Assembly: GCF_044324785.1 (NCBI RefSeq)
Contig: NZ_CP172127.1
Direction: 5' to 3' (one strand)
From: Escherichia coli
GTDB taxonomy: Bacteria > Pseudomonadota > Gammaproteobacteria > Enterobacterales > Enterobacteriaceae
Length of the DNA: 64,000 nucleotides
Shown here: positions 1 to 64,000 of the stretch, one piece after another
Layout of the letters: each line of letters starts with the position of its first letter
How positions within the stretch are numbered: the stretch's first letter is position 1
Notes under the pieces: generated by a model
Database searches by the model: none
What the model was told of the DNA's origin: nothing
Seen by the model: only the letters and a program-made list of their open reading frames with translations
Translations under genes and position numbers: made by a program

Positions 1-300
1 GGGATTTTGATAACTCACGAATGCCGTACCTGTTACGGCATTGTTCATAACGTGGATCCCATCGGTAATGACACCTTCATGACGGAGGCGCTCTATAATG
101 AGTCGGCCAAAATCATCATTACCAACACATCCGAAGAAGATGGCCCGATGGGACAGTTTTGCCACCTGAGCAGCAAAAATTGCTGGCGCACCGCTGGGAA
201 ATGGCCCGATAAACTCCCCAGGCTGAGTGAATTTTTGATGCGGGTTGCGGGACAAAAACTCGGCCAGCAATTCGCCCATAGCGCAGATAGTTATTGTCAC
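1..300 (-). CDS. PfkB-family carbohydrate kinase, N-terminal part only (gene runs off the left edge)
   Basis: Minus-strand frame open from GTG ~300 or ATG 279 down to position 1; translation MGELLAEFL...GPFPSGAPAIF...GCVGNDDFG...AVTGTAFVSY follows the same pattern as the N-terminus of the PfkB kinase at 5835-6797. Absent from the ORF track because no stop lies in the window. Confidence 0.55.
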   Translation of the reverse strand, partial: MTITICAMGELLAEFLSRNPHQKFTQPGEFIGPFPSGAPAIFAAQVAKLSHRAIFFGCVGNDDFGRLIIERLRHEGVITDGIHVMNNAVTGTAFVSYQNP

Positions 301-310
301 AAAACCCCTC

Positions 311-1141
311 TCATTCCTGAAGCCTTTCGCGATTGGACCAGGTAAAGCACTCATTACTGGTATAAAGGATAACGAAATCAGCCGACTGCAATTGTTGCTG
401 ATATTGTTCGTTAATGCTGCGGCTGACGATCACATTTTCTGCTTGATGCAAATGCCCGATAGCAGCCGTTGATGGCGCAGGATCGGCGGCAACGATAACC
501 GTCTTATTCTGGGCATTATCGAAACAGAGCTGCCAGGCAGCGGCAAGTCTGGGAACGTTGATATTTAAAGTACCATCAGCATCCAGATGGCTGATTTCCA
601 GAATGCTATGTGTAATGGTGAAATGCTGAAGTGCCTGTTCGAGAGGTTTTCCGGCCAGTGCGGTGTCGGGGCGCAGCATTTCACTGCCAGCCAGTATTAT
701 TTCGCCATCAATAAACTGATTTGCCAGCAGCGCATGTTCGGGATCGTTGGTGATCAGACGCAGTTTTTTCACTTCGCTGAGCAAAGGAATGATCTTACGG
801 CAGATTGTCCCATGTCCAAGAAATAGCGTGTCACGATCGCGAATTAATCGTGCGCAATGTCGTGCTATTTCCATTTGTTGTGCCAGAGACAACGGCGCGA
901 TCGGTTGTATCGCTTCTGGTTCAGAGGAGAGTGGTGTCGCAATAGCACCGCCAAATGATCGCTTTAAATATCCCTGTTGCTCCAGATAACTGAGATCGCC
1001 GCGGATCGTCACGCCAGAGACACCAAGTTGCGCAGATAAGTCATCAACTTTGATTTCACCCTGGGCGGCAACAATTTCTGCAATTTTTAATCTGCGTTTC
1101 AGTAAGTTAGACGATTTTCTCGGCACGTTAACACTCTTCAT
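311..1141 (-). CDS. DeoR-family transcriptional regulator (sugar operon repressor type)
   Basis: 276-aa ORF with N-terminal helix-turn-helix (LKIAEIVAAQGEIKVDDLSAQLGVSGVTIRGDLSYLEQQG) and a DeoR-like C-terminal domain; divergent from the aldolase/ABC operon; AAAGG 5 nt upstream of the ATG. Confidence 0.7.
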   Translation of the reverse strand: MKSVNVPRKSSNLLKRRLKIAEIVAAQGEIKVDDLSAQLGVSGVTIRGDLSYLEQQGYLKRSFGGAIATPLSSEPEAIQPIAPLSLAQQMEIARHCARLIRDRDTLFLGHGTICRKIIPLLSEVKKLRLITNDPEHALLANQFIDGEIILAGSEMLRPDTALAGKPLEQALQHFTITHSILEISHLDADGTLNINVPRLAAAWQLCFDNAQNKTVIVAADPAPSTAAIGHLHQAENVIVSRSINEQYQQQLQSADFVILYTSNECFTWSNRERLQE

Positions 1142-1310
1142 TGGCCTTTAATGCGTAACACTATAGCCCCTTGTATTTTTCTTTGAAAGTTATCCTTCAA
1201 TAATATCGACAATTCGAAAAGAAAAGCATGGGCTAAAAATCGCAACGAAAATATCTTAATACATTGAAAAATAAATGAATAACTTAATATTTATGCAGAT
1301 GTACTATTGG

Positions 1311-1329
1311 TTTCACTTGCAAAGTGAAA
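1311..1329. promoter_or_regulatory. Candidate operator: palindrome TTTCACTT-gca-AAGTGAAA in the divergent promoter region
   Basis: Perfect 8-bp inverted repeat with 3-bp spacer read directly in the AT-rich regulator/aldolase intergenic region; function inferred. Confidence 0.3.
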
Positions 1330-1413
1330 AACAAATTAAGTTATTTTTTGTAAGTTATTTTGATGATATTCGACATGCATCACGCTTTTTGCCGCTTTTG
1401 CTGTGTTAGTTTG

Positions 1414-1428
1414 CTTTCAAAATGAAAG
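1414..1428. promoter_or_regulatory. Candidate operator: palindrome CTTTCA-aaa-TGAAAG sharing the TTTCA/TGAAA half-sites
   Basis: Second inverted repeat with the same half-site, ~55 bp upstream of the aldolase start; function inferred. Confidence 0.3.
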
Positions 1429-1455
1429 TGAAGATTCTGTTTCTTCATTTTGTAA

Positions 1456-2337
<882 letters not shown>

Positions 2338-2372
2338 TACGTTGTACCCTACAAAAACAATGAGGATTGTTT

Positions 2373-3263
2373 ATGAAAAATATTAAATTACTTGGTTCAG
2401 CTATGTTGGTGAGCCTGGCATTATTCTCGCAAAGTTCATTGGCAAAAGAGTATAAAATCGGTGCGTCATTATTAACACAGCAACATCCTTTCTATATTGA
2501 TCTTGCGAATGCCATGAAAGAAGAGGCAAAAAAAGACAATGTCAATTTAAGTGTCTCTATTGCCAATCAGGATTTAAACAAACAACTTTCTGATGTTGAG
2601 GATTTTATTACTAAAAAAGTGGATGCCATTATTATCTCTCCGGTTGATTCGAAAGGCGTCCAGGCGGCGATAATTAAAGCCGATAAGGCCGGTATTCCCG
2701 TTATCACCGTCGACGTCGCTGCGGAAGGCGTTCCGGTCGTATCGCATGTTGCGACCGATAACTACGCGGGAGGCGTTGAAGCAGGCAAGTTAATGGGCAA
2801 ACTTTTGAATGGCAAAGGTACTGTAGCCATTATTTCTTATCCGGCACTACAATCGGTGGTTGCGCGCGTTGATGGTTTTAAGAAAGGGTTAAGCGAGACA
2901 CCGGATATTAAAATTGTTGCTGAACAACCAGGTATAACGCGGGCTGAAGCGTTAACGACTGCGCAAAACATTATGCAGGCCAACGCCAACCTGAATGGTC
3001 TGTTTGGCTTTGGTGATGATGCGGCGTTGGCAGCGGTTATCGCAGCGAAATCTGCGCATAACGACAACATCAAAATCATTGGTTTTGACGGCATGAAAGA
3101 AGCGCGTGATGCCGTTGACAGTGAAAAAACGTTTGCGGCCGTGATTCGGCAATATCCCGATCAAATGGGGGCTAAAGCCATTGATGCTGCTGTTGATCAC
3201 CTCAATGGTAAACCGGTAGAAAAAATGATCCCGGTACAACCCGGCGTTTATACAGGTAAATAA
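2373..3263 (+). CDS. Periplasmic sugar-binding protein of an ABC transporter (RbsB-like)
   Basis: ORF track starts at TTG 2367; ATG at 2373 with GAGGA 7 nt upstream is the likelier start. Signal peptide MKNIKLLGSAMLVSLALFSQSSLA; type I periplasmic binding protein pattern; visibly AT-rich. Confidence 0.8.
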   Translation: MKNIKLLGSAMLVSLALFSQSSLAKEYKIGASLLTQQHPFYIDLANAMKEEAKKDNVNLSVSIANQDLNKQLSDVEDFITKKVDAIIISPVDSKGVQAAIIKADKAGIPVITVDVAAEGVPVVSHVATDNYAGGVEAGKLMGKLLNGKGTVAIISYPALQSVVARVDGFKKGLSETPDIKIVAEQPGITRAEALTTAQNIMQANANLNGLFGFGDDAALAAVIAAKSAHNDNIKIIGFDGMKEARDAVDSEKTFAAVIRQYPDQMGAKAIDAAVDHLNGKPVEKMIPVQPGVYTGK

Positions 3264-3280
3264 TAAACATCTTCATTTCA

Positions 3281-3307
3281 CAACAAAACGTTATCGACGT
3301 TTTGTTG
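3281..3307 (+). other. Intercistronic stem-loop between the binding-protein and ATPase genes
   Basis: Perfect 10-bp inverted repeat CAACAAAACG-ttatcga-CGTTTTGTTG, 17 bp upstream of the ATPase start. Confidence 0.45.
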
Positions 3308-3323
3308 TGACACCGAGGTCATT

Positions 3324-4823
3324 ATGACGGATGTTATTCTTGATGTTTCGCATATTGCGAAGACATTTGGTCATGTTCAGGCATTAAAAAATATTACACT
3401 CTCTTTACGTAAAGGGCGGGTGCATACTTTATTAGGCGAGAATGGTGCCGGTAAATCGACATTAATGAAAATACTCGCCGGTGTTTATCCGCCAACCCAG
3501 GGAACGATAACACTACGTGGTGAAACCATCACCATTAATAATCCGCAGCATTCTCGCCAGTTAGGGATTGCGATTATTTTTCAGGAACTGAGCCTGAGTA
3601 ATAATATGACCGTGGCGGAAAATATCTATGCCAATAATGAACCGCGACGTTTTGGCATTATTAATGATAAAAAAATGCTCGCAGATTGCCAGAATCTCCT
3701 CGCGGAACTGGGCATCCCTCTGGATCCGCTGGAAATGGTCGGCAATATGTCGATGGCACATAGGCAACTGGTAGAAATTGCCAAAGCCTTAAGCTATGCA
3801 GCGGATGTCGTGATTATGGATGAACCGACATCTTCGCTAAGTGATAATGAAGCAGAGATTCTGTTTAACATTATTGAGAAATTAAAGCAGCGAGGTTGTG
3901 CGGTTATTTATATCTCTCATCGCATGGATGAAATTATGCGGATTTCAGATGATATTTCGGTGATCCGCGACGGTGAGTATATCGCTACGCATGAAAAGAA
4001 AAACAGTGATATCCAGCATTTGATTGCCCAAATGGTTGGTCGGGAAATGAAAAATATTTGGCCAGCACGTCTTGGGGAAAAGCCGGATGAAAATGTTCCT
4101 GCAAAACTGGAAGTAAAAAACCTTTCCCATCCCTCGCTTTTTAAAGAGGTCAGTTTCGCTGTGCGTCCGGGGGAAGTCCTTGGATTTTTTGGCCTGGTGG
4201 GAGCCGGGCGTTCCGATGTGATGAAGGCGCTATTTGGCCTCGTTTCGTATCACGGAACTGTGTTGATTGATGGTAAGGAAGTCAGGATCGCTAATCCCAA
4301 ACAGGCTATTGATCATGGCATTGCTTTTGTGACCGAAAACCGCAAGGAAGAAGGGTTAGTGCTGATGCACGACGTCAATATGAACACGCACCATGTGGCG
4401 TTTCAATATAACGCTTCGCGGATGGGACTCATCAATCACCGACAAGAAGAGGCGAAGACGCTGCAATCTATTGCCAGAATGAACACTAAAGTGAGTTCTG
4501 TACATCAGGCAGTGGGAGCGCTGAGCGGCGGTAATCAACAGAAAATCGTGTTATCGAAGTGGCTGGAGAAAACTCCGCGTATTTTATTGCTCGATGAGCC
4601 AACGCGCGGAGTGGATGTCGGCGCAAAATTTGAAATCTATAACGTGATACGTCAACTGGCTGCGGCAGGGACAGCAATTATTCTGGTGTCCTCTGAACTG
4701 CCAGAAGTCATGGCACTTAGCGATCGTCTGGTGGTAATGCGTAATAAAACGATTGCCGATATTTATTCATGTGAAAATTTAACGCAGACACAGGTAATGA
4801 CCGCTGCAACAGGAGTACGTTAA
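3324..4823 (+). CDS. Sugar ABC transporter ATP-binding protein with two nucleotide-binding domains (RbsA/MglA-like)
   Basis: 499-aa ORF with two Walker A motifs (GENGAGKST and GLVGAGRS) and two LSGGxQQ-type signatures; AT-rich. Confidence 0.85.
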   Translation: MTDVILDVSHIAKTFGHVQALKNITLSLRKGRVHTLLGENGAGKSTLMKILAGVYPPTQGTITLRGETITINNPQHSRQLGIAIIFQELSLSNNMTVAENIYANNEPRRFGIINDKKMLADCQNLLAELGIPLDPLEMVGNMSMAHRQLVEIAKALSYAADVVIMDEPTSSLSDNEAEILFNIIEKLKQRGCAVIYISHRMDEIMRISDDISVIRDGEYIATHEKKNSDIQHLIAQMVGREMKNIWPARLGEKPDENVPAKLEVKNLSHPSLFKEVSFAVRPGEVLGFFGLVGAGRSDVMKALFGLVSYHGTVLIDGKEVRIANPKQAIDHGIAFVTENRKEEGLVLMHDVNMNTHHVAFQYNASRMGLINHRQEEAKTLQSIARMNTKVSSVHQAVGALSGGNQQKIVLSKWLEKTPRILLLDEPTRGVDVGAKFEIYNVIRQLAAAGTAIILVSSELPEVMALSDRLVVMRNKTIADIYSCENLTQTQVMTAATGVR

Positions 4824-5813
4824 ATGACAGAGAAAACTCTTGCCAGTCCGAAACCTTCGGAAATACCCATTGCAAATAATTTTAAAAAAGTCTTCAGGCA
4901 ATATGGCGGTATCCTCAGTGGAATGGTGGTGTTAATCATTCTGTTCAGTTTTATTAATGACAGTTTTTTTACTGCCAATAACATTACTAATATTATTCTT
5001 CAGGTTTCGATAATTGCAATTACCGCCTATGGAATGACTTATGTACTTTTGCTTGGCGATATTGATTTATCGGTCGGTTCAACCATTGCATTGATTGGCA
5101 CATTTGCTGCGCTTGGGGCTTCATGGGGAATTCCATTTATTTTATTGGTCCCATTATCCATTATTGCAGCCCTGGCTCTGGGGATGATAAATGGTGGCTT
5201 GACGGCTATAGCGGGTATCCCTTCGTTTATTGTCACCGTTGCTACTATGGGGATCTTCCGTGGTATCGCTTATATAGTGACCGATGGTATGCCCATCATG
5301 ATTAAAGATGATGCCTTTCTGGCGCTGGGGAATGGAGAATTTCTCTATATACCTATTCCAATCTGGATATTAATTATCTTATTGCTGATTAACCATTTCA
5401 TTCTTACTAAAACAACCTTTGGACGAAAAATTTATATCACTGGTGGTAATAAAGAAGCGGCAGTTTATTCAGGGATAAATGTCACCCGCTTGAAAATAAA
5501 AGTCTTTATGATTACAGCTGTGCTGGCAGGTATCAGCGGGATGATCCTCGCGTCACGCCTTTATTCCGGGCAACCGAATTCCGCGTTGAGCTACGAACTG
5601 GATGCTATTGCCGCGGCTGTACTGGGAGGCACCAGCCTGAACGGCGGCTATGGAACCGTGGTGGGGACGGTGATCGGCGCATTAACCATCGGCGTTATTA
5701 ATAATGGCATGAACTTAATGAATGTTCCCTATTTTTACCAGATGGTGGTTAAAGGATTAGTCATTCTTGTAGCCGTTTATTTTGACGTAAGAAATAAAAG
5801 AAAACGCAGCTAA
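4824..5813 (+). CDS. Sugar ABC transporter permease (RbsC/AraH-like)
   Basis: 329-aa hydrophobic ORF; ATG directly follows the ATPase TAA, implying translational coupling. Confidence 0.85.
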   Translation: MTEKTLASPKPSEIPIANNFKKVFRQYGGILSGMVVLIILFSFINDSFFTANNITNIILQVSIIAITAYGMTYVLLLGDIDLSVGSTIALIGTFAALGASWGIPFILLVPLSIIAALALGMINGGLTAIAGIPSFIVTVATMGIFRGIAYIVTDGMPIMIKDDAFLALGNGEFLYIPIPIWILIILLLINHFILTKTTFGRKIYITGGNKEAAVYSGINVTRLKIKVFMITAVLAGISGMILASRLYSGQPNSALSYELDAIAAAVLGGTSLNGGYGTVVGTVIGALTIGVINNGMNLMNVPYFYQMVVKGLVILVAVYFDVRNKRKRS

Positions 5814-5834
5814 TCATTTCAAGGAATTAATCAT

Positions 5835-6797
5835 ATGAGTAAGGTCTTCACAATTGGAGAAATTCTGGTTGAAATTATGGCGAGTAAAATCGGCCAGCCA
5901 TTTGATCAACCAGGTATCTGGAACGGCCCTTATCCCAGTGGTGCGCCCGCTATTTTTATCGACCAGGTGACACGTCTTGGCGTTCCGTGCGGCATCATTA
6001 GTTGTGTGGGGAATGATGGCTTTGGTGATATTAATATACATCGTCTGGCTGCTGACGGTGTGGATATCAGGGGGATTTCAGTCTTACCTCTGGAAGCTAC
6101 CGGGAGTGCCTTTGTTACTTATCATAACTCTGGCGATCGCGATTTTATTTTTAATATCAAGAATGCCGCTTGCGGTAAATTATCGGCGCAGCATGTTGAT
6201 GAAAATATTCTGAAGGACTGTACCCATTTTCATATTATGGGTTCATCCCTGTTTTCATTCCATATGGTAGACGCAGTAAAGAAAGCGGTAACCATTGTAA
6301 AGGAGAATGGTGGCGTTATTTCTTTCGACCCTAATATTCGGAAAGAGATGCTCGATATTCCAGAAATGCGTGACGCCCTCCACTTTGTTCTTGAGTTAAC
6401 AGATATCTATATGCCCAGCGAGGGAGAAGTGTTGCTCTTGTCGCCACACTCGACACCGGAGCGTGCAATCGCTGGTTTTCTTGAAGAAGGTGTTAAAGAG
6501 GTGATTGTGAAGCGCGGCAATCAAGGTGCCAGTTACTACTCCGCGAATGAGCAGTTTCATGTTGAGAGCTATCCGGTGGAAGAAGTTGACCCGACCGGTG
6601 CGGGAGACTGCTTTGGTGGCGCGTGGATTGCCTGCCGCCAGCTAGGGTTTGACGCCCATCGGGCATTACAATATGCCAACGCCTGCGGTGCACTGGCGGT
6701 AACCCGACGTGGTCCAATGGAGGGAACGTCTCGCCTTGCGGAAATCGAAGCGTTCATCCAGCGCCATGACATGTCCATTCGGGAAGCAGCACAATGA
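5835..6797 (+). CDS. PfkB-family sugar kinase (ribokinase/fructokinase-like)
   Basis: 320-aa ORF; AAGGA upstream; N-terminal glycine-rich motif and C-terminal DPTGAGDCFGGAW anion-hole/catalytic motif typical of the PfkB family. Confidence 0.8.
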   Translation: MSKVFTIGEILVEIMASKIGQPFDQPGIWNGPYPSGAPAIFIDQVTRLGVPCGIISCVGNDGFGDINIHRLAADGVDIRGISVLPLEATGSAFVTYHNSGDRDFIFNIKNAACGKLSAQHVDENILKDCTHFHIMGSSLFSFHMVDAVKKAVTIVKENGGVISFDPNIRKEMLDIPEMRDALHFVLELTDIYMPSEGEVLLLSPHSTPERAIAGFLEEGVKEVIVKRGNQGASYYSANEQFHVESYPVEEVDPTGAGDCFGGAWIACRQLGFDAHRALQYANACGALAVTRRGPMEGTSRLAEIEAFIQRHDMSIREAAQ

Positions 6798-7840
6798 AAA
6801 ACGAAATTTGGTCGTGGATTGGCGATCTCTCGCAGGTTGCCGGAATTAAACACTATGAGTTACGTAGTGGCAGAGCAAAGGGGACAGAAGCGTTTGATGT
6901 CCGTACCGGTGCGGGACTGGCATTTACGGTGGTAAAAGATCGCGCGCTGGATATTGCATGGGCCAGCTACAAGGACACTGCGCTCTCTTTTATCACCCCC
7001 AACGGCATTGTCGCCCCCGCTTTTTTTGAGTCTCAGGGCAACGGGTTTTTACGTAGCTTCTACGCGGGGTTACTGACTACCTGCGGACTTAGCTACATTG
7101 GCACGCCCTGTGAGGATGACGGAGAAACGCTGGGGTTACACGGGCGTTTGGCTGCGACTCCAGCAGAAGAGGTGGGGTATCGCACAGAACGGACCGACGA
7201 CGGCATTGAATTTGTCATCAATGGCAAAGTACGGGAAACACGATTGTTCGGTGAAAATCTGACGCTGGAAAGGACCATTCGCTGCCGCTATGGCGAAAAT
7301 GTGCTGCGCATTGAAGACAAGGTGACTAATCATGGTTTCACCCGCCAGCCGCTGCAAATTCTTTATCACTTTAATTACGGCTGGCCTTTATTATCGCCAC
7401 AGGCAGAAATTTTGCTGTCGGCTAAAAGCGTAACGCCACGAACTCCGCATGCGGCGGAAGGGATAGCCAGTCATCTGGAGATTTGTACCCCACAGCCCGG
7501 TTTTGACGAGCAGGTTTACTATCTCACGTTGAATAGTGACAGTCAGGGGATGAGTAAAGTTGCGCTGGTGAACGCTGAACTGGGGTGGGGAATTTACGAG
7601 AAATTCGACACCATGCAGCTACCCAACTTTATCCAGTGGAAAAATTTAGGCGCGGGTGAATATGTTATGGGGCTGGAGGTCAGCAATAGTTTTCCTGACG
7701 GTCGTGATAAAGAACGAGCGCAGGGGCGTCTGCCCTTTATAGAGCCAGGGGAAACAAAGACATACTGCTTTGAGCTGGGAATTGTTGATGGCGATGCTGA
7801 AATTAGCGCGTTGAAAGCGGAAATTGCAAGCTACCGTTAG
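6794..7840 (+). CDS. Aldose 1-epimerase (mutarotase)-like protein, uncharacterised
   Basis: 348-aa ORF overlapping the kinase stop by ATGA; contains LYHFNYGWP and GLEVSNSFPD...PGE motifs reminiscent of galactose mutarotase-fold proteins; assignment from motif recall only. Confidence 0.5.
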   Translation: MKNEIWSWIGDLSQVAGIKHYELRSGRAKGTEAFDVRTGAGLAFTVVKDRALDIAWASYKDTALSFITPNGIVAPAFFESQGNGFLRSFYAGLLTTCGLSYIGTPCEDDGETLGLHGRLAATPAEEVGYRTERTDDGIEFVINGKVRETRLFGENLTLERTIRCRYGENVLRIEDKVTNHGFTRQPLQILYHFNYGWPLLSPQAEILLSAKSVTPRTPHAAEGIASHLEICTPQPGFDEQVYYLTLNSDSQGMSKVALVNAELGWGIYEKFDTMQLPNFIQWKNLGAGEYVMGLEVSNSFPDGRDKERAQGRLPFIEPGETKTYCFELGIVDGDAEISALKAEIASYR

Positions 7841-7850
7841 CTAACGGCAA

Positions 7851-7886
7851 TAAAAACGCCGGGCAGCGTTAACAGGCCCGGCGTTG
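7851..7886 (-). terminator. Rho-independent terminator downstream of accC, shared with the convergent sugar operon
   Basis: 10-bp stem AACGCCGGGC/GCCCGGCGTT with 11-nt loop, followed on the minus strand by TTTTTATT. Confidence 0.5.
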
Positions 7887-7931
7887 ATTACGTTCTTTGC
7901 TAAGCGCGATGAAAACACCGCGCGTCACAAA

Positions 7932-9281
7932 TTATTTTTCCTGAAGACCGAGTTTTTTCTCCAGATAGTGGATGTTAGTGCCACCATGCTGGAAGTTCTC
8001 GTCATTCATGATGCGGATCTGCAGATCAACGTTGGTTTTGATACCGTCGATGATCAGCTCCTGCAGCGCATTCTTCATGCGGGCAATCGCCACGTCACGG
8101 TTTTCACCGTAGCAAATCAGCTTACCGATCATTGAGTCATAGTACGGCGGTACGGTGTAGCCCGCGTAGATATGAGACTCCCAACGCACGCCAAAACCGC
8201 CTGGTGCGTGGAAACGGGTGATTTTGCCCGGGCTTGGCAGGAAGGTGTTCGGATCTTCGGCGTTGATACGGCATTCCACCGCATGGCCGCGAACGTGAAC
8301 TTCTTCTTGCTTGATCGACAGCGGTTGACCGGCAGCGATACGCAGCTGTTCTTTGATCAGGTCAACGCCGGTGATCATTTCGGTAACCGGATGTTCTACC
8401 TGAATACGGGTGTTCATTTCGATGAAATAGAACTCGCCGTTTTCGAACAGGAACTCGAAAGTACCTGCGCCGCGATAGCCGATATCAACACACGCTTTAG
8501 CACAACGTTCGCCGATGTAGCGACGCAGTTCCGGAGTAATGCCCGGTGCTGGTGCTTCTTCGACCACTTTCTGGTGGCGGCGCTGCATGGAGCAGTCACG
8601 TTCCGCCAGATAGATAGCGTTGCCCTGACCGTCAGCCAGTACCTGAATCTCGACGTGGCGAGGATTTTCCAGGTATTTCTCCATGTAAACCATATCGTTG
8701 CTGAAAGCAGCTTTCGCTTCCGCACGGGTCATGGAGATGGATTGTGCCAGTTCAGCGTCGCCGCGCACTACGCGCATACCGCGACCGCCGCCGCCGCCGG
8801 AGGCTTTGATAATTACCGGATAACCAATGCGTTTAGCAATGGCGCGGTTTTTATCCATATCGTCGCCCAGCGGGCCGTCAGAACCCGGTACGCAAGGAAC
8901 GCCAGCTTTTTTCATCGCCGCGATTGCGGATACTTTGTCGCCCATCAGGCGAATGGTTTCTGCTTTCGGGCCAATGAAGATAAAGCCGGAGCGTTCAACC
9001 TGTTCAGCAAAGTTGGCGTTCTCGGAGAGGAAGCCGTAGCCCGGATGGATTGCTACTGCGCCGGTGATTTCAGCGGCGCTGATGATTGCCGGGATGTTCA
9101 GATAACTTTTTACTGACGGAGCAGGGCCGATACAGACCGTTTCATCTGCCAGTAATACGTGTTTTAAATCGCGATCCGCGCTGGAGTGCACAGCGACAGT
9201 CTTGATGCCCAATTCTTTACAGGCACGAAGAATACGCAATGCAATCTCGCCGCGGTTGGCAATAACAATTTTATCCAGCAT
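7932..9281 (-). CDS. accC: Biotin carboxylase subunit of acetyl-CoA carboxylase
   Basis: 449-aa protein from [16 protein letters not shown] (ORF track has a 13-codon N-terminal extension); GAGG RBS; sequence recognised as E. coli AccC. Confidence 0.95.
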
Positions 9282-9291
9282 GTTCGCCTCG

Positions 9292-9762
9292 TTACTCGAT
9301 GACGACCAGCGGCTCGTCAAATTCTACCGGTTGTCCACTTTCGACCAGAATTGCTTTCACGGTACCGGATTTGTCCGCTTCGATCTGGTTCATCATTTTC
9401 ATGGCTTCAACGATGCACAGGGTATCGCCCACGTTGACTTTCTGACCCACTTCGATGAACGCTTTTGCGTCCGGGCTTGGGGTGCGGTAGAAAGTACCAA
9501 CCATCGGGGAACGTACGATGTGACCACTGATTTCCGCTGCTGCTGGCGCTTCCATGGAAGGAACGGTCGCCGGAGCGGCTGCGTTAGATTGAGCTGGCTG
9601 CTGCATCATTGGTGCAGCGTAAGCTTGTTGCATCACAGGGAAACTTGCGGCAGGAGCTGCACGGCTAATGCGTACTGACTCTTCGCCTTCAGAAATTTCC
9701 AGTTCGGAGATGCCTGATTCTTCAACCAGCTCGATCAGTTTTTTAATCTTACGAATATCCAT
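9292..9762 (-). CDS. accB: Biotin carboxyl carrier protein
   Basis: 156-aa ORF with Ala/Pro-rich linker and biotinylation motif [10 protein letters not shown]; immediately upstream of accC. Confidence 0.95.
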
Positions 9763-10525
9763 GAGTGGGTTCCGTACTCTTTGTTTAGTGTGATTGTGAC
9801 AGGCGTTTCACCGCCGTCTGTAAAGCGTATGCCCCGACAGCTGTATGCATAGCGATAAATTCCAGCAGGCCGGGACGCCGGTCTATTTTGCCCCAGAGTG
9901 TCAATGTTAGACTTGACGGACATTGTGCAGCGATCTGCTGCTATCCTCCGGCAAAAAACAAAATATACCTTCGTTGCGCCAATGTCACCTTTTCCGCAGC
10001 GCAAAAACTGCGTCAGGGAGGACGAGGTCGCACATTATAACGATTTCGTAGCAATTGGCAGCTAAATACTGGTCTTATCAGGGAAGATAATCAACAGCTA
10101 ACATGTAAATAACCTTCAACACCGTGTAATTTGCAACAAGCCGCACAATTCACGAAATTAGCGCCATCATCGACGGAACTTCTTATAACGTAAGGCTAAA
10201 AGCTGTAAAGCCAGCCCTGCGAAGATGAGGGGCTGCAATGAGATAATCTTCACAGACCACAAATAATGTAGGGATGCCAGGATCGCGACAAGATCGACGA
10301 CATTACGCAGCGGTTGCTGGGGATTGCCCAATTTTCACTGCATCGTCTGGATAAATGTGAATGCTAAAGCACGCAAAATCAACCGCCTGACAATGCTCAG
10401 CATGAAATAGGTTTAACTGGTTAATTTGTAATCAAACAAAATCAGATTATTCCCCCCATTTTGCAGAAGGTAAACTGTTTTGTCAGGCGGCAGTACGGCT
10501 ATGTGATGCACTGCCGCGTGACAAT

Positions 10526-10554
10526 AAAAAAGCCGATTTGGTAGCAAAATCGGC
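10526..10554 (-). terminator. Rho-independent terminator after the 276-aa gene
   Basis: Stem GCCGAT(TTG)/(CAAA)ATCGGC followed on the minus strand by a T-run (plus-strand AAAAAA at 10526-10531); a second hairpin GCGGCAGT...ACTGCCGC lies at ~10487-10517. Confidence 0.5.
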
Positions 10555-10619
10555 TTCGGTGAGTTTGCAGCATTCATCACATACTCCGACAAGCTTTTTC
10601 AAGCATGACGGAGGTTGCG

Positions 10620-11450
10620 TTAATGCAAGGTTTCTACCCAGGGATAAAAGTGACCGTTACGGCGGATGAATATCTGTGTTGTCAGAGGATGGTCATCCTC
10701 ACGGAAGCATTGTTCTGTTAACTGTCGTAATGCGCTGAGATTTGCTGGCTGATCATTGTGGGTGAAAAACAGTTTTCCTCTGGAGGGAACTGTCACTAAC
10801 AGGTCGCCGCATTCAGGATCGGGTGATTGCACCCAAAGATCGTCAATGAGCATCAGACTGGGCTCATAAGTACCCCCTGCGGAGATAACGGCAACTTTTC
10901 CATCGTTTGCGCCGGTATCAACGATTTCAGCCGTAACTTCCGGCAATATTTGCTTCAAATTACTGATGGCTTGTTCGCGGTCAATGGTCACTTCGCAGCG
11001 CATCAGATAGCGCATGGTTTCGCTACCGTCTTCAGCAAACAGGATAATTAACTCATCGTTAAAGTCTTCCCAGGCAAAATCAAGCGAGGCGTTGAGGACC
11101 TCTGGATCAGACTCATACTGGCTAAGCTGTTGGCGAACGGTATCCAGCCAGGCTTTTTCTTTAATCACCGGGACAATACAGCGCCCGGTCGGCAGCATTT
11201 CTGCAAGCTGTTTCAGCATATCTGCAGCCACTTCTTCCAGCGGGTCTGGTGCGGCTTGATAACGTTTGTAAGCATCATCAAGGGTGATTTCCACCGTTTG
11301 GTGACCCGTATCAATGCGCATCAATTTATGGTCAGTCGAAATCATGACTTTCCAGTTTGGATGATGTTGTACAACTTCCTGACCAAGGTGTTCGACGAAA
11401 GCTGTCAGGCTAACCGCTTTTCCCGTTAACCGATTGAATAATGATTTCAA
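10620..11450 (-). CDS. Hypothetical protein, 276 aa, unknown function
   Basis: Long uninterrupted ORF; TTG start with GAGAGGG ~8 nt upstream, 37 bp downstream of acuI in the same orientation; own terminator; acidic, no predicted membrane segment; I cannot assign a family by recall. Confidence 0.6.
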   Translation of the reverse strand: MKSLFNRLTGKAVSLTAFVEHLGQEVVQHHPNWKVMISTDHKLMRIDTGHQTVEITLDDAYKRYQAAPDPLEEVAADMLKQLAEMLPTGRCIVPVIKEKAWLDTVRQQLSQYESDPEVLNASLDFAWEDFNDELIILFAEDGSETMRYLMRCEVTIDREQAISNLKQILPEVTAEIVDTGANDGKVAVISAGGTYEPSLMLIDDLWVQSPDPECGDLLVTVPSRGKLFFTHNDQPANLSALRQLTEQCFREDDHPLTTQIFIRRNGHFYPWVETLH

Positions 11451-11486
11451 AATGAGTTCCCTCTCTTATTAATCCTTGCTAAATGG

Positions 11487-12461
11487 TTAGTTAACCTTCA
11501 CCAGCGTGCGACCCTGGATCTGGTTATTAATGATGGCCTCGGCAAATTTCGGTGCCTCTGCCAGAGATATTTCTTTTGCCGCCTGGGTATAGAATGATTC
11601 CGGTAAATCGGCGACCAGTCGCTGCCAGGCTTGTGCGCGGCGTGCTGGTGGCGTCATCACTGAATCCACCCCCTGTAAACGGACATTACGCAGAATAAAT
11701 GGCATGACCGTGGTTGGCAGAGTAAAACCACCCGCCAGACCACAGGCCGCCACGCAGCCGCCGTAATTCATTTGCGCCAGCACTTTTGCCAGCACTTTGT
11801 CGCCAACGGTGTCAATTGCCCCAGCCCAGAGTTGTTTTTCCAGAGGACGGGATTCGGCAAACTCATCGCGAGGGAGAATACGGCTGGCACCTAAACTTTT
11901 CAGATATTCATGGGTACTTTCGCGACCGGAAACGGCAACGACCTGATAACCCAATTTATGCAGCAGCGCCACGGCGGTACTGCCGACGCCACCACTGGCA
12001 CCCGTTACGACAATCTCGCCGTCCTGCGGGCGAACACCGGCATCTTCCAGCGCCATCACACACAGCATGGCGGTAAAACCGGCAGTACCGATAATCATTG
12101 CTTTACGCGCGTCCAGCCCTTGCGGCATGGCAACCAGCCAGTCACCTTTCACTCGCGCCTGCTCCGCCAGCCCACCCCAGTGGTTTTCACCAACGCCCCA
12201 GCCAGTGAGTAATACCTCCTGACCGGCATGAAAACGCGGATCTTCGCTGGTGCGTACAGTTCCGGCAAAATCGATCCCAGGAATCATCGGAAAATTACGG
12301 ATGATTTTTCCCTTACCGGTAATTGCCAGCGCATCTTTGTAGTTCAGGCTCGACCAGTGAACATCAACCGTGACATCGCCCTCCGGCAGGCGACTTTCGT
12401 CCAGAGTCTGTACCGATGCGAGAGTTTTGCCGTCCTGCTGTTCTAAAAGTAACGCCTGCAT
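11487..12461 (-). CDS. acuI: Acrylyl-CoA reductase (zinc-type alcohol dehydrogenase family)
   Basis: 324-aa ORF recognised as E. coli YhdH/AcuI; divergent from csrD. Confidence 0.9.
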   Translation of the reverse strand: MQALLLEQQDGKTLASVQTLDESRLPEGDVTVDVHWSSLNYKDALAITGKGKIIRNFPMIPGIDFAGTVRTSEDPRFHAGQEVLLTGWGVGENHWGGLAEQARVKGDWLVAMPQGLDARKAMIIGTAGFTAMLCVMALEDAGVRPQDGEIVVTGASGGVGSTAVALLHKLGYQVVAVSGRESTHEYLKSLGASRILPRDEFAESRPLEKQLWAGAIDTVGDKVLAKVLAQMNYGGCVAACGLAGGFTLPTTVMPFILRNVRLQGVDSVMTPPARRAQAWQRLVADLPESFYTQAAKEISLAEAPKFAEAIINNQIQGRTLVKVN

Positions 12462-12612
12462 AAGTGGTCCTCATGTGCATGATGGATTGGAAAATAATTT
12501 CTGAAGACTATACTCGCTAATGGAAAAGCAAAGCCGATGAAGCGCAATAAATTGCGAGATAAATCTGATTTGCTAGTATGCCCGCTTCCTCACTATCGGA
12601 GTTAACACAAGG

Positions 12613-14553
12613 ATGAGATTAACGACGAAATTTTCGGCCTTTGTTACGCTGCTCACCGGGTTAACAATTTTTGTGACTTTGTTGGGCTGTTCGCTAAGTT
12701 TCTACAACGCCATTCAGTATAAGTTTAGTCATCGCGTTCAGGCGGTGGCGACGGCGATTGATACCCACCTTGTGTCGAATGACTTCAGCGCATTAAGGCC
12801 ACAAATTACCGAATTAATGATGTCAGCAGATATCGTTCGTGTAGACCTGCTGCATGGTGATAAACAGGTTTATACCCTCGCCAGAAATGGTAGTTATCGT
12901 CCGGTTGGCACCAGCGATCTGTTTCGCGAACTGAGCGTTCCGTTGATAAAGCATCCGGGGATGTCGCTGCGTCTGGTTTATCAGGATCCGATGGGCAACT
13001 ATTTCCATTCGTTGATGACCACCGCGCCGCTCACGGGGGCGATTGGCTTTATCATTCTTATGCTCTTCCTGGCGGTACGCTGGTTACAACGGCAACTTGC
13101 CGGGCAAGAATTGCTGGAAACCCGGGCTACTCGTATCTTAAACGGTGAGCGTGGCTCTAATGTGTTGGGAACCATCTATGAATGGCCGCCCAGAACCAGC
13201 AGTGCGCTGGATACGCTGCTTCGTGAAATTCAGAACGCACGCGAACAACACAGCCGTCTTGATACGCTGATCCGCTCTTATGCCGCCCAGGACATGAAAA
13301 CCGGCCTCAATAACCGACTCTTCTTCGATAATCAGTTAGCAACGTTACTGGAAGATCAGGAGAAAGTAGGTACCCACGGGATCGTGATGATGATTCGTCT
13401 ACCGGATTTCAATATGTTGAGCGATACCTGGGGGCACAGCCAGGTAGAAGAACAGTTCTTCACTCTGACGAATCTGCTGTCGACATTTATGATGCGCTAC
13501 CCTGGCGCACTGCTGGCGCGTTACCACCGCAGTGATTTTGCTGCGCTGTTGCCCCACCGGACGTTAAAAGAGGCTGAGAGCATAGCCAGTCAGTTAATCA
13601 AAGCCGTCGATACCTTGCCGAACAATAAAATGCTCGATCGCGACGATATGATCCACATTGGTATCTGTGCCTGGCGTAGTGGTCAGGATACCGAGCAGGT
13701 AATGGAACATGCAGAGTCTGCCACGCGTAATGCGGGATTGCAGGGCGGCAATAGCTGGGCTATTTACGATGACTCGTTGCCTGAAAAAGGACGCGGTAAT
13801 GTTCGCTGGCGTACGCTTATCGAGCAAATGCTGAGTCGCGGCGGCCCGCGCCTTTATCAAAAACCGGCGGTTACTCGCGAAGGTCAGGTTCATCATCGCG
13901 AACTCATGTGCCGCATCTTCGATGGTAACGAAGAGGTTAGCTCGGCGGAGTATATGCCGATGGTCTTGCAGTTTGGCTTATCGGAAGAGTATGACCGCCT
14001 GCAAATCAGCCGTCTGATTCCACTATTGCGTTACTGGCCGGAGGAAAATCTGGCGATTCAGGTTACCGTTGAGTCGCTGATTCGCCCGCGTTTTCAGCGT
14101 TGGCTGCGAGATACGTTAATGCAATGTGAAAGATCGCAACGAAAACGCATAATTATTGAACTTGCAGAGGCCGATGTAGGTCAACATATCAGTCGTTTAC
14201 AACCTGTTATTCGTTTAGTGAATGCTTTAGGGGTACGGGTAGCCGTCAACCAGGCTGGTTTGACGCTGGTAAGCACCAGTTGGATCAAAGAACTTAATGT
14301 TGAGTTACTCAAGCTCCATCCGGGGCTGGTCAGAAACATTGAGAAGCGAACGGAGAACCAGCTGCTGGTTCAAAGCCTGGTGGAAGCCTGCTCCGGGACC
14401 AGCACCCAGGTTTACGCCACCGGCGTGCGTTCGCGAAGCGAGTGGCAGACCCTGATTCAGCGCGGTGTTACAGGTGGGCAAGGGGATTTTTTCGCGTCCT
14501 CACAGCCACTTGATACTAACGTGAAAAAATATTCACAAAGATACTCGGTTTAA
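12613..14553 (+). CDS. csrD: RNase E specificity factor with degenerate GGDEF/EAL domains
   Basis: 646-aa ORF with N-terminal membrane segments; recognised as CsrD (YhdA). Confidence 0.9.
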   Translation: MRLTTKFSAFVTLLTGLTIFVTLLGCSLSFYNAIQYKFSHRVQAVATAIDTHLVSNDFSALRPQITELMMSADIVRVDLLHGDKQVYTLARNGSYRPVGTSDLFRELSVPLIKHPGMSLRLVYQDPMGNYFHSLMTTAPLTGAIGFIILMLFLAVRWLQRQLAGQELLETRATRILNGERGSNVLGTIYEWPPRTSSALDTLLREIQNAREQHSRLDTLIRSYAAQDMKTGLNNRLFFDNQLATLLEDQEKVGTHGIVMMIRLPDFNMLSDTWGHSQVEEQFFTLTNLLSTFMMRYPGALLARYHRSDFAALLPHRTLKEAESIASQLIKAVDTLPNNKMLDRDDMIHIGICAWRSGQDTEQVMEHAESATRNAGLQGGNSWAIYDDSLPEKGRGNVRWRTLIEQMLSRGGPRLYQKPAVTREGQVHHRELMCRIFDGNEEVSSAEYMPMVLQFGLSEEYDRLQISRLIPLLRYWPEENLAIQVTVESLIRPRFQRWLRDTLMQCERSQRKRIIIELAEADVGQHISRLQPVIRLVNALGVRVAVNQAGLTLVSTSWIKELNVELLKLHPGLVRNIEKRTENQLLVQSLVEACSGTSTQVYATGVRSRSEWQTLIQRGVTGGQGDFFASSQPLDTNVKKYSQRYSV

Positions 14554-14731
14554 CCTGCCGTTTAATCCGTTTTCACGTAGAATAACGCGCGCTGCGTCTC
14601 ATGGGAGTGTGCTTGTCTGCTCGCCAGATTGTTGCAGCACATATGCAGATGAATGACCTTACGCGGTTGCAAACAGGCGAGGAATGCTGCTGATGCATTA
14701 AGCCTTTCTGGACTCAGGCAGAGATTTGTAA

Positions 14732-15901
<1,170 letters not shown>

Positions 15902-15966
15902 TCGGATGCAGGCAGGGGAAGCGTCTGTTTACCCTGCCTGGTCTGATACGAGAATACGCATAACTT

Positions 15967-17558
<1,592 letters not shown>

Positions 17559-17566
17559 AGGTTTCT

Positions 17567-18160
17567 ATGACTTCTCTGTATTTAGCTTCCGGTTCTCCGC
17601 GTCGTCAGGAGTTACTTGCGCAACTTGGCGTGATCTTTGAACGTATTGTTACGGGCATTGAGGAGCAGCGTCAGCCGCAGGAGAGCGCGCAGCAATATGT
17701 TGTGCGTCTGGCGCGCGAGAAAGCACAGGCGGGTGTCACGCACACGGCGCAGGATCTCCCGGTGCTGGGTGCGGATACTATCGTTATCCTGAATGGAGAA
17801 GTGCTGGAGAAACCGCGCGACGCAGAGCATGCGGCGCAGATGTTGCGCAAATTATCGGGGCAGACCCATCAGGTGATGACGGCAGTGGCGTTGGCCGACA
17901 GCCAGCACATTCTCGATTGCCTGGTGGTCACCGATGTGACTTTCAGAACGTTAACAGACGAAGACATCGCGGGCTATGTCGCCAGCGGTGAACCGTTAGA
18001 TAAAGCAGGTGCATACGGTATTCAGGGGCTGGGTGGCTGTTTTGTCAGGAAGATAAATGGCAGCTATCACGCCGTAGTCGGCTTACCGCTGGTTGAAACG
18101 TATGAATTATTAAGTAATTTTAACGCACTGCGTGAGAAAAGGGATAAACATGACGGCTGA
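17567..18160 (+). CDS. yhdE: Maf-like nucleoside triphosphate pyrophosphatase
   Basis: 197-aa ORF with [13 protein letters not shown]-terminus; 3' end overlaps the rng start. Confidence 0.9.
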
Positions 18161-19619
18161 ATTGTTAGTAAACGTAACGCCTTCGGAAACGCGAGTGGCG
18201 TATATTGATGGCGGTATTCTGCAGGAAATTCATATTGAACGTGAGGCGCGACGCGGAATAGTAGGCAATATCTACAAGGGTCGTGTAAGTCGTGTACTTC
18301 CGGGTATGCAGGCGGCTTTTGTAGATATTGGGCTGGATAAAGCCGCGTTTCTTCATGCATCTGACATCATGCCGCACACCGAATGTGTGGCGGGTGAAGA
18401 ACAAAAGCAATTCACGGTGCGCGACATCTCGGAGCTGGTCCGTCAGGGGCAAGATCTGATGGTGCAGGTGGTGAAAGATCCGCTTGGCACTAAGGGTGCG
18501 CGCCTGACCACCGATATCACGCTGCCTTCTCGCTATCTGGTATTTATGCCAGGGGCTTCTCACGTTGGGGTTTCCCAACGAATTGAAAGCGAATCAGAAC
18601 GTGAACGCCTGAAAAAAGTGGTCGCAGAGTATTGCGACGAGCAGGGCGGGTTTATCATCCGTACCGCAGCGGAAGGGGTTGGCGAGGCTGAACTGGCCTC
18701 CGATGCCGCTTATCTGAAACGCGTCTGGACCAAAGTTATGGAGCGTAAAAAGCGCCCACAGACCCGTTATCAGCTGTACGGCGAACTGGCGCTGGCGCAG
18801 CGTGTTCTGCGTGATTTCGCCGACGCCGAACTCGACCGCATTCGCGTTGACTCACGCCTGACTTACGAAGCATTGCTGGAGTTTACCTCGGAGTACATTC
18901 CCGAGATGACCAGCAAGCTGGAGCATTACACCGGACGCCAGCCGATTTTCGATCTCTTTGATGTCGAAAACGAAATCCAGCGGGCGCTGGAACGCAAAGT
19001 AGAACTGAAATCCGGTGGCTATCTGATTATCGACCAGACCGAGGCGATGACCACCGTGGACATCAATACCGGGGCGTTTGTCGGTCATCGCAATCTGGAC
19101 GACACCATTTTCAATACCAATATTGAAGCGACGCAGGCTATCGCTCGCCAGTTACGGTTGCGTAATCTGGGCGGGATTATCATTATTGATTTCATCGATA
19201 TGAATAATGAAGATCACCGCCGCCGCGTGCTGCACTCGCTGGAGCAGGCGTTGAGCAAAGACCGGGTGAAAACCAGCGTTAATGGTTTTTCGGCGCTGGG
19301 GCTGGTGGAGATGACGCGTAAACGCACCCGCGAAAGCATTGAGCACGTACTGTGTAACGAATGCCCAACCTGCCACGGTCGCGGAACGGTGAAAACCGTG
19401 GAAACGGTATGCTATGAAATCATGCGCGAGATTGTTCGTGTCCACCATGCTTACGACTCCGACCGTTTCCTGGTCTATGCTTCTCCGGCAGTAGCCGAAG
19501 CCTTGAAAGGCGAAGAGTCACACTCGCTGGCGGAAGTGGAAATTTTCGTTGGCAAACAGGTTAAAGTACAAATTGAACCGCTCTATAACCAGGAGCAGTT
19601 TGACGTCGTAATGATGTAA
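18150..19619 (+). CDS. rng: Ribonuclease G
   Basis: 489-aa protein from MTAELLVNV; S1 domain and RNase E/G catalytic core. Confidence 0.95.
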
Positions 19620-19686
19620 ACAGATGCTGGGCCGCCATCCGGCAAAGGGTTTTTGAGTCACATTTTTAGCAGACAAGGAGTGACGG

Positions 19687-22600
19687 GTGAGGCGATTGCC
19701 GGGGATTTTACTGCTTACTGGAGCTGCGTTCGTTGTGATCGCTGCCCTGCTGGTTAGCGGCCTGCGTATTGCTTTACCGCATCTTGACGCCTGGCGTCCG
19801 GAAATCCTCAACAAAATAGAATCCGCGACTGGCATGCCAGTAGAAGCCAGTCAGCTCTCAGCCAGCTGGCAGAATTTTGGTCCGACGCTTGAAGCGCACG
19901 ACATCCGTGCAGAACTAAAAGATGGCGGCGAATTTTCGGTTAAACGCGTTACTCTGGCGCTGGATGTCTGGCAGAGCCTGTTACATATGCGCTGGCAGTT
20001 TCGCGACCTCACTTTCTGGCAGCTGCGCTTTCGCACCAACACTCCTATCACCAGCGGCGGTGGTAATGATAGCCTGGAAGCCAGTCACATCAGCGATCTG
20101 TTTCTTCGTCAATTTGACCATTTCGATCTCCGCGACAGTGAAGTCAGTTTCCTGACGCCATCCGGTCAGCGCGCCGAGCTGGCGATCCCACAGCTCACCT
20201 GGCTGAACGATCCACGTCGACACCGTGCGGAAGGCCTGGTAAGCCTCTCCAGCCTTACCGGACAGCACGGCGTGATGCAGGTGCGTATGGATTTGCGCGA
20301 TGATGAGGGGTTGTTAAGCAATGGTCGCGTCTGGCTCCAGGCGGATGACATCGACCTGAAGCCGTGGCTCGGTAAATGGATGCAGGACAATATTGCGCTG
20401 GAAACGGCACAGTTCTCCCTTGAAGGCTGGATGACGATCGACAAAGGCGATGTAACCGGCGGTGACGTCTGGCTGAAACAGGGCGGTGCCAGCTGGTTGG
20501 GCGAGAAGCAAACGCATACGCTGTCGGTGGATAATCTGACCGCGCATATTACGCGTGAAAATCCGGGCTGGCAGTTCTCTATTCCCGACACACGGATCAC
20601 GATGGACGGCAAACCCTGGCCGAGCGGAGCATTGACGCTGGCCTGGATACCGGAACAGGACGTTGGCGGCAAAGACAATAAACGCAGTGACGAACTCCGG
20701 ATTCGCGCCAGTAATCTGGAGCTGGCAGGCCTGGAGGGCATACGCCCGCTGGCCGCGAAACTTTCACCTGCACTGGGTGATGTTTGGCGCTCCACACAAC
20801 CGAGCGGCAAGATTAACACTCTGGCGCTGGATATCCCGCTTCAGGCGGCAGACAAGACCCGTTTTCAGGCATCGTGGAGCGATCTGGCCTGGAAGCAATG
20901 GAAATTATTACCGGGTGCGGAACACTTCTCCGGGACGCTTTCCGGCAGCGTAGAAAATGGTTTGCTTACCGCGTCGATGAAGCAGGCAAAGATGCCTTAC
21001 GAAACGGTATTCCGTGCGCCACTGGAAATCGCCGACGGCCAGGCAACGATAAGCTGGCTGAACAATGACAAAGGTTTCCAGCTGGATGGGCGTAATATTG
21101 ACGTTAAAGCCAAAGCCGTCCATGCGCGCGGCGGTTTTCGTTACCTGCAACCAGCTAACGATGAACCCTGGCTGGGGATTCTGGCTGGCATCAGTACCGA
21201 CGATGGTTCACAAGCCTGGCGCTATTTCCCGGAAAACTTGATGGGTAAAGACCTGGTTGATTACTTAAGCGGCGCGATTCAGGGCGGTGAAGCGGATAAT
21301 GCGACGCTGGTTTATGGTGGCAATCCGCAACTCTTCCCCTATAAACACAATGAAGGTCAGTTTGAAGTGCTGGTGCCGCTGCGCAACGCGAAGTTTGCCT
21401 TCCAGCCGGACTGGCCTGCATTAACTAACCTTGATATTGAACTGGACTTTATCAACGACGGTTTATGGATGAAAACCGATGGCGTTAATCTGGGCGGCGT
21501 GCGCGCGAGTAATCTCACCGCAGTGATCCCTGACTACTCAAAAGAAAAACTGCTGATTGACGCTGACATTAAAGGCCCGGGTAAAGCCGTTGGCCCTTAC
21601 TTTGATGAGACACCGCTGAAAGATTCTCTGGGTGCGACCCTGCAAGAACTCCAGCTCGACGGCGATGTGAATGCTCGCTTACATCTTGATATCCCGCTGA
21701 ACGGCGAACTGGTAACCGCGAAAGGTGAAGTGACGCTGCGTAATAACAGTCTGTTTATCAAACCACTCGACAGCACCCTGAAAAATTTGAGCGGTAAATT
21801 CAGCTTTATCAATGGCGATCTGCAAAGTGAACCACTGACAGCAAGCTGGTTTAATCAGCCGTTGAACGTGGATTTTTCCACCAAAGAAGGGGCAAAAGCC
21901 TACCAGGTTGCGGTGAATCTCAACGGTAACTGGCAACCAGCGAAAACCGGCGTTTTGCCTGAAGCGGTGAACGAAGCATTAAGTGGCAGCGTGGCGTGGG
22001 ATGGTAAAGTGGGCATTGAGTTGCCTTATCATGCTGGCGCGACCTATAACGTAGAGCTGAACGGCGATCTGAAGAATGTGAGCAGTCACTTACCTTCACC
22101 GTTAGCCAAACCTGCTGGTGAACCAATAGCGGTAAACGTTAAGGTTGATGGCAATCTCAACAGCTTTGAATTAACCGGACAGGCAGGTGCGGATAACCAT
22201 TTCAATAGCCGCTGGTTGCTCGGTCAAAAGCTGACGCTCGATCGTGCTATTTGGGCGGCAGACAGTAAAACGCTCCCGCCGTTGCCGGAACAAAGTGGCG
22301 TTGAACTCAATATGCCGCCGATGAATGGTGCCGAGTGGCTGGCCCTGTTCCAGAAAGGCGCTGCGGAGAGGGTCGGTGGTGCAGCGAGTTTCCCACAACA
22401 CATAACGTTACGTACGCCTGTGTTGTCGCTGGGAAATCAGCAATGGAATAACCTGAGTATTGTTTCGCAACCGATGGCAAATGGCACCCAGGTTGAGGCG
22501 CAAGGGCGTGAAATCAACGCCACGCTGGCGATGCGTAATAACGCGCCGTGGCTGGCGAATATCAAATATCTTTATTACAACCCGAGCGTGGCGAAAACTC

Positions 22601-23487
22601 GTGGTGATTCAACGCCGTCATCACCTTTCCCGACAACGGAGCGCATTAACTTCCGTGGCTGGCCGGACGCCCAAATACGATGCGCAGAGTGCTGGTTCTG
22701 GGGGCAAAAATTCGGTCGTATTGACAGTGATATCACCATTTCTGGCAATACATTAACGCTGACTAATGGACTGATTGATACTGGTTTTTCGCGGCTCACT
22801 GCCGATGGTGAATGGGTTAACAATCCGGGAAATGAACGCACCTCGCTGAAAGGAAAACTGCGTGGGCAGAAAATTGATGCCGCCGCAGAATTTTTTGGTG
22901 TCACGACGCCCATACGCCAGTCGTCATTTAATGTGGATTACGATTTACACTGGCGCAAAGCACCCTGGCAACCGGATGAGGCGACGTTGAATGGCATCAT
23001 TCATACTCAACTGGGCAAAGGCGAAATTACCGAAATCAATACCGGACATGCCGGGCAATTGCTGCGCTTATTGAGCGTTGATGCCCTGATGCGTAAGCTG
23101 CGTTTTGATTTCAGAGACACCTTTGGTGAAGGGTTCTATTTTGACTCCATTCGCAGCACCGCGTGGATTAAAGACGGCGTTATGCACACCGACGACACGC
23201 TGGTGGATGGCCTGGAAGCGGACATTGCCATGAAAGGGTCGGTAAATCTGGTGCGTCGCGACCTGAATATGGAAGCGGTTGTCGCACCAGAGATTTCTGC
23301 GACGGTGGGTGTGGCTGCGGCTTTTGCGGTTAACCCTATTGTTGGAGCGGCAGTATTTGCAGCCAGTAAAGTGCTGGGGCCGCTGTGGAGCAAAGTCTCC
23401 ATTTTGCGCTATCACATTTCGGGTCCGCTGGACGATCCGCAAATCAACGAAGTGTTGCGCCAACCGCGTAAAGAAAAAGCGCAATGA
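19687..23487 (+). CDS. yhdP: AsmA-family large envelope protein (phospholipid transport)
   Basis: 1266-aa ORF, GTG start, N-terminal membrane anchor. Confidence 0.9.
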   Translation: MRRLPGILLLTGAAFVVIAALLVSGLRIALPHLDAWRPEILNKIESATGMPVEASQLSASWQNFGPTLEAHDIRAELKDGGEFSVKRVTLALDVWQSLLHMRWQFRDLTFWQLRFRTNTPITSGGGNDSLEASHISDLFLRQFDHFDLRDSEVSFLTPSGQRAELAIPQLTWLNDPRRHRAEGLVSLSSLTGQHGVMQVRMDLRDDEGLLSNGRVWLQADDIDLKPWLGKWMQDNIALETAQFSLEGWMTIDKGDVTGGDVWLKQGGASWLGEKQTHTLSVDNLTAHITRENPGWQFSIPDTRITMDGKPWPSGALTLAWIPEQDVGGKDNKRSDELRIRASNLELAGLEGIRPLAAKLSPALGDVWRSTQPSGKINTLALDIPLQAADKTRFQASWSDLAWKQWKLLPGAEHFSGTLSGSVENGLLTASMKQAKMPYETVFRAPLEIADGQATISWLNNDKGFQLDGRNIDVKAKAVHARGGFRYLQPANDEPWLGILAGISTDDGSQAWRYFPENLMGKDLVDYLSGAIQGGEADNATLVYGGNPQLFPYKHNEGQFEVLVPLRNAKFAFQPDWPALTNLDIELDFINDGLWMKTDGVNLGGVRASNLTAVIPDYSKEKLLIDADIKGPGKAVGPYFDETPLKDSLGATLQELQLDGDVNARLHLDIPLNGELVTAKGEVTLRNNSLFIKPLDSTLKNLSGKFSFINGDLQSEPLTASWFNQPLNVDFSTKEGAKAYQVAVNLNGNWQPAKTGVLPEAVNEALSGSVAWDGKVGIELPYHAGATYNVELNGDLKNVSSHLPSPLAKPAGEPIAVNVKVDGNLNSFELTGQAGADNHFNSRWLLGQKLTLDRAIWAADSKTLPPLPEQSGVELNMPPMNGAEWLALFQKGAAERVGGAASFPQHITLRTPVLSLGNQQWNNLSIVSQPMANGTQVEAQGREINATLAMRNNAPWLANIKYLYYNPSVAKTRGDSTPSSPFPTTERINFRGWPDAQIRCAECWFWGQKFGRIDSDITISGNTLTLTNGLIDTGFSRLTADGEWVNNPGNERTSLKGKLRGQKIDAAAEFFGVTTPIRQSSFNVDYDLHWRKAPWQPDEATLNGIIHTQLGKGEITEINTGHAGQLLRLLSVDALMRKLRFDFRDTFGEGFYFDSIRSTAWIKDGVMHTDDTLVDGLEADIAMKGSVNLVRRDLNMEAVVAPEISATVGVAAAFAVNPIVGAAVFAASKVLGPLWSKVSILRYHISGPLDDPQINEVLRQPRKEKAQ

Positions 23488-23561
23488 TTTGACGAGGGCG
23501 CGTAATTGCCCCAATCTCATAGGATAATCGTTGCCAAAGGCCAACGAGCCGGAACATAACC

Positions 23562-23597
23562 GTAGGCCGGATAGGGCGTTCACGCCGCATCCGGCAG
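23562..23597. repeat. REP (repetitive extragenic palindromic) element
   Basis: GTAGGCCGGATAGGGCGTTCACGCCGCATCCGGCAG between yhdP and tldD matches the enterobacterial REP consensus. Confidence 0.65.
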
Positions 23598-23627
23598 CCG
23601 TATAAAATCCTCTACTGCAGTAACTAA

Positions 23628-25088
<1,461 letters not shown>

Positions 25089-25137
25089 TAATTTCAGTAT
25101 TTTCAGAAGGATAATTAATCTTTCTACGTGCACGAAC

Positions 25138-25176
25138 GGTCCCCTCGCTCCTCTGGGGTTAGGGTGAGGGGAACCC
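25138..25176. repeat. GC-rich imperfect palindrome (CCCCTCGCTC...GGGTGAGGGGA), copy 1
   Basis: Read directly in the tldD-aaeR convergent intergenic region; near-identical arms recur at 42991-43020. Confidence 0.35.
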
Positions 25177-25215
25177 GTTGGCACAGGTTTGTACAACGTA
25201 ACAGTACAATATGAA

Positions 25216-26145
25216 TTACTTCTCTTTCCCGCGCCCGTGCATCTCCTGAAACAATTTACCGACCTCAACAAAATAATCCGTCAGCGAGTTGATCACGACC
25301 TGTACCTTCAGCGGCAGCTTATCTTTTTCGGTATATAACGCATAAACCGGGCGTGGATCTGACTGATAACGCGGCAGCAGGATCTCCAGCTCCCCACGAT
25401 TGATCTCGTTGATCACCCACATCAGCGGCACGTAGGCGATCCCGGCACCCGCCGTCAGCCAGCGCACCAGCGTCATCGGATCATTAGTCACAAATCTTCC
25501 TTGTGGGATCAGGCGAGTCGAGATCCCTTCCGGTGCGATCAGTTCAAATTCATTGTCGGGCCGCACGCTGTATTCAAGCCATGAATGACTACTCAAATCG
25601 GCGGGTTTTTCCGGTATGCCGTATTGTGTGAGATAGCTTTTTGCGGCGCACACCACCATCGGCATCGCGCCCAGACGGCGGGAAAACAGGCTGGAATCCT
25701 GCAACGCGCCGACGCGGATCACCACATCCAGACCGTCGGCAATCAGGTCGGGGGCAGGAATTCCGGTAACCAGATTGACGCTCAAACCTGGGTATTCTTT
25801 CAGCATTTTTGCTGTCAGCCCGGCGAGAACATTTTGTGCCATAGTTGAAGAACAGCCAATGCGCAGCGTCCCGATGGGGGTGTTATTGAAGGCATACAGT
25901 TGCTCATGAACATCCTGCACTTCATGAAGCATCCGACGGCAGCCCTGGTAGTAAATTCTACCGGCTTCGGTCAGGCCAATGCTGCGTGTGCTACGGTTTA
26001 ACAGCTTTACCTGCAACTCATCTTCCAGTTTTGACACCGTCTGACTGATGGACGAAACGCTCATCTGTAGCTGTCTGGCGGCGGCGGTAAAAGAGCCAAA
26101 TTCAACTACTTTGGCAAACACCGACATGCGTTTTAGTCGTTCCAT
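25216..26145 (-). CDS. aaeR: LysR-family regulator of the aaeXAB efflux operon
   Basis: 309-aa ORF with LysR helix-turn-helix; divergent from aaeX. Confidence 0.9.
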   Translation of the reverse strand: MERLKRMSVFAKVVEFGSFTAAARQLQMSVSSISQTVSKLEDELQVKLLNRSTRSIGLTEAGRIYYQGCRRMLHEVQDVHEQLYAFNNTPIGTLRIGCSSTMAQNVLAGLTAKMLKEYPGLSVNLVTGIPAPDLIADGLDVVIRVGALQDSSLFSRRLGAMPMVVCAAKSYLTQYGIPEKPADLSSHSWLEYSVRPDNEFELIAPEGISTRLIPQGRFVTNDPMTLVRWLTAGAGIAYVPLMWVINEINRGELEILLPRYQSDPRPVYALYTEKDKLPLKVQVVINSLTDYFVEVGKLFQEMHGRGKEK

Positions 26146-26327
26146 TATTCACTCTGACTTAAAAGTGATTTAGATCACATAATATAGATAACAGCATAAC
26201 AGTTACGCTAATATATTAAATATCAATCTACAGCAATGTTGCTCTCGCCCGGCTTTCCATGCCCTTCTCTGCGGCGACAGATGCTGAAAATAATAACGCC
26301 TGCTCTCTCTATACAACCAAGGTCAAC

Positions 26328-26531
26328 ATGAGTCTGTTTCCCGTTATCGTGGTGTTTGGGCTGTCCTTCCCACCGATATTTTTTGAATTGCTTTTATCAC
26401 TGGCGATTTTCTGGCTGGTGCGCCGGGTACTTGTGCCAACAGGTATCTACGACTTTGTCTGGCATCCGGCGTTGTTCAACACCGCGCTCTATTGCTGCTT
26501 GTTTTATTTGATATCGCGACTGTTCGTTTGA
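26328..26531 (+). CDS. aaeX: Small membrane protein AaeX
   Basis: 67-aa hydrophobic protein from [14 protein letters not shown]; ORF track has a 23-codon extension. Confidence 0.8.
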
Positions 26532-26538
26532 GGTTGAA

Positions 26539-27471
26539 GTGAAAACACTAATAAGAAAATTCTCCCGTACGGCCATCACGGTCGTATTAGTCATTCTGGC
26601 CTTCATCGCAATTTTTAATGCCTGGGTCTATTACACCGAATCCCCGTGGACGCGTGACGCGCGCTTTAGCGCTGACGTCGTTGCGATCGCGCCGGACGTT
26701 TCTGGACTCATTACCCAAGTGAATGTTCATGATAACCAGCTGGTGAAAAAAGGACAGGTACTGTTCACCATCGACCAGCCGCGCTATCAAAAGGCGCTTG
26801 AGGAAGCGCAAGCCGATGTTGCTTATTATCAGGTACTGGCACAGGAGAAACGCCAGGAGGCCGGACGTCGTAACCGTCTCGGTGTGCAGGCGATGTCCCG
26901 CGAAGAGATCGATCAGGCCAACAACGTACTACAAACGGTTCTGCATCAGTTAGCGAAAGCGCAGGCGACCCGCGATCTGGCAAAACTGGATCTTGAACGC
27001 ACGGTGATCCGCGCGCCAGCAGATGGCTGGGTGACCAACCTCAACGTCTATACCGGTGAGTTTATTACCCGTGGATCAACGGCGGTTGCGCTGGTGAAAC
27101 AGAACTCCTTCTATGTACTGGCCTATATGGAAGAAACTAAGCTGGAAGGGGTGCGCCCTGGGTATCGTGCAGAGATCACGCCGCTTGGCAGTAACAAAGT
27201 GCTGAAAGGGACTGTTGATAGTGTTGCCGCTGGGGTCACCAACGCCAGCAGCACGCGTGACGACAAAGGGATGGCGACCATCGACTCTAACCTTGAATGG
27301 GTGCGTTTGGCGCAACGTGTTCCGGTTCGTATTCGTCTCGACAACCAGCAAGAGAACATCTGGCCTGCGGGCACCACTGCTACAGTGGTGGTCACTGGCA
27401 AACAAGATCGCGACGAAAGCCAGGATTCGTTCTTCCGTAAAATGGCCCATCGCCTGCGTGAGTTTGGTTAA
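26539..27471 (+). CDS. aaeA: Aromatic carboxylic acid efflux pump, membrane fusion subunit
   Basis: 310-aa ORF, GTG start, HlyD-like pattern. Confidence 0.9.
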
Positions 27472-27476
27472 TCACG

Positions 27477-29444
27477 ATGGGTATTTTCTCCATTGCTAAT
27501 CAACATATTCGCTTTGCGGTAAAACTGGCGACTGCCATTGTACTGGCGCTGTTTGTTGGCTTTCACTTCCAGCTGGAAACACCACGCTGGGCGGTACTGA
27601 CAGCGGCGATTGTTGCCGCCGGTCCGGCCTTTGCTGCGGGAGGTGAACCGTATTCTGGCGCTATTCGCTATCGTGGCTTTTTGCGCATCATCGGCACATT
27701 TATTGGCTGTATTGCCGGACTGGTGATCATCATTGCGATGATCCGCGCACCACTATTGATGATTCTGGTGTGCTGTATCTGGGCCGGTTTTTGTACCTGG
27801 ATATCCTCGCTGGTACGAATAGAAAACTCGTATGCGTGGGGGCTGGCCGGTTATACCGCGCTGATCATTGTGATCACTATTCAGCCGGAACCATTGCTTA
27901 CGCCGCAGTTTGCCGTCGAACGTTGTAGCGAGATCGTTATCGGTATTGTGTGTGCGATTATGGCGGATTTGCTCTTTTCTCCGCGATCGATCAAACAAGA
28001 AGTGGATCGAGAGCTGGAAAGTTTGCTCGTCGCGCAATATCAATTAATGCAACTCTGTATCAAGCATGGCGATGGTGAAGTTGTCGATAAAGCCTGGGGC
28101 GACCTGGTGCGGCGCACCACGGCGCTACAAGGCATGCGCAGCAACCTGAATATGGAATCTTCCCGCTGGGCGCGGGCCAATCGACGTTTAAAAGCGATCA
28201 ATACGCTATCGCTGACGCTGATTACCCAATCCTGCGAAACTTATCTTATTCAGAATACGCGCCCGGAATTGATCACTGATACTTTCCGCGAATTTTTTGA
28301 CACGCCGGTAGAAACCGCGCAGGACGTCCACAAGCAGCTCAAACGCCTGCGGAGAGTTATCGCCTGGACCGGGGAACGGGAAACGCCTGTCACCATTTAT
28401 AGCTGGGTCGCGGCGGCAACGCGTTATCAGCTTCTCAAGCGCGGCGTTATCAGTAACACAAAAATCAACGCCACCGAAGAAGAGATCCTGCAAGGCGAAC
28501 CGGAAGTAAAAGTAGAGTCAGCCGAACGTCATCATGCGATGGTTAACTTCTGGCGAACCACACTTTCCTGCATTCTGGGGACGCTTTTCTGGCTGTGGAC
28601 GGGCTGGACTTCCGGCAGTGGTGCAATGGTGATGATTGCGGTAGTGACGTCACTGGCAATGCGTTTGCCGAATCCACGCATGGTGGCGATCGACTTTATC
28701 TATGGGACGCTGGCGGCGCTGCCGTTAGGGCTGCTCTACTTTTTGGTGATTATCCCTAATACTCAACAGAGCATGTTGCTGTTGTGTATTAGCCTGGCAG
28801 TGCTGGGATTCTTCCTCGGTATAGAAGTACAGAAACGGCGACTGGGCTCGATGGGGGCGCTGGCCAGCACCATAAATATTATCGTGCTGGATAATCCGAT
28901 GACTTTCCATTTCAGTCAGTTTCTCGACAGCGCATTAGGGCAAATCGTCGGCTGTGTGCTCGCGTTCACCGTTATTTTGCTGGTGCGGGATAAATCGCGC
29001 GACAGGACCGGACGTGTACTGCTTAATCAGTTTGTTTCTGCCGCTGTTTCCGCGATGACTACCAATGTGGCACGTCGTAAAGAGAACCACCTCCCGGCAC
29101 TTTATCAGCAGCTGTTTTTGCTGATGAATAAGTTCCCAGGGGATTTGCCGAAATTTCGTCTGGCGCTGACGATGATTATTGCGCACCAGCGCCTGCGTGA
29201 TGCGCCGATCCCGGTTAACGAGGATTTATCGGCGTTTCACCGACAAATGCGCCGCACAGCAGATCATGTGATATCTGCCCGTAGCGATGATAAACGTCGT
29301 CGGTACTTTGGCCAGTTGCTGGAAGAACTTGAAATCTACCAGGAAAAGCTACGCATCTGGCAAGCGCCACCGCAGGTGACGGAACCGGTTCATCGGCTGG
29401 CGGGGATGCTCCATAAGTATCAACATGCGTTGACCGATAGTTAA
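27477..29444 (+). CDS. aaeB: Aromatic carboxylic acid efflux pump, inner membrane subunit
   Basis: 655-aa polytopic membrane ORF. Confidence 0.9.
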
Positions 29445-29446
29445 GT

Positions 29447-29477
29447 CAAAACCGACGCCAAAAGCGTCGGTTTTTTC
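29447..29477 (+). terminator. Rho-independent terminator of aaeXAB
   Basis: Stem CCGACGC/GCGTCGG with 5-nt loop followed by TTTTTT, 3 bp after the aaeB stop. Confidence 0.65.
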
Positions 29478-29535
29478 ATGGCTATACTTAGCGATGAACG
29501 GCAGAACTCGCCGCGAAACGTGACGGTGGCAACAG

Positions 29536-29808
29536 ATGAATATTTATACCTTTGATTTTGATGAGATTGAGAGTCAGGAGGATTTTTATCGCGACTTTAG
29601 CCAAACCTTTGGTCTGGCAAAAGATAAAGTACGCGATCTCGACTCTCTATGGGATGTGTTAATGAACGATGTCCTGCCGCTACCACTTGAGATTGAATTT
29701 GTTCATCTGGGAGAGAAAACGCGTCGCCGTTTTGGCGCGTTAATATTGCTGTTTGATGAGGCAGAGGAAGAGCTGGAAGGGCATTTGCGTTTTAATGTTC
29801 GTCATTAG
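29536..29808 (+). CDS. yhcO: Barstar-like protein YhcO
   Basis: 90-aa acidic ORF recognised as the E. coli barstar homologue. Confidence 0.8.
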
Positions 29809-29810
29809 CG

Positions 29811-29837
29811 CAAAAAAAAGCCCCCGAACCGGGGGCA
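29811..29837 (-). terminator. Terminator between convergent yhcO and yhcN
   Basis: Stem GCCCCCG/CGGGGGC with 3-nt loop, flanked by an A-run on the plus strand (T-run for the minus-strand transcript). Confidence 0.55.
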
Positions 29838-29863
29838 ATATCGTCGGACAAGACGATGAGGGT

Positions 29864-30127
29864 TTATTTGTACAGTTCAGCAGTAGCGTGCCAAGTGTCA
29901 CCACTACGAGCTTCAGTAATCTGGTAGGCCGTTGCGCCTTTCTCTTCCGCTTTTTTGTTCAGCATTTCACGCATATCCATTGGCGAAGACGCCACACCAC
30001 TTACGGATACGGTCCCGATTGCTTCACGATTTTGTGCTTGTGCAGCATCAATGGAGTCGGCAGCGAATGCACCGAAAGAGAGAACAGAAAGTACGCTTAA
30101 TGCAGCAACAGTGGTTTTGATTTTCAT
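29864..30127 (-). CDS. yhcN: DUF1471-family periplasmic stress protein YhcN
   Basis: 87-aa protein from MKIKTTVAALSVLSVLSFGAFA (signal peptide); ORF track has a 17-codon extension. Confidence 0.8.
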   Translation of the reverse strand: MKIKTTVAALSVLSVLSFGAFAADSIDAAQAQNREAIGTVSVSGVASSPMDMREMLNKKAEEKGATAYQITEARSGDTWHATAELYK

Positions 30128-30491
30128 GATTTTTACCTCGACATAATCTTTTAGCTGGGCCTTTGTTTCGTGACCCATATCACAAAATCAAGTATACACT
30201 AATTATTGAACTAATTAATACCACGCTAACTGTTTCAGTTGATACTAAGTGTTAAAAATGTGAGTTTTAATAACAAAAAAGAATTAAAAACACGGTTATT
30301 TATTATTAATTCTATTGTTTTCAATTAGATAATGAATTTTGCATAATGTGCTTTTTTTACCGTATGTATTCATTGTGTGAATGACATGTCGCAGTAAAAC
30401 GCACTATTCGTTAAATTAATCGCAGAGGAAAGCAGGGGGTTGAGAGGGATAAGCAACATTTTCCCCGCCGCCAGAAGCGACGGGGCAGAGA

Positions 30492-30965
<474 letters not shown>

Positions 30966-31005
30966 TCACCCGATATGGTGGTTGATACAACATTATTGTG
31001 CATAC

Positions 31006-31023
31006 AGATGAATTTTTATGCAA
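31006..31023. promoter_or_regulatory. Candidate ARG box (ArgR autoregulation) in the argR promoter
   Basis: agaTGAATttttATgCAa approximates the TGAATwwwwATTCA ARG-box core (one mismatch), ~45 bp upstream of argR. Confidence 0.4.
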
Positions 31024-31321
31024 ACAGTCAGCCCTGAAGAAGGCTGAAATAATGTTATGAAAGAGCGGGATTTTATCAAATTTCGTTACTGAGAAACATG
31101 CCTGCGTCACGGCATGCAAATTCTGCTTAAAAGTAAATTAATTGTTATCAAATTGATGTTGTTTTGGCTGAACGGTAGGGTATATTGTCACCACCTGTTG
31201 GAATGTTGCGCTAATGCATAAGCGACTGTTAATTACGTAAGTTAGGTTCCTGATTACGGCAATTAAATGCATAAACGCTAAACTTGCGTGACTACACATT
31301 CTTGAGATGTGGTCATTGTAA

Positions 31322-32335
<1,014 letters not shown>

Positions 32336-32351
32336 TTGATTAGCGGATAAT

Positions 32352-32386
32352 AAAAAACCGGAGCACAGACTCCGGTTTTTTGTTTT
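32352..32386. terminator. Bidirectional terminator between mdh and degS
   Basis: Stem CCGGAG/CTCCGG with A-run before and T-run after. Confidence 0.7.
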
Positions 32387-32397
32387 GAGCGCACGAC

Positions 32398-33465
32398 TTA
32401 ATTGGTTGCCGGATATTCCTGAATGGTGACCTGCAGCGTTAACTGCTTATCATCACGCATCACTACAACCGGGATCACCGAGCCAGGGCGAATTTCCGCC
32501 ACCTGATCCATCGTCTCCAGAGCAGAGATGGCCGGTTTGTTATCCACCGAAATAATCAAATCGTTGACCTGAATACCCGCATTCGCCGCCGGGCCGTCAG
32601 GTGACACTTCATTAACCACGATCCCTTGCAGTTGATCTATACCACCGCCCTGCGCGTGCAGTGGTGCGATCTCACGTCCGCCGATACCAATGTAGCCGCG
32701 GATCACGCGACCATCGCGGATCAGCTTATCCATAATTTTGGTTGCTAACTGGAAAGGAATCGCAAAGCCGATACCTTCCGGCGTTTCGCCATCGTTACTC
32801 TTATCAAACGACAGCGTGTTAATGCCCATCAGTTCGCCCAGCGAGTTCACCAGCGCGCCGCCAGAGTTACCGTGGTTAATGGAAGCATCGGTTTGCAGGA
32901 AATTTTGCCGCCCGGTCGGGTTCAGACCAATTCGACCCGTGGCACTAATAATCCCCTGGGTAATGGTCTGCCCGAGGTTGTACGGGTTACCGATCGCCAG
33001 TACCACGTCACCAATGTGCGGTACGCGACGTGCGTTGATTGGAATGGTAGGTAAACCGCCAGTGGCATTAATTTTAAGTACCGCCAGATCGGTTAGAGAG
33101 TCAGATCCCACCAGCAATGCTTCAAATACACGTCCATCTTGTAAGGCGACGATGATCTGATCGGCGTCGTTGATGACGTGTTTATTGGTGATGATATAAC
33201 CGCGTTGATCCATGATTACACCGGATCCCAGGGTGCGGATCTCAAGCTGGTTGTGAGAGTTTGTGTTCAAACCACGGTTGTAAACGTTAACCACCGCTGG
33301 CGCGGCGCGGCGAACCGCCAGATTATAGCTGGCAGGCGTCTCATCGGTACTGTCAAATTGCGGAGTGGAAAGCGGGTTAAGGCTGCGCAGCGAAGGCATG
33401 GCAACCAGCAGAATAGCGCCGACAATTAATCCAATCGCAACGGAACGTAAGAGCTTCACAAACAT
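32398..33465 (-). CDS. degS: Envelope-stress serine protease DegS
   Basis: 355-aa ORF with membrane anchor, trypsin-like domain and one PDZ domain. Confidence 0.95.
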   Translation of the reverse strand: MFVKLLRSVAIGLIVGAILLVAMPSLRSLNPLSTPQFDSTDETPASYNLAVRRAAPAVVNVYNRGLNTNSHNQLEIRTLGSGVIMDQRGYIITNKHVINDADQIIVALQDGRVFEALLVGSDSLTDLAVLKINATGGLPTIPINARRVPHIGDVVLAIGNPYNLGQTITQGIISATGRIGLNPTGRQNFLQTDASINHGNSGGALVNSLGELMGINTLSFDKSNDGETPEGIGFAIPFQLATKIMDKLIRDGRVIRGYIGIGGREIAPLHAQGGGIDQLQGIVVNEVSPDGPAANAGIQVNDLIISVDNKPAISALETMDQVAEIRPGSVIPVVVMRDDKQLTLQVTIQEYPATN

Positions 33466-33554
33466 GATGGAGGCGTCATTAAAAAAGGGAACGGCAGCAG
33501 CATACCACGAGTTAACCGGACATCACACGTCAGCCTGATGCCCGGTTTACGACA

Positions 33555-34922
33555 TTAACGCATCAGCAGATAGATGCTTTCATTGCCGCGTACAATTTGC
33601 AGGGCGATGATGGCCGGTTTTGCCGCCAGCACTTTACGCATTTCAGCAATCGAGTTCACCCGATCGCGGTTGACGCCAATGATCACATCGTCTTTTTGCA
33701 AGCCTGCCTGAGCAGCTGGGCTTCCTTTGACAACCTCATCGATCTTAATACCTTTGCCGCCATCTTTTAGCTGACCATCGCTCAACGTTGCACCTTCAAG
33801 CGCTGGCGTGATCATTTCAGCGCTGGCCGACGAAGAGGTGCTGGTATCGAGCGTCACTTCTACTTCCAGTGGTTTGCCGTTACGCAGCAGGCCAAGCTTC
33901 ACTTTCGTGCCCGGCTCGGTGGTTGCGATACGAGAGCGCAACTCAGCAAAGCTATTCAGCGGTTTGCCGTTGAGACTGGTAATAATATCGCCCGCTTTGA
34001 TGCCCGCTTTTGCCGAGCCAGAACCTGGCAACACTTCGCTGACAAACGCGCCACGCTGCACGTCAAGGTTGAAGGCTTTGGCGATATCGGCACTCATCTC
34101 TGTGCCTTTGATGCCTAACAGACCGCGTTTGATTTCACCAAAGTCGATAAGCTGCTGCGCCAGTGTTCGCGCCATATTACTGGGGATGGCAAATCCAATC
34201 CCGACGCTCCCGCCGCCAGGCGCAAGGATTGCCGTGTTGATGCCAATTAACTCACCGTTAAGGTTTAACAGTGCACCGCCGGAGTTACCGCGGTTAATGG
34301 AAGCATCTGTCTGGATAAAGTTTTCCAGACCTTCAAGATTCAACCCACTGCGGCCTAACGCGGAAACAATGCCAGAGGTGGCGGTTTGCCCAAGGCCAAA
34401 TGGGTTACCGACCGCCACGGCAAAATCACCGACGCGCAATTTATCGGAGTCGGCAATAGCGATTTGCGTTAATTTGCTCGGGTTTTGAATTTGCAACAGG
34501 GCGATATCGCTCTGGTCATCGCTACCAATCAGTTTTGCATCAAACTCGCGCCCATCATTGAGCTGAATACTGATTTTCTGTGCCTGATTAATCACATGGT
34601 TGTTAGTCAGCACATAGCCTTTACTGGCGTTGATGATGACACCGGAGCCTAAACCTTCGAAGGGTTGTGCAGGTTGATCCGGTAAATCATCACCAAAAAA
34701 CTTTTTGAATTCTTCCGGGATTTTCTGTCCCTGACTGGCCGTTCCTTCCACCCGTACGCTCACCACTGCCGGAAGCACTTTTTCCAGCATTGGGGCCAGA
34801 CTGGGGAGAGGGGCCTGATCGGCAACCTGGCCTGGAATCGACGCAACGGCCTGAAAAGACGCCGAGAGAGTTAACCCGACACTTAACGCTAATGCACTCA
34901 ACAGCTGGGTTTGTTTTTTCAT
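33555..34922 (-). CDS. degQ: Periplasmic serine endoprotease DegQ
   Basis: 455-aa protein from MKKQTQLLSALALSVGL; trypsin-like domain plus two PDZ domains; ORF track has a 14-codon extension. Confidence 0.95.
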   Translation of the reverse strand: MKKQTQLLSALALSVGLTLSASFQAVASIPGQVADQAPLPSLAPMLEKVLPAVVSVRVEGTASQGQKIPEEFKKFFGDDLPDQPAQPFEGLGSGVIINASKGYVLTNNHVINQAQKISIQLNDGREFDAKLIGSDDQSDIALLQIQNPSKLTQIAIADSDKLRVGDFAVAVGNPFGLGQTATSGIVSALGRSGLNLEGLENFIQTDASINRGNSGGALLNLNGELIGINTAILAPGGGSVGIGFAIPSNMARTLAQQLIDFGEIKRGLLGIKGTEMSADIAKAFNLDVQRGAFVSEVLPGSGSAKAGIKAGDIITSLNGKPLNSFAELRSRIATTEPGTKVKLGLLRNGKPLEVEVTLDTSTSSSASAEMITPALEGATLSDGQLKDGGKGIKIDEVVKGSPAAQAGLQKDDVIIGVNRDRVNSIAEMRKVLAAKPAIIALQIVRGNESIYLLMR

Positions 34923-35075
34923 TATTCCTGCTCTCGTACCTGAATGATAAGAAAAGAGATTCAAAACAGTTTGATGTTATTGAATTTTCAGACGGCTAAC
35001 AATGAGACACCAGATTAAATGATAGTCGGGGAGGGAAAGAAGAGGAGGGCGCAATGGCTGCGCCCGAAAAATAAA

Positions 35076-35474
35076 TTAGTCGCGCTTCGCGCCAGTACGC
35101 AGCAGGCCGGACGCGCCTTCAGAATAGTCGCGAGGCATCTGCACCGGTGCCTGATCGTTGCTGGCTTCAGACTCTGCCAGACGATTACGGAACGGGTTTG
35201 CTTCAGCAGACAGTTCCGGCAGCAGGCTGCTGGAGCTTTTCGCCATGTGTTGATACAGCTGGCGATAGTCGTGCGCCATGGTATCCAGTAATTCCGCGCT
35301 GCGGGCAAAGTGGCTAACCAGCTCTTCGCGATACTCGTCCAGTTCAGCTTTATTCTTTTCCAGTTCGTACTGCAACGCCTGTTGCTGGCGTAGTTTACGA
35401 TTACCAAAACGCATGGCCACAGCACCAATAATGATGCCGACGACTAACCCAATTAGCGCATATTCCCAGGTCAT
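35076..35474 (-). CDS. yhcB: Inner membrane protein YhcB (ZapG/LapD)
   Basis: 132-aa protein from MTWEYALIGLVVGIIIG with N-terminal membrane helix and coiled coil. Confidence 0.85.
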   Translation of the reverse strand: MTWEYALIGLVVGIIIGAVAMRFGNRKLRQQQALQYELEKNKAELDEYREELVSHFARSAELLDTMAHDYRQLYQHMAKSSSSLLPELSAEANPFRNRLAESEASNDQAPVQMPRDYSEGASGLLRTGAKRD

Positions 35475-35667
35475 GAACATCTCCCGTTGTCTTTTGTTTC
35501 CGTAGGGTGTTGGCTTCAGGCTCCATGCCTGCGGCTGATTATGCCACTATAACCGTTAATTCCACAGAAGTGGAATCCCGACTGCATATCGCGTAGTGTA
35601 GAACGGCCTTTTTTTCGTCAACCGTGAACAACGGCGCACCGATTATTCAAGGAATAACAATAAGATC

Positions 35668-36795
35668 ATGCAAAGCGTTACCCCAACATCGCAATACCTG
35701 AAGGCGCTCAATGAAGGCAGCCATCAACCCGACGACGTTCAAAAAGAGGCCGTCAGCCGCCTGGAAATTATTTATCAGGAACTCATCAATAGCACGCCTC
35801 CAGCCCCCAGGACGAGTGGGCTAATGGCGCGGGTCGGTAAGCTGTGGGGTAAACGCGAAGACACAAAGCATACGCCAGTGCGTGGCTTATATATGTGGGG
35901 CGGTGTAGGACGTGGGAAAACCTGGCTGATGGACCTTTTCTATCAAAGCCTGCCGGGAGAGCGGAAACAGCGTCTGCACTTTCACCGTTTTATGCTGCGG
36001 GTGCACGAAGAGCTGACCGAATTACAAGGCCAAAGCGATCCGCTGGAAATTATTGCCGATCGCTTTAAAGCCGAAACTGACGTGCTCTGTTTTGACGAAT
36101 TTTTTGTTTCTGATATTACCGACGCCATGCTACTTGGCGGTCTGATGAAAGCCCTGTTCGCCCGCGGTATTACCCTGGTAGCGACGTCAAATATTCCGCC
36201 GGACGAACTTTATCGAAATGGCCTACAACGTGCGCGTTTTTTGCCTGCAATCGATGCCATTAAACAGCATTGTGATGTAATGAACGTGGACGCTGGTGTT
36301 GATTATCGACTGCGTACACTCACTCAGGCGCATCTGTGGCTTTCGCCCCTCAACGATGAAACCCGGGCGCAAATGGATAAACTATGGTTGGCGCTGGCGG
36401 GGGCGAAACGAGAAAATTCACCGACATTAGAAATCAACCATCGGCCATTGGCGACAATGGGCGTCGAGAACCAGACGCTGGCGGTCTCTTTTACTACGCT
36501 GTGCGTCGACGCCCGCAGTCAGCATGACTATATTGCGCTCTCACGCCTCTTTCACACGGTCATGTTGTTTGATGTACCAGTTATGACGCGATTGATGGAG
36601 AGCGAAGCGCGGCGCTTTATTGCGCTGGTGGATGAGTTTTACGAGCGCCATGTCAAATTAGTGGTGAGTGCAGAAGTGCCGCTATATGACATTTATCAGG
36701 GCGAGCGGCTGAAATTTGAGTTCCAGCGTTGCCTGTCACGTCTGCAAGAGATGCAAAGCGAAGAGTATCTGAGGCGCGAGCATTTAGCGGGTTAA
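35668..36795 (+). CDS. zapE: Cell division ATPase ZapE
   Basis: 375-aa ORF with Walker A GGVGRGKTWLMD; recognised as YhcM/ZapE. Confidence 0.9.
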   Translation: MQSVTPTSQYLKALNEGSHQPDDVQKEAVSRLEIIYQELINSTPPAPRTSGLMARVGKLWGKREDTKHTPVRGLYMWGGVGRGKTWLMDLFYQSLPGERKQRLHFHRFMLRVHEELTELQGQSDPLEIIADRFKAETDVLCFDEFFVSDITDAMLLGGLMKALFARGITLVATSNIPPDELYRNGLQRARFLPAIDAIKQHCDVMNVDAGVDYRLRTLTQAHLWLSPLNDETRAQMDKLWLALAGAKRENSPTLEINHRPLATMGVENQTLAVSFTTLCVDARSQHDYIALSRLFHTVMLFDVPVMTRLMESEARRFIALVDEFYERHVKLVVSAEVPLYDIYQGERLKFEFQRCLSRLQEMQSEEYLRREHLAG

Positions 36796-36926
36796 AACCT
36801 GCCACAAATCACAAAAAGGGGTCGATCTTTGACCCCGACTTCTCTATAATCTTGCGACCCCACGTTACAAGAAAGTTTTTTTCCCAAAACTTTTTGTGTG
36901 CTGGCATAGGCTATTCGAAGGGGTAG

Positions 36927-37442
<516 letters not shown>

Positions 37443-37454
37443 TCGGGATTATAG

Positions 37455-37850
<396 letters not shown>

Positions 37851-37882
37851 TTGGCTTCTGCTCCGGCAGAAAACAATTTGCG

Positions 37883-37910
37883 AAAAAACCCGCTTCGGCG
37901 GGTTTTTTTA
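37883..37910 (+). terminator. Rho-independent terminator of rplM-rpsI
   Basis: Stem AACCCGC/GCGGGTT with TTCG loop followed by TTTTTTT. Confidence 0.75.
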
Positions 37911-38244
37911 TGGCTAAATTCTGAATCAGCGTAAAAAATGGAAAGTTGCTTTTTGCTGCCGTCTGACAGACAGGCAAAACAAAAAACACATCGCCAATAA
38001 GGGACTAAGTCAACTATTTCAGACTAAAGCGCATCTCTTTTTCCCCATTTCCGGCATCGACTCACCACAAAGGTCGCAAAATCTGGTAAACTATCATCCA
38101 ATTTTCTGCCCAAATGTCGGGTATTGCTCATTTTTTGTTTGATTTTCGAACAAAGAGAGTCGTTCCTTACTGGGTAACACAACTTCTGACTGGCCACCTG
38201 GTGGCTGGTAGCAGTAAAAATTCTGACTATACCTGGAGGTTTTC

Positions 38245-38883
38245 ATGGCTGTCGCTGCCAACAAACGTTCGGTAATGACGCTGTTTTCCGGTCCTACTGA
38301 CATCTATAGCCATCAGGTCCGCATTGTGCTGGCTGAGAAAGGTGTAAGTTTCGAGATCGAACACGTGGAAAAGGACAATCCGCCTCAGGATCTGATTGAC
38401 CTCAACCCGAATCAGAGCGTTCCGACCCTGGTGGATCGTGAGCTGACCCTGTGGGAATCTCGCATCATTATGGAATATCTGGATGAGCGTTTCCCGCATC
38501 CGCCACTGATGCCTGTTTACCCGGTAGCTCGCGGTGAAAGCCGTCTGTACATGCATCGCATCGAAAAAGACTGGTACACGCTGATGAACACCATCATCAA
38601 CGGTTCAGCTTCTGAAGCAGATGCCGCACGTAAGCAACTGCGCGAAGAACTGCTGGCGATTGCGCCGGTCTTCGGTCAGAAGCCGTATTTCCTGAGCGAT
38701 GAGTTCAGCCTGGTCGATTGCTACCTTGCTCCGCTGCTGTGGCGTCTGCCGCAACTGGGTATCGAGTTCAGCGGTCCGGGTGCGAAAGAGCTGAAAGGCT
38801 ATATGACCCGCGTCTTTGAGCGTGACTCTTTCCTTGCTTCTTTAACTGAAGCTGAACGTGAAATGCGTCTGGGCCGGAGTTAA
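38245..38883 (+). CDS. sspA: Stringent starvation protein A
   Basis: 212-aa GST-fold ORF recognised as SspA. Confidence 0.95.
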   Translation: MAVAANKRSVMTLFSGPTDIYSHQVRIVLAEKGVSFEIEHVEKDNPPQDLIDLNPNQSVPTLVDRELTLWESRIIMEYLDERFPHPPLMPVYPVARGESRLYMHRIEKDWYTLMNTIINGSASEADAARKQLREELLAIAPVFGQKPYFLSDEFSLVDCYLAPLLWRLPQLGIEFSGPGAKELKGYMTRVFERDSFLASLTEAEREMRLGRS

Positions 38884-38888
38884 TCTGT

Positions 38889-39386
38889 ATGGATTTGTCA
38901 CAGCTAACACCACGTCGTCCCTATCTGCTGCGTGCATTCTATGAGTGGTTGCTGGATAACCAGCTCACGCCGCACCTGGTGGTGGATGTGACGCTCCCTG
39001 GCGTGCAGGTTCCTATGGAATATGCGCGTGACGGGCAAATCGTACTCAACATTGCGCCGCGAGCTGTCGGCAATCTGGAACTGACGAATGATGAGGTGCG
39101 CTTTAACGCGCGCTTTGGTGGCATTCCGCGTCAGGTTTCTGTGCCGCTGGCTGCCGTGCTGGCTATCTACGCCCGTGAAAATGGCGCAGGCACGATGTTT
39201 GAACCTGAAGCTGCCTACGATGAAGATGCCAGCATCATGAATGATGAAGAGGCATCGGCAGACAACGAAACCGTTATGTCGGTTATTGATGGCGACAAGC
39301 CAGATCACGATGATGACACTCATCCTGACGATGAACCACCGCAGCCACCACGTGGTGGTCGACCAGCATTACGCGTTGTGAAGTAA
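38889..39386 (+). CDS. sspB: ClpXP adaptor, stringent starvation protein B
   Basis: 165-aa ORF with acidic tail ending RGGRPALRVVK. Confidence 0.95.
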   Translation: MDLSQLTPRRPYLLRAFYEWLLDNQLTPHLVVDVTLPGVQVPMEYARDGQIVLNIAPRAVGNLELTNDEVRFNARFGGIPRQVSVPLAAVLAIYARENGAGTMFEPEAAYDEDASIMNDEEASADNETVMSVIDGDKPDHDDDTHPDDEPPQPPRGGRPALRVVK

Positions 39387-39390
39387 TACT

Positions 39391-39423
39391 AAAACAGGCC
39401 CTGGCGGCCTGTTTTGTCTTTTT
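39391..39423. terminator. Bidirectional terminator between sspB and dcuD
   Basis: Perfect 10-bp stem AAAACAGGCC/GGCCTGTTTT with 5-nt loop followed by TTTTGTCTTTTT. Confidence 0.75.
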
Positions 39424-39429
39424 AATCGC

Positions 39430-40797
39430 TTAATAAAATAGCGTGATAGTGGCAATCATATTCACCACGAAACCGACTGCCATGGGGATCGCTGTCCGCT
39501 TCACCACCGCAAAAGGCGAAACGCCTGCAATTCCTGACGTAACGACCACCACCGCAGTAATCGGCGAAACAGCGCGTGCTAGCGTCGTGGCAAAATGCAT
39601 CGGCATAATCATTACAACCGCTGGTACATGTAGTCCGGCTGCGATATTCGGAATAAGACTGGCAAATGACATAAACGGCGCATTGCCTGAGCCCATCACA
39701 ATGGCACAAATGGCAATGACCAGCGCCATAATAATCATCACGCCAATACCGCCCAGACCAGAATGCTCCGCACCCCTGATAACCGCATCGACAGTGCCAA
39801 TCGTCGTTAAGCCTTTCGCAAATATTTCACCCGCGACCACCAGCGTTACCACGTTGGCAAACTGCGTACCCATGCCGTCAAAAAACGCCTGCACATCGTC
39901 CATTGTTTCGCGCAAGTTATGCTTGCGGAAGAACTCAACAAACATCGTCACCGTCAAACTCAGTAACATTACCACCACCAGATGCAGTTCTGACTGCATC
40001 AGCCCGACGTGGGCAAGGAACAGCGAGCCGAGCATCAGGATTAACGGCATCACAGGTAAAATGGCGTAATAGAGCGGCGGGACATTATCGAGAGCTTTTT
40101 GCTCTGCCTGTTCGTGATTGATATTTTTATCTTTTTTGTCAAAAGCGCGTTGCACGAAAAAGTGGGAGATCGCCACCGAGATAATGACGCAAGAGGCGAC
40201 CGGAAGCTGGTAGTGGAAGAAGTAAGTGGCAATTTTCATTCCCGCTACCTGGGCAGCAAAAATGGAGTTCGTTTCCAGAATCCCCCACTCAATGGACATC
40301 GTGGTTGCGATAACCGCCACCGCAGAGAGGCGACTTACTCCCAGACTCACCAGCGTCGGAAATAAGGTGACCATCAGCAACATACCCAGACCGGAGGCGC
40401 TGGTAATAAACTGCGCCATGATTTGGCCGATGACGTAAGTTGCCGACAGAATAATATACGGCGAGCGAATGAGTTTTAACGGGCGGCTTAACAAGCTCAC
40501 CATCGCGCGACTTGCCCCTATGCGCTCCATATAGCGGGCATAACCGCCCACTGCCATAATCGACAGCCCCAATCCGGCAATGCGGTTGGACAGCATGCGC
40601 AGGATTTCATTATAAATATCGACGATCAAGTAGCCGCTGCTTTTGGCGGGATCGAGCACACCACCGAACCCTAACCAGACACCGCACATCATCAGGAAGA
40701 TACCTGCGGCAGCCAGCACCACCTGAGGTTTGTAGTTTTTCAGGATCAAATAGCCCATCGTAATTAATACGATGACAGATATAATTATGCCGAACAT
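39430..40797 (-). CDS. dcuD: DcuC-family C4-dicarboxylate transporter
   Basis: 455-aa polytopic membrane protein from [23 protein letters not shown]; ORF track has a 6-codon extension. Confidence 0.9.
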
Positions 40798-41176
40798 TGT
40801 TGAACTCCGTGTCAAAAGAAAACGGTCAATCCCATAAACGGCAGATTGAAAACAATGATGTTATATTTTTTGCAAGGCTATTTATGGTGCGGATGTCGTG
40901 TTTTTAATTGTAGGCGAGGTGATTTTTCATTAAAAAATATGCGCTTATGATTATTTTGTAAGAACACATTCATAATATTCATAATGCTCGTGAATAGTCT
41001 TATAAATAATTCAATCGGGATGTTTTTATCTGCGTTACATTAATTTTTCGCAATAGTTAATTATTCCGTTAATTATGGTAATGATGAGGCACAAAGAGAA
41101 AACCCTGCCATTTTCCCCTACTTTCAATCCTGTGATAGGATGTCACTGATGATGTTAATCACACTGACCTTACAGA

Positions 41177-41968
41177 ATGGGCCTTATGAACGCATTTGAT
41201 TCGCAAACCGAAGATTCTTCACCTGCAATTGGTCGCAACTTGCGTAGCCGCCCGCTGGCGCGTAAAAAACTCTCCGAAATGGTGGAAGAAGAGCTGGAAC
41301 AGATGATCCGCCGTCGTGAATTTGGCGAAGGTGAACAATTACCGTCTGAACGCGAACTGATGGCGTTCTTTAACGTCGGGCGTCCTTCGGTGCGTGAAGC
41401 GCTGGCAGCGTTAAAACGTAAAGGTCTGGTGCAAATAAACAACGGCGAACGCGCTCGCGTCTCACGTCCTTCTGCGGACACCATCATCGGCGAGCTTTCC
41501 GGCATGGCGAAAGATTTCCTTTCTCATCCTGGCGGGATTGCCCATTTCGAACAATTACGTCTGTTCTTTGAATCCAGCCTGGTGCGCTATGCGGCTGAAC
41601 ACGCCACCGATGAGCAAATCGATTTGCTGGCAAAAGCACTGGAAATCAACAGTCAGTCGCTTGATAACAACGCGGCATTCATTCGTTCAGACGTTGATTT
41701 CCACCGCGTGCTGGCGGAGATCCCCGGTAACCCAATCTTCATGGCGATCCACGTTGCCCTGCTCGACTGGCTGATCGCCGCACGTCCAACCGTGGCTGAT
41801 CAGGCTCTGCACGAACATAACAACGTTAGCTATCAACAGCATATTGCGATCGTTGACGCGATCCGCCGCCACGATCCCGATGAAGCCGATCGCGCGTTGC
41901 AATCGCATCTCAACAGCGTCTCTGCTACCTGGCACGCCTTCGGTCAGACCACCAACAAAAAGAAATAA
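41177..41968 (+). CDS. nanR: GntR/FadR-family repressor of sialic acid catabolism
   Basis: 263-aa ORF recognised as NanR. Confidence 0.9.
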
Positions 41969-42031
41969 TGCCACTTTAGTGAAGCAGATCGCATTATAAG
42001 CTTTCTGTATGGGGTGTTGCTTAATTGATCT

Positions 42032-42054
42032 GGTATAACAGGTATAAAGGTATA
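42032..42054 (+). promoter_or_regulatory. NanR operator (three GGTATA repeats) in the nanA promoter
   Basis: GGTATAacaGGTATAaaGGTATA read directly, ~40 bp upstream of nanA; matches the described Nan box. Confidence 0.7.
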
Positions 42055-42089
42055 TCGTTTATCAGACAAGCATCACTTCAGAGGTATTT

Positions 42090-42983
42090 ATGGCAACGAA
42101 TTTACGTGGCGTAATGGCCGCACTCCTGACTCCTTTTGACCAACAACAAGCACTGGATAAAGCGAGTCTGCGCCGCCTGGTTCAGTTCAATATTCAGCAG
42201 GGCATCGACGGCTTATACGTGGGTGGTTCGACCGGCGAAGCCTTTGTACAAAGCCTTTCCGAGCGTGAACAGGTACTGGAAATCGTCGCCGAAGAGGCGA
42301 AAGGCAAGATTAAACTTATCGCTCACGTAGGTTGCGTCAGCACTGCTGAAAGCCAACAACTTGCGGCATCGGCTAAACGTTATGGCTTCGATGCCGTCTC
42401 CGCCGTCACGCCGTTCTACTATCCTTTCAGCTTTGAAGAACACTGCGATCACTATCGGGCAATTATTGATTCGGCGGATGGTTTGCCGATGGTGGTGTAC
42501 AACATTCCTGCCCTGAGCGGGGTAAAACTAACCCTGGATCAGATCAACACACTTGTTACGTTGCCTGGCGTCGGTGCGCTGAAACAGACTTCTGGCGATC
42601 TCTATCAGATGGAACAGATCCGTCGTGAACATCCTGATCTGGTGCTCTATAACGGTTACGACGAAATCTTCGCCTCTGGTCTTCTGGCGGGCGCTGATGG
42701 TGGTATCGGTAGCACCTACAACATCATGGGCTGGCGTTATCAGGGGATTGTGAAGGCGCTGAAAGAAGGCGATATCCAGACCGCGCAGAAGCTGCAAACC
42801 GAATGTAATAAAGTCATTGATTTACTGATCAAAACGGGCGTATTCCGCGGCCTGAAAACTGTTCTGCATTATATGGATGTCGTTTCTGTGCCGCTGTGCC
42901 GCAAACCGTTTGGTCCGGTAGATGAAAAATATCTGCCAGAACTGAAGGCGCTGGCCCAGCAGTTGATGCAAGAGCGCGGGTGA
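42090..42983 (+). CDS. nanA: N-acetylneuraminate lyase
   Basis: 297-aa ORF recognised as NanA. Confidence 0.95.
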
Positions 42984-42990
42984 GTTTTTT

Positions 42991-43020
42991 CCCCTCGCTC
43001 GCCCCTACCGGGTGAGGGGA
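42991..43020. repeat. GC-rich imperfect palindrome (CCCCTCGCTC...GGGTGAGGGGA), copy 2
   Basis: Directly after the nanA stop; same arms as the element at 25138-25176. Confidence 0.35.
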
Positions 43021-43091
43021 AATAAACGCATCTGTACCCTACAATTTTCATACCAAAGCGTGTGGGCATCGCCCACCGCGGGAGACTCACA

Positions 43092-44582
43092 ATGAGTACT
43101 ACAACCCAGAATATCCCGTGGTATCGCCATCTCAACCGCGCACAATGGCGGGCATTTTCCGCTGCCTGGTTGGGATATCTGCTTGACGGTTTTGATTTCG
43201 TTTTAATCGCCCTGGTACTTACCGAAGTACAAGGTGAATTCGGGCTGACGACGGTGCAGGCGGCAAGTCTGATCTCCGCAGCCTTTATCTCTCGCTGGTT
43301 CGGCGGCCTGATGCTCGGCGCTATGGGTGACCGCTACGGGCGTCGTCTGGCAATGGTCACCAGCATCGTTCTCTTCTCGGCCGGGACGCTGGCCTGCGGC
43401 TTTGCGCCAGGCTACATCACCATGTTTATCGCTCGTCTGGTCATCGGCATGGGGATGGCGGGTGAATACGGTTCCAGCGCCACCTATGTCATTGAAAGCT
43501 GGCCAAAACATCTGCGTAATAAAGCCAGTGGTTTTCTGATTTCCGGCTTCTCTGTGGGGGCCGTCGTTGCCGCTCAGGTCTATAGCCTGGTGGTTCCGGT
43601 CTGGGGCTGGCGTGCGCTGTTCTTTATCGGCATTTTGCCAATCATCTTTGCTCTCTGGCTGCGTAAAAACATCCCGGAAGCGGAAGACTGGAAAGAGAAA
43701 CACGCAGGTAAAGCACCAGTACGCACAATGGTGGATATTCTCTACCGTGGTGAACATCGCATTGCCAATATCGTAATGACACTGGCGGCGGCTACTGCGC
43801 TGTGGTTTTGCTTTGCCGGTAACCTGCAAAATGCCGCGATCGTCGCTGTTCTTGGGCTGTTATGCGCCGCAATCTTTATCAGCTTTATGGTGCAAAGTAC
43901 GGGCAAACGCTGGCCAACGGGCGTAATGCTGATGGTGGTCGTGTTGTTTGCTTTCCTCTACTCATGGCCGATTCAGGCGCTGCTGCCAACGTATCTGAAA
44001 ACCGATCTGGCTTATAACCCGCATACTGTCGCCAATGTGCTGTTCTTTAGTGGCTTTGGCGCGGCGGTGGGATGCTGCGTAGGTGGTTTCCTCGGTGACT
44101 GGCTGGGAACCCGCAAAGCGTACGTTTGTAGCCTGCTGGCCTCGCAGCTGCTGATTATTCCGGTATTTGCGATTGGCGGCGCAAACGTCTGGGTGCTCGG
44201 TCTGTTACTGTTCTTCCAGCAAATGCTTGGACAAGGGATCGCCGGGATCTTACCGAAACTGATTGGCGGTTATTTCGATACCGACCAGCGTGCAGCTGGC
44301 CTGGGCTTTACCTACAACGTCGGCGCATTGGGCGGTGCACTGGCCCCAATCATCGGCGCGTTGATCGCTCAACGTCTGGATCTGGGTACTGCGCTGGCAT
44401 CGCTCTCGTTCAGTCTGACATTTGTGGTGATCCTGCTGATTGGTCTGGATATGCCTTCCCGCGTTCAGCGTTGGCTGCGCCCGGAAGCATTGCGTACTCA
44501 TGACGCTATCGACGGCAAACCATTTAGCGGTGCCGTGCCATTTGGCCGCGCCAAAAACGATTTAGTCAAAACCAAAAGTTAA
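43092..44582 (+). CDS. nanT: Sialic acid MFS transporter
   Basis: 496-aa protein from [19 protein letters not shown]; GGAG RBS; ORF track has a 10-codon extension. Confidence 0.95.
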
Positions 44583-44629
44583 TCCTGTTGCCCGGTCTCT
44601 GTACCGGGCCTTTCGCTAAGGGAAGATGT

Positions 44630-45315
44630 ATGTCGTTACTTGCACAACTGGATCAAAAAATCGCTGCTAACGGTGGCCTGATTGTCTCCTGCCAGCCGGT
44701 TCCGGACAGCCCGCTCGATAAACCCGAAATCGTCGCCGCCATGGCATTAGCGGCAGAACAGGCGGGCGCGGTTGCCATTCGCATTGAAGGTGTGGCAAAT
44801 CTGCAAGCCACGCGTGCGGTGGTGAGCGTGCCAATTATCGGGATTGTGAAACGCGATCTGGAGGATTCTCCGGTACGTATCACGGCCTATATTGAAGATG
44901 TTGATGCGCTGGCGCAGGCGGGCGCGGACATTATCGCCATTGACGGCACCGACCGCCCGCGTCCGGTGCCTGTTGAAACGTTGCTGGCACGTATTCACCA
45001 TCACGGTTTACTGGCGATGACCGACTGCTCAACGCCGGAAGACGGCCTGGCATGCCAAAAGCTGGGAGCCGAAATTATTGGCACTACGCTTTCTGGCTAT
45101 ACCACGCCTGAAACGCCAGAAGAGCCGGATCTGGCGCTGGTGAAAACGTTGAGCGACGCCGGATGTCGGGTGATTGCCGAAGGGCGTTACAACACGCCTG
45201 CTCAGGCGGCAGATGCGATGCGCCACGGCGCGTGGGCGGTGACGGTCGGTTCTGCCATTACGCGTCTTGAACACATTTGTCAGTGGTACAACACAGCGAT
45301 GAAAAAGGCGGTGCT

Positions 45316-45319
<4 letters not shown>
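44630..45319 (+). CDS. nanE: N-acetylmannosamine-6-phosphate 2-epimerase
   Basis: 229-aa protein from [22 protein letters not shown]; ORF track has a 14-codon extension. Confidence 0.95.
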
Positions 45320-46652
<1,333 letters not shown>

Positions 46653-46727
46653 ATTTATTAGCTCAGGTGTGACCTGACCCATCTTTGGCACAGAGCCAAA
46701 CCTGAACTGACGGACCGCTCTGTGCCA

Positions 46728-47069
46728 TTACCTGACGTTGTATTCTTTTATGTTAACACCCTTGATGCTGTATATACCTGTCCGCTTAATTCGCTTACCC
46801 TTTTTATTCGTAATAGTTGCTGTAAGTGTACTGCAGCGAATGGAATGACGTTCATCAATCACCAGCCGAATTGCTTCTGAAGCATCTTCCACCTCTAGAA
46901 GGTCGTGAGTCTTATTTAAGCCGAATGGAACAAGGTGGAAGGCAGTTTTTCCAGATGATTTTCTGGTTATTTTTACTGGATACAACACATCACCACTTTT
47001 ATGGATTAATTCAAGCTGTTCAATGTAAATCATAGCAACTTTCCTTCGTTTATCTGCATGAATATACAA
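46728..47069 (-). CDS. Orphan hypothetical protein in AT-rich DNA (113 aa from TTG; more likely 101 aa from the ATG at 47033)
   Basis: ORF in ~40% GC sequence; internal ATG at 47033 has AGGAAA 6 nt upstream; lysine-rich C-terminus; no family recognised; coding status unproven. Confidence 0.4.
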   Translation of the reverse strand: MYIHADKRRKVAMIYIEQLELIHKSGDVLYPVKITRKSSGKTAFHLVPFGLNKTHDLLEVEDASEAIRLVIDERHSIRCSTLTATITNKKGKRIKRTGIYSIKGVNIKEYNVR

Positions 47070-47120
47070 ACCGAAAATAGGAGATGCAATACAAAAGCTG
47101 TGGAAATATCAAACAGCCTC

Positions 47121-47378
47121 TCAATTTGGCAGGCAGCGTCTGCCAAATCTTTGCCGATGGAAATTCTGCAGACGGTGTCTGCAGAACTTCAACGTGTTGA
47201 TAAAAAGGTAAAAAAGCCTAATTTGGCGTAAGTTTTTTGCAGAGAACCCACGCTTATATCTTAGACTTAAATCCTTTGATAGTCGCTTGATTAGCTGCGC
47301 ACCATACGCAGCCCTAGCCTCGCCACCTTGTTCAAATTCGACAATCCGTCGGCCAATTTCCCAGTACGTCGCGGTCAT
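47121..47378 (-). pseudogene. yhcG: Frameshifted, truncated remnant of yhcG (DUF1016 PD-(D/E)XK nuclease-like)
   Basis: First ~57 codons (MTATYWEIGRRIVEFEQGGEARAAYGAQLIKRLSKDLSLRYKRGFSAKNLRQ) read like the YhcG N-terminus; the frame then degenerates and stops at 85 aa while a plausible continuation (LQTPSAEFPSAKIWQTLPAKL) is in another frame; the ~290 C-terminal codons of the 375-aa K-12 protein are absent. Confidence 0.6.
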
Positions 47379-47487
47379 TAACGCGTTAACACTACGTACC
47401 GTTTCCGTCCGGGCACTATCGAACTGGTGAATAATGTCTCCATGTACCCGCTTGTAGCCTAAATATCGCTACTTTATTTTTAACCAA

Positions 47488-48153
47488 TTAATAATATTTC
47501 AGTGTGATTTCCGCTGTGCCACTGAATTCCATCTTGTCCGTAACATTCAACTCCGACATCGCATTAATCGCAGAGCTGATTTTAAGTGGCACAGTTAGTG
47601 TGGTCAGATTTTGCGGTGAAGATGTACCAAATGCGTAAACGGTTGTGTTATCTGGGCTGACGATCTGCCAATTCCCAGTAGACTTTATCCATGTTGGATT
47701 GCTGCTATCAGTTGCTGAAAGTACAGAAACCCCTGTTCCGTTATCGACGGTAATCCCCATATTATCAATCATAATGGCCCATGCTCCGACCGGCTTATTT
47801 TTGAATAACCCCAGCCCCAGCAGGTCGCTTTGTGTTAATGCGCTACCGAGCGGAATTTTTGCCGCCATTGCAGTACCAGAATTGAGATCTTTAATAAGAA
47901 TCCCTGGGGCAGCGCTGCCTGGACAGCTAATTGATAGTTGGGTATTTTGATCTGGTAAGCGTGTGGCATCCTGGGTATTCATATTTGCAACAATATAGGT
48001 TCCAAGATTAATGACGCTATTCGTCAGGTTAATTGAACAGGAAGGCGGTTCCACCAACGCGCTAACATGGATGGTGATGTCTGCGGCACTGACATTGGTG
48101 GAACAGAAAAGCGTTATCAGGCCAATCAGCGATATTTTATTCATGACTATCAC
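47488..48153 (-). CDS. yhcF: Fimbrial-like protein (DUF1120)
   Basis: 221-aa ORF, GTG start overlapping the yhcE stop, signal peptide, C-terminus FSGTAEITLKYY. Confidence 0.75.
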   Translation of the reverse strand: MIVMNKISLIGLITLFCSTNVSAADITIHVSALVEPPSCSINLTNSVINLGTYIVANMNTQDATRLPDQNTQLSISCPGSAAPGILIKDLNSGTAMAAKIPLGSALTQSDLLGLGLFKNKPVGAWAIMIDNMGITVDNGTGVSVLSATDSSNPTWIKSTGNWQIVSPDNTTVYAFGTSSPQNLTTLTVPLKISSAINAMSELNVTDKMEFSGTAEITLKYY

Positions 48154-48722
48154 TCCGGTCGGCTATTCAGAGAAATGTTCAGGTCGTTGGTGAGCGTAAG
48201 TAAGTCTTGAGGGTTAATATCCTTGCCTGTGATCAATGGCAGTATCGCCAGTTGTACACTGGCCTGTGTTAGCGCCTGTTCGCGATCATGCTGCATAAAA
48301 GATATACCTTCCGAAGGTAATAAAACAATATTAGATGTACCGCCGTCTTGAAGTTGGTTGCTCACGGAAACACGAGACACAGAGGCACTCTGACCGCCTA
48401 TTGTCGGATTAGAGGCTTTGACTCGTATCACGCTCTGCTCGCCAAACTTAAATAGTGATTTTCCTTTATATGTCAATTTATTACCGTCAATCATGACGTG
48501 TACATAATGTGGTGAATCGCATTGAATATTCAGCGTAATATAGCGTTCTGGCAACGCAATACCATCCACCACCGTGGTATTGATGGTGTGTAATGTGCGT
48601 GAAGAACGATCAACCTTTCCCCAGGCAATATCCTGTTGGTTGGCTGTCACCTTACAGTTCTCGGCCAACGTAAATTGACTAAAAAAACAGGTTATTAGCA
48701 GAAGAGCCAAAGATGTTTTCAT
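48150..48722 (-). CDS. yhcE: Fimbrial-like protein, intact
   Basis: 190-aa uninterrupted ORF with signal peptide MKTSLALLLITCFFSQFTLA; no IS sequence present. Confidence 0.75.
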   Translation of the reverse strand: MKTSLALLLITCFFSQFTLAENCKVTANQQDIAWGKVDRSSRTLHTINTTVVDGIALPERYITLNIQCDSPHYVHVMIDGNKLTYKGKSLFKFGEQSVIRVKASNPTIGGQSASVSRVSVSNQLQDGGTSNIVLLPSEGISFMQHDREQALTQASVQLAILPLITGKDINPQDLLTLTNDLNISLNSRPE

Positions 48723-48734
48723 CTTGTTATTTCC

Positions 48735-51176
48735 TTATAAACAATGAGCTTGAACCGTTTCGTATACCACACTATCAGGCGCATCTTTGGGTAACGTATA
48801 TTGTAGATGGCATATTTTGCCATCAGGAAGAATAACCTTAAGAGTGTCCGTATTATTTTCAATGTTATTAATAAAGAAGGTGCCTTCTTCAACAACGGAG
48901 GTCAGATAGTTTCCCTGTGCGGTATGAACAGAACTATTCAGAGGTAAAAGGGCATTATTGAATCGCACATCCTGGAACATCACCCGACGTGCTGATAGCA
49001 CGGTGAAGGAAATACTTCCGACTGAATAACGCCCTTGTTTAACTTCTTGAGTAGCGTTTGCAATATCGGTTTTTTTAGCCAATGATTTGGGGTCAATTTC
49101 AACAATTGCCGTCTGGTACGGAGGTAAAACGGGCACAACAGCTTGCCCCCACCAGTCAGTCCATGCGGCACCCTGTGGCGTTTGAATTTGGACGCCAGCC
49201 TGTTTTTGGCTCAATTGGGCAATGGCCCAGGTATCAGCGATCCTGTCCGGGGAAAAGGTTATTCCATCCTTGTGCAGAGCGATCCCGCCATCAAGCGTGG
49301 CAGAAGAATAATGGCTGTCCGAGCCGCTTTGTCCCGCAGATAGTCCGAGGCGAGTATAATGTAGGTTAGTATTAAGGCCACCGCTGGCATTATTGCCACT
49401 ATCTTGGCTACGTTCATAGCTGACATAATAACTACTGTCTTTCAGGAAGGCGCCAGAAAGCGTTGAGCCAATGCGAGTATCATTATTTTCATGTCGCACC
49501 CAACTACTGGAATAATGGTTACCTAAAGGCACGTAAACAGTAAGGTTAAGTGAGTCTTCACTGTCATTTCCTTTTTCATGCCGGTAATAAAAATTGGTGG
49601 AGAAATATTTAAACTGCCTACTCCAGTTTATTGTGGTGTTAGTTGAATCACCGTCACGATAATAGCTTTTATTATTGGTATAACTTAGGCTAATTCCACC
49701 TAATAAATCGTGATACCAGGTCAGCGATCCAGTAAGCTCATTTTTATTGTAGGCATAGAATTTATTGTCATCTCCATAATCCCATGGTTGGTCGCTGATA
49801 TCGTCATTTTGCGTGGAATCAAGCAAATCGCGATAACCTCGCTCACTCCAGGTGTCGGTAACGGAAAAGCTTAAATTATCCAGCAGGTCTGCACCTAACG
49901 TGATCGCTGCCTGATTCCCTCGCTTATTATGATTATCATCGACCGCACTTCGGAGCTGAATAGAAGTTGACCAGTGAGTGAAAGGCTGAAAATCAACCCC
50001 GCCAGCAAAAGCATAATAGTTATTTGCGACGATGCCGCCTGTCGATAAAGTATAAGTATTAAAAACCGGCTGACTCCAGGCACCGCTTAACACCATCGGT
50101 TCGTCATCTTCTGCACCAACCTCGCGAACCCGGCCTACGGCAAAATTGTAGTTTGGTGTTCCTGTCACCGTTCGACGGAAAGAATCGCTAAAAACAGTAA
50201 ACTGGTCGCTACTCCCATCGCTTTCGATAACTGTCACATCCAGGTTACTGCTTTGATTCAGGACTGGAACGTTGGTTAAAGTAAATGGTCCCATTGGAGC
50301 CAAAGTAGAATAAATAAGCTGTTTATTTTGTCGGATTTCAATGCGTGCTTGCGATGATTTGACATTACCAGAAACCATCACATCATTACGTCTGTTTGGG
50401 GTTAGCGAAATATCAGGTTGTATCTGTACACCGTAAAGTGAGGCGCCGGAAAGTAGGGGGTTGGCAAGGTTGATCCCGCCTGCCTGCATATTTATTTTGC
50501 TTGCGGTGAAAGTATGTTCGGCATAAGTATAGAGATTGTCGAGATTGTGATCGCCATTAGATAAGGCAACCGAGGTACTATTACGTATTATCCAGTCGCC
50601 CATATTGATGCCGCTTTGTAGCGCAGCACTGGTATAATTATCATTATCGCCGTTATATTTATTAATATTATGCAATAATGAATAGTTTATAGTCGCCCCC
50701 GTCCCTCCAGTGGTGTAACCGCTAACCTCATCTGGGGATTGTAAGGCAATCGCCTCTGTCGGTAATAACACAAAGACTTTGTATTGCGCCGAATCGAAAT
50801 GTACCACCGCTGATGGATAGAGCATCTGCAATGTTTGGCAACGGTCGTCAGTTTCCGTTAAATTTTGTGGGATGATGACACCAGCTCTTTGCATCCAGTT
50901 AGTGTCAGCGCAAAGTTCGCCTTGTGGGTCAATAGTGATGGTAACATTGACATTTCGGTGACCATTAATGTCCATATTGACCTGTTGCGTGCCGGGAGGA
51001 AGACGTGCTTCTTTTGAAAAATAAGCCGCAACATTTTTATCTATACCAAATGAGCGTAACGCATCGCTATTGAAGTTAAGAGCGGTCTCCATCTCTTCCT
51101 GCGACGAAGCTGCCATAGCTATAATAGGAATAAAATGCAGCACTAGAAAGATCTTGTTGAGGGGAAAATATTTCAA
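48735..51176 (-). CDS. yhcD: Fimbrial outer-membrane usher
   Basis: 813-aa ORF with usher-type beta-barrel pattern and conserved C-terminal Cys pair; start may be at an internal Met. Confidence 0.9.
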   Translation of the reverse strand: MKYFPLNKIFLVLHFIPIIAMAASSQEEMETALNFNSDALRSFGIDKNVAAYFSKEARLPPGTQQVNMDINGHRNVNVTITIDPQGELCADTNWMQRAGVIIPQNLTETDDRCQTLQMLYPSAVVHFDSAQYKVFVLLPTEAIALQSPDEVSGYTTGGTGATINYSLLHNINKYNGDNDNYTSAALQSGINMGDWIIRNSTSVALSNGDHNLDNLYTYAEHTFTASKINMQAGGINLANPLLSGASLYGVQIQPDISLTPNRRNDVMVSGNVKSSQARIEIRQNKQLIYSTLAPMGPFTLTNVPVLNQSSNLDVTVIESDGSSDQFTVFSDSFRRTVTGTPNYNFAVGRVREVGAEDDEPMVLSGAWSQPVFNTYTLSTGGIVANNYYAFAGGVDFQPFTHWSTSIQLRSAVDDNHNKRGNQAAITLGADLLDNLSFSVTDTWSERGYRDLLDSTQNDDISDQPWDYGDDNKFYAYNKNELTGSLTWYHDLLGGISLSYTNNKSYYRDGDSTNTTINWSRQFKYFSTNFYYRHEKGNDSEDSLNLTVYVPLGNHYSSSWVRHENNDTRIGSTLSGAFLKDSSYYVSYERSQDSGNNASGGLNTNLHYTRLGLSAGQSGSDSHYSSATLDGGIALHKDGITFSPDRIADTWAIAQLSQKQAGVQIQTPQGAAWTDWWGQAVVPVLPPYQTAIVEIDPKSLAKKTDIANATQEVKQGRYSVGSISFTVLSARRVMFQDVRFNNALLPLNSSVHTAQGNYLTSVVEEGTFFINNIENNTDTLKVILPDGKICHLQYTLPKDAPDSVVYETVQAHCL

Positions 51177-51187
51177 GATAGCATTCC

Positions 51188-51889
51188 TTAATGATCAACA
51201 GGTAGATTTACACTGTTCACTTTTATTCCATAACGAGATAAAGGCTGTAGGATGACTTGATTAATTGGCAGCGAACTGGATAAAGTAGCCGTTAACGTTT
51301 CACCAGGTAAAATAAAGGTACGCAGCAGGTCTACCATTTTATTATTTTCAGGTATGATGATTTCAGGAGATAGACGAATCACGTAAGCGCCGGTATTTAC
51401 AACCTGTAAATTCGTACCTTGTTGTTTAAATTTTAAATCGCCCCATGGTTCTTTGTTTTTTTTAATGTTTTTTGGCGTGATGATGACAGGGATATCCTGT
51501 GTGTAAATAACATTCAGCTTAATGTTATCAGTTTTTTTTTCATCAGCATTTTTTGATGGAATACCACTAAATTGGGCTCGCATCATATGTTCTACCATAA
51601 GTGGTTTAGTCGTTTGTAATATGAAACGAACTTGTTGCCTTTTTCCCGATTCGACGCGTACGACAGGTTGGGTTGGTATTAGTTTAATACCACTGTTTTT
51701 TTCTTCATCAATCAGGCTGGTTCTGACATATAGCAATGCCGCATCGCTGCCAGTATTAGTCACATTAATACTGGCTTCGCCATCTTCCTCGTAGACTTCC
51801 AGTACTGGCGTTTCGGGCTGCATACCAGCGGTCCAACCATGGGAGGAGAAAAGACAGTAGCCGAAGAATAAATAACGTAAATATTTCAT
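51188..51889 (-). CDS. yhcA: Periplasmic fimbrial chaperone (PapD-like)
   Basis: 233-aa ORF with signal peptide and chaperone pattern. Confidence 0.9.
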   Translation of the reverse strand: MKYLRYLFFGYCLFSSHGWTAGMQPETPVLEVYEEDGEASINVTNTGSDAALLYVRTSLIDEEKNSGIKLIPTQPVVRVESGKRQQVRFILQTTKPLMVEHMMRAQFSGIPSKNADEKKTDNIKLNVIYTQDIPVIITPKNIKKNKEPWGDLKFKQQGTNLQVVNTGAYVIRLSPEIIIPENNKMVDLLRTFILPGETLTATLSSSLPINQVILQPLSRYGIKVNSVNLPVDH

Positions 51890-52007
51890 AAATTATAAAC
51901 GCATAATATAAAAAGAACGATACGCCCACAGAATGTGTAGGCGTTGTTTTATTAAATTATTCATGTATGTTATTTTTCAGTTAAAACTAAAAAATAACAG
52001 CAATAAA

Positions 52008-52754
52008 TTATTTATATTCCAGGAAGACTTCAAAGCCACCTGTATACTCTTCACGCCCGGTCACATCAGCGAAAGAGGCTTTATCCAGCAGCGCGACCGT
52101 TGTTTGTAGCGGGAAAACAACTGTTTTAGCTGGCGTGATGGAAGTCTTTCCTGGTTCTGCAACAGAAATACGACGAGTATTGGTTAAAGATACTGCACCA
52201 GCTGAATCTTTAGGCACGATGGTCCATGGCTGGTCAAGGTCGGTGCTATAGCTATAGATCAGCACTTTTTCAACTGGGGTAGGGTTTGCAACAGTGGTGA
52301 TTGTCGGGGTTCTGAATACAGTCCAGAATGCTCCAGCACCTTTGCCGCCAGCACGCAGTAGTGGGTTGATCTGATTTTTTGAAGAGCCGAGAGTTAAATC
52401 AACTGTGCGACCATCTGCAGTGTTAATGATGGTAGGATTGCCGTTAGAAAGCGTTTTTACTTTGCTTTCATCAGCGGCATTGAGATGATTAGTTCTTAGT
52501 GCAACATACATATCGGTCGGACAATCAACTTTAAGCTGACTTTCTTTGATCATCGGTAGGTTATTCGATGCATCGGTAAGTTGATCAACAGCCTGAGTAC
52601 CAAAATCCAGAGTGTTACCCTCAATAATACCCAGTGAACATCCCGAAGGGACTAAAAGACCTTTCACGGTAATGGTTGCATCCGCAGCCAGAGCTGAACC
52701 GGTGGTAATAGCCAGAATCGCTACGCTGAGCGTAAGCTTTTTAACTAATGACAT
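52008..52754 (-). CDS. gltF: Periplasmic DUF1120 protein GltF
   Basis: ORF track 52008-52790; signal peptide MSLVKKLTLSVAILAITTGSALA favours the start at 52754; C-terminus GGFEVFLEYK resembles yhcF. Confidence 0.7.
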   Translation of the reverse strand: MSLVKKLTLSVAILAITTGSALAADATITVKGLLVPSGCSLGIIEGNTLDFGTQAVDQLTDASNNLPMIKESQLKVDCPTDMYVALRTNHLNAADESKVKTLSNGNPTIINTADGRTVDLTLGSSKNQINPLLRAGGKGAGAFWTVFRTPTITTVANPTPVEKVLIYSYSTDLDQPWTIVPKDSAGAVSLTNTRRISVAEPGKTSITPAKTVVFPLQTTVALLDKASFADVTGREEYTGGFEVFLEYK

Positions 52755-53200
52755 GTTGTTAAATTCCATGTTAAGTAAATGTTGTATCAAGACGTGAAAA
52801 CATTGTTTTTAATAAAGCTTTGAGAGTATACAAAATATTTCTTTAAATAAATTTTAAAATATATATGTTTTATTTTTTACATAATTTATGTGAATTGTTT
52901 TTTTGTTATTTTGGGATCGGGTGTCACTTTTTAGGTGTTATTTATTCGATTTATGAATATTTACTTTAAAAAATCAGAATATATAAAGACAGTTTTTTCG
53001 GGGATTGGCTCGTATTGTAAGAGCTGAAATTGTTTACTCTGTGGATTCGAGGAAGAAAGGTACTAAGACAATTATTTGTCTTGGTTTGCCCATCTATAAT
53101 TGAAAATGCGTTACGAGTTGTGGAAGATGAAGATAGATGAGGTGAGGATCCAGCTCCCTGTCATCTGTTATGCTGTCAGGGAACCGGAAAGTGCTAGGGC

Positions 53201-54631
<1,431 letters not shown>

Positions 54632-57600
54632 TTACTGCGCCTGCACGCGCAACTCTGCTGCGCTACGACTACGGTGACCCAGCAGTGCTTTTACATCACT
54701 GGACTTCGGTTTAACCAGCGCAAATTTAGTGGCGAAGGTTGACCAGTTCGCCAGAATCTCTTCACCGCGCTGAGAGCCAGTATGCTGAACATGCTCGGTG
54801 ATAAGACCACGCAGATGCTCTTCATGGATTGCCAGATCGTCAACGCTTAAGACCTCGACCAGTTCCGGGTTAACGCGTTTGCGGAAATCGCCGCTTTCAT
54901 CGAGAACGTAAGCGAAGCCACCGGTCATGCCCGCGCCGAAATTCACGCCGGTTTTACCCAGAATACAGACGATACCGCCCGTCATATATTCACAGCCGTT
55001 GTCGCCAATGCCTTCTACCACGGTGATAGCACCGGAGTTCCGCACGCCGAAACGTTCACCCGCGCGGCCTGCGGCATACAGACGACCACCGGTCGCGCCA
55101 TACAGGCAGGTGTTGCCGATAATGCTTGCTTCGTGGCTGCGGAAGGCTGAGCCAACCGGAGGACGAATGGCGATTAAGCCGCCCGCCATGCCTTTACCAA
55201 CATAGTCGTTGGCATCACCGGTCAGGTACAGTTCCACGCCGCCCGCGTTCCACACGCCGAAGCTCTGGCCTGCGGTGCCGTTGAAGTACGCTTTGATCGG
55301 ATCGGCTGCCAGCCCCTGATCGCCGTGCGTCTGGGCGATATAGCCTGAAAGCGATGCGCCGACAGAACGGTCGGTGTTGCGAATATCGAACCAGAAGGTT
55401 TTGCTCTGGCGTTCATCGACAAACGGTTTCGCCTGTTGCAGCAACTGCGCGTTCAGCAGACCGTTATCAAACGGCGGGTTGTTTTCGGTGCAGTAAAGTG
55501 CCTTACCAGCATGCGGCTCGGCAGTCTCCAGCAGCTTCGACAGTGCCAGTTTCTGCTGTTTGGCGGTGAAACCGTCCAGCTCTTTCAGCAGGTCGGTGCG
55601 ACCAATCAGATCCACCAGACGCGTTACCCCCAGCTGTGCCATCAGCTCGCGGGTTTCACGAGCGATAAACTCAAAGTAATTCGTCACCTTGAATGGCAGG
55701 CCGTGATAGTGATTCTTACGCAGTTTGTCATCCTGAGTTGCCACACCCGTTGCGCAGTTGTTCAGGTGGCAAATACGCAGATATTTACAGCCGAGCGCCA
55801 CCATTGGGCCAGTGCCGAAGCCGAAGCTTTCTGCGCCGAGAATCGCCGCTTTGATTATATCAACGCCGGTTTTCAGGCCGCCATCGACCTGCAAACGGAT
55901 TTTATGACGTAAACCGTTGGCAACCAGCGCCTGTTGGGTTTCCACCAGGCCGAGTTCCCACGGGCAGCCTGCATATTTCACTGACGACAGCGGGCTTGCG
56001 CCGGTGCCGCCGTCATAGCCCGCGATGGTGATCAAGTCCGCATAAGCTTTCGCCACGCCAGTCGCGATGGTGCCAACGCCTGGTTCGGACACCAGCTTCA
56101 CGGAGATCATCGCTTTCGGGTTAACCTGCTTGAGGTCGAAAATAAGCTGCGCTAAGTCTTCGATAGAGTAGATATCGTGGTGCGGCGGCGGGGAGATCAG
56201 CGTCACTCCGGGCACCGAATAGCGCAGTTTGGCGATGTAAGGAGTGACTTTGTCGCCCGGCAACTGACCGCCTTCGCCCGGCTTCGCGCCCTGGGCGACT
56301 TTAATCTGAATGACGTCAGCATTGACCAGGTACGCCGGAGTAACGCCGAAGCGACCAGAAGCCACCTGCTTGATGCGCGACACTTTGTTAGTGCCGTAGC
56401 GCGCCGGATCTTCACCACCTTCACCGGAGTTGGAGTTGCCGCCAATGCTGTTCATCGCTTCCGCCAGCGCCTCGTGGGCTTCCGGGCTTAACGCGCCGAT
56501 AGACATTGCGGCGGTATCGAAGCGTTTAAACAGTTCGCTTGCCGGTTCAACATCAGCAATGTTGACTGCGTTTTCACCCGGCGTAATTGCCAGCAGATCG
56601 CGCAGCGTGGTTGCCGGACGCTCATTAACCAGCTTCGCGTATTCCTGATAGTCGCTGTACTCGCCGCTTTGTACCGCCTGTTGCAGTGTGCGCACCACGT
56701 CTGGGTTGTAGGCGTGGTATTCGCCGCCGTGCACATATTTCAGCAGGCCGCCCTGGCTGATGGGCTTACGCGCCAGCCAGGCACGTTTCGACAGATTCAG
56801 CAGATCCTGCTGGAAGTCTTCAAAGCTTGCCCCGCCAATGCGGCTGACCGCGCCCTGGAAGCACAGGCCCACTACATCATCGTGTAGACCGACCGCTTCA
56901 AACAGTTTCGAGCAGCGGTAAGAGGCGATGGTGGAGATGCCCATTTTGGACATGATTTTGTACAAGCCTTTGTTGATGCCGTTACGGTAGTTGAGCATCA
57001 CGGTACGATAATCTTTGGCAATCGCGTGGGTGTCTACCAGGCGGCCCAGCGTTTCATAGGCAAGGTACGGATAAATAGCCGTCGCACCGAAGCCCAGCAA
57101 CACGGCGAAGTGGTGCGGATCGCGGGCGCTGGCGGTTTCGACGATGATGTTGGCATCGCAACGCAGGCTTTGATCGACCAGACGGGTCTGGATCGCGCCA
57201 ACCGCCATCGGGGCTGGAACCGGCAGGCGATCTTTAGCGATATTCCTGTCGGAGAGCACCAGCAGCACAGTGCCGCTACGTACCATTTTTTCAGCTTTGT
57301 CGCACAGCTCTTTGACCGTCGCTTCGAGCGTGGTTTTAGTGACGTCAAAGGTGATATCCAGTGTATCTGCGCGGTAGTGCTCCTCTTTCATCGTCGTGAG
57401 CTGTTTGAAATCGGAGTAGAGCAGAATCGGCGATTTAAAGCTTAAACGGTGCGCCTGGCCCTCTGCTTCGCAAAAGACGTTCATTTCACGACCGATACTG
57501 GTGGCGAGCGACATAACATGCGCTTCACGCAGCGGGTCGATTGGCGGGTTAGTCACCTGGGCAAACTGCTGGCGGAAGTAATCGTAAATAATGCGCGGCT

Positions 57601-59185
57601 GACTGGAGAGCACGGCGAATGGGGTGTCGTCGCCCATCGAACCGACCGCTTCCTGACCGTTTTCGCCCAGTACGCGAATTACGGAGTCCAGCTCTTCCGC
57701 GCTGTAGTTAAACTGTTTCTGGTAGCTGGCAAGTGTGTCGTCGTCCAGTTCGCGGCTACCCACTTCTTCATCGGGCAGATCTTCAAACGGTACCAGTCGG
57801 CGGACGTTTTTCTCCATCCACTCTTTATATGGATGGCGGCTTTTTAGATCGTCATCAGTTTCTGCCGAGTGCAGAATACGCCCACTGCGGGTGTCGATAA
57901 CCATCAGTTCGCCTGGCCCGACGCGGCCTTTTTCGACCACTTCGTCAGGCTGATAATCCCAGATACCGACTTCAGAGGCGCAGGTGATGAGCTTATCTTT
58001 GGTGATGACGTAGCGCGCCGGACGCAGACCGTTACGGTCGAGGTTACAGGCGGCAAAACGACCGTCAGACATCACGATGCCTGCCGGGCCATCCCACGGC
58101 TCCATATGCATGGAGTTAAAGTCAAAGAAGGCGCGCAGTTCCGGGTCCATATCCGGGTTGTTCTGCCAGGCTGGTGGCACTAATAGACGCATGGCACGGA
58201 TGATATCCATCCCGCCTGCCAGCAGGAGTTCCAGCATGTTATCCATCGAACTGGAGTCAGAGCCGGTTTCGTTGACGAACGGCGCGGCGTCGTGCAGGTC
58301 AGGGATAAGCGGCGTCTGGAATTTATAGGTACGCGCACGCGCCCATTGGCGGTTACCGGTGATGGTGTTGATTTCACCGTTATGCGCCAGGTAGCGGAAC
58401 GGCTGCGCCAGCGGCCAGCGCGGTACGGTGTTAGTGGAAAAGCGCTGGTGAAACAGGCAGATGGCCGATTCCAGACGCAGGTCCGCGAGGTCCAGGTAGA
58501 AGCGCGGCAGATCCGCAGGCATACACAGACCTTTATAAATATTGACCAGATTCGACAGGCTACAGACGTAGAAGTCTTTGTCGGCTTCGAGACGCTTTTC
58601 AATGCGGCGGCGGGCGATAAACAGACGGCGCTCCATATCGCGCGGACGCCAGCCTGCCGGGGCGTTCACAAAAATTTGCTCAATGCGTGGCAGAGAGGAG
58701 AGGGCGATTTCACCCAGCACGCCTTCGTTAGTGGGGACATCACGCCAGCCCACAATCGATAAGGTTTCGCGTTGCAGCTCTTCTTCAACGATGCGGCGTG
58801 CGGCAGCGGCGAGTTCAGGATCTTTATTCAGGAATAGCATCCCGACGGCGTAGTTTTTCGCTAAACGCCAGCCGCGCTCCTGCGCAACGATGCGAAAAAA
58901 GCGATCCGGTTTTTGTAACAGCAAGCCGCAACCGTCACCGGTTTTACCATCGGCGAGAATCGCGCCACGGTGCTGCATGCGGGCCAGTGCGTGTATTGCA
59001 GTACGCACTACCTTGTGGCTAGGTTCGCCTTCTATGTGGGCGATCAGGCCGAAACCACAGTTATCCCTCTCAAGGGATTTATCGTACAACATATCGTGAA
59101 CCTCCCCCAGGCTCTGCGGGAACCCCACTTCCGAACCGCTGCGCACGGGCACAGAAAGAGCGTGGCGACGGGGTTTGCGTGTCAT
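54632..59185 (-). CDS. gltB: Glutamate synthase large subunit
   Basis: 1517 aa from MTRKPRRHALS with the catalytic Cys in ...ERDNCGFGLIAH; ORF track has a 23-codon extension. Confidence 0.95.
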   Translation of the reverse strand: MTRKPRRHALSVPVRSGSEVGFPQSLGEVHDMLYDKSLERDNCGFGLIAHIEGEPSHKVVRTAIHALARMQHRGAILADGKTGDGCGLLLQKPDRFFRIVAQERGWRLAKNYAVGMLFLNKDPELAAAARRIVEEELQRETLSIVGWRDVPTNEGVLGEIALSSLPRIEQIFVNAPAGWRPRDMERRLFIARRRIEKRLEADKDFYVCSLSNLVNIYKGLCMPADLPRFYLDLADLRLESAICLFHQRFSTNTVPRWPLAQPFRYLAHNGEINTITGNRQWARARTYKFQTPLIPDLHDAAPFVNETGSDSSSMDNMLELLLAGGMDIIRAMRLLVPPAWQNNPDMDPELRAFFDFNSMHMEPWDGPAGIVMSDGRFAACNLDRNGLRPARYVITKDKLITCASEVGIWDYQPDEVVEKGRVGPGELMVIDTRSGRILHSAETDDDLKSRHPYKEWMEKNVRRLVPFEDLPDEEVGSRELDDDTLASYQKQFNYSAEELDSVIRVLGENGQEAVGSMGDDTPFAVLSSQPRIIYDYFRQQFAQVTNPPIDPLREAHVMSLATSIGREMNVFCEAEGQAHRLSFKSPILLYSDFKQLTTMKEEHYRADTLDITFDVTKTTLEATVKELCDKAEKMVRSGTVLLVLSDRNIAKDRLPVPAPMAVGAIQTRLVDQSLRCDANIIVETASARDPHHFAVLLGFGATAIYPYLAYETLGRLVDTHAIAKDYRTVMLNYRNGINKGLYKIMSKMGISTIASYRCSKLFEAVGLHDDVVGLCFQGAVSRIGGASFEDFQQDLLNLSKRAWLARKPISQGGLLKYVHGGEYHAYNPDVVRTLQQAVQSGEYSDYQEYAKLVNERPATTLRDLLAITPGENAVNIADVEPASELFKRFDTAAMSIGALSPEAHEALAEAMNSIGGNSNSGEGGEDPARYGTNKVSRIKQVASGRFGVTPAYLVNADVIQIKVAQGAKPGEGGQLPGDKVTPYIAKLRYSVPGVTLISPPPHHDIYSIEDLAQLIFDLKQVNPKAMISVKLVSEPGVGTIATGVAKAYADLITIAGYDGGTGASPLSSVKYAGCPWELGLVETQQALVANGLRHKIRLQVDGGLKTGVDIIKAAILGAESFGFGTGPMVALGCKYLRICHLNNCATGVATQDDKLRKNHYHGLPFKVTNYFEFIARETRELMAQLGVTRLVDLIGRTDLLKELDGFTAKQQKLALSKLLETAEPHAGKALYCTENNPPFDNGLLNAQLLQQAKPFVDERQSKTFWFDIRNTDRSVGASLSGYIAQTHGDQGLAADPIKAYFNGTAGQSFGVWNAGGVELYLTGDANDYVGKGMAGGLIAIRPPVGSAFRSHEASIIGNTCLYGATGGRLYAAGRAGERFGVRNSGAITVVEGIGDNGCEYMTGGIVCILGKTGVNFGAGMTGGFAYVLDESGDFRKRVNPELVEVLSVDDLAIHEEHLRGLITEHVQHTGSQRGEEILANWSTFATKFALVKPKSSDVKALLGHRSRSAAELRVQAQ

Positions 59186-59765
59186 ACGCGCGCCTCGCAT
59201 TCGCCCCCTTGTTGTCCTTTCGCATCGGTTAATACGGTGAAGAGGGGATCTCAATTACTGCATAAATATGATGAGCAGGCTGCTCATCCAGAAAGCTTCC
59301 AGCGGATTTCCAACTTATCGGGAAAGCTGATACAGGTCAAATGGCAAGCTTATTGGTACAGAAATGTGCTTTAGCGCAAAATTCTTTATTAATTAGCTGA
59401 AATTAAAATAGATTTTCTATTTAAGACTAAAAGGGGAGTCGTTAGAGAAACAGCCAATTCCTGACTGTCATAAAGGCGTGTTAACCCTTATCCTGCCTTG
59501 AACTGGCGAGAAAACCAGCATTTTATACTGCCTTAATTGGTAATGACGTTTCATGCTACTGTTTTTGCCTAAAATCCATAAGGCGATAAAAAAATCTGAC
59601 ACAAGATAAGCAAAAATGATTTATGTGATCATGCATGAAATTTCGGTAATTTTGATTGATTATGCAGTTGATAAAAGCGGTCCGGGACGATTGATCCAGG
59701 TCATCGCCGAATTGAGCTAAAAATGGCAGGCTTTGGCCTCTTTTCAAGGCGCGGTCTATCAGATT

Positions 59766-60695
59766 ATGCAGTTACAGAAATTAGTCAATATGTTTGGTGG
59801 TGATCTCACCCGTCGTTATGGGCAAAAGGTGCATAAGCTGACGCTGCACGGCGGTTTTAGCTGCCCTAACCGTGACGGTACCATCGGGCGTGGTGGCTGC
59901 ACATTCTGTAATGTTGCCTCGTTTGCCGATGAAGCGCAGCAGCATCGTTCCATTGCCGAACAACTGGCGCACCAGGCGAATTTAGTTAACCGCGCTAAAC
60001 GCTATCTGGCCTACTTTCAGGCGTATACCAGCACCTTTGCGGAAGTTCAGGTGTTGCGTTCTATGTATCAGCAGGCGGTGAGCCAGGCCAATATTGTCGG
60101 TTTGTGTGTTGGTACCCGCCCGGACTGCGTGCCGGATGCGGTGCTGGATCTGCTTTGTGAATATAAAGACCAGGGCTACGAAGTGTGGCTGGAGCTGGGG
60201 CTGCAAACCGCGCACGACAAAACGCTACATCGCATCAATCGCGGTCATGATTTCGCCTGTTATCAGCGCACGACGCAACTGGCACGCCAGCGCGGGCTGA
60301 AAGTGTGCTCGCATTTAATTGTTGGCCTGCCTGGCGAAGGGCAGACGGAATGTTTGCAAACGCTGGAGCGAGTGGTTGAAACCGGCGTGGACGGCATAAA
60401 GCTGCATCCGCTGCATATTGTGAAAGGCAGTATTATGGCGAAAGCCTGGGAAGCGGGGCGTTTCAACGGTATTGAACTGGAGGATTACACGTTCACTGCC
60501 GGAGAAATGATTCGCCATACGCCACCGGAAGTGATCTACCACCGCATTTCCGCCAGCGCCCGTCGCCCGACGTTGCTTGCTCCGCTGTGGTGCGAAAATC
60601 GATGGACGGGAATGGTCGAGCTGGATCGCTATCTGAATGAACATGGCGTACAGGGATCGGCGCTGGGACGCCCGTGGCTACCTCCAACGGAGTAG
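59766..60695 (+). CDS. yhcC: Radical SAM protein YhcC
   Basis: 309 aa from MQLQKLVNMFGGDL; Cys cluster CPNRDGTIGRGGCTFC; ORF track has an 11-codon extension. Confidence 0.9.
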   Translation: MQLQKLVNMFGGDLTRRYGQKVHKLTLHGGFSCPNRDGTIGRGGCTFCNVASFADEAQQHRSIAEQLAHQANLVNRAKRYLAYFQAYTSTFAEVQVLRSMYQQAVSQANIVGLCVGTRPDCVPDAVLDLLCEYKDQGYEVWLELGLQTAHDKTLHRINRGHDFACYQRTTQLARQRGLKVCSHLIVGLPGEGQTECLQTLERVVETGVDGIKLHPLHIVKGSIMAKAWEAGRFNGIELEDYTFTAGEMIRHTPPEVIYHRISASARRPTLLAPLWCENRWTGMVELDRYLNEHGVQGSALGRPWLPPTE

Positions 60696-60790
60696 ACCAT
60701 TGAGGGGAATTCCGCATTTCTCACACAATTTATAACGTAACTGTCAGAATTGGGTATTATTGGGGCAGGTTGTCGTGAAGGAATTCCCTA

Positions 60791-63127
60791 ATGAAGCAAA
60801 TTCGTCTGCTGGCGCAGTATTATGTTGACCTGATGATGAAGTTAGGTCTGGTGCGCTTCTCAATGTTGCTGGCGCTGGCCCTCGTCGTTCTTGCCATTGT
60901 GGTACAAATGGCAGTGACCATGGTGCTGCATGGTCAGGTCGAAAGCATTGATGTTATTCGTTCTATCTTCTTTGGTTTGCTGATTACGCCGTGGGCGGTC
61001 TACTTTCTATCGGTGGTTGTCGAGCAACTGGAGGAGTCACGGCAACGTCTGTCACGGCTGGTGCAAAAACTGGAGGAGATGCGCGAGCGCGATTTGAGCC
61101 TCAACGTTCAGTTAAAAGATAATATTGCCCAGCTAAATCAGGAAATCGCCGTTCGTGAAAAAGCGGAAGCAGAACTGCAGGAAACCTTCGGCCAACTGAA
61201 AATTGAAATTAAAGAGCGCGAAGAGACACAAATTCAGCTCGAACAGCAATCCTCATTCTTACGTTCCTTCCTTGATGCTTCACCCGACCTGGTTTTTTAT
61301 CGTAACGAAGATAAAGAGTTTTCCGGCTGTAACCGCGCGATGGAGCTGCTGACCGGAAAAAGCGAAAAACAACTGGTTCACCTGAAACCTGCTGATGTTT
61401 ACTCACCGGAAGCCGCTGCGAAAGTCATTGAAACCGATGAAAAAGTGTTCCGTCATAATGTGTCACTGACCTATGAGCAGTGGCTGGATTATCCCGACGG
61501 ACGCAAAGCCTGCTTTGAAATCCGTAAAGTGCCGTACTACGACCGCGTGGGTAAACGTCACGGTTTGATGGGCTTTGGTCGCGACATTACCGAGCGTAAG
61601 CGGTATCAGGATGCACTTGAACGCGCCAGCCGCGACAAAACGACGTTTATCTCCACCATCAGTCACGAATTGCGTACACCGCTGAACGGTATCGTCGGCC
61701 TGAGCCGCATTCTGCTGGATACCGAACTCACCGCCGAGCAGGAAAAATATCTCAAAACCATCCATGTTTCTGCCGTCACGCTGGGGAATATCTTTAACGA
61801 TATTATCGACATGGATAAGATGGAACGGCGCAAGGTCCAGCTTGATAATCAACCGGTTGATTTCACCAGCTTCCTTGCCGATCTGGAAAATCTCTCCGCA
61901 TTGCAGGCGCAACAAAAAGGATTGCGCTTTAATCTGGAGCCTACGCTGCCATTACCGCATCAGGTCATTACCGACGGGACGCGTTTACGGCAAATCCTGT
62001 GGAACCTCATCAGTAACGCCGTCAAATTCACCCAGCAAGGCCAGGTTACCGTGCGCGTGCGCTACGATGAAGGCGATATGCTGCATTTTGAAGTGGAAGA
62101 CTCTGGTATCGGCATTCCGCAGGATGAGCTGGATAAAATCTTCGCCATGTATTACCAGGTGAAAGACAGTCATGGCGGTAAACCTGCCACCGGCACCGGT
62201 ATTGGTCTGGCCGTTTCTCGTCGTCTGGCGAAAAATATGGGCGGCGATATTACGGTTACCAGCGAACAGGGCAAAGGTTCAACCTTTACGTTGACGATCC
62301 ACGCACCGTCGGTGGCAGAAGAGGTCGATGATGCGTTTGATGAAGACGATATGCCTTTACCGGCGCTGAATGTGCTGCTGGTGGAAGACATTGAACTGAA
62401 CGTGATTGTCGCGCGTTCTGTGCTGGAAAAATTAGGTAACAGCGTTGATGTCGCCATGACCGGCAAGGCGGCGCTGGAGATGTTTAAACCGGGCGAATAC
62501 GACCTGGTATTGCTGGATATTCAGTTGCCAGATATGACCGGGCTGGATATCTCTCGTGAACTGACGAAGCGTTATCCGCGCGAGGATTTACCGCCGCTGG
62601 TGGCCTTAACCGCTAACGTGCTGAAAGACAAACAAGAGTACCTCAATGCTGGAATGGATGATGTGCTGAGTAAGCCGCTTTCTGTTCCGGCGCTAACCGC
62701 GATGATCAAGAAATTCTGGGATACCCAGGATGATGAGGAGAGTACGGTGACGACAGAAGAGAACAGTAAATCAGAAGCATTGCTCGATATTCCCATGCTG
62801 GAACAGTATCTCGAACTTGTAGGACCGAAGCTGATCACCGACGGGTTAGCGGTGTTTGAGAAGATGATGCCGGGCTATGTCAGCGTGCTGGAGTCGAATC
62901 TGACGGCGCAGGATAAAAAAGGCATTGTTGAGGAAGGACATAAAATTAAAGGTGCGGCGGGGTCAGTGGGGTTACGCCATCTGCAACAGCTGGGTCAGCA
63001 AATTCAGTCTCCTGACCTTCCCGCCTGGGAAGATAACGTCGGTGAATGGATTGAAGAGATGAAAGAAGAGTGGCGTCACGACGTAGAAGTGCTGAAAGCG
63101 TGGGTGGCAAAAGCCACTAAAAAATGA
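60791..63127 (+). CDS. arcB: Aerobic respiration control sensor kinase
   Basis: 778-aa ORF with membrane helices, PAS, HisKA (SHELRTPLN), ATPase, receiver and Hpt domains. Confidence 0.95.
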   Translation: MKQIRLLAQYYVDLMMKLGLVRFSMLLALALVVLAIVVQMAVTMVLHGQVESIDVIRSIFFGLLITPWAVYFLSVVVEQLEESRQRLSRLVQKLEEMRERDLSLNVQLKDNIAQLNQEIAVREKAEAELQETFGQLKIEIKEREETQIQLEQQSSFLRSFLDASPDLVFYRNEDKEFSGCNRAMELLTGKSEKQLVHLKPADVYSPEAAAKVIETDEKVFRHNVSLTYEQWLDYPDGRKACFEIRKVPYYDRVGKRHGLMGFGRDITERKRYQDALERASRDKTTFISTISHELRTPLNGIVGLSRILLDTELTAEQEKYLKTIHVSAVTLGNIFNDIIDMDKMERRKVQLDNQPVDFTSFLADLENLSALQAQQKGLRFNLEPTLPLPHQVITDGTRLRQILWNLISNAVKFTQQGQVTVRVRYDEGDMLHFEVEDSGIGIPQDELDKIFAMYYQVKDSHGGKPATGTGIGLAVSRRLAKNMGGDITVTSEQGKGSTFTLTIHAPSVAEEVDDAFDEDDMPLPALNVLLVEDIELNVIVARSVLEKLGNSVDVAMTGKAALEMFKPGEYDLVLLDIQLPDMTGLDISRELTKRYPREDLPPLVALTANVLKDKQEYLNAGMDDVLSKPLSVPALTAMIKKFWDTQDDEESTVTTEENSKSEALLDIPMLEQYLELVGPKLITDGLAVFEKMMPGYVSVLESNLTAQDKKGIVEEGHKIKGAAGSVGLRHLQQLGQQIQSPDLPAWEDNVGEWIEEMKEEWRHDVEVLKAWVAKATKK

Positions 63128-63239
63128 CCCCGGCTAGACCGGGGTGCGCGAATACTGCGCCAACACCAGGGAAATCTTGGCTGCGCCGTAAATTATTATG
63201 ATGAGTTACAAGGGCACAGCACTGTTTTTCAGGCCGCAC
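63119..63239 (-). ncRNA. arcZ: ArcZ small regulatory RNA
   Basis: Minus-strand sequence GTGCGGCCTGAAAAACAGTGCTGTGCC...GGCGCAGTATTCGCGCACCCCGGTCTAGCCGGGGTCATTTTTT matches ArcZ as I recall it, including the terminator hairpin plus T-run; convergent with and overlapping the last codons of arcB. Confidence 0.85.
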
Positions 63240-63357
63240 GCAGTTAAGATAGCAAAACTTAAATGATTTGTTACATGAATCAGTTAAATGTGTGATGCGT
63301 AGCATTTTTATTAAAAAAATTAATGTGTTTCAGTCAATTGCGAAAGGATGATCACAA

Positions 63358-64000
63358 TGAAGAAAATTGGCGTAATTCTGAGCGGATGCGGCGTCTATGA
63401 CGGTTCTGAAATTCATGAAGCGGTGTTGACGTTGTTAGCTATTTCACGCAGCGGTGCACAGGCGGTCTGCTTTGCACCGGATAAACAGCAGGTTGATGTT
63501 ATCAACCATTTAACTGGCGAAGCGATGACGGAAACGCGCAATGTGCTGATTGAAGCGGCACGAATAACGCGCGGTGAAATCCGTCCTCTGGCCCAGGCTG
63601 ATGCTGCTGAACTGGATGCGTTGATTGTGCCGGGGGGTTTTGGCGCGGCAAAGAATTTAAGCAATTTTGCCAGTCTTGGTAGCGAATGCACCGTTGACCG
63701 TGAATTAAAGGCGCTGGCACAAGCGATGCATCAGGCCGGAAAACCGCTTGGTTTTATGTGTATTGCCCCGGCGATGCTGCCGAAAATTTTCGATTTCCCG
63801 CTGCGTTTGACCATCGGTACTGATATTGATACCGCAGAAGTGCTGGAAGAGATGGGCGCGGAGCATGTGCCGTGTCCTGTCGATGATATCGTGGTTGATG
63901 AAGACAATAAGATTGTCACCACCCCGGCATATATGCTGGCGCAGAACATTGCAGAAGCGGCGAGCGGCATTGATAAGCTGGTTTCCCGCGTGCTGGTCCT
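63358..64000 (+). CDS. elbB: DJ-1/PfpI-family protein ElbB, 5' portion (runs off the right edge)
   Basis: Open frame from ATG 63358 (AAAGGA RBS) to the window end, MKKIGVILSGCGVYDGSEIHEAVL...; absent from the ORF track because it has no stop. Confidence 0.85.

Follow-up and report, generated by a model that had tools for sequence, protein, structure and literature searches.

The gap between yhdP and tldD in Escherichia coli contains an imperfect palindrome, which the initial annotation of this DNA described as a canonical REP, an ordinary feature and the only clear REP copy in the window (the whole stretch of 64,000 nt analysed here). The locus raises the questions of whether the palindrome is a REP and of which type, whether it stands alone, how it relates to the REP array of strain K-12 at the same place, and what such an element could do between these two genes. 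Taken together, the evidence identifies it, with high confidence, as a solo y-type REP (palindromic unit) that is fixed in the yhdP–tldD intergenic region of E. coli.

Type, placement and structure of the palindrome

The element occupies positions 23562–23597 of the plus strand and reads GTAGGCCGGATAGGGCGTTCACGCCGCATCCGGCAG, which resolves into GTAG, the palindrome GCCGGAT-AG-GGCG-TTCA-CGCC-GC-ATCCGGC and a final AG. The flanking ORFs end at 23487 and start at 23643, and carry the names yhdP and tldD in the annotation of near-identical E. coli genomes, confirming the placement between these genes. The REP lies 75 nt past the yhdP stop codon and 45 nt ahead of the tldD start codon. The features of the region are:

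19687–23487, plus strand: yhdP, the upstream gene; a 1266-codon ORF whose stop codon ends at 23487, named from near-identical E. coli annotation
23528–23547, plus strand: small hairpin TCGTTGCCAAAGGCCAACGA, left of the REP
23550–23561, plus strand: left flank CGGAACATAACC; in array alleles it is repeated per unit within the tail-to-tail linker AAAC(C)GGAACATAACC
23562–23597, plus strand: complete y-type REP, in the 'REP' orientation of Ton-Hoang et al., with GTAG first (covariance score 61.3 bits, E 5e-13)
23562–23565, plus strand: GTAG tetranucleotide, 5′ of the hairpin foot, invariant in an alignment of 18 REPs
23566–23572, plus strand: 5′ arm of the outer stem, GCCGGAT, pairing with 23589–23595, with compensatory changes in related copies
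23573–23574, plus strand: 5′ side (AG) of a 2 × 2 internal mismatch, opposite GC at 23587–23588 and unpaired in all folds
23575–23586, plus strand: inner stem GGCG/CGCC around the loop TTCA (23579–23582), from folds and alignment
23580–23583, plus strand: TCAC in the loop, the 4 bp target duplicated by IS1397 in the orthologue of strain BH100
23589–23595, plus strand: 3′ arm of the outer stem, ATCCGGC, from the repeat finder and folds
23598–23601, plus strand: right flank CCGT; in array alleles it is repeated as the y/z2 head-to-head linker
23601/23602: insertion point of the polymorphic gap, with comparison loci L001 (388–817), L008, L009 and L028
23643–25088, plus strand: tldD, the downstream gene; a 481-codon ORF, named from near-identical E. 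coli annotation

The y-type REP consensus, GCCGGATGCGGCGTGAACGCCTTATCCGGCCTAC, agrees with the minus strand of 23562–23597 at 33 of 34 positions. The single mismatch is G23574, where the bubble of the consensus is AA (A to G), a variant that is common to the terminal y copies of the K-12 array. The type is y rather than z1 or z2, neither of which matches at up to 3 mismatches, nor at up to 7–9. When the window was shuffled 100 times with dinucleotides preserved, no sequence within 3 mismatches of the y consensus arose, and the analytical expectation of a 33/34 match by chance is about 1e-13 in 128 kb. The REP consensus scan of the window thus confirmed a canonical REP palindrome at the very coordinates first reported, matching the y type. 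All of the characters of y-type REPs that can be read from sequence are present: a length of 36 nt, within the 30–40 nt of these imperfect palindromes, a 5′ GTAG, a mismatch within the stem, an extragenic site bounded by the stop of yhdP (23487) and the start of tldD (23643), and the consensus match. In its length, its GTAG, its palindrome of 7 + 4 bp with a 2 × 2 mismatch, its 33/34 agreement and its extragenic position downstream of a gene, it resembles the solo y-type REPs (PUs) of E. coli, and in K-12, 84 of 584 REPs are such single occurrences, forming the solo class (PMC3333891). The strand that reads GTAG first is the sense strand of both yhdP and tldD.

A repeat finder placed the inverted-repeat arms at 23566–23579 and 23582–23595. 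Folded alone, the 36-mer forms a 7 bp outer stem, a 2 × 2 internal mismatch, a 4 bp inner stem and a 4 nt loop, with energies of −21.4 (plus strand) and −21.1 kcal/mol (minus strand) as RNA, or −12.2 (plus) and −11.2 kcal/mol (minus) with DNA parameters. For both strands and both parameter sets the z-score was about −5, and no shuffled sequence was equally stable. Among the 18 aligned REPs, 96.9% of stem cells hold standard pairs, compared with 17–51% in controls where the partner position was slid, and 4 of the 11 stem pairs show compensatory changes on both sides, such as G-C to U-A between y and z2 copies, or C-G to U-A inside arrays. This pairing supports a conserved hairpin, the aligned REPs being related copies from which the structure itself was drawn, and the pairing statistics do not amount to separate proof that selection acts on RNA and not on DNA.

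A second conserved element of the gap lies at 23489–23518, right after the yhdP stop codon, and is strongly conserved in about 110 loci of Enterobacteriaceae and Erwiniaceae. TTTGACG is followed in it, after about 9 variable nt, by AATTGCCnCAnnCTC; some genera retain only the second half, which overlaps the stop codon. The block may be a promoter or regulatory site of tldD. A sigma-32-like promoter is one conceivable reading of the block, for which a literature search gave no support. If a transcript does start there, the REP would lie inside the 5′ leader of tldD. An Rfam search matched no family to the yhdP–tldD gap, and its only hit in the window was ArcZ.

REPs elsewhere in the window and in the K-12 counterpart

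The description of the element as the only clear REP copy in the window holds, because no further REP in the 64 kb was revealed by three types of scan. Searches by Hamming distance for the y, z1 and two z2 consensuses (up to 9, 7 and 9 mismatches, respectively) found no second REP, and blastn-short with the K-12 array as query returned, beyond this site, only chance words of 11–12 nt. Eighteen REPs of the y, z1 and z2 types, taken from Escherichia, Salmonella and Citrobacter, served to build a covariance model, which was run over the whole window with filters off. The model scored 61.3 bits at 23562–23597 (E 5e-13), and elsewhere in the window gave nothing better than E = 4; a weak match of 13 bits at 23566–23595 on the minus strand is the REP palindrome read backwards. 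As a positive control, the model recovered REPs on which it had not been trained in loci of Escherichia, Citrobacter, Salmonella and Pseudocitrobacter. Half-site scans of the window added matches at chance level only; one of them (60130–60143) lies inside a coding ORF, has no palindromic partner, and was rejected as a REP.

In the homologous 65 kb of K-12 MG1655, REPs are likewise confined to the yhdP–tldD gap, so that REPs are scarce along this stretch in both strains. A scan, rather than annotation, was used to locate the K-12 REPs, the RefSeq feature table listing no repeat_region at yhdP–tldD. K-12 has 584 REPs in 4.6 Mb (PMC3333891), so several loci would be expected in 64 kb; a single REP locus is low but not remarkable. 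Queried with the K-12 array, E. coli genomes have a median of 19 matching places each.

The comparison with K-12 also revealed other differences across the window. A sugar-utilisation island that K-12 lacks at this position takes up 1–7931 and borders on the end of accC. Its genes specify a DeoR regulator, a class II aldolase, a periplasmic binding protein, an ABC ATPase, a permease, a PfkB kinase and a DUF4432/aldose-epimerase-like protein. Of 5,426 E. coli genomes, 1,419 have the island, and its sequence is 100% identical to that of strain N3 and 98.7% to that of IAI39. About 850 bp at 10459–11308 are unlike the yrdF/yrdE pseudogene region of K-12, and a 276-codon ORF at 10620–11450 (minus strand) had no match in Pfam. 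When the region 46653–53199 was set against the K-12 gltF-yhcA-yhcG segment, only one piece of 275 bp aligned, at 92% identity. The operon there has an intact chaperone (51188–51889) and usher (48735–51176) and lacks the IS5 by which yhcE is interrupted in K-12. The region seems to represent the yhc fimbrial cluster in a divergent allelic form. The ArcZ sRNA (63132–63239, minus strand; Rfam RF00081, 120.8 bits) adjoins arcB, as expected for E. coli.

Solo and array alleles of the locus

The distribution of the REP was surveyed in 5,426 complete E. coli genomes with a query of 361 bp around it. The locus is present in 5,425 of them, identity at the best place is 95% or higher except in two records, and in 5,419 genomes one single place covers at least 80% of the query. 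A REP at yhdP–tldD is thus found in practically all complete E. coli genomes. The match is often 635 bp long rather than 361. The solo form is carried by about two-thirds of the genomes, and at least 1,785 (33%) have most of a longer allele. An evenly spaced sample of 59 chromosomal rows contained 38 solo, 19 seven-REP and 2 five-REP alleles; the gap measures 155 bp with one REP (about 64% of sampled genomes), 429 bp with seven (about one-third) and 338 bp with five (rare). Strains with the solo allele include O157:H7, CFT073 and UTI89, and those with arrays include K-12, DH1 and HS.

The array alleles differ by an extra 183 or 274 bp inserted between positions 23601 and 23602 of the window. 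In the K-12-type allele the insert is 274 bp and the REPs are arranged as y-z2-y-z2-y-z2-y, a textbook BIME-2; the five-REP alleles of two strains are K-12-type arrays shorter by one unit. The K-12 tldD–yhdP BIME-2 (PMC6379681; MG1655 3392029–3392457) is at the orthologous locus, with identical unique flanks, and the window REP corresponds to its terminal y units. The two differ in content: the window has one y and no z2 in 155 bp, the K-12 allele four y and three z2 REPs in 429 bp. As z2 REPs are absent from the whole window, the locus does not qualify here as a BIME or BIME-2 by definition, while the K-12-type allele does.

Inner y copies of the array read AAGGCGTTTACG and terminal ones AGGGCGTTCACG. 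The linkers between copies re-use the flanks of the solo REP, the sequence of 23550–23561 being contained in AAAC(C)GGAACATAACC, and CCGT being that of 23598–23601. Judged from these sequences, the array is an in-place amplification of the local unit, the linkers re-using the flanks as such a process predicts. This fits the published observation that the BIME copies standing in tandem at a given locus resemble one another and differ in number between strains (PMC3333891). The solo REP is thus the one-copy allele of a locus that is polymorphic in copy number. This was not seen in the initial annotation, and it leaves the view of the element as an ordinary, well-known y-type REP with known biology unchanged.

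In one strain the REP is itself interrupted. E. coli BH100 carries the IS3-family element IS1397, with a frameshifted transposase, within the yhdP–tldD gap (locus L003, 1070–2493). The junctions read ...GGGCGTTCAC, then IS1397, then TCACGCCGC..., which places the insertion in the loop of a solo REP, with a 4 bp duplication of TCAC. According to the titles of reports cited in PMC3333891, IS1397 inserts specifically into the palindromic units of BIMEs. The BH100 orthologue is thus the target of a REP-specific IS, which is an independent sign of a functional REP target.

The state of the gap outside E. coli was examined by a scan that used the start of tldD as pattern, with one genome per species, and returned 120 Enterobacterales loci. 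Most of the Enterobacteriaceae and Erwiniaceae among them have a gap of 72–105 bp without a REP. Single y REPs at the same position, in gaps of 148–155 bp, are found in E. albertii, E. whittamii and Escherichia sp. E1V33, each with about 91% identity to the window, and in Escherichia sp. MOD1-EC7003 (95.5%). Since the three species at about 91% and the lineage at 95.5% are all solo, parsimony suggests that the solo state is probably ancestral in the genus and that arrays came later.

REPs have also reached this gap in other genera. Salmonella arizonae, Citrobacter werkmanii and C. braakii have two tail-to-tail REPs there, and C. youngae and C. koseri have REP pairs at a different insertion point, after CTTCTACCGCAGT. 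With two insertion points, the gap has been colonised more than once and is a recurrent landing place for REPs. Citrobacter sp. FP75 has an empty gap of 75 bp, and other Citrobacter species likewise have an empty 75 bp site. The Salmonella and Citrobacter loci with REP pairs or empty gaps are L010, L044, L046, L016, L035, L092, L106 and L078. The small hairpin at 23528–23547 can be aligned with the left-hand one of the two REPs that make up the element of S. arizonae and C. werkmanii, and may, speculatively, be a decayed second REP.

A different history would make the solo REP the product of a secondary collapse, in which a BIME-2 array was reduced by unequal recombination or slippage between its first and last y copies. 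We consider this rather unlikely. Copy number does change in small steps, as the five-REP alleles with K-12-type units attest, and the derived variant AGGGCGTTCACG is common to the window REP and both terminal y copies of K-12. The foot of the window REP, GGCCGG, is that of the outgroups, and the terminal K-12 copies have GGTCGG and GGCTGG; a single crossover between these cannot give GGCCGG, which argues against the simple collapse of a K-12-type array. The left flank of the window, GAGCCGGAAC, is also the E. albertii version and unlike that of array alleles, although the solo allele of BH100 does have the left-flank A variant (GAGCCAGAAC) typical of arrays. A diverged five-REP array occurs in a lineage with 94% identity to the window (L028), and arrays may accordingly be old, a point in favour of collapse that stands against the uniformly solo state of the three species at about 91% and the lineage at 95.5%. 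Collapse may nevertheless have occurred in some lineages.

Possible roles in RNA, gyrase cleavage and TnpA_REP recognition

The REP would be transcribed within the 3′ region of yhdP or the yhdP–tldD spacer. It shares its sense strand with both genes and the gap has no terminator-like site, so read-through from yhdP should include the hairpin. By analogy with studied REPs, a hairpin of −21 kcal/mol without a U-tract, 75 nt past the yhdP stop, would not terminate transcription, and would instead block PNPase and RNase II, shielding the upstream yhdP message. Stem-loops, REPs among them, are known to form the stable 3′ ends of Rho-terminated transcripts and to guard them from PNPase and RNase II (PMC6061677). 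As far as the REP mRNA stabilisers are described in the work cited there (malE-malF, Newbury et al. 1987; Rho-terminated 3′ ends), they are like the window element in having a sense-strand hairpin without a U-tract, in a spacer after a gene, and of comparable stability. The classic stabilisers often have two or more REPs, whereas the copy in the window is single and known here from its sequence.

At the DNA level, two loci have been named at which gyrase cleaves at multiple sites, and the BIME-2 between tldD and yhdP of K-12 is one of them; y units are cut far more frequently than z2 units, and the signal at BIME-2 is independent of transcription and rises when transcription is blocked (PMC6379681). 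Given the preference of gyrase for y units in the K-12 array, the solo copy is likely to be a gyrase site too, and a lone y unit would be a weaker one, the published data being for the seven-REP array and not for a single y. It can be imagined that the solo/array polymorphism is a natural dosage switch of a strong, transcription-independent gyrase site, such that local supercoiling, domain structure or the expression of yhdP and tldD would not be the same in solo strains as in K-12-type strains, and that the A-to-G change in the bubble, or a −35-like hexamer borne by the REP, would contribute to the control of tldD. We put this forward as a conjecture of low probability.

The GTAG and the mismatched hairpin, when on single-stranded DNA, constitute a putative binding site for TnpA_REP (RAYT), the domesticated transposase that is the likely agent of REP spread and array growth. 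Both the GTAG and the non-complementary bases in the stem are needed for TnpA_REP binding in vitro, and the GTAG for cleavage as well; the main characterised cleavage sites are held by iREPs, with C|T sites in linkers or at a distance also being cut (PMC3333891). The solo REP has no inverted partner (iREP), and may therefore be bound by TnpA_REP without being readily mobilised. A single-strand hairpin with a guide tetranucleotide, recognised by a Y1 enzyme of the HUH class, is also the arrangement of the sub-terminal hairpins of IS200/IS605 elements, whose Y1 transposases have a described relation to TnpA_REP (PMC3333891). Unlike these elements, the REP is non-autonomous, has no adjoining transposase gene in the window, and is one hairpin rather than a pair of left and right ends.

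Three other explanations of the palindrome were weighed. The REP could mainly serve tldD, with its loop providing the −35 hexamer TTCACG (23579–23584) of a sigma-70 promoter whose −10 would be TAAAAT (23603–23608). This TTCACG-18-TAAAAT site (23579–23608), with its −10 placed 35 nt upstream of the tldD start codon, is the sole promoter-like site in 23300–23800 and agrees with the consensus at 9 of 12 positions, where shuffled sequence is expected to give 0.3 sites. We nevertheless regard such a role as very unlikely: the match is one to a consensus only and the excess over shuffles amounts to about one site, tldD also lies immediately downstream in species whose gap is empty and without a REP, and most alleles (K-12, E. 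albertii and arrays) have GTAAAAAAT rather than GTATAAAAT, which is a poorer −10.

That the hairpin is an intrinsic (Rho-independent) terminator of yhdP is highly improbable. It is stable, GC-rich, on the sense strand and 75 nt past the yhdP stop, but the stem is followed by AGCCGUAUAAAAUCC and not by a U-run, a terminator scan of the gap finds no site, and REPs as a class are not intrinsic terminators (PMC6061677). With a tail past the stem of AGCCGTATAAAATCC, the U-run of intrinsic terminators is missing and this candidate was rejected. A chance palindrome unrelated to the REP family, in favour of which nothing was counted, can be dismissed given the absence of matches in 100 shuffles, the expectation of about 1e-13 for a 33/34 match in 128 kb, the presence of the element at an identical site across the genus, and the targeting of its orthologue by a REP-specific IS.

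A solo y-type REP is an element already known in kind, and both the copy-number variation of BIME-2 and the K-12 array have been published (PMC6379681, PMC3333891). REPs are among the best-catalogued repeats of E. coli, and the element therefore matters little in itself; the locus-specific survey of alleles and the outgroup series are small additions. They type the window as solo at a locus occupied in K-12 by a BIME-2 array that gyrase cleaves strongly, and they reveal a natural series at one locus, made up of an empty gap, one REP, five REPs, seven REPs and a REP disrupted by IS1397. Such a series could be used to test the effect of REP copy number on gyrase binding and on mRNA stability.

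Follow-up and report, generated by a model that had tools for sequence, protein, structure and literature searches.

Why does the short gap between nanR and nanA hold three direct copies of the hexamer GGTATA, and do they still serve as a repressor site in the chromosome studied here? In the published E. coli system, NanR acts at an operator made up of three GGTATA repeats set 2-3 nt apart, and nanA is induced up to 1000-fold (PMC3658417). Three NanR dimers bind (GGTATA)3 cooperatively with a Kd of 20-39 nM and a Hill coefficient of ~2; a single repeat is bound poorly, affinity needs no more than two, and binding is attenuated when the spacers are made six nucleotides longer (PMC8012715). Short, defined spacers of 2-3 nt are required of a NanR operator (PMC3658417, PMC8012715). 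Neu5Ac, together with Zn, binds the C-terminal domain of NanR and attenuates its binding to DNA (PMC8012715). Moreover, the nan operon is under positive control by CRP (PMC12562284). In the window, by which we mean the whole 64-kb stretch of DNA that was analysed, the site is almost certainly the nanA promoter-operator of the E. coli chromosome, with a canonical NanR operator that represses the operon and makes it inducible by Neu5Ac; nothing observed speaks against this reading.

The triple GGTATA array

The stop codon of nanR (41966-41968) and the ATG of nanA (42090) bound a gap of 121 bp (41969-42089), and all three repeats lie inside it. Exact copies of GGTATA occur on the + strand at 42032-42037, 42041-42046 and 42049-42054, separated by ACA (3 nt) and then by AA (2 nt), as in K-12. 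The sequence TTGATCT precedes the three repeats and their spacers, TCGTT follows them, and the third repeat ends 36 bp 5' of the nanA ATG. Tandem Repeats Finder also called the array at 42032-42054.

The operator class of the E. coli sialoregulon is defined by at least two, canonically three, direct copies of GGTATA set 2-3 nt apart at the promoter of an operon for sialic-acid use, together with a gene encoding NanR. The window has three exact copies at these spacings, upstream of nanA followed by nanT, nanE, nanK and nanQ, with nanR at 41177-41968. The + strand element at 42032-42054 is identical to the operators of K-12 nanA and K-12 nanX; this operator is described in PMC8012715 and PMC3658417.

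GGTATA is found 28 times on both strands of the window, against 15.9 expected from shuffles, and the nanR-nanA gap is the sole cluster of two or three tandem copies. The Poisson expectation for three copies within 30 nt is ~2.7e-4 per window, and a triple arose in 2 of 2000 mononucleotide shuffles of the window. The array is real and not due to chance.

Identity to the K-12 operator

Are the repeats displaced or mutated relative to functional operators? They are neither, by alignment to the K-12 nanA promoter, the check that the preliminary description of this DNA had proposed: 171 bases around the site, the whole 121-bp intergenic region included, are 100% identical to K-12 MG1655 (NC_000913), without displacement. 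The same description had held that three GGTATA hexamers at 42032-42054 fit the described NanR operator; the coordinates were exact, and the 23 bp that they span, GGTATAACAGGTATAAAGGTATA, are those of K-12 and of the published (GGTATA)3 operator. The K-12 operator is the one treated by Kalivoda et al. (2003, 2013) and Horne et al. (2021).

The gap matches the K-12 nanA (nanATEK-yhcH) promoter-operator base for base, in operator, CRP-like site and Shine-Dalgarno sequence alike, and the K-12 nan locus has the same gene order with nanR directly upstream. In contrast to this control region, which is without differences, the surrounding genes are 1.3-5% apart in DNA and NanR carries the substitution T207A. 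The flanking coding DNA is 3-4% different from K-12, with 26 differences in the adjacent 600 bp. At this local flanking rate, the probability of finding zero differences in 121 bp is ~0.005, which points to purifying selection on the nanR-nanA control region. Judged by its sequence and locus, the site is the known NanR operator itself, beyond mere similarity. The operator, its regulator, stoichiometry and inducer are already known from genetics, biochemistry and structural work on the identical sequence.

How does such an operator compare with others recognised by GntR regulators? NanR and FadR-type regulators have the winged-helix GntR domain in common. FadR-type operators are palindromic (TnGTnnnACnA) and take one dimer per site, whereas in the NanR operator a direct repeat occurs three times with a periodicity of 8-9 bp, and up to three dimers bind cooperatively by way of the N-terminal extension (PMC8012715). 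The binding mode of NanR is analogous to that of FadR on DNA according to Horne et al. (PMC8012715), and the first repeat with its flanks, TGGTATAACA, reads as partly palindromic, as in FadR-type sites.

Predicted promoter geometry

Where would transcription of nanA begin, and what would the operator cover? Two promoter models on the + strand score equally by hexamer scoring. Model 1 uses a candidate extended -10, TGgTATAAC (42031-42039), and predicts +1 near 42046-42047; the operator would then run from roughly -15 to +8. Model 2 uses an alternative -10, TATAAA (42043-42048), paired with TTAATT (42021-42026) at 16-nt spacing, and predicts +1 near 42055, so that the operator would span roughly -23 to -1. 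In either model the -10 region lies under the operator, an arrangement that fits repression by blocking RNA polymerase. The transcription start was reportedly found by S1 mapping by Kalivoda et al. in 2003, and NanR is said to protect ~30 bp covering the promoter. In a strict sigma-70 scan of 41000-43200, the + strand of the gap gave no promoter-like hit, as would be expected if the promoter is weak and depends on an activator.

A CRP-like site, AGTGA-N6-TCGCA, can be read at 41978-41993 (centre 41985.5); it matches the core at 8 of 10 positions, and two Enterobacter species retain each of the half-sites. Its predicted position is -60.5/-61.5 in model 1 and near -69.5 in model 2. Class I CRP-dependent promoters have their site centred near -61.5, -71.5, -82.5 or -92.5 from the mapped start. 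We infer that the positive control by CRP is exerted from 41978-41993; this role, like the exact position of the -10 and +1 elements, is predicted from the models and the reading of the site.

Between nanR and nanA no intrinsic terminator was predicted. An Rfam scan of 40800-43200 at E<=1 gave no match, and thus no sign of a structured RNA in the leader. On the + strand, a Shine-Dalgarno sequence, GAGG (42081-42084), was read 5 nt before the nanA ATG, and GAGGTAT is conserved in Enterobacter. A fourth, near-repeat of the hexamer, GGTATT, lies over this region at 42083-42088, 29 bp past the third repeat; its Enterobacter counterpart is GGTATC, and it is probably just the ribosome-binding site.

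NanR and the nan operon

Is the repressor that would act on this operator intact? On the + strand, nanR (41177-41968) encodes a NanR of 263 aa that scores 408.9 bits against NCBIfam NF003011 (cut-off 260) and is identical to RefSeq WP_000523844.1. It is one substitution, T207A, away from the K-12 protein, with residues 1-206 identical, and matches the structures PDB 6ON4/6WFQ/6WG7 over its full length. All DNA-, Zn- and Neu5Ac-contacting residues named by Horne et al. (PMC8012715) are unchanged. The residues kept are Ser33, Glu58, Gly68, Ser71, Arg73, Glu91, Arg128, Asn165, Phe168, Asp172, His176, Ile200, Arg203, His214, Asn215, Ser218, Gln221, His222, His244 and Leu245; residue 207 lies outside the named functional and contact residues.

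The genes downstream, all on the + strand, are nanA (42090-42983; N-acetylneuraminate lyase, 297 aa; TIGR00683, 571.5 bits), nanT (43092-44582; sialic acid:H+ symporter, 496 aa; NF003024, 947.8 bits), nanE (44630-45319; ManNAc-6-P 2-epimerase, 229 aa; NF002231), nanK (45316-46191; ManNAc kinase, 291 aa; NF047821) and nanQ, or yhcH (46188-46652; N-acetylneuraminate anomerase, 154 aa; NF040884). Each nan product is above its curated NCBIfam cut-off. NanA and NanE show 0 amino acid differences from K-12, NanT shows 2, NanQ 6, and NanK 12 with no stops. All six genes are full length, and dcuD, sspB and sspA lie further upstream of nanR.

The 5,476 bp from nanR to nanQ align collinearly with K-12 and hold neither indels nor internal stops; the 155 substitutions all lie outside the nanR-nanA gap. 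The preliminary description had called the operon intact, and this collinearity, together with the scores of all its products, bears it out. It had further called the operon repressor-controlled here. The operator does match the K-12 system in which control was tested, and NanR is one substitution off; control in this strain would follow from the likeness of the sequences. The use that it made of the nanA control region as an internal check on annotation also stands: the locus is normal, so the annotation of the stretch can be trusted. The result is chiefly of value as such a quality check: the nan locus is a normal one for E. coli, and its control region is unaltered. The operator finding itself adds no new biology and is correct but ordinary.

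How far the operon diverges from K-12 varies from gene to gene. The difference reaches 5.0% in nanK and 3.9% in nanQ, against 1.3% in nanE and 1.8% in nanT, with nanR at 3.2% and nanA at 3.4%. This unevenness suggests a recombination mosaic.

Conservation and sister operators

How widely is the array kept? A 261-bp query around the site found a match in 5,409 of 5,426 complete E. coli genomes, always with nanR/nanA annotated, and the region is absent altogether in the other 17; the window is accordingly a segment of an E. coli chromosome. The 36-bp stretch over the repeats (42026-42061) matched in 5,384 of the 5,426, of which 5,357 matched at >=99% identity; ~25 genomes besides the 17 are without it. 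The core genes of the window are ~99% identical to those of the best complete E. coli genomes.

In E. coli EC96 (NZ_CP060748.1:604473-604549), the 261-bp query finds a match over no more than its 77 bp nearest nanA, and nanR and the promoter-operator portion appear to be missing or interrupted.

Among the matches listed in a pattern scan with one genome per species, the arrangement nanR-repeat-nanA was found in two Enterobacter species, whose NanR and NanA are ~83% and ~90% identical to the proteins of the window. Alignment of E. coli with these two species gives an invariant block of 31 bp, TCTGGTATAACAGGTATAAAGGTATATCGTT (42029-42059), the longest invariant run in the intergenic region. Shorter conserved runs in the three-way alignment are AGTGA...TCGCA (41978-41993), a TGCTTA motif and the Shine-Dalgarno/ATG. 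The size of the invariant block matches the ~30-bp NanR footprint reported by Kalivoda et al. in 2003.

In the published sialoregulon, nanA is one of three operons with nanX and nanC (PMC8012715; PMC3658417). The K-12 promoters of the latter two (L003:8595-8647 and L003:44921-44973) both belong to loci outside the window. The identical 23-mer lies upstream of K-12 nanX (yjhB), whose promoter has TTGATCTGGTATAACAGGTATAAAGGTATA exactly. The nanC promoter shares TTGATCTGGTATAACAGGTATAAAGGTATA up to the third repeat, which there reads GGTGCA (two changes). At both promoters the flanks and the downstream genes differ from those of the nanA locus. Both have TTGATCT directly upstream of the repeats and a CRP-like TGTGA-N6 at the same distance from them as in nanA, within 1 bp. 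The CRP-like site, TTGATCT and the repeats thus stand at fixed spacing (within 1 bp) in all three control regions, a pattern that suggests duplication of the entire promoter-operator module among nanA, nanX and nanC, with degeneration of the third nanC repeat to GGTGCA.

Alternative explanations and proposed mechanism

Could the hexamers be something other than an operator? Every repeat contains a -10-like TATA(A/T)N hexamer (TATAAC, TATAAA, TATATC), both of the best promoter models place the -10 within the repeats, and the array might be taken for a set of overlapping -10-like elements whose GGTATA periodicity has no repressor function here. We consider this very unlikely. Neither the GG of any repeat nor the spacers vary across E. 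coli and Enterobacter, a constancy that a -10 alone would not need, and nanX, which is co-regulated, has the same 23-mer at its promoter; direct binding of NanR to the operator sequence is, moreover, published (PMC8012715). The -10 and operator roles overlap and are not mutually exclusive. A product of chance or slippage, a short tandem repeat without function, is less probable still, to the point of being negligible. Unrelated period-8 GGTATANN arrays are indeed numerous among the matches listed in a scan of 100,044 species genomes, for example in Bacteroidota, Pseudoalteromonas and Shewanella, which means that such arrays arise for other reasons too. However, chance would supply ~3e-4 triples per window, and this one is placed precisely between the NanR gene and nanA. 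It varies in neither copy number nor sequence across the 5,357 E. coli genomes matching at >=99% identity and is conserved into Enterobacter. Conservation and published binding refute an origin by chance or slippage in practice.

The operator might instead be intact in an operon whose regulation has been lost or altered, through NanR A207 or a factor outside the window, leaving transcription constitutive or uninducible. The T207A substitution does fall in the effector-binding domain of NanR; yet residue 207 is not a listed Neu5Ac, Zn or DNA contact, all listed contacts are unchanged, and at least two further complete E. coli genomes, those of CFSAN018748 and S10, are annotated with the A207 allele (WP_000523844.1). 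To such a loss of control we would give only a very slim chance.

If the site is the canonical, Neu5Ac-responsive NanR operator, how would it work? When sialic acid is absent, up to three NanR dimers would load cooperatively onto the three GGTATA repeats by means of the N-terminal extension. The ~30 bp that they occupy would overlap the -10 region and start site of the nanATEK-nanQ promoter, and RNA polymerase would not initiate. Binding of N-acetylneuraminate with Zn at the C-terminal domain of NanR would weaken its hold on the DNA and induce the operon. Activation, needed by the weak -35 region, would be supplied by cAMP-CRP ~46 bp upstream of the first repeat. The binding stoichiometry, the cooperativity and the effect of Neu5Ac in this scheme are carried over from the literature on K-12; what was observed on the DNA described here is the sequence itself, that it is identical to K-12 and conserved, and that repressor and operon are intact.

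GGTATA repeats in distant genomes

Is this type of operator confined to the enterobacteria? Our scan of species genomes for the triple repeat gave at least 120 loci, mostly unrelated arrays of period 8/9, which serve as examples and not as a census; E. coli, Salmonella and Shigella are not among the matches listed. A NanR/FadR-like GntR+FCD regulator lies within 1.5 kb of the triple repeat at 7 of 120 loci among the matches listed. Five of the seven are outside Enterobacteriaceae: one in Sphingomonadales, one in Synergistales, two in Hungatella and one in Enterocloster, the last two being genera of Lachnospiraceae. Distant GGTATA triples with 2-3 nt spacers directly adjoin GntR+FCD genes at L067:1040-1062, L026:8520-8541, L051:6003-6024, L059:6788-6809 and L010:3602-3623. 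The adjoining regulator is 53% identical to NanR in Sphingomonadales and 35% in Synergistales, and genes for DHDPS-family proteins, TRAP DctP (TRAP-transporter) and Zn-dehydrogenase lie near some of the distant loci. These occurrences suggest that the direct-repeat type of operator is wider than enterobacterial NanR. It is possible, and we propose it only tentatively, that the cooperative direct-repeat operator is an old, widespread trait of one branch of the FadR subfamily, found at times beside genes outside the classical nan set.

Pseudoalteromonas, Shewanella and several Bacteroidota MAGs contain long GGTATANN(N) tandem arrays of period 8/9 with at least 10 copies (L004:9135-9212, L013:431-481 and many Bacteroidota loci). 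No NanR homologue was detected near them, and they seem unrelated to the NanR operator.

The neighbouring locus

Between nanQ and gltD (46653-53200), a chaperone-usher cluster stands where K-12 has gltF-yhcA-yhcD-yhcE-yhcF-yhcG. Its ORFs (47488-48153, 48150-48722, 48735-51176, 51188-51889 and 52008-52790), all on the - strand, have the same architecture as the K-12 locus, and the chaperone-usher proteins are 22-39% identical to their K-12 counterparts. Megablast against 5,426 complete E. coli genomes left the ~5.7-kb interior (about 47436-53200) without a match, and for the usher gene even a search of this set in distant mode came back empty. NCBI lists the usher protein for E. coli, in a small protein cluster with 20 members; the next relative of the usher is 51% identical. 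The chaperone-usher cluster has the look of a rare case in which the yhc fimbrial locus underwent xenologous replacement. Beside a small transposase-like ORF (46728-47069), yhcG (DUF1016/PDDEXK) is a fragment within 46728-47435; the same annotation is found in strain S10 and many other E. coli, whereas yhcG of K-12 is intact.

Follow-up and report, generated by a model that had tools for sequence, protein, structure and literature searches.

Between the 3' end of nanQ and a convergent orphan open reading frame (ORF), the window (the whole 64,000-nucleotide stretch of Escherichia coli DNA analyzed here) contains a perfect inverted repeat, and the locus raises the question of what this repeat is and how it came to lie there. 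A sequence-only reading had proposed two answers: a bidirectional terminator for the two genes, or a mark of the other edge of a replaced segment. The answer that we consider quite likely involves a non-autonomous cargo transposon derived from an insertion sequence (IS) of the IS481 family: the repeat is a subterminal hairpin in one of its ends, type A, preserved here as a relic.

Geometry and folding of the inverted repeat

The repeat consists of two arms of 11 bp that are 100% complementary and flank a 20-nt spacer, as the sequence-only reading had described:

46686-46696, plus strand: left arm of the hairpin, TGGCACAGAGC (direct sequence and stem analysis of copies)
46697-46716, plus strand: hairpin loop of 20 nt with AACTGAC inside, family consensus AATCTGACAG (column conservation; box seen directly)
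46717-46727, plus strand: right arm of the hairpin, GCTCTGTGCCA (direct sequence and stem analysis of copies)

The position given earlier also agrees with the coordinates. The nanQ stop codon (TAA) occupies 46650-46652, the inverted repeat begins 34 nt later, and the end of the right arm at 46727 directly abuts the stop codon of the orphan ORF (46728-46730, minus strand). The proposed check by RNA folding, run on 56 nt, gave a stable hairpin on both strands, with −21.2 kcal/mol (z = −5.6) on the plus strand and −23.9 kcal/mol (z = −3.8) on the minus strand.

On its own statistics, the inverted repeat is only mildly unusual. Perfect inverted repeats of at least 11 bp with a loop of at most 30 nt occur at five loci in the window where 0.42 would be expected; of random 64-kb sequences from a first-order Markov model, 28% contain at least one. 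The latter figure is what a chance palindrome without history has in its favor. However, the same arms and loop, together with the flanks, are conserved in 88 distinct homologous copies in other genomes, so we regard the repeat as real and the probability of a chance origin as negligible; the homologs already refute it. The four remaining perfect inverted repeats of at least 11 bp in the window (3278-3310, 29448-29474, 32352-32381, and 37883-37908) have A-runs and T-runs, such as AAAAAACCCGC, and short loops, and look like ordinary bidirectional intrinsic terminators.

If the repeat served to end transcription of the convergent nanQ and orphan genes from both sides, its location between their stop codons and its stable folding on either strand would be as expected. 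Nevertheless, neither strand has a T-run and the loop is 20 nt long compared with the 3-8 nt expected, which argues that the repeat is not an intrinsic terminator. A terminator scan makes no call here, while the window's other perfect inverted repeats have A/T runs. The homologous element of phage P2 is read through: in the reference P2 genome (NC_001895), it occupies 15277-15364, three bases past the gene G stop, and the annotated V-operon terminator (15639-15666) lies about 275 bp beyond it. In addition, the element occurs at many places without a convergent gene pair, and its loop is conserved equally with the stem. With these points against it, the terminator claim is improbable and we abandon it. 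The repeat resembles Rho-independent terminators and REP-type palindromes in being a stable extragenic hairpin between convergent genes, but differs from them in its conserved 20-nt loop, its lack of a U-tract, its location inside an 89-bp element with defined termini, and its lack of an Rfam family. A permissive Rfam scan of 46400-47400 gave nothing near any gathering score, and the best overlapping match was CncR1 (13.7 bits compared with a gathering score of 76, E = 2.1).

A foreign segment with an orphan gene between nanQ and yhcG

The window carries nanT-nanE-nanK-nanQ, and this nan region is 98.6% identical to its best E. coli match. Directly past the nanQ stop, the window diverges from K-12, and K-12-type genomes lack the inverted repeat. 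The features of the divergent region are as follows:

46654-47123, no strand: foreign low-GC segment of 470 bp (K-12 comparison, GC profile, and E. coli genome search)
46715-47119, minus strand: orphan-gene cassette, common to Yersinia canariae and Enterobacter cloacae at 84-86% DNA identity (cross-genus alignments)
46728-47033, minus strand: orphan ORF, the cargo gene, 101 aa (113 aa from a TTG at 47069) (family of 37 clusters; dN/dS)
47124-47378, minus strand: remnant of the yhcG N-terminus, DUF1016_N (Pfam PF17761, E = 7.5e-19; alignment to K-12 yhcG)

The foreign segment has a GC content of 36-44% compared with 52-67% in the nan genes, and is found at 98.7% identity in 718 of 5426 E. coli genomes. 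Relative to K-12, it stands in place of the nanQ-yhcG spacer and the 3' two-thirds of yhcG. Its left terminus is at 46654 and its right junction at 47123/47124, where the window rejoins yhcG at about residue 115 of the 375-residue K-12 YhcG. The inverted repeat is thus 32 nt inside the left terminus, and the suggestion that it marks the other edge of a replaced segment was essentially right. In the proposed alignment with K-12, no sequence identical to the repeat was present in the nanQ-yhcG spacer. The K-12 type instead has, 3' of nanQ, a 59-bp spacer with a different hairpin, TTCTGCAGACACTGTCTGCAGAA, followed by full-length yhcG.

The 3' flank of nanQ is variable in E. coli, with at least three arrangements. 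The first has yhcG and the yhc fimbrial genes; the second (EC50, O104:H4, and others) has the same inverted repeat, the orphan ORF, and the yhcG N-terminal remnant, followed by gltD; and the third has gltD directly 3' of nanQ. The window represents a fourth combination of orphan ORF, yhcG remnant, and yhc fimbrial genes. Its layout of nanQ and the orphan gene is shared by E. coli ATCC 8739, O104:H4, and a Shigella. We also observed tandem near-palindromes in the yhcG coding region, ATTTGGCAGnCAGCGTCTGCCAAAT, GAATTCTGCAGACGGTGTCTGCGGAATTC, and AATTCGCCAGACATTGTCTGGTGAATT (window 47124-47190), with motifs of this group also at 1773-1798 and 2528-2640 of the K-12-type locus and at 2779-2807 of the third-type (nanQ-gltD) locus. 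They are resembled by two intergenic hairpins, the one between nanQ and yhcG in K-12 and the one between nanQ and gltD where yhcG is lacking. The right junction at 47123/47124 falls exactly at the first yhcG near-palindrome, and the window lacks 40 bp between the second and third compared with K-12 and EC50. These near-palindromes may be recombination-prone.

The orphan ORF is a real gene of a small conserved family under purifying selection, with homologs in 37 clusters from Enterobacteriaceae and Yersinia and a dN/dS of 0.13-0.23. PGAP labels it 'transposase' (46728-47069, minus strand; WP_000639208.1), a name that lacks support because the ORF has no Pfam or NCBIfam match. An AlphaFold2 model of the protein had a pLDDT of 44.7, too poor for a fold search. 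Homologs that are 82-89% identical occur in Enterobacter and Yersinia beside prophage remnants or an integrase, and homologs that are 59% identical adjoin the N gene of lambdoid prophages (moron). At the DNA level, homology of the cassette to Y. canariae and E. cloacae stops at 46715-46724, within the hairpin loop and right arm.

An 89-bp element at the border of variable cargo

The inverted repeat is part of a longer element whose parts in the window are:

46654-46742, plus strand: transposon end of 'type A', complete at 89 bp and a homolog of the 'left inverted repeat' in the P2 Z-region (nhmmer, BLAST, and alignments)
46654-46678, plus strand: outer terminal repeat TTTATTAGCTCAGGTGTGACCTGAC, a decayed form of the IS481-type terminus TGTATTAGCTCAGAYTTGASCTGAC (consensus match; alignment of IS termini)
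46728-46742, plus strand: inner edge TTACCTGACGTTGTA, family consensus NNAGCGGACGTT, where relatives diverge into unrelated cargo (pairwise breakpoints)

An nhmmer profile of 78 copies matched the window at 46656-46742 (E = 7e-23), and BLAST identity between the window end and prophage copies was 76-81%. The outer repeat agrees with a 25-nt consensus at 22 of 25 positions and is the sole match in the window, with zero matches in shuffles and none expected by chance; its first bases read TTT where relatives have TGT. Across the family, the element is about 89 bp long, with a sharp start, TGTATTAGCTC, and an end, ...GCCANNAGCGGAC(G/A)TT, beyond which the sequences are unrelated. Pairwise breakpoints cluster 37-41 and 45-53 nt past the G of GCACAGA, which corresponds to window positions 46725-46741, and divergence among related copies starts 0-13 nt past the right arm.

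The alignments show the 89-bp element to be conserved as a sequence. Across 88 distinct A ends, the stem was paired in 91% of cells, but covariation did not score above shuffles, a result that is neutral on the folded form; a GC to CG change was seen at only one stem pair, in four sequences. On the first alignment, RNAalifold returned no more than a trivial consensus. Loop columns were as conserved as stem columns, and the AACTGAC of the loop is a repeat, seen directly in the sequence, of the CTGAC box in the outer terminal repeat. Conservation at the sequence level fits a role in protein recognition, as do the repeated CTGAC box and an IS subterminal hairpin that is built from a CTGAC box. 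Our best guess is that the hairpin would belong to the features by which a protein recognizes the end, and that it would offer a second CTGAC box. Given its place at the 3' ends of nanQ and the orphan gene, the hairpin may also, incidentally, stabilize their transcripts.

Relatives of the element are common in mobile DNA. About 350 additional E. coli genomes carry a match, 76-86% identical and in unannotated DNA, to window positions 46656-46740 alone (query positions 3-87). In P2-like prophages, the match directly follows the tail-fibre-assembly gene, and a variable gene and then the tail-sheath gene come next; in an ICE, it lies past an hns-like gene and before a SEC-C-domain gene; and a further site is near a lambdoid prophage integrase. 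In a phage collection, 68 records matched, P2 among them, and BLAST identity to P2, P2-EC58, and P2-EC53 was 77-80%. In three GenBank records of P2 Z-regions (AJ512683, AJ512682, and AJ512676), the matching stretch is annotated as 'left inverted repeat', with a 'right inverted repeat' across the cargo. We scanned IMG/VR with a 15-base pattern from the stem and loop, which returned 120 loci; together with the earlier loci, this made 127 candidate copies, 112 of which had homology along the whole element or most of it. Overall, more than 100 prophages and ICEs carry a copy, about 80% identical, where their variable cargo begins on the left.

Comparison with P2 shows how closely the window copy follows this pattern. 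About 85 bp of the P2 Z/fun 'left inverted repeat' (AJ512683, AJ512682, and AJ512676) are homologous at 77-80% identity, with the same hairpin arms, GGCACAGAG...CTCTGTGCC, and loop, and in both cases the element forms the left border of low-GC foreign cargo with a conserved backbone on the other side. Unlike P2, the window copy follows the core metabolic gene nanQ rather than a phage tail gene, lacks a right repeat, and has a mutated terminal TGT. The sequence of the element has been known since the GenBank records of 2003-2004, and the window copy is a further, decayed member of the family.

The 123 copies that we compared have 25 kinds of upstream backbone context and 77 different cargos downstream. 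Of these copies, 58 share the P2 gpG context, with 33 different cargos; other contexts include the gpS-gpV gap, sites past gpU or gpD, the lambdoid site beside int, and the ICE. No case of the same cargo behind different backbones, a pattern from which crossovers could have been mapped, was found among the 123 copies. The cargo of the relatives is mostly anti-phage, including retron-type reverse transcriptases, AriAB, a CBASS cyclase with 4TM effectors, KwaAB, ThsB, PD-T7-1, and AbiGi. None of the cargo proteins is a dedicated transposase, and no recombinase is consistently linked to the cargo. Since the A end is constant while cargo changes within one backbone (P2 G-FI), cargo turnover there needs a further process, which is probably recombination between ends rather than fresh transposition. 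One P2-like contig contains two type-A ends, at 6580-6668 and 7788-7864, in the same orientation and 1.2 kb apart, each preceded by the same gene G 3' end, an arrangement that indicates a tandem duplication of the G end and A end.

The first description of the P2 Z-region repeats, by Nilsson, Karlsson and Haggard-Ljungquist (Mol Biol Evol 2004, doi 10.1093/molbev/msg223), has site-specific recombination in its title and reportedly favored it. Anti-phage systems are abundant in prophage hotspots, of which the P2 Z/fun locus is one major reservoir among others (PMC9519451, PMC9122126, and bioRxiv 10.1101/2024.10.15.618418). The hotspot studies consulted treat Z/fun as a defence hotspot and make no mention of the repeats or of a mechanism for the arrival of cargo.

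Paired ends, 7-bp duplications and the IS481 terminus

In about 50 loci, a profile search found an inverted copy of the element, partial or full, on the far side of the cargo; in P2, it lies at 17426-17466 and closes a Z/fun module of 15277-17466. Another unit, of 1.6 kb, is found in E. coli NWU_4 (NZ_CP123008, 439368-440995). Three stretches of the inverted, type-B end recur in type A: ~27 nt at the outside, AATCTGACAG in the center, and AGCGGA(C/A)GTT on the inner side. The GGCACAGAG hairpin is absent from type B. The outer tips of A and B ends both face the backbone. Of the related units, 26 have two inverted ends. The window has just one: neither in the window as a whole nor in 46743-47700 did a profile search detect a second. 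In a lambdoid prophage represented by two loci, the integrase gene runs into the B end, whose outer part, TGTACTAACTCAGACACCAACTGA, provides its final eight codons and stop, so the insertion reshaped the integrase C-terminus.

The units are flanked by short direct repeats. Among the 26 distinct units with both tips mapped, the flanking 7-mers were identical in 10, matched at 6/7 positions in 4, and at 5/7 in 1, while the number of perfect matches expected by chance in 26 units is about 0.002. The identical 7-mers all differ from one another (CATAAAT, GATTAAG, ACTGAAC, AATAATT, CATGAAA, ACTAAGG, CTTAATC, ATTTATT, AATAATA, and TTTAAAT). Direct repeats that have a fixed length of 7 bp but differ at each site point to target-site duplications created by transposition, rather than to site-specific recombination. 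The P2-like S-V sites showed no duplication (at most 3/7 matches). In the window, the corresponding position is:

46647-46653, plus strand: GCTTAAA, 7 bp that abut the terminus and include the nanQ stop (position; 7-bp duplications in relatives)

By analogy with the relatives, we infer that GCTTAAA would be the left copy of a target-site duplication whose right copy is missing from the window. Searches with the joined flanks of four insertions returned no empty site, either in two exact IMG/VR scans, in the phage collection, or in E. coli genomes. In the latter, the ICE site yielded only a deletion variant, and all 749 matches to the lambdoid tolA-holin site were occupied; the flanks of a fifth locus gave no usable match there.

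The duplications bear on whether cassettes were instead inserted by conservative recombination at a recombinase site of the integron attC or phage att core type. A hairpin at a sharp cassette border, cargo bracketed by inverted repeats, and a GTT at the inner edge of many copies (in the alignment of 78) are what such a site might look like, and an integron attC is likewise an imperfect palindrome at a gene-cassette border. However, the 7-mers flanking the units differ everywhere, as in a target-site duplication and not a fixed crossover core. The alignment of 78 copies has no attC R''/R' boxes (RYYYAAC ... GTTRRRY) at the ends, and the element thus differs from attC in its lack of R/L core boxes, of a linked integron integrase, and of constant flanking repeats. 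The cargo has no consistently linked recombinase of any kind, and the termini equal those of an IS with a DDE transposase. We judge a recombinase site very improbable. Gin/Hin invertase sites, dif/Xer sites, and P2 Int arm sites, as well as Mu and Tn7 ends and IS200/IS605 hairpins, were also considered and set aside for want of a sequence match.

The terminus connects the family to a known type of transposase. We scanned the 19-nt tip TGTATTAGCTCAGAYTTGA against 100,044 genomes, one per species, and obtained 64 loci, most of them in Enterobacterales and others in Alteromonadales, Shewanella, Massilia, and Collimonas. Many of these loci are small A...B units, and others are an element of about 1.2 kb with a single ORF of 344 aa. 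This ORF encodes an IS481-family transposase (NF033577, 276.7 bits compared with a cutoff of 224; HTH_29 and rve). In 77 E. coli genomes, a full-length relative with 78.6% identity is annotated as 'IS481 family transposase', and the copy in E. coli MEW is flanked by a perfect 7-bp duplication, ACTAAGC. The IS terminus aligns with the A and B termini over about 25-29 nt. We note that the rest of the A and B ends is unlike the IS, and the link consists of the ~29 terminal nt and the equal duplication length. The simplest reading is that the A...cargo...B units would be non-autonomous derivatives moved by an IS481-type transposase. We found no literature connecting IS481 with the P2 Z-region repeats.

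Side by side, the family and the IS481-family IS (E. coli MEW WP_023352515.1; Xenorhabdus anantnagensis) share the terminus TGTATTAGCTCAGAC(C/T)TGA(T/C)CTGACAG of 25-29 nt, and the IS, like the cargo units, makes a 7-bp target-site duplication. A subterminal hairpin, ATCTGACAG...CTGTCAGAT, likewise adjoins the terminal repeat of the IS. Unlike the IS, the window element has no transposase gene and a different hairpin sequence, and the cargo units carry passenger genes and have two ends that both resemble only one of the two IS ends.

These observations also weigh on a more conservative explanation, that the element is a conserved homology patch at which RecA or phage recombinases swap cargo by double crossover, with no role in transposition. 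The constancy of the A end while cargo varies in one backbone (33 cargos behind P2 gpG) fits this explanation, as do the conservation of stem and loop as sequence without covariation and the end of homology between the orphan cassette and other genera inside the hairpin. Yet it leaves three things unexplained: the 7-bp duplications, the presence of the same TGT termini on an IS, and the spread to 25 unrelated contexts. We therefore find it doubtful as a full account; such recombination works better as a second step that acts on ends already placed by transposition.

Under the transposon reading that we favor, an intact unit would have three parts. The first would be an A end of about 89 bp, with the outer terminal repeat TGTATTAGCTCAGAyTTGAsCTGAC, a hairpin with an 11-bp stem whose loop repeats the CTGAC box, and the inner edge AGCGGACGTT; the second, a cargo of 0.3-6 kb; and the third, an inverted, related B end without this hairpin. 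Units insert with a 7-bp target-site duplication and would presumably be moved by an IS481-family DDE transposase supplied in trans. A unit carrying the orphan gene may have inserted directly past the nanQ stop in an ancestor of this genome. Later, the B end, the K-12-type spacer, and the adjacent 3' two-thirds of yhcG would have been lost, and the terminal TGT would have mutated to TTT. What is left would be an immobile relic, inherited vertically and common to 718 E. coli genomes. Of these steps, the data show the homology, the location at cargo borders, the pairing of inverted ends, the 7-bp duplications, and the terminus in common with an IS481-family IS; movement in trans and the sequence of events at nanQ-yhcG are inferred from them.

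Cassettes of this general kind have precedents. Mobile insertion cassettes, MITEs, and 'transporter IS' such as IS231-MIC231 of Bacillus cereus have IS-type terminal inverted repeats and a target-site duplication, and bracket passenger genes without a transposase, with mobilization in trans presumed. The family described here differs from IS231-MIC231 in its IS family, in its long ends (~89 bp) of two types, and in the location of its units in prophage and ICE hotspots, mostly with anti-phage defence genes. While IS-derived cassettes with passenger genes are a known kind, the reading of this family as an IS481-type cargo transposon appears to be new.

For the locus itself, the transposon reading accounts for the orphan segment beside the sialic-acid operon, which would be what is left of a mobile element, and removes one candidate terminator. 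Taken by itself, the relic is of modest importance; the family to which it belongs deserves follow-up. IS481-type termini and 7-bp duplications offer a concrete and testable mechanism for the arrival of cargo, and the 89-bp end provides a sequence signature for finding cargo units in any genome. More speculatively, and as a suggestion we think less likely than not, the 89-bp end and its inverted partner could be the working cis-sites of an unrecognised family of IS481-mobilised cargo transposons that built and still reloads defence hotspots, namely the P2-like G-FI 'Z/fun' site, the S-V site, and the site past D, as well as those of lambdoid phages and ICEs. If so, the turnover of hotspot cargo would be at least partly driven by a transposase, not by site-specific or purely homologous recombination, and a transposition of this sort into the core chromosome would have left the nanQ-yhcG relic as its fossil.

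Traces of the IS were also seen at two other places. In the Pectobacterium fontis M022 assembly, five contigs end exactly at the 19-nt IS terminus, which suggests that a high-copy IS481-family element broke the assembly. In K-12, ylbG (NZ_CP169634 529665-530121), annotated as a helix-turn-helix protein, is 74% identical to the first third of the IS transposase, its N-terminal HTH region, together with the IS end, and looks like a remnant of that IS481-family IS.

Follow-up and report, generated by a model that had tools for sequence, protein, structure and literature searches.

Paired palindromes in a decayed Escherichia coli yhcG gene are probably native copies of a translated hairpin unit conserved in the YhcG/DUF1016 family

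Two adjacent palindromes lie within yhcG in a 64,000-nucleotide stretch of E. coli DNA (hereafter the window, with positions counted from its first letter). We found that they are probably (probability about 0.8) surviving copies of a native, structurally conserved hairpin unit, which is repeated in tandem and translated in frame, and that yhcG has decayed around them. For the window, this means that the palindromes are native and unremarkable parts of a gene that has decayed, and neither a new mobile element nor a nicking site. For the family, it means that a conserved stem-loop lies within the coding region of a nuclease that is very widespread, uncharacterised and listed as a candidate for phage defence. 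This conserved translated hairpin does not appear to have been described so far: the literature search found nothing linking DUF1016/YhcG or PDC-S02 with a hairpin or palindrome, and Rfam 15 held no family for the region or for four homologous loci, giving chance-level matches only (E >0.7).

The palindromes of the window

The first palindrome, TTGGCAG-gcagcgt-CTGCCAA, is present at 47126-47146 as initially annotated, and its perfect arms are 9 bp long, not 7 (ATTTGGCAG at 47124-47132 and CTGCCAAAT at 47140-47148). With a 3-nt loop it forms an 11-bp stem that includes one G.T pair (47133.47139). The second palindrome, TTCTGCAGAC-ggt-GTCTGCAGAA, was also correctly described, and occupies 47164-47186 as a perfect 10-bp stem with a 3-nt loop (arms 47164-47173 and 47177-47186), reaching 14 bp if one mismatch is allowed (47160-47173 and 47177-47190). 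The two had been said to share the core CTGC(A/C)GAC; a common core does exist, but its actual sequence is CAGAC/GTCTG. Both palindromes represent a single direct repeat of 39 nt, whose copies are spaced 39 nt apart.

In the whole window, 10 perfect hairpins (arms of at least 9 bp, loops of 3-8 nt) were found against a chance expectation of about 1.5 by our own arithmetic, and most of the other eight resemble terminators. Folding of the minus-strand RNA of 47115-47195 gave z = -5.5. A covariance model of the hairpin family (R1) recognised only two sites in the 64 kb, and these were the two palindromes, named here unit A (47122-47150; 30.9 bits, E 2e-8) and unit B (47161-47189; 34.3 bits, E 1e-9); the next best site in the window had an E of about 0.9. 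Both palindromes are thus real and non-random. Alignment to K-12 showed that unit A is equivalent to unit 3 of K-12 yhcG, which codes for IWQTLSAK in the intact gene and is a perfect 11-bp stem there (locus L002, 2335-2359). Unit B combines parts of K-12 units 2 and 1, which were joined when 39 nt were deleted from unit to unit. Both sites have the stem of 8-13 bp, the 3-nt loop and the consensus that define the element, and both align to K-12 units.

The yhcG remnant

The remnant of yhcG lies at 47124-47435 on the minus strand, comprises the DUF1016_N part only, and is homologous to positions 2335-2686 of the K-12 locus. It is convergent with nanQ (yhcH; 46188-46652, plus strand, 95% identity to K-12), a conserved neighbour by which the locus is identified as that of yhcG, and the order of nanK and nanQ on the plus strand followed by yhcG on the minus strand, downstream of nanK, is that of the standard Escherichia yhcG locus. 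The segment 47124-47378(-) matches PF17761 (E 7.5e-19) over profile positions 21-81 only. No match to PF06250 (YhcG_C, the PD-(D/E)XK nuclease) was found in the window ORF, and the homology ends at 47124. At the other end, the first ~15 codons are missing, and a stop codon stands upstream of the homologous part.

Two small lesions were located between these ends. In a T run (47199-47208, minus strand; an A run on the plus strand), one nucleotide is missing, as revealed by a single-base gap relative to K-12 and by the translation of ORF 47121-47378. This deletion is the actual frameshift of the window gene (...LFYLF|INTLKFCRHRLQNF...), and the shifted reading ends as ...LFYLF|INTLKFCRHRLQNFHRQRFGRRCLPN*. 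A 39-column gap relative to K-12 and to S10 showed that exactly one 13-codon unit of 39 nt has been lost, so that K-12 units 2 and 1 are fused into palindrome 2; the junction may fall at any point of the right arm that the fused units have in common, within 47177-47190. At 47123/47124, the outer foot of palindrome 1, homology to intact yhcG comes to an end. The initial annotation had put the palindromes exactly where the frame breaks, which holds approximately: the frame is lost 13-20 nt from palindrome 2, and it is the end of homology that falls at the foot of palindrome 1.

With its nuclease domain and intact frame lost, the window yhcG is a dead relic and not a working member of the family. 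The truncated arrangement is common to 718 of 5,426 complete E. coli genomes, and the truncated allele of those genomes still has three units and no frameshift (protein P0137), so the window copy is a further-decayed derivative of it.

The intact gene

In K-12, yhcG is intact at the same locus, with 375 codons and both the DUF1016_N and YhcG_C domains (PF06250, E 8e-57). It contains three tandem, in-frame units of 39 nt (13 codons), encoding EIHQTMSGELTPLG, IPQTPSAEFPSAK and IWQTLSAKSFPLP, and each of them is a palindrome of the form AATT..CAGAC-nnn-GTCTG..AATT. The alignment to intact alleles that the initial annotation had proposed as a check showed that both palindromes are native and in frame, corresponding to units 2 and 3 of the three. 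This is the very observation that the annotation had named as decisive, and it refutes two of its suggestions, that the palindromes are a small inserted repeat and that they are themselves the damage to the gene; the lesions are the T-run frameshift, the loss of a unit, the replacement of the 3' part and the loss of the 5' end.

The number of units varies. E. coli YhcG alleles of 349, 362 and 375 aa carry 1, 2 and 3 units, and alignments of enterobacterial homologues showed 1-4 units. In the AlphaFold2 model of K-12 YhcG, pLDDT falls below 50 at residues 101-131, which are the repeat units, suggesting that they sit in a disordered loop of the protein. The PDB contained no sequence relative of YhcG, and Foldseek returned generic PD-(D/E)XK folds only (EndoMS, Bax1 and Can2, with E of 0.007 or higher). 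K-12 YhcG matches PDC-S02, a PADLOC candidate for single-gene defence (E 2e-131); this refers to the intact gene, and the relic beside nanQ keeps the N-terminal part of the gene without the nuclease domain. Many of the PDC-S02 sub-models span only residues ~10-110.

A fourth K-12 copy, ATTCTGCAGAC-act-GTCTGCAGAAT, lies beyond the stop codon in the nanQ-yhcG spacer, 15 nt past the stop codon (16 on the coding strand). The three units within the gene fold at -61.8 kcal/mol (z = -11.7). Such stable stems, with one copy standing between the convergent nanQ and yhcG, might be expected of intrinsic terminators or attenuators, and the T run found 11 nt ahead of unit 1 in enterobacteria, where frameshifted fragments are common, might suggest that the stems stimulate a programmed frameshift. 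We consider both ideas very unlikely. No T/U tract follows the stems, and a terminator scan called neither palindrome. The T run is confined to enterobacteria (Burkholderiaceae have, for example, ...FYLAWPAAEIFQT... in its place), and the frameshifts of the window and of another locus (L043) are mutations in the DNA.

Conservation in the YhcG/DUF1016 family

We compared 80 homologous loci from genome contigs, whose proteins are 40-98% identical to K-12 YhcG. They come from Enterobacteriaceae, Burkholderiaceae, Coxiellaceae, Pasteurellaceae, Propionibacteriaceae, Bifidobacteriaceae, Acidobacteriota, Planctomycetota, Verrucomicrobiota, Cyanobacteria, Chloroflexota and Chryseobacterium; in summary, the range of the hairpin runs from Proteobacteria to Acidobacteria, Planctomycetes, Cyanobacteria and Bacteroidota. 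In nearly all 80 loci, the linker peptide I-x-Q-T-x-S-(A/G)-(K/E/Q) is encoded by ATT-NNN-CAGAC-nnn-GTCTG-N'N'N'-AAT, a stem-loop of 25-29 nt in which the loop is always 3 nt long and variable in sequence.

The middle triplet varies among loci, and its partner remains complementary to it. For residues 2 and 7-8, V..AQ goes with the triplets GTG/CAC, F..GK with TTC/GAA, L..GE with CTC/GAG, W..AK with TGG/CCA, S..AK with TCG/CGA, P..AE with CCG/CGG, and C..GK with TGC/GCA, and in a Phycisphaerales gene CCGAC...GTCGG is found in all three units. Three variable pairs alternate among UA, GC and CG. Over 82 distinct units, chosen by their 5-bp core so that only pairs 6-11 are informative, paired cells amounted to 92.6% compared with 80.2% in shuffled alignments (23-47% in slid-partner controls), double-change cells numbered 110 compared with 41, and the covariation score was 0.285 compared with 0.080. 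For each of these three measures, 0 of 500 shuffles reached the observed value, a count that is not a probability, since the sequences are phylogenetically related and the shuffle control overstates significance.

The synonymous codons of the motif are almost fixed. Ser is TCT in 62 of 62 cases (14% elsewhere in the same genes), Ile is ATT in 61 of 62 (32%), Gln-8 is CAA in 19 of 19 (28%), Lys is AAA in 28 of 28 (44%), and Glu is GAA in 15 of 15 (43%), and the bias is seen in genes whose G+C content ranges from 36 to 68%. The linker is also rich in perfect hairpins with a 3-nt loop and arms of 8 bp or more: it has 4.16 of them per kb, against 0.064 per kb in the remainder of these genes, and at least one was found in 57 of 76 loci. 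Some lineages have degenerate hairpins or none, for example Bifidobacteriaceae (L055/L056), L065 and L067.

In distant, phage-borne members of the family (34-40% identity), this position is again occupied by a stem with a loop of 3 nt, but both its sequence and the peptide differ. These stems are TGTGGGAC-act-GTCCCACA (peptide CGTLSH), AAAAGGTGAGAC-gct-GTCTCACCTTTT (KGETLSHL), AATTTGTGCGAC-agc-GTCGCATAAATT (ICATASHKL), CTCGCAAC-gct-GTTGCGAG (LATLLRE) and AATTCGGCAGTC-att-GACCGCCGAATT (IRQSLTAEF), and in the last of them both the core and Thr/Ser are swapped. Their cores are GGGAC/GTCCC, GAGAC/GTCTC, GCGAC/GTCGC, GCAAC/GTTGC and the swapped GTC/GAC. Because the distant relatives alter the peptide yet keep the stem, what is conserved is the nucleic-acid hairpin and not the peptide; as far as these sequences tell, the peptide follows the stem and not the reverse.

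The opposite reading, that selection acts on the peptide of the repeat (I-x-Q-T-x-S-A/G-K/E) and that the palindromy of the DNA is incidental, would draw on the wide distribution of the motif, on its constant reading frame in 110 of 112 units, and on its inclusion in Pfam DUF1016_N. It is hardly credible, since changes at residue 2 are matched at residues 7-8 just as base pairing would require, since synonymous codons are fixed against genomic usage even at ~65% G+C, and since distant members keep the stem with other peptides (LATLLRE, CGTLSH, GETLSH, ICATASHKL, QSLT). The copy beyond the stop codon is likewise retained and co-varying, and the region is predicted to be disordered.

A functionless palindrome might also perpetuate itself under weak coding constraint, if template switching at quasipalindromes copied one arm onto the other. 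In E. coli, mutational hotspots are known to arise when quasipalindromes are corrected in this way. The units are clearly prone to mutation and rearrangement, and G.T pairs show no excess over A.C pairs, as this process would allow. We give it a small though appreciable chance; it leaves unaccounted for the persistence of the hairpin at one codon position across phyla, down to ~35-40% protein identity, and its 65-fold enrichment over the rest of the gene. In many Paraburkholderia species, moreover, the second unit is mismatched and the first is perfect, which indicates that correction is inefficient. For gene-finders and dN/dS analyses, the hairpin is a clear instance of an apparent peptide motif whose true nature is that of a nucleic-acid motif.

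Occurrence outside the linker

Of the hairpin cores in the 80 loci, 107 are inside the genes and 5 outside, all 5 just past the stop codon. Across 83 homologous loci (~460 kb), the covariance model matched only the linker position, apart from the post-stop copies, which were found in Escherichia and in one Gemmataceae genome. The Escherichia post-stop copy also co-varies (CTG/CAG and CTC/GAG). The genome-wide search for the palindrome that had been proposed was carried out with a 39-nt probe in E. coli genomes, and its results gave no support to a scattered repeat: in 4,277 genomes the probe matched the yhcG locus only, at a median of 3 places each, and no plasmid was matched. The hairpin unit is not a dispersed repeat.

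In viral contigs, a 16-base pattern of the hairpin was found 41 times, about 24 times inside DUF1016 genes and 17 times outside them. The middle triplets are complementary in 11 of these 17 copies, where chance would give about 1 in 64, and several of these copies lie in non-coding DNA next to genes for RhuM, AbiEii, AAA_21, a large serine recombinase or PDDEXK_9/SocA. A profile search of the flanks of the viral copies for DUF1016 remnants found only one, which was weak (L124, E 0.002).

These non-coding viral copies, together with the position of the palindromes beside the frameshift and the end of yhcG homology, are what would be expected if the palindromes had disrupted a previously uninterrupted yhcG, either as a small repeat that moved or was inserted there (REP-, MITE- or RPE-like) or as the lesion itself. 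Given that the units stand in frame, at the same codon position, in K-12 and in homologues across phyla, and that no further copies exist in the 64-kb window, in the flanks of the 83 loci or away from the yhcG locus in E. coli genomes, practically nothing is left of this explanation.

Comparison with known elements

Rickettsia palindromic elements (RPEs) are translated in frame, are ~100-150 bp long, are scattered over many unrelated genes within a single genus, and are regarded as selfish insertions. Like them, the YhcG hairpin is palindromic DNA inside an ORF, tolerated there since it codes for a surface or disordered segment of the protein, and the symmetry of the nucleic acid dictates the peptide. 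Unlike them, it is 25-29 nt long and keeps one fixed position in one gene family across phyla (80 loci), where only its copy number varies, apart from a few copies in viral contigs outside DUF1016 genes. It resembles REP/BIME sequences in being a short, imperfect palindrome that can fold into a stem-loop, and one of its copies is extragenic, between convergent genes; those elements are dispersed in hundreds of extragenic copies, whereas the YhcG hairpin has another sequence, is mostly coding, and is found only at the yhcG locus.

The ToxI-like repeats of type III toxin-antitoxin systems are ~36 nt long, non-coding and placed upstream of the toxin ORF, and they form pseudoknots that are processed by the toxin. 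By analogy, the YhcG units may be compared to them in being tandem, with a period of 36-39 nt, and in lying 5' of the nuclease-encoding part of a defence-type gene. They differ in being translated within the ORF, and many homologues have a single unit. As to integron attC and IS200/IS605 sites, the YhcG loci have no recurrent integrase or Y1 partner, and no GTTRRRY-type core was seen by inspection. The YhcG hairpin lacks at least one defining feature of each of RPEs, REPs and type III antitoxin repeats.

Possible function of the hairpin

The conservation of the stem suggests that the hairpin would be a cis-acting structural element of the YhcG nuclease gene. It might act in the mRNA, by controlling translation or stability between the N-terminal and nuclease parts, which we regard as plausible at somewhat less than even odds. 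Slightly more doubtful is that a hairpin or cruciform of the DNA is used or recognised in cis. Our weighing of RNA against DNA was based on the loop, which is always 3 nt, on the G.T pairs, which are not favoured over A.C (10 compared with 13, a small count confounded by coding constraints), on the lack of a T tract after the stem, and on the copy outside the coding sequence. A broader and equally tentative proposal is that the hairpin serves as a functional DNA or RNA module, encoded by the gene of a widespread candidate anti-phage nuclease itself. The module would be recognised by the nuclease or a host factor, would gate the expression or activity of the nuclease half, and would mark the boundary at which that half is lost or exchanged. 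If this were true, the hairpin would represent a new class of conserved translated cis-element, in which base pairing dictates protein sequence across phyla. The conservation is strict enough to fix synonymous codons and to dictate a disordered peptide, and it offers a cheap experimental handle on YhcG.

Rearrangements at the hairpin units

A segment of 470 bp (46654-47123), absent from K-12, stands between the nanQ stop codon and hairpin A, where the break in homology shows that it joins yhcG at the foot of the hairpin. It replaces the 3' part of yhcG with the nuclease domain, as well as the post-stop hairpin, and the same segment (98.7% identical) is present in the 718 E. coli genomes. It contains an orphan ORF (46728-47069, minus strand) annotated as 'transposase' in RefSeq, for which no match was found in Pfam, NCBIfam or PADLOC. 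On a Klebsiella plasmid, a homologue of this ORF adjoins an IS110 element. An IS110 origin of the segment was considered and rejected: the IS ends ~50 nt before the homologous part, and 1,500 other copies of the IS are without the segment. The junction of the segment is one event inherited by descent, and its coincidence with the foot of the hairpin could be due to chance.

The initial annotation had proposed the paired palindromes as a possible recombination or nicking target. This holds in the weaker sense that rearrangements occur at the units, namely the unit deletion in the window, the copy number of 1-4, a deletion between two hairpins in another Escherichia contig (below), and the join to foreign DNA where the last unit has its foot. 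Nothing points to a recombinase or nickase. In its stronger form, a site-specific recombinase, transposase or nickase would have acted on the hairpins and imported the 470-bp segment. The exact join at the outer foot of hairpin A agrees with this, as do the name of the ORF, the homologue beside IS110 on Klebsiella plasmids, and some intergenic hairpin copies that abut other genes, including that of a large serine recombinase. We nevertheless consider it unlikely. The ORF has no support from Pfam, NCBIfam or PADLOC, the IS110 element ends before the homologous segment, which is thus not part of it, the junction counts as one event by descent, and the other rearrangements are plain repeat-mediated deletions. 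The ORFs flanking 62 non-enteric loci were heterogeneous, with no recurrent recombinase or partner; among 124 flanking ORFs of yhcG homologues, five matched the phage integrase family and four matched IS240.

One such deletion was found in an Escherichia metagenomic contig (L126), in which the sequence from the first in-gene hairpin to the post-stop hairpin has been precisely removed. The two copies are ~800 bp apart; the whole nuclease module is gone, and one hybrid hairpin is left. Many N-terminal-only fragments of Escherichia, Salmonella and others lose the reading frame in the T run that directly precedes unit 1, and their tails, like that of L043, are out-of-frame readings of the hairpin; the fragments were read at the protein level, and the frameshifts of L043 and the window are mutations in DNA.

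The coincidence of rearrangements with the hairpin units is suggestive. The repeated hairpins of native yhcG may accordingly be viewed as fragile, recombination-prone points of the gene. The simplest mechanism would be breakage through repeat or slipped-strand misalignment promoted by the hairpins, with no dedicated enzyme. Slipped-strand or repeat-mediated deletion, together with quasipalindrome mutagenesis, fits the loss and gain of units, the deletion between hairpins and the homopolymer frameshifts; it accounts for the breakage but not for the conservation of the hairpin. Breakpoints at the hairpin may explain many of the proteins annotated as 'DUF1016 N-terminal domain-containing' fragments, a link that is suggestive. 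Many DUF1016_N fragments appear to end at or just before the hairpin array.

Possible horizontal spread, and recurrent lesions, of yhcG-type genes

We compared the loci of YhcG homologues (L024-L082) and found 53-65% identity across phyla as far apart as Proteobacteria, Actinomycetota, Acidobacteriota and Planctomycetota. The neighbouring genes were heterogeneous and included those for integrases, IS240 transposases, HU and Rep3. Such identities and neighbourhoods suggest that yhcG homologues are solitary genes subject to frequent horizontal transfer.

A short T homopolymer (47199-47208) lies 11 nt upstream of unit 1, a copy of the palindromic repeat (hairpin) native to yhcG. Frameshifts at this run were found to recur in Escherichia, Salmonella and other lineages, with examples in the window itself (47199-47208), at the fetched locus L043 and in the YhcG-related proteins P0145, P0149 and P0168-P0196, and in every case the tail after the frameshift was an out-of-frame reading of the hairpin. 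The run beside the stem could be a mutational hotspot; alternatively, inactivation of the nuclease may have been favoured by selection on repeated occasions.

Alleles that involve the post-stop hairpin, an extra copy of the repeat after the stop codon, were represented by L126 (gene 95-445) and by proteins P0157 and P0019. In L126, a metagenome contig of Escherichia, a precise deletion runs from the in-gene hairpin to the post-stop hairpin, and the nuclease module is lost. The stop of the P0019 allele is read through into the post-stop hairpin, and ILQTLSGES is encoded again.

yhcG-type hairpins not within a recognisable DUF1016 gene were also located in viral contigs (L088 at 5813, L092 at 3424, L104 at 9938/9961, L113 at 6506 and L121 at 4740/6062), where they are set in AT-rich non-coding DNA and adjoin genes for RhuM, AAA_21, a large serine recombinase, AbiEii and PDDEXK_9/SocA. 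The L104 copies form a pair of abutting hairpins with 12-bp arms, 4 nt from the predicted ORF of the recombinase.

DNA flanking the yhcG relic

To the right of the relic, fimbrial subunit, chaperone and usher genes occupy 47488-51176 on the minus strand. A megablast search of 47436-48200 and beyond, covering these genes, against 5,426 complete E. coli genomes gave no match, and nanK-nanQ of the window is only ~95% identical to K-12. Probably, either the window stems from a divergent lineage of Escherichia or its fimbrial genes form a rare island.

Within the foreign 470 bp that replaces the 3' part of yhcG, an orphan ORF (46728-47069, minus strand, 102/113 aa) is labelled 'transposase' in RefSeq (WP_000639208.1). 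Searches of Pfam, NCBIfam and PADLOC returned no match for it; the annotation looks unsupported. A partial homologue, 73% identical, is found in Klebsiella plasmids immediately outside an IS110 element. The left end of the foreign DNA holds an ~85-nt segment (46656-46740), which may be a small repeat element, with a perfect 11-bp inverted repeat, TGGCACAGAGC / GCTCTGTGCCA (46686-46696 / 46717-46727), around a 20-nt spacer. Further copies of this segment, ~77-82% identical, occur at unannotated sites of other E. coli genomic islands, and one of them (L083) adjoins H-NS-like and SEC-C genes.

Follow-up and report, generated by a model that had tools for sequence, protein, structure and literature searches.

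The 64,000-nucleotide stretch of E. coli contig NZ_CP172127.1 analyzed here (the window) carries on its minus strand a five-gene chaperone-usher cluster encoding a GltF-like subunit, a chaperone, an usher, a YhcE-like subunit, and a YhcF-like subunit. Judged from its sequence, this cluster is a separate, deeply diverged lineage of beta-class chaperone-usher fimbriae and not the yhc allele carried by K-12. We assign a probability of roughly 85% to the joint explanation that a diverged beta-class cluster of five genes occupies the slot held by gltF-yhcADEF in K-12, has spread by recombination, and would assemble its product by the mechanism proposed below. The features of the locus are as follows.

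47121-47435, minus strand: 5′ remnant of yhcG (DUF1016; DUF1016_N match), the downstream edge of the locus, outside the fimbrial system
47436-53195: block unmatched in K-12 and in all complete RefSeq E. coli genomes (limits drawn by blastn to K-12, GF3-3, and MS 21-1)
47488-48144 (ORF 47488-48153), minus strand: YhcF-like DUF1120 subunit, 218 amino acids from ATG, with a donor-strand extension
48150-48722, minus strand: YhcE-like subunit, 190 amino acids, pilin fold, no N-terminal donor strand
48735-51176, minus strand: YhcD-like outer-membrane usher of the beta class, 813 amino acids (Pfam Usher, 5.6e-83; PapC_N; PapC_C)
51188-51889, minus strand: YhcA-like periplasmic chaperone of the beta type, 233 amino acids (Pfam PapD_N, E 3.4e-17)
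51456-51463: second A-run (A8) in the chaperone gene
51532-51540, minus strand: A9 homopolymer within the chaperone gene that leaves the frame intact here
51915-51944, minus strand: terminator-like hairpin with T-run between the GltF-like and chaperone genes (consensus match only)
51953-52014: 30-nt AT-rich inverted repeat adjoining the hairpin
52008-52754, minus strand: GltF-like DUF1120 subunit (Pfam DUF1120), 248 amino acids from ATG, first gene of the cluster
52755-53200, minus strand: AT-rich (31% GC) intergenic region from the gltD stop to the GltF-like gene

The original prediction placed a yhcA-yhcD-yhcE-yhcF operon at 47488-51889, and the starts and ends of four uninterrupted minus-strand ORFs match those limits exactly; the limits nevertheless omit the GltF-like gene, which is part of the cluster, so that there are five genes and not four. 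The four ORFs contain no IS element, frameshift, or internal stop (frameshifts and premature stops being the defects the prediction had named), and their lengths (233, 813, 190, and 218 amino acids, in the order chaperone, usher, YhcE-like, YhcF-like) agree exactly with the gene calls on near-identical E. coli contigs and come close to those of a relative at 51% identity (232, 820, 192, and 218). The spacers separating these genes are 11, 12, and 5 nt. An ATGA overlap between yhcE and yhcF, which had also been proposed, is absent: the sequence reads ...GAG TGA TAG TC ATG..., and an overlap (GTGA) would arise only with a GTG start of the YhcF-like gene. The ATG chosen by gene callers lies behind GGAG, 5 nt past the YhcE-like stop, and opens a signal peptide (MNKISL...).

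The cluster resembles K-12 gltF-yhcADEF in its slot between gltD and yhcG/nanQ, in the order of its five genes, and in orientation; each protein is homologous to its positional counterpart, and the K-12 cluster is likewise low in GC with an AT-rich upstream region. The naming of the genes after yhcA-yhcD-yhcE-yhcF was thus sound as to the locus and the type of system, but it fails as to orthology. Protein identity to K-12 is 26% for GltF, 39% for YhcA, 35% for YhcD, 26% for YhcE, and 27% for YhcF, as against 96-99% for the flanking genes. The alignment to K-12 that had been suggested as a check detects no blastn similarity over 47436-53195, so removing IS5 from the K-12 operon would not yield this cluster. 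Further differences from K-12 yhc are the absence of IS5, the non-overlapping YhcE- and YhcF-like genes, and the reduction of the downstream yhcG to a remnant. That the cluster is the ordinary K-12 operon, an orthologous allele differing essentially by an IS5 that it never received or has lost, would agree with the locus, the gene order, the lack of IS5, and the existence of uninterrupted K-12-type yhcE genes; the alignments refute it, since neither megablast nor blastn finds similarity in K-12 or among the complete E. coli genomes and identity at the within-species level is confined to the flanking genes, and we give it almost no credence.

The statement that yhcE is split by IS5 in K-12 is correct; it is annotated there as a pseudogene interrupted by IS5R/insH10. 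The contrast drawn between an intact locus here and a broken one in K-12 is not special, however. K-12-type yhcE is present in 1,141 of 5,426 complete genomes, and in 788 it is uninterrupted at the IS5 site; the K-12 junction occurs in 343, which among the listed examples are mostly laboratory derivatives of K-12. IS-free K-12-type yhc loci have already been described in enterotoxigenic E. coli (ETEC) of phylogroup A (PMC5216030).

Assignment of the usher to the beta class, one of the usher clades of Nuccio and Baumler, rests on profile scores and pairwise alignments (NF011832, YhcD, FimD, and PapC) rather than on a tree; by profile scores it groups with the YhcD/StjB type and not with the gamma, kappa, pi, alpha, or sigma types. 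It scores 710.6 bits with NCBIfam NF011832, 12 below the curated cutoff of 723, and at most 181 bits with any other usher model. The match to K-12 YhcD (35% identity over 789 residues, E 3e-158) spans the full length, compared with 109 bits for FimD, to which the protein aligns end to end (residues 35-864), and 68 bits for PapC. The N-terminal, pore/plug, and C-terminal domains of a full-length usher are all present, although the PapC_C match (22.7 bits) is under the 27-bit Pfam cutoff; both C-terminal cysteines are conserved. Translation begins at TTG, preceded by an AGGA Shine-Dalgarno site, and the exact protein is on record as EMB3657706.1 from E. coli. Classical fimbriae resembling type 1 or P pili (gamma, pi) were considered and rejected: the cluster has no PF00419 match, no adhesin-sized ORF, and no classical chaperone anchor.

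The best NCBIfam models are NF011832 for the usher, NF011829 for the YhcE-like protein, and NF011830/31 for the DUF1120 proteins, which are consecutive (PRK15301-15304); except for the chaperone, the proteins of the cluster score under the equivalog or subfamily cutoffs of these models. The PRK15301-15304 models presumably derive from Salmonella stj, whose chromosomal locus differs from that of the cluster. S. enterica has Stj fimbriae, with the usher StjB, as its beta-class type (PMC9238391); in E. coli, K-12 Yhc is the sole chaperone-usher locus of this class to have been catalogued (Wurpel et al. 2013, PMC3559732; Del Canto et al. 2017, PMC5216030). The layout of a DUF1120 gene, chaperone, usher, YhcE-family gene, and second DUF1120 gene recurs in about 80 loci of Enterobacterales, Pseudomonas, Herbaspirillum, and Burkholderia.

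The nearest relatives of the cluster lie on two sequences that form one deep branch with it. A metagenome contig (k141_4853 of ERZ27284837; L003) carries five colinear genes along with gltBD and nanQ, as in the window, with identities of 51% for the usher, 39% for the YhcE-like protein, and 56% for the YhcF-like protein; it belongs to another, higher-GC enterobacterium (gltBD 86.5% identical in DNA, no nanE/nanK). A fragment from SRR22936685 (L092) is 84.6% identical in DNA to the window over 2.7 kb.

The chaperone (39% identical to K-12 YhcA) passes the cutoff of NCBIfam NF007392 (212 bits against 183) and has no PDB match at E 0.001 or better. The classical Arg8/Lys112 anchor is missing: the mature N-terminus, GMQPETPVLEVYEEDGEASINVTN, has no basic residue, and Pro134 occupies the classical Lys position (DraB IKLFVRP). 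Residues analogous to a non-classical anchor are present; R104 aligns with CsuC Arg89, and R172 and Y220 would correspond to CsuC Arg174 and Tyr196. R104, P134, R172, and G221 are invariant across 75 beta-type chaperones, and Y220 is found in 69 of the 75. This agrees with the description of beta chaperones as lacking the classical pair and having residues analogous to the non-classical anchor (PMC4654587). The archaic and alternative chaperones CsuC and EcpB (PMC4654587) share the non-classical carboxylate-anchoring Arg and the domain 2 Arg/Tyr, but neither the usher nor the subunits belong to the Csu/SCPU or Ecp types, and overall similarity of the chaperone to CsuC is marginal (E 0.08).

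The subunits are of the DUF1120 type; a YhcE-family gene follows the usher, and a tip adhesin of two domains is lacking. The hallmarks of subunits are found: an Ig fold that is incomplete, as in pilins, a donor strand at the N-terminus, and an aromatic residue in penultimate position in the C-terminal strand; the predicted structures of the YhcE-like and YhcF-like proteins are both pilin folds, with the donor strand present on the YhcF-like and absent from the YhcE-like protein. The GltF-like protein, with weak NCBIfam PRK15302/15303 matches, has a signal peptide followed by ADATITVKGLLVPSGC (an N-terminal extension and a Cys) and ends in ...GGFEVFLEYK; its ORF runs on upstream as far as 52790 (TTG). 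The leading position of its gene and the terminator-like hairpin behind it make this protein the probable major subunit, and the YhcF-like protein is a candidate adaptor or minor subunit. The YhcE-like protein, as an acceptor without a donor strand, should sit at the distal end and would be the tip subunit. AfaD/DraD and SafD are single-domain polyadhesin tip subunits; they have no sequence similarity to the YhcE-like protein, and the likeness would be one of function.

Family knowledge suggests how the product might be assembled. All five proteins would be exported by the Sec pathway, and the chaperone would hold subunits by donor-strand complementation, its R104 together with R172 and Y220 of domain 2 replacing the classical Arg/Lys pair as anchor. 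The usher would then polymerize subunits through donor-strand exchange, building the fiber from the two DUF1120 proteins, which carry donor strands, with the YhcE-like protein, which only accepts a strand, at the distal end. The product may be a thin fiber or an afimbrial polymer.

Region 52755-53200 presumably holds the promoter and regulatory sites of the cluster; it has no match to the strict sigma-70 consensus, and its AT-richness makes silencing in the laboratory probable. The hairpin (a 9-bp stem with 5 G-C pairs and the tail ATCGTTCTTT) is a possible attenuator that would set an excess of the first subunit.

Among 5,426 complete RefSeq E. coli genomes none has a nucleotide match to 47436-53195, and the best coverage by any of them consists of the two flanks only. 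A few hundred E. coli drafts carry the cluster at the gltD-yhcG/nanQ locus, on contigs 99.2-99.995% identical over 18.4 kb; the commonest usher variant is listed in 514 index blocks, and the exact GltF-like protein is on about 300 contigs. In most E. coli the whole locus has been deleted. Compared with L007 there are only four differences in 47000-56000, but the count rises to 111 in 41-47 kb and to 34 in 56-59 kb, and identity of the flanks to the best complete genome is 96-97.9% beside the cluster versus about 98-99.8% elsewhere. The cluster and gltD are therefore near-identical in two backgrounds with differing outer flanks, which argues that they move by homologous recombination. If the cluster were no old resident but had lately been brought in from another genus by a mobile element (an island, a transposon, or a phage remnant), this could account for the GC content of the block (42-43%, against 55-58% in the flanks), its absence from most E. 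coli, and the unusual divergence of the flanks. The K-12 cluster is equally low in GC, however, and many Enterobacteriaceae have beta-type clusters beside gltD. The boundaries are simply the gltD stop, just past which (53195-53199) homology to all other E. coli ends, and the yhcG 5′ end; integrase, transposase, tRNA, and terminal repeats were not found there. Furthermore, no usher more than 36% identical occurs among about 100,000 species-representative genomes, so no donor can be named. Such an import is accordingly improbable, and recombination of a long-resident allele is preferred.

Against the 85%-identical sister (L092), omega is 0.077 for the usher, 0.18 for the YhcE-like gene, and 0.16 for the YhcF-like gene; values of 0.08-0.18 at 15% DNA divergence indicate that the usher and the two subunits downstream of it have long been under constraint. 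With the family-invariant chaperone residues retained and both subunits modeled as pilins, the genes look functional. On the other hand, an A8 allele of the A9 run in other isolates truncates the chaperone (P0049 and P0047, ending ...ADEKKLITLS*, in 85 index blocks), and the number of isolates with frameshifted alleles implies that some lineages can do without the system; neither A-run exists in the two nearest relatives. It is conceivable, though we consider it unlikely, that the cluster is a cryptic relic, silent, decaying, and useless to the cell, with ORFs open by chance in this isolate. These frameshifts, the deletion of the locus in most E. coli, an AT-rich upstream region typical of silenced DNA, and the lack of a known phenotype for the beta-class yhc locus (PMC5216030) would fit such a history. 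The low dN/dS, the intact chaperone residues, ORF lengths conserved at 51% identity, and the near-identity of the block in two backgrounds speak against it.

The strain may, to judge from its genes, express a fimbria from the cluster, as originally proposed. Deletion of K-12-type yhc in ETEC gave no adhesion phenotype (PMC5216030), and no beta-class surface structure or function is reported in PMC5216030 or PMC3559732. We put forward only tentatively, as a combination that is rather doubtful in its entirety, that this is an undescribed, functional second beta-class fimbria of E. coli outside the 38-type catalogue, with DUF1120 pilins and an acceptor-only YhcE-family tip, switched on and off by slippage at A9, spread with gltD by homologous recombination, and possibly serving as a niche-specific colonization factor.

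Beta-class systems occur widely across Enterobacterales, Pseudomonas, and Burkholderiales and appear to combine classical ushers with a non-classical chaperone anchor; the cluster is a second intact template on which studies of expression and structure could draw. At a single locus, E. coli has two alleles that share only about 35% identity and, as a third state, a deletion, which clearly exemplifies fimbrial allelic replacement. In practice the significance is modest, given how common intact yhc operons of the K-12 type are and that they have so far shown no phenotype. Position and gene order would suggest yhcADEF names for these genes, which adhesin-typing tools based on K-12 would miss, and annotation calls for corresponding caution. 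At the downstream edge, the yhcG remnant matches the 5′ part of yhcG in K-12 at 83.5% identity, and the copy in GF3-3 is annotated as a pseudogene.

The original prediction read 47488-51889 as the intact yhcA-yhcD-yhcE-yhcF operon lacking the IS5 of K-12. In K-12 MG1655 the gene order is gltD-gltF-yhcA-yhcD-yhcE-yhcF-yhcG-nanQ, and the annotation bears out that yhcE is a pseudogene, split by IS5R/insH10; the cluster in the window occupies the same slot, and its four minus-strand ORFs are indeed intact. The identification as a yhc operon without IS5 is nevertheless wrong in substance, as the cluster is unmatched at the DNA level in the K-12 alignment and protein identity is low. Its features are as follows.

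52008-52754, minus strand, GltF-like gene (second DUF1120 protein), directly upstream of the chaperone-usher genes
51188-51889, minus strand, chaperone (YhcA-like), 233 aa, PapD_N (Pfam), uninterrupted ORF
51532-51540, minus-strand coding, A9 run in the chaperone gene, of in-frame length in the window
51456-51463, minus-strand coding, A8 run in the chaperone gene
48735-51176, minus strand, usher (YhcD-like), 813 aa, PapC_N, Usher and PapC_C, uninterrupted ORF
48150-48722, minus strand, YhcE-like ORF, 190 aa, without a Pfam match, uninterrupted
47488-48153 (from GTG) or 47488-48144 (from ATG), minus strand, YhcF-like ORF, DUF1120, uninterrupted

Spacers of 11, 12 and 5 nt separate the four ORFs from chaperone to YhcF-like, and the GltF-like gene belongs to the cluster as its fifth member. 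The ATGA overlap proposed for yhcE/yhcF is absent: the junction reads GAG TGA TAG TC ATG, and a GTGA overlap arises only with the GTG start. The ATG, which opens the signal peptide of the YhcF-like protein, sits behind GGAG; the same start is picked in related contigs.

Aligned to the K-12 locus by blastn, the window matches only in gltBD (95.9%), part of yhcG (83.5%) and the nan genes (97.1%), leaving 47436-53198 unmatched. Protein identity to the K-12 counterparts is 39% for the chaperone (YhcA), 35% for the usher (YhcD), 27% for the YhcF-like protein, 26% for the GltF-like protein and 26% (E 4e-12) for the YhcE-like protein, the K-12 YhcE being reconstructed by taking out IS5. Judged by these alignments, all five genes are homologous to and colinear with those of K-12, with divergence far past allelic. 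Both cluster types have a GC content of 43-44%, and their upstream regions 31-32%. The key finding is the absence of the cluster from complete genomes: neither megablast nor a more sensitive blastn gave a match to 47488-51889 in 5,426 complete RefSeq E. coli genomes.

IS-free loci of the K-12 type are found elsewhere. A 160-nt probe spanning the K-12 yhcE IS5 site in its empty form matched 1,141 of the 5,426 complete E. coli genomes, 788 of them uninterrupted; the K-12 IS5 junction is present in 343 genomes, mostly laboratory K-12 derivatives among the matches listed. A 2017 study described such gltF-yhcADEF loci in phylogroup A ETEC; deletion of one of them gave no adhesion phenotype (PMC5216030). 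Wurpel et al. describe Yhc as a sporadic type of the beta clade (PMC3559732). A 5-kb contig labelled MAG: Collinsella sp. (L013) encodes an usher 100% identical to K-12 YhcD, with YhcE and YhcF of K-12 length; the contig probably belongs to E. coli and was placed in the wrong metagenome bin.

By its sequence, the cluster is assigned to the beta class of chaperone-usher systems, as a distinct cluster at the yhc locus. Against NCBIfam model NF011832 the usher reaches 710.6 bits, below the curated cutoff of 723, and against all other usher models at most 181 bits; the chaperone exceeds the cutoff of NF007392, and the YhcE-like and DUF1120 proteins match the neighbouring models PRK15301-15303. Among solved structures, the usher aligns with FimD end to end, at only 109 bits. 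The beta class of Nuccio and Baumler includes YhcD and Salmonella StjB (PMC5216030, PMC9238391), and related loci share a recurrent layout, [1-2 DUF1120]-chaperone-usher-[YhcE-like]-[0-2 DUF1120]. Beta clusters adjoin gltD in many Enterobacteriaceae, often convergent with it, and the ushers of different gltD-linked lineages are 31-55% identical, so the site downstream of gltD appears to be an old home of such clusters. The convergent arrangement was seen in Enterobacter, Leclercia, Klebsiella oxytoca/michiganensis, Pseudenterobacter and Silvania (loci L014, L016, L017, L020, L021, L028, L029, L035, L084, L085, L088 and L090).

According to Pakharukova et al., the classical residues that anchor subunits are missing from beta chaperones, which have analogues of the archaic/alternative ones instead (PMC4654587). 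The predicted chaperone of the window agrees with this. Its R104 aligns with Arg89 of CsuC, and Pro134 with the classical Lys position; among 75 beta-type chaperones R104, P134 and R172 never vary, and 69 have Y220. The mature N-terminus contains zero basic residues. Sequence searches of the PDB gave no match for the chaperone at E 0.001 or better and none for the YhcE-like protein, so that comparison by fold was required.

Both the YhcF-like and the GltF-like protein begin with a signal peptide, after which hydrophobics alternate over approximately 14 residues up to the first Cys; the FimG donor strand aligns to this N-terminal stretch of the YhcF-like protein. The C-terminal strands end in LKYY (YhcF-like) and LEYK (GltF-like). 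An AlphaFold model of the YhcF-like protein (pLDDT 85, N-terminal extension disordered) has its best fold matches in FimI, the FimH pilin domain, CupB6 and FimA. DUF1120 subunits would thus form the fibre, with an acceptor-only subunit at its distal end. Among them the GltF-like protein would serve as major subunit, since its gene is first in order and followed by a terminator-like hairpin. This hairpin (51915-51944), which has a T-run, and a 30-nt AT-rich inverted repeat occupy 51915-52014 between the GltF-like and chaperone genes; the arrangement resembles attenuators located after major-subunit genes of other fimbrial operons. An Rfam search of 46000-54000 identified zero RNA families. The intergenic region between gltD and the GltF-like gene (52755-53200) has 31% GC; a promoter scan found fewer sigma-70-like sites than in shuffled sequence and none in this region upstream of the cluster, and therefore points to no particular promoter.

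The cluster proteins are already in databases under generic names, the exact usher as GenBank EMB3657706.1 (labelled E. coli), and no description of this cluster was found in the searchable literature. The commonest variant in the usher's 90% identity cluster occurs in >260 contigs (514 index blocks). All carrier contigs examined contain gltBD, the five genes and nanQ, with 99.2-99.995% identity to the window across 18.4 kb. Bases 1-24000 of the window share 98.8% identity with the best complete E. coli genomes, identifying it as E. coli. The next nearest usher (51% identity) is on metagenome contig L003, which has the same synteny and gltBD only 86.5% identical in DNA, and so comes from another enterobacterium; L092, a 2.7-kb fragment of a sequencing run, has 84.6% DNA identity to the cluster. 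A scan of one genome per species, across approximately 100,000 species, found 125 related ushers (Enterobacterales, Pseudomonas, Herbaspirillum, Burkholderia, Collimonas) and revealed no donor species, the best usher being 36% identical. ORFs adjoining related ushers supplied the DUF1120 alignment; the YhcF-like protein, used as query in a word-indexed search, matched only itself.

Relative to the 85%-identical sister fragment L092, the usher gene has a dN/dS of 0.077, the YhcE-like gene one of 0.18 and the YhcF-like gene one of 0.16, indicating long-term purifying selection; among E. coli carriers there are 0-1 substitutions per gene, too few to inform. Public E. coli assemblies have A8 as the first A-run of the chaperone gene in 85 index blocks, which truncates the chaperone at 124 aa; a less common variant, of 151 aa, is broken at the second run (51456-51463). 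The A8 allele may reflect repeated slippage or a single clonal frameshift, and the runs, which the chaperone genes of L003 and L092 lack, may mark a hot spot for slippage or act as an on/off switch.

The window and the carrier E. coli contig L007 differ at 4 positions in 47000-56000, 111 in 41-47 kb and 34 in 56-59 kb. Over most of the window the best complete genome is approximately 98-99.8% identical; identity is lower towards nan (97.4-97.9%) and in gltDB (96.0-97.1%) and recovers beyond them. The nan operon and gltDB flanks (42000-47435 and 53196-62000) are 2-4% divergent from the best complete genome, versus approximately 1% elsewhere, and for the two flanks inside 44000-56000 no complete genome exceeds 96.8% identity. 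This pattern suggests that divergent DNA linked to the cluster arrived together with it, and the sequence is most simply read as a cluster that moves, along with its near flanks, by homologous recombination. A mobile-element origin was set aside: no integrase, tRNA or terminal repeats, direct or inverted, were found at the block boundaries.

E. coli strains GF3-3 and MS 21-1, without the cluster, keep a K-12-like yhcF-yhcG spacer and are therefore deletion derivatives of the K-12-type locus. In the window, yhcG is cut down to a 5' remnant (47121-47435), followed by a 113-aa minus-strand ORF (46728-47069) called a transposase by RefSeq in GF3-3, yet without a Pfam or NCBIfam match; this arrangement also occurs in cluster-less E. 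coli such as GF3-3. At the start of the window, 1-24000 is covered to at least 80% in only 1,419 of 5,426 complete genomes, so part of it is variable, possibly the cluster at 1-9000 (sugar kinase, DeoR regulator, tagatose-bisphosphate aldolase and ABC transporter) adjoining accBC.

Follow-up and report, generated by a model that had tools for sequence, protein, structure and literature searches.

GltF, YhcE and YhcF as probable subunits of a divergent, putatively beta-class chaperone-usher cassette beside gltD in Escherichia coli

Introduction

The gene gltF lies beside gltD and is co-oriented with gltBD, and the historical K-12 annotation places it in a gltBDF operon, an assignment that is still repeated (PMC8403718; RegulonDB gene list in PMC2374795). 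On its other side it is followed by chaperone-usher genes in the same orientation, which raises the question of which neighbours gltF belongs to. In 2010 Korea reportedly treated gltF-yhcADEF as a beta-class operon. Statements on the locus in PMC5216030, PMC8174762 and PMC11184843, after Nuccio and Baumler 2007, likewise assign gltF-yhcADEF to the Yhc beta-fimbrial locus.

The question is addressed here in the window, a stretch of 64,000 nucleotides from E. coli (RefSeq assembly GCF_044324785.1, contig NZ_CP172127.1). The region 47437-53195 is very probably a self-contained beta-class chaperone-usher cassette between gltD and a yhcG remnant, with GltF, YhcE and YhcF as its subunits. That gltF is a fimbrial gene is already published for K-12; the divergent cassette and the reading of YhcE are new.

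Architecture and boundaries of the cassette

Five co-oriented genes fill 47488-52754 on the minus strand, and all five open reading frames (ORFs) are intact (Table 1). The initial annotation had described three putative subunits around one chaperone and one usher, all co-oriented, and this layout holds. For yhcF, the ORF listing also contains an upstream in-frame GTG at 48153.

Table 1. Genes and sequence features of the cassette, in window coordinates
Feature	Position	Strand	Description
Upstream spacer, gltD stop to gltF	52755-53195	-	GC about 0.33; presumed promoter/regulatory region
gltF-like	52008-52754	-	ATG start, 248 aa; DUF1120 pilin-like subunit, candidate major subunit
AU-rich 14-bp hairpin directly 3' of the gltF stop	51968-51999	-	-11.9 kcal/mol
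GC-rich 9-bp hairpin (51922-51944), then AUCGUUCUUUUUAU	51908-51944	-	From terminator scan; -12.7 kcal/mol
yhcA-like	51188-51889	-	233 aa; periplasmic PapD-type chaperone
yhcD-like	48735-51176	-	813 aa; outer-membrane usher
yhcE-like	48150-48722	-	190 aa; pilin-like, candidate tip subunit
yhcF-like	47488-48144	-	ATG start, 218 aa; DUF1120 pilin-like, candidate minor/adaptor subunit

The boundary on the gltD side is sharp. In the composition profile the gltD stop marks precisely the point where GC content falls from about 0.56 to 0.33-0.46, and the window ceases to resemble E. coli IAI39 5 nt beyond that stop. The AT-rich spacer between gltD and gltF is part of the variable island. Comparison of the cassette ends with the IAI39 and K-12 spacers revealed no insertion scars or direct repeats, and a 101/113-aa ORF beside the yhcG remnant matched nothing in Pfam, NCBIfam, PADLOC or PHROGs.

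GltF and YhcF as related pilin-like subunits

GltF and YhcF are homologous over their full length. BLASTP aligns them end to end with 25% identity over 251 columns (E 5e-8), and both reach the Pfam DUF1120 model (PF06551), GltF scoring 21.2 bits and YhcF 25.8, although against a gathering score of 21 bits their membership is marginal by Pfam alone. Family-wide evidence is broader: a search with the GltF/YhcF family profile matched 1,678 cluster representatives, and DUF1120 was matched by all of the 144 aligned relatives, 37 of which also matched Pfam Fimbrial (the window's own proteins stay below the threshold of that model). Two cysteines, a C-terminal glycine and a penultimate tyrosine are invariant in these 144 sequences.

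The individual motifs are those of chaperone-usher pilins. GltF carries a signal peptide, the donor strand ADATITVKGLLV, the pair Cys39/Cys78 and a C-terminal G...Y motif; the donor strand of YhcF is ADITIHVSALV. Signal peptides with an n-region, a hydrophobic core and an A-x-A motif were read by eye in all three subunits (...SALA/ADATI, ...NVSA/ADITI and ...FTLA/ENCKV). Over the N-terminal part, from the signal peptide through the donor strand to the first strands, PapF and FimG match the profile of this family, with GltF ADATITVKGLLVPSGC aligned to FimG ADVTITVNGKVVAKPC, and the closest resemblance of the predicted folds is to chaperone-usher pilins. The features of a pilin (secretion, a predicted incomplete Ig-like fold, an N-terminal donor strand, a cysteine pair and the Gly...Tyr motif for chaperone recognition) are thus found in the window subunits, with the departures in YhcE described below.

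These results agree with the description of GltF and YhcF in the initial annotation as related secreted DUF1120-type proteins. The signal peptides it noted are visible directly in the sequence, and the similar C-termini it quoted (...GGFEVFLEYK in GltF, ...GTAEITLKYY in YhcF) are exact and coincide with the invariant glycine and penultimate tyrosine. The pairwise and profile comparisons it proposed for GltF, YhcE and YhcF detected homology throughout; the lack of GltF-YhcF homology that would have spoken against it was not seen.

YhcE as a candidate tip subunit

YhcE is more remote. Its DUF1120 score of 13.5 bits is below threshold, and on profile comparison (hhalign; YhcE family against GltF/YhcF family, probability 98.3%, E 1.7e-14) it is a third, distant member of the GltF/YhcF superfamily. 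It starts at the conserved cysteine and has neither an N-terminal donor strand nor the C-terminal tyrosine. Since the donor strand is missing, YhcE is a candidate tip subunit and probably the first to be incorporated. [quoted passage not shown]

Precedents exist. SafD of the Salmonella Saf pili is a single-domain tip subunit that accepts a strand and does not donate one, and AfaD and DraD are further accept-only tip subunits of a single domain. No sequence similarity of YhcE to SafD or AfaD was detectable; its placement at the tip is putative, as is any role in adhesion or invasion. A wider reading, with about even chances of being correct, is that beta systems encode a single-domain tip subunit (YhcE, its donor strand lost and its gene always after the usher gene), and that the gltD-yhcG interval is a hot spot in Escherichia, occupied on more than one occasion by a non-orthologous beta cassette.

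Chaperone, usher and relationship to known systems

The assembly machinery is clearly recognisable. The YhcA-like protein matches the chaperone family PF00345 (E 3.4e-17) and NCBIfam PRK09918 (212 bits, cut-off 183). The usher exceeds the cut-offs of PF00577 (280 bits) and PF13954 (PapC_N, 42 bits); its PapC_C match (PF13953) stays below, at 22.7 bits against 27. Its best NCBIfam model is PRK15304, at 710.6 bits slightly under the cut-off of 723, and the next-best model reaches 181 bits. K-12 YhcD has the same best model (1,273 bits) and is 35% identical to the window usher over 789 residues. On this model and this identity the window cassette is a candidate member of the beta clade, which Nuccio and Baumler 2007 reportedly defined by usher phylogeny.

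The K-12 Yhc locus shares with the window the gltD-yhcG site, gene order, orientation and the five protein families; every protein has the same best NCBIfam model in both, and a hairpin follows gltF in both. The loci differ in that sensitive blastn finds no DNA similarity between the two cassettes, their flanking spacers are unrelated, and yhcE, intact in the window, carries IS5 in K-12. Identities to K-12 GltF, YhcA, YhcD, YhcE and YhcF are 26, 39, 35, 26 and 27%, so K-12 names for the window genes are positional only: the names gltF, yhcE and yhcF used in the initial annotation are right as to site and family, but the proteins, at 26-27% identity, are not K-12 orthologues. Scores of the window subunits against their nearest NCBIfam equivalog models, PRK15301-15303 ("hypothetical protein"), are 40.5, 60.7 and 46.6 bits, with cut-offs of 337, 337 and 226; K-12 GltF, YhcF and YhcE likewise fall under the cut-offs of these, their own nearest models, which therefore do not define K-12 orthology. 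Two other cassettes are closer to that of the window than the K-12 one is, their five proteins showing 32-59% identity: L014, which follows gltD in a different lineage, and L013, from the fadH-ygjK site of E. ruysiae.

With type 1 (Fim) and P (Pap) pili, the classical gamma/pi systems, the cassette has in common a PapD-like chaperone, an usher, a donor strand, a cysteine pair and a penultimate tyrosine. The N-terminus of GltF comes close to matching the FimG donor strand, and pilin-fold matches were obtained. Unlike Fim and Pap, the window cassette has no two-domain lectin adhesin, its subunits exceed the length of Fim and Pap pilins by about 70-90 residues, and its usher is only distantly related to theirs (119 bits with the FimD model, 711 bits with PRK15304).

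Transcription across the gltF-yhcA spacer

The genes yhcA, yhcD, yhcE and yhcF are separated by 11, 12 and 5 nt (the yhcF start codon lies 5 nt past the yhcE stop), whereas gltF is followed by a spacer of 118 nt. Sister strains share this spacer almost letter for letter. Its predicted folding energy is -29.3 kcal/mol (z -5.5), and counterpart hairpins occur in cassettes L013, L014 and L009. Judged by its structure, the GC-rich hairpin with its U-run looks like an intrinsic terminator, an attenuator or a 3' mRNA stabiliser.

If the hairpin acted as a full terminator, gltF would be monocistronic, yhcADEF would have a promoter of their own, and GltF would be a chaperone-usher substrate encoded outside the operon rather than by its first gene. 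The length of the spacer and the recurrence of a hairpin and U-run after gltF in relatives fit this arrangement, as does a genomic SELEX site for RNA polymerase holoenzyme in the K-12 gltF-yhcA-yhcD region (PMC5493296), but the sole promoter-like match in the spacer (51984-51956, 9/12) lies upstream of the GC-rich hairpin, and the region holds fewer matches than shuffles do. The U-run in the window is, moreover, offset from the stem, which makes the structure a suboptimal terminator. Fim and Pap systems likewise place the major subunit gene first and a terminator-type hairpin after it, for which the 3'-terminal terminator structure of papA mRNA is the precedent, and a leaky terminator behind the major pilin gene is the norm in fimbrial operons (pap, PMC5927463). 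A separate gltF transcription unit is considered unlikely. What the spacer contains is a hairpin with no convincing promoter after it, not the pair of terminator and independent promoter that would set gltF apart from yhcA, and the proposal of the initial annotation that gltF is the first gene of the operon is retained as the probable reading.

The start of transcription is less distinct. The promoter scan found no promoter-like site upstream of gltF, the overall total of sites was below that of shuffles, and an alignment of the regions upstream of five cassettes, made for a shared promoter, was AT-rich and uninformative. A search upstream of gltF for a phase-variation switch, either an invertible element of the fim kind or long inverted repeats, turned up only low-complexity AT repeats. 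Between gltD and gltF no terminator with a U-run was found on the minus strand (a hairpin directly after gltD lacks one); with no canonical terminator there, read-through from gltBD is possible, in line with what earlier K-12 genetic work reportedly claimed for a gltBDF operon (a claim that PMC8403718 still cites).

Proposed assembly and the question of function

Assembly order and the division into major and minor subunits can be proposed from motifs, predicted folds and gene order. GltF, YhcE and YhcF would be exported by Sec, captured in the periplasm by the YhcA-like chaperone, and polymerised by the YhcD-like usher through donor-strand exchange. YhcE, with an acceptor fold and no donor strand, could occupy only the distal tip and would be incorporated first; YhcF and GltF, each with a FimG-like donor strand, would join after it. 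GltF, encoded first and followed by the hairpin and U-run, is probably the major and most abundant subunit. The hairpin may end or stabilise most transcripts after gltF, with a fraction reading into yhcA-D-E-F under the presumed co-transcription.

The cassette might instead be cryptic or decaying and build no structure, GltF, YhcE and YhcF being relics, or periplasmic or afimbrial surface proteins, with no YhcE-tipped polymer. No beta-class fimbria has ever been observed, visualised or characterised (PMC5216030), and a large RNA-seq compendium places the K-12 yhcE fragment with the annotated genes that were detected least (PMC10392735). Cassettes of the K-12 type are often disrupted by IS elements, and the usher of one relative has stop codons; the window cassette, however, has five intact ORFs, and all five genes are called in sister strains with 98.5-99.99% identity across this locus. 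AT richness like that of the upstream region is typical of silenced, horizontally acquired DNA, silencing in this case being presumed. Against decay stands also the invariance of the donor-strand-exchange motifs in 144 diverged relatives, which indicates purifying selection on features related to assembly. The window cassette may be cryptic too, but loss of any assembled product is judged improbable, and the assembly proposed above is the preferred reading.

Distribution of gltF and its independence from gltBD

Genome comparison separates gltF from gltBD. Among 5,426 complete E. coli genomes gltBD is present in 5,416 and K-12-type gltF in 1,148; of these 1,148, 1,121 hold 80% or more of the stretch from gltF to yhcE. 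In IAI39, gltF and yhcADEF are absent together, and gltD abuts yhcG. Five-gene cassettes were compared in eight independent genomic contexts; they occur in the fadH-ygjK interval of E. ruysiae, and elsewhere at lplA-deoD, at fdoG-fdhD and at a T6SS-adjacent site. Viewed as a possible accessory gene of gltBD, gltF is neither conserved with gltBD nor diverging with it. Co-divergence with the chaperone-usher genes, joint absence in IAI39 and cassettes at unrelated loci bear out the initial annotation in assigning gltF to the former rather than to gltBD, and the gltBD neighbourhood reflects the insertion site, not function. In the same direction, Goss et al. in 2001 reportedly detected no contribution of gltF to nitrogen regulation.

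That gltF is a glutamate synthase or nitrogen factor of a gltBDF operon, standing beside unrelated yhcADEF, has accordingly become highly improbable and is largely refuted by this distribution: co-orientation and possible read-through are outweighed by the signal peptide, pilin-like fold and motifs of GltF, by its 26% identity to K-12 where GltD has 99.4%, by the unequal counts of gltBD and gltF, by the gltD-yhcG junction of IAI39, and by GltF homologues that lead chaperone-usher cassettes at loci lacking gltBD.

The main value of this result is for annotation, as some recent papers and regulon lists still put gltF in a gltBDF operon, while co-divergence, joint presence and absence and the unrelated loci mark it as a fimbrial subunit gene. 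It also yields predictions for the least-studied chaperone-usher clade, namely GltF as major subunit, YhcE as a tip without a donor strand, and a conserved hairpin that would set stoichiometry. The cassette represents an uncharacterised E. coli fimbrial variant, and adhesin-typing schemes based on K-12 would probably miss it. Megablast and sensitive blastn found no window-type cassette in the 5,426 complete RefSeq E. coli genomes; the exact proteins of the window can nevertheless be found in hundreds of drafts that carry the E. coli label.

Organization of the locus

The five cassette ORFs are co-oriented, and the span first proposed for them is exact, running from the start codon of gltF to the stop codon of yhcF. 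Intergenic distances are 446 nt for gltD–gltF and 118 nt for gltF–yhcA; the remaining three are 11, 12, and 5 nt.

Features of the window and compared loci (cassette gene names are positional, after K-12)
Feature	Sequence	Position	Strand	Remark
gltB	window	54632–59254	minus	upstream of cassette
gltD	window	53201–54619	minus	upstream of cassette
stem-loop	window	53149–53189	minus	directly 3' of gltD stop
cassette	window	47488–52754	minus
GltF-like	window	52008–52754	minus	ORF, 248 aa
PapD-type chaperone (yhcA-like)	window	51188–51889	minus	ORF, 233 aa
usher (yhcD-like)	window	48735–51176	minus	ORF, 813 aa
YhcE-like	window	48150–48722	minus	ORF, 190 aa
YhcF-like	window	47488–48144	minus	ORF, 218 aa
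yhcG remnant region	window	46728–47436	minus
yhcG N-terminal fragment	window	47121–47378		85 aa
unrelated ORF	window	46728–47069		101/113 aa
gltD–yhcG junction	window	47437 and 53195
gltD–yhcG junction	L008 (IAI39)	8765–8995
gltD–yhcG junction	L001 (K-12)
IS5 in yhcE	L001 (K-12)	6557–7751
cassette	L013 (E. ruysiae)	8001–13236
usher	L018 (further cassette)	8522–11027

gltF and the chaperone-usher genes

The gltF gene belongs with the chaperone-usher genes and not with gltBD, as co-divergence, joint absence or presence, mobility, and the island boundary indicate. Window GltD is 99.4% identical to that of K-12; GltF, YhcA, YhcD, YhcE, and YhcF are 26, 39, 35, 26, and 27% identical to theirs, and all five show 32–59% identity to two other cassettes. 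In E. coli IAI39, gltD directly adjoins yhcG. K-12-type gltF occurs in 1,148 of 5,426 complete E. coli genomes (gltBD in 5,416), and 1,121 of those 1,148 also have 80% or more of the stretch from gltF to yhcE. Similarity to IAI39 ends 5 nt past the gltD stop, where the GC fraction drops from about 0.56 to 0.33; the entire gltD–gltF spacer is therefore part of the island.

Among the closest relatives of the window's cassette is one at the fadH–ygjK site in E. ruysiae GCA_019840085.1, about 50% identical to it (YhcE 32%), so all five genes, the gltF homologue among them, have moved as a unit between chromosomal sites. More distant cassettes lie at the lplA–deoD and fdoG–fdhD sites and beside a type VI secretion cluster. 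Besides one or more DUF1120 genes, each of these cassettes encodes a chaperone and an usher and has a YhcE-like gene, in most cases with a further DUF1120 gene; gltBD was not found near the cassettes at these four sites.

These results confirm the observation of the initial annotation and support its interpretation that gltF is the first gene of a fimbrial-like operon. The assignment is correct but not new, because it is already published: one source lists gltF in the Yhc beta-class chaperone-usher locus, crediting Nuccio and Baumler 2007 and Korea et al. 2010 (PMC5216030), 'gltF-yhcADEF' is one of 12 K-12 chaperone-usher operons (PMC8174762), and adhesiomeR groups gltF with the Yhc genes (PMC11184843). 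The old 'gltBDF operon' label is still found in places (PMC8403718, PMC2374795); the current RefSeq name is 'DUF1120 domain-containing protein'.

Pilin character of GltF, YhcF, and YhcE

The proposed homology of GltF and YhcF is real: BLASTP aligns them end to end (25% identity, E 5e-8), and the Pfam DUF1120 gathering score of 21 is passed by YhcF (25.8 bits) and barely by GltF (21.2 bits). Their profile retrieves 1,678 cluster representatives (E <= 1e-3; 1.84 billion proteins searched), nearly all 215–260 aa long. DUF1120 matches all 144 members of the family alignment, and Pfam 'Fimbrial' additionally matches 37. This alignment shows no variation at two Cys, at two Gly, or at the penultimate Tyr, which makes the G-x7-Y-x motif, spotted from the C-terminal peptides correctly given for GltF and YhcF, the most conserved family feature; the penultimate residue is Tyr in 144 of 145 full-length representatives.

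That these proteins are probably pilins is indicated by several concordant findings. In PDB, the family profile hits PapF (E 5.7e-4) as well as FimG (E 8.7e-4), the matches covering the signal peptide, the N-terminal extension, and the first strands, and the GltF mature N-terminus ADATITVKGLLVPSGC aligns with the FimG donor strand ADVTITVNGKVVAKPC. AlphaFold models GltF with confidence (pLDDT 85.6, pTM 0.80), apart from the N-terminal extension, which is unstructured and of low confidence. Pilin-likeness scores of such proteins are moderate. With about 90 residues outside the pilin core, they would be enlarged pilins.

YhcE is not recognised by Pfam (DUF1120 at E 0.086 only). Profile comparison agrees with the suggestion that it is a third subunit: a YhcE-family profile (31 sequences) matches that of GltF/YhcF at a probability of 98.3% (E 1.7e-14, 158 columns), from the first conserved Cys onward. 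This Cys stands at median position 24 in YhcE proteins, 1–5 residues past the signal-peptidase site, and at position 39 in GltF/YhcF proteins, after a 15-residue extension. YhcE lacks the C-terminal Tyr, and in each of the seven cassettes examined a YhcE-like gene comes after the usher. The new element is that YhcE is a pilin homologue lacking the donor strand. Under the established mechanism of donor-strand exchange, a subunit that accepts but does not donate a strand can occupy only the first-incorporated, distal position; YhcE is thus a predicted tip subunit. Its function has been called unclear, and beta fimbriae are said to be without tip subunits (PMC5216030).

Transcription signals

The gltF–yhcA spacer contains two predicted hairpins (-29.3 kcal/mol, z -5.5), the second GC-rich and followed by a U-run. 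A terminator together with an independent promoter between gltF and yhcA had been named as evidence that would count against the initial interpretation; the hairpin is terminator-like, and no credible promoter was found after it in the scan. In L013, L014 (after gltD in another lineage), and L009, cassettes of unrelated sequence, equivalent hairpins with U-runs (-15 to -20 kcal/mol) stand behind the first subunit gene; that of K-12 is weaker. This predicted hairpin in independent cassettes is new here. In the case of papA, the major pilin gene is followed by a terminator-type structure that yields stable, abundant pilin mRNA (PMC5927463), and the conserved hairpin fits the same fimbrial-operon design. 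By this analogy, a putative leaky hairpin supports GltF as candidate major subunit.

No U-run terminator was found after gltD in the window, so read-through from gltBD into gltF is possible. The stem-loop directly 3' of gltD is stable (12 bp; region -22.5 kcal/mol, z -2.5), and lacks a U-run. For gltBD it may serve to stabilise the mRNA 3' end, or it may be a Rho-dependent or processing site. At the corresponding position, K-12 has another strong hairpin, different from this one.

Insertion site and distribution

The gltD–yhcG site is occupied by two non-orthologous cassettes, K-12 type and window type. No DNA similarity was found between them, spacers included, which suggests repeated acquisition at one site. 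In Escherichia the junction has three states: empty (IAI39, 183-nt spacer), K-12-type cassette, and window-type cassette.

Exact window GltF occurs on 301 contigs, and NCBI labels the cassette proteins E. coli; the window-type cassette is absent from all 5,426 complete RefSeq E. coli genomes searched. Judged from sequence, it is an uncharacterised, highly divergent new member of an already known kind of system. The gltBD DNA (window 53201–56200) reaches no more than 97.4% identity with any of the 5,416 complete E. coli genomes, so this lineage, labelled E. coli, lacks a close complete-genome representative in RefSeq. The best matches are the phylogroup D/F-type strains IAI39 and CE10.

Beta-class cassettes are often inactivated: IS5 interrupts K-12 yhcE, IS2/IS3/ISVsa5 lie in yhcD of other strains (matches H19, H26, H34, H42), and the L018 usher has two in-frame stops. 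IS5 insertions in the K-12 gltF–yhcA spacer were recovered by an evolution experiment (PMC8403718).

Window yhcG (DUF1016/PDDEXK nuclease family) is a remnant: its first ~17 codons are gone at the cassette junction, and in place of its 3' part stands an unrelated ORF that matches nothing in Pfam, NCBIfam, PADLOC, or PHROGs. The gene is intact (338–357 aa) in sister strains L003–L005, and the window's variant is shared by L002, L006, and L007.

Follow-up and report, generated by a model that had tools for sequence, protein, structure and literature searches.

The small RNA gene arcZ overlaps the last codons of arcB in Escherichia coli

In the window, by which we mean the whole 64 kb stretch of Escherichia coli DNA that was analysed, the coding sequence of arcB runs into a small RNA gene on the opposite strand. 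The features of this locus, in window coordinates, are the following.

60791-63127, plus strand: arcB coding sequence, a sensor histidine kinase of 778 aa ending ...ATKK-stop (from the ORF list)
63119-63239, minus strand: arcZ gene, the 121-nt full-length ArcZ (SraH, RyhA) sRNA, with its transcription start at the G at 63239 (from Rfam RF00081 and K-12 identity)
63119-63127, both strands: 9-nt overlap of arcB (AAA AAA TGA) and arcZ (UCA UUUUUU) (from the sequence and the K-12 annotation)
63119-63124, minus strand: U-tract of 6 U, the complement of arcB Lys777 and Lys778 (AAA AAA) (read from the sequence)
63127-63145, minus strand: intrinsic-terminator hairpin ACCCCGGUCUAGCCGGGGU (from the terminator scan and fold)
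63119-63174, minus strand: 3′ part, the 56-nt processed active ArcZ (nt 66-121) (from K-12 identity; processing from PMC11331407 and PMC4152358)
63146-63168, minus strand: invariant core TGGTGTTGGCGCAGTATTCGCGC (ArcZ nt 72-94), which belongs to the target-pairing region (from exact matches in at least 120 species)
63180-63220, minus strand: 5′ stem-loop of full-length ArcZ, an 8-bp stem GCUGUGCC/GGCGCAGC closing a long loop (from the Rfam alignment's structure line)
63246-63295, minus strand: putative arcZ promoter region (hexamers read by eye)
62355-63118, minus strand: stretch of arcB crossed by arcZ-sense transcription before a Rho termination region (from PMC7815308 supplement 2)

We are highly confident that the feature is E. 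coli arcZ, an Hfq-dependent sRNA read towards arcB, and that its gene, overlap and terminator are as listed. The Rfam covariance model for ArcZ (RF00081) matched the minus strand at 63132-63239 with 120.8 bits (E = 4e-27; gathering score 66), covering model positions 1-106 of 106 and thus its full length, and this was the sole Rfam match in the window. When 63119-63239 (minus strand) was aligned with K-12 arcZ (b4450; NC_000913 3350577-3350697), all 121 of 121 positions were identical, with zero mismatches in either the seed or the terminator. The original prediction that this sRNA is ArcZ therefore agrees with both the covariance-model search and the 100% identity to K-12. The likeness goes beyond the RNA itself: in K-12 as in the window, arcZ lies between arcB and elbB, converges on arcB, shares 9 nt with its coding sequence and has the same terminator. 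The 281 nt compared with K-12 differ at one position alone, window 63302, which precedes the arcZ transcription start by 63 nt, so that the K-12 promoter is that of the window except for one base at −63. The window strain is nevertheless one other than K-12, its flanks being ∼97–98.5% identical to K-12; three other blocks of the window are variable. Of 5426 complete E. coli genomes, 5416 contained the 311-nt arcZ locus, and in 5395 of them its identity was at least 99%. The finding is thus correct, already known and ordinary for E. coli.

It was also right that ORF-based annotation misses the sRNA. Two RefSeq/PGAP E. coli records contain no arcZ between arcB and elbB, while the hand-curated K-12 record does carry the feature; since the automated records omit it, sRNA-aware annotation is needed. 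RefSeq records annotate the identical ArcB protein as WP_000809774.1. The mechanical ORF list does contain a 62-codon ORF at 63117-63305 (minus strand) that spans arcZ, and a small protein encoded instead of, or in addition to, the sRNA was considered and rejected. Transcription of ArcZ has been mapped to start 66 nt downstream of the ATG of this ORF, and from genus to genus the 5′ half of the RNA changes freely in both sequence and length, the indels being such as to disrupt any reading frame. No coding sequence is annotated at arcZ in K-12 or in the RefSeq records. The probability of such a protein is negligible.

The arcB ORF ends ...ACT AAA AAA TGA, and the K-12 annotation gives an equal overlap, arcB starting at 3350689 and arcZ ending at 3350697 (9 nt). 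The terminator scan called an 8-bp stem at 63145-63127 (minus strand) followed by CATTTTTT, that is, a G+C-rich stem and then CA and six U. The last base of the hairpin, 63127, is the complement of the final base of the arcB TGA. The T-run of the terminator had been described as the complement of the two final lysine codons and the stop codon of arcB, of which the lysine part stands and the stop codon part does not: in the complement of TGA, UCA, the U is the outermost base of the stem and CA is the spacer ahead of the U-run (63124-63119). In at least 120 species, 34 distinct hairpins were found, in which stem positions 6 and 7 alternate between G-C and A-T while the outer A-U pair is invariant. 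These compensatory changes support the predicted terminator hairpin of ArcZ.

Experimental mapping in K-12 agrees with this placement. By Term-seq under three growth conditions, the dominant ArcZ 3′ end was at K-12 3350696, equivalent to window 63120, and was classed as antisense to arcB, inside the arcB coding sequence (PMC7815308 supplement 1). Thus, the proposal that arcB and arcZ are convergent and overlapping is borne out by a Term-seq 3′ end antisense to arcB and is identical to the curated K-12 annotation. The overlap itself is already published (Argaman 2001; 2024 review PMC11331407). Taking the arcB coding sequence and the mapped ArcZ 3′ end, the mature arcB and ArcZ RNAs have at least 8–9 nt of complementary sequence in common.

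The remainder of ArcZ divides into a constant 3′ part and a variable 5′ part. The core TGGTGTTGGCGCAGTATTCGCGC was present exactly in at least 120 species-level genomes, from about 45 Enterobacterales genera, and was unchanged throughout a 17-genus alignment; the 5′ stem-loop is the variable part of the RNA, its sequence differing between genera in the same alignment. The cut between the two parts, which we take to fall at AAGA/UUUCC (GA/UUU being ArcZ nt 64-68; the slash marks the predicted site), fits the RNase E motif RN/WUU. ArcZ is processed to its 56-nt 3′ form (PMC11331407, PMC4152358), and in the literature it is this form that acts in trans on rpoS and other mRNAs.

Upstream of the transcription start, a putative −35 hexamer, GTAACA (63274-63269), a 17-nt spacer and an extended −10 element, TGcTATCTT (63254-63246), could be read by eye. 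Across 17 genera, from Escherichia to Providencia, GTAACA is kept together with most of the −10 block, and an upstream TCACA block (63295-63291) is invariant in the 17-genus alignment. A consensus promoter scan found no sigma-70 site near arcZ, missing the putative promoter because the hexamers match at 8 of 12 positions only. It is from conservation that this candidate assignment draws its support. ArcA-P is reviewed as binding the arcZ promoter and repressing arcZ (PMC11331407); this reported direct repression is in conflict with a genome-wide ArcA ChIP study, in which arcZ had no ArcA site upstream of it (PMC3798270). Searching the arcZ promoter by eye for an ArcA box (direct TGTTA repeats 11 bp apart) gave no convincing match.

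The arrangement was then compared across Enterobacterales in a sample of at least 120 loci, for which an exact match to the 23-nt core was required and the end of ArcB was anchored by tblastn; the sample is biased and the counts ignore phylogeny. Among the matches listed, a convergent ArcB C-terminus lay beside the ArcZ core in 120 of 120 loci, and AAA AAA followed by TGA or TAA abutted the ArcZ hairpin in 102 of 120 species. ArcZ of other Enterobacterales (Salmonella, Erwinia, Photorhabdus/Xenorhabdus, Yersinia, Providencia and others) has the same 3′ core as the window, and the hairpin, U-tract and AAA AAA stop register are as in the window in those 102 of the 120 species among the matches listed. 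The U-tract is typically 7–8 nt in these bacteria, compared with 6 nt in the window, and the 5′ half of their ArcZ is of another sequence and length.

Counted over 100 arcB ends, the two last Lys codons were AAA in 200 of 200 cases, against 69% AAA in the rest of arcB. The antepenultimate codon ended in A in 86 of 100, 15 of these codons being AGA, against 17% in the rest of arcB. The same 100 ends encoded 65 different 8-residue ArcB tails. There is, then, a constraint at the nucleotide level on the last three arcB codons, which apart from this leaves the encoded tail free to change. Given this combination, the ArcZ terminator appears to dictate the C-terminal -KK of ArcB. The sRNA terminator also appears to bias the preceding arcB codon to NNA, rare AGA included; together, these two effects are the firmer but smaller part of the idea, taken up below, that the register has been selected.

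The overlap is not universal. Among the at least 120 loci it was absent in eight Pantoea loci, Mixta and Chimaeribacter, where arcB stops before the terminator, and Pectobacterium carotovorum is reported to be without it as well (PMC11331407). In Pluralibacter-like and Morganella genomes the overlap consists of the stop codon alone. Two frame-shifted variants, in Enterobacter sichuanensis (arcB ending ...KKMTPA-stop) and in Pantoea sp. 1.19, may be genuine or may stem from homopolymer errors in sequencing. Since both arcB and arcZ persist where the overlap is missing, it is not essential for keeping the two genes, and in this sample the naturally non-overlapping loci show that the protein does not require the -KK end.

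The original prediction had linked the overlap to a reported reciprocal regulation between ArcZ and arcB. Such reports do exist: in secondary sources (PMC11331407, PMC4152358, PMC3937726), mutual repression of ArcZ and arcB mRNA is credited to Mandin & Gottesman 2010, with ArcZ destabilizing arcB mRNA and arcB transcription destabilizing ArcZ. A pairing model for the two RNAs is described in one review as 'speculated' (PMC11331407). The nine A/U-rich bases of the overlap, which are also the Hfq-binding tail, are too few and cannot form a stable duplex. Since a 9-nt duplex is useless alone, antisense action needs either arcB RNA that extends past the stop codon or arcZ RNA that extends past the terminator.

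For arcB, the terminator scan found no terminator-like site on the plus strand from 62900 to 64000, and the Term-seq table lists no arcB-strand 3′ end (PMC7815308 supplement 1). With no recognizable intrinsic terminator, polymerase transcribing arcB would be expected to enter arcZ, and antisense pairing would need such read-through; read-through of the arcB transcript into arcZ is likely. In the other direction, a Rho termination region lies at K-12 3351461, about window 62355, where bicyclomycin raised the downstream reads from 20 to 418 (Rho score 15.2, p about 1e-68; PMC7815308 supplement 2). The arcZ-sense transcripts inside arcB could come from ArcZ read-through or from internal antisense starts.

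The last two arcB Lys codons thus template the U-tract of the ArcZ terminator, and the base of the hairpin lies on the arcB stop codon. Beyond this, the observations suggest the following arrangement. Transcripts of arcB would continue through arcZ, giving up to 121 nt of complementarity, collisions of converging polymerases, or both, while arcZ-sense transcription would in part enter arcB until halted by Rho. The 9-nt coding overlap would then be the visible footprint of this arrangement and not the pairing site itself. We lean, by a modest amount, towards a read-through antisense mechanism of this kind as the basis of the mutual effect of ArcZ and arcB.

The overlap might instead be an accident of gene packing that became frozen and plays no part in regulation, with all cross-talk passing through ArcA-P at the arcZ promoter and through the trans effects of ArcZ. 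The shared 9 bp would be hard to change because any indel harms either the terminator or the reading frame, and this dual-coding constraint by itself accounts for the conserved register of what is an overlap of nine A/U-rich bases only. Its repeated loss without loss of either gene (Pantoea, Mixta and Chimaeribacter, and Pectobacterium according to PMC11331407) fits an accident, as does the published observation that a 5′ arcB translational fusion in Erwinia amylovora was unresponsive to ArcZ. That fusion, however, is without the arcB 3′ end and is hence no test of a mechanism acting there. The mutual destabilization of ArcZ and arcB mRNA, as given in the secondary sources (PMC11331407, PMC4152358, PMC3937726), and the expected entry of polymerase into arcZ from an arcB gene that has no terminator of its own also argue against a mere accident, which we regard as possible but rather unlikely. 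A different possibility is that the 63127-63145 hairpin works as an intrinsic terminator in both directions, for arcZ and for arcB, so that the RNAs overlap by about the hairpin length only. The stem is nearly palindromic and folds equally well in the arcB-sense RNA, where an A-tract lies upstream of it. On both strands one would expect a hairpin followed by a U-run, but read in the direction of arcB the hairpin has GCGCGAAUACUG behind it, also given as GCGCGAAUAC, and no U-tract. The scan called the site on the minus strand only, and the curated Term-seq list (PMC7815308) has no arcB-strand 3′ end at the hairpin. Termination of arcB at the hairpin is thus very unlikely; even without it, 3′ exonucleases could trim arcB read-through RNA back to the hairpin, leaving about 27 nt of complementarity to ArcZ. 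A search of the literature on arcZ and arcB for a bidirectional terminator or convergent transcription returned nothing specific.

A more novel reading would hold that the exact register has been selected because arcB and arcZ are mechanically coupled, beyond the overlap being hard to change. One way would be that ribosomes as they terminate on arcB, or polymerases as they complete it, occupy the very sequence that templates, or pairs with, the Hfq-binding tail of ArcZ. The register that places the stop codon complement between hairpin and U-tract was found in about 85% of the at least 120 species sampled, in several families. We consider selection for coupling unlikely; if it were true, ArcB expression would directly tune the 3′-end formation or stability of ArcZ, and vice versa.

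A related system in E. coli is the sRNA GadY, whose gene faces the 3′ end of the mRNA of the regulator gadX. Like ArcZ, GadY is convergent with a regulatory gene and complementary to the 3′ end of its transcript, and it acts in cis on this neighbour, as ArcZ would. The two differ in that GadY overlaps a 3′ untranslated region and stabilizes its mRNA, whereas ArcZ overlaps codons and is reported to lower arcB mRNA. The main documented work of ArcZ is in trans, on rpoS, flhDC, mutS and other targets, by way of a seed that lies outside the arcB overlap.

It is already published that ArcZ connects the ArcB/ArcA oxygen sensor with RpoS, with motility and with mutagenesis. What the comparison modestly adds is that the terminator of ArcZ and the three final codons of arcB behave as a dual-coding unit across Enterobacterales, for which Pantoea, Mixta, Chimaeribacter and the homopolymer-shifted variants are natural test cases for a regulatory role of the overlap.

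The arcZ small RNA gene and arcB lie on opposite strands of the window and overlap at their 3' ends:

60791-63127, + strand, arcB open reading frame (ORF list), 778 aa, C-terminus ...AKATKK
63119-63239, − strand, arcZ sRNA gene

ArcZ (RF00081) was the sole above-threshold Rfam match in a scan of the whole window (63132-63239, − strand, full-length, E = 4e-27), and its 120.8 bits exceed the gathering score of 66. Alignment of window 63080-63360 (−) with its counterpart in the E. coli K-12 reference genome gave 280 identical bases out of 281. The lone mismatch, window 63302, lies 63 nt upstream of where transcription starts, and arcZ itself is identical throughout its 121 positions. The identification made in the original prediction is thus borne out by both comparisons, and its coordinates are exactly those of the annotated gene. 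In K-12, arcZ (b4450) occupies 3350577-3350697 and arcB 3350689-3353025 on the opposite strand, with 9 nt in common, and the same convergent 9-nt overlap is present here, as had been claimed. Of 5426 complete E. coli genomes, 5416 carry the locus, 5395 of them with at least 99% identity. It is a textbook case, annotated in K-12 and covered in reviews; the remark that annotation misses the sRNA is fair for automated RefSeq records. An ORF caller could instead list a mechanical ORF that takes in the arcZ promoter together with the entire sRNA:

63117-63305, − strand, 62 codons (ORF list)

This ORF is almost certainly spurious as a gene, because the 5' half of ArcZ carries frame-breaking indels between genera.

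The window is mostly collinear with K-12 3349816-3407266, reversed, at 97.4-98.5% identity, with three blocks excepted. Window 1-7931 is missing from the K-12 counterpart beside accC. By the annotation of N3, another E. coli strain, whose sequence is 100% identical across 8 kb, this block encodes a DeoR-family regulator, a tagatose-bisphosphate-family class II aldolase, two sugar kinases, an aldose 1-epimerase and a sugar ABC transporter (binding protein, ATPase and permease). No more than 1419 of the 5426 complete E. coli genomes cover most of it, and it is therefore an accessory sugar-utilisation island. Window 46654-53198 stands in for K-12 gltF-yhcA-yhcD-yhcE(IS5)-yhcF-yhcG, at a divergence beyond megablast. 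It has ORFs matching an usher of the PapC type (813 aa), a chaperone of the PapD type (233 aa) and two DUF1120 proteins, and thus represents an uninterrupted, divergent yhc chaperone-usher fimbrial allele that lacks the IS5 insertion of K-12. All that is left there of yhcG is a 275-nt remnant, 92% identical to K-12; N3 lacks the entire yhc fimbrial cluster, with yhcG adjoining gltD. In the third block (10460-11307), accB and yhdH/acuI flank an intact 276-codon ORF at 10620-11450 (−); at this place K-12 has no more than the pseudogene remnants yrdF and yrdE.

The overlap coincides with the ArcZ terminator. The 3' end of the RNA reads ...ACCCCGGUCUAGCCGGGGU CA UUUUUU, and the terminator scan reported a stem for the − strand only, which is also present in the fold of the full ArcZ RNA:

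63145-63127, − strand, ArcZ terminator stem, 8 bp, followed by CATTTTTT

The final bases of arcB are ACT AAA AAA TGA. The six U residues (63124-63119) are complementary to the two Lys codons, and the UCA of ArcZ is the complement of the TGA stop (63125-63127), its U being the outermost stem base and its CA the spacer ahead of the U-run. The original prediction had the T-run complement both Lys codons and the stop. This holds for the Lys codons, and the sentence is right in substance; its wording is slightly loose, since the stop-codon complement lies under the stem base and spacer, outside the U-run.

To compare this arrangement across Enterobacterales, exact matches to the ArcZ core TGGTGTTGGCGCAGTATTCGCGC were collected, one genome per species, giving at least 120 loci in ∼45 genera. 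A convergent ArcB C-terminus adjoins ArcZ in all 120 matches listed, and in 102 of these arcB ends in AAA AAA plus a stop, with the stop complement between hairpin and U-tract. Codons were counted at 100 of the 102 canonical loci, the other two (L038 and L088) having short flanks.

Codon usage at the arcB end and ArcZ U-tract length (n = 100 loci; raw counts, kinship ignored)
Stop codon: TGA 68, TAA 32
Terminal Lys codons AAA: 200/200, vs 69% (1651/2407) elsewhere in the arcB 3' part
Antepenultimate codon with third base A: 86/100, vs 17% elsewhere in the arcB 3' part
U-tract length: 6 nt 14, 7 nt 42, 8 nt 44

The final A of the antepenultimate codon (most commonly GAA 41, AGA 15, GGA 13 or ACA 10) makes the U-tract 7 or 8 nt long. 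The stretch of protein that separates the conserved Trp from the final KK varies freely, with 65 distinct 8-residue tails among the 100 loci, and the sequences therefore place the constraint on the arcB end at the nucleotide level, on the terminator rather than the protein. The 34 distinct hairpins all keep the outer A-U pair, and G-C alternates with A-T at positions 6 and 7 of the stem.

The exceptions take several forms. At eight Pantoea loci and in Mixta and Chimaeribacter, arcB ends 0-78 nt beyond the U-tract and the tails are not -KK; both genes are kept without overlap, which is therefore not indispensable. In three Pluralibacter-like genomes and Morganella, the overlap consists of a TAA within the U-tract only. 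At L110 (Enterobacter sichuanensis) and L020 (Pantoea sp. 1.19), an altered length of the 7-8 A run of the terminal Lys codons shifts the arcB frame past the usual stop into the ArcZ hairpin loop (L110 tail ...KKMTPA-stop), which could be real homopolymer slippage or assembly error. The arcB end appears disrupted at L096 and L116 (Ca. Erwinia dacicola).

Upstream of arcZ, candidate promoter elements were read by eye from the start at 63239, with a 17-nt spacer:

63295-63291, − strand, TCACA block, invariant in a 17-genus alignment
63274-63269, − strand, candidate −35 GTAACA
63254-63246, − strand, candidate extended −10 TGcTATCTT

GTAACA is also invariant across the 17 genera and the −10 block is mostly conserved, unlike the poorly conserved 5' half of the RNA. 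A stricter consensus promoter scan did not report the candidate arcZ promoter. From the alignment, the TCACA block and −35 region (within 63246-63295) are candidates for regulator binding. A 2024 review places arcZ downstream of arcB in reverse direction and has phosphorylated ArcA repress arcZ by binding its promoter (PMC11331407). The literature is not unanimous on direct control, because a ChIP study of ArcA across the whole genome reports no site for it upstream of arcZ (PMC3798270).

The cis-antisense reading in the original prediction agrees with reported reciprocal regulation: ArcZ represses arcB, whose mRNA is 'speculated' to destabilise ArcZ as an antisense RNA (PMC11331407), and ArcZ 'destabilizes antisense arcB mRNA' (PMC3937726). 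Public Term-seq data (Adams et al. 2021) place a dominant 3' end at K-12 3350696 (+), on the tabs of all three growth conditions, classed 'internal: arcZ; antisense: arcB' (PMC7815308 supplement 1). In the window this is the fifth U of the tract (63120), which puts the mapped end of ArcZ 8 nt into the arcB coding sequence. DirectRNA-seq with and without bicyclomycin gave a strong Rho termination region at 3351461 (+), antisense to arcB, where bicyclomycin raised downstream reads from 20 to 418 (Rho score 15.2, p ∼1e-68; PMC7815308 supplement 2). It corresponds to about window 62355, inside arcB and ∼0.76 kb past the ArcZ terminator. Thus some arcZ-sense transcription, from whatever start, extends ∼0.76 kb inside arcB before Rho normally ends it.

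On the arcB strand, the Term-seq table has no dominant 3' end, arcB being named three times, all in ArcZ rows (PMC7815308 supplement 1), and terminator scans found no terminator-like site on the + strand in 62900-64000. The hairpin also forms in arcB-sense RNA, but the usual definition of a bidirectional terminator excludes it, since GCGCGAAUACUG rather than a U-run trails it there. The downstream gene elbB is on the strand of arcB and starts at 63358. We infer that polymerases completing arcB run on into arcZ. The resulting RNA would be complementary to ArcZ in part or in full, and there would be collisions with polymerases from the arcZ promoter. Run-on of this kind would be a far better explanation of the reciprocal effects reported than the nine shared A/U bases. 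To a known locus, the analysis adds a quantified dual-coding footprint of the terminator on the last arcB codons and a catalogue of natural exceptions; the 9-nt overlap is likely a footprint of the gene arrangement rather than a pairing site.
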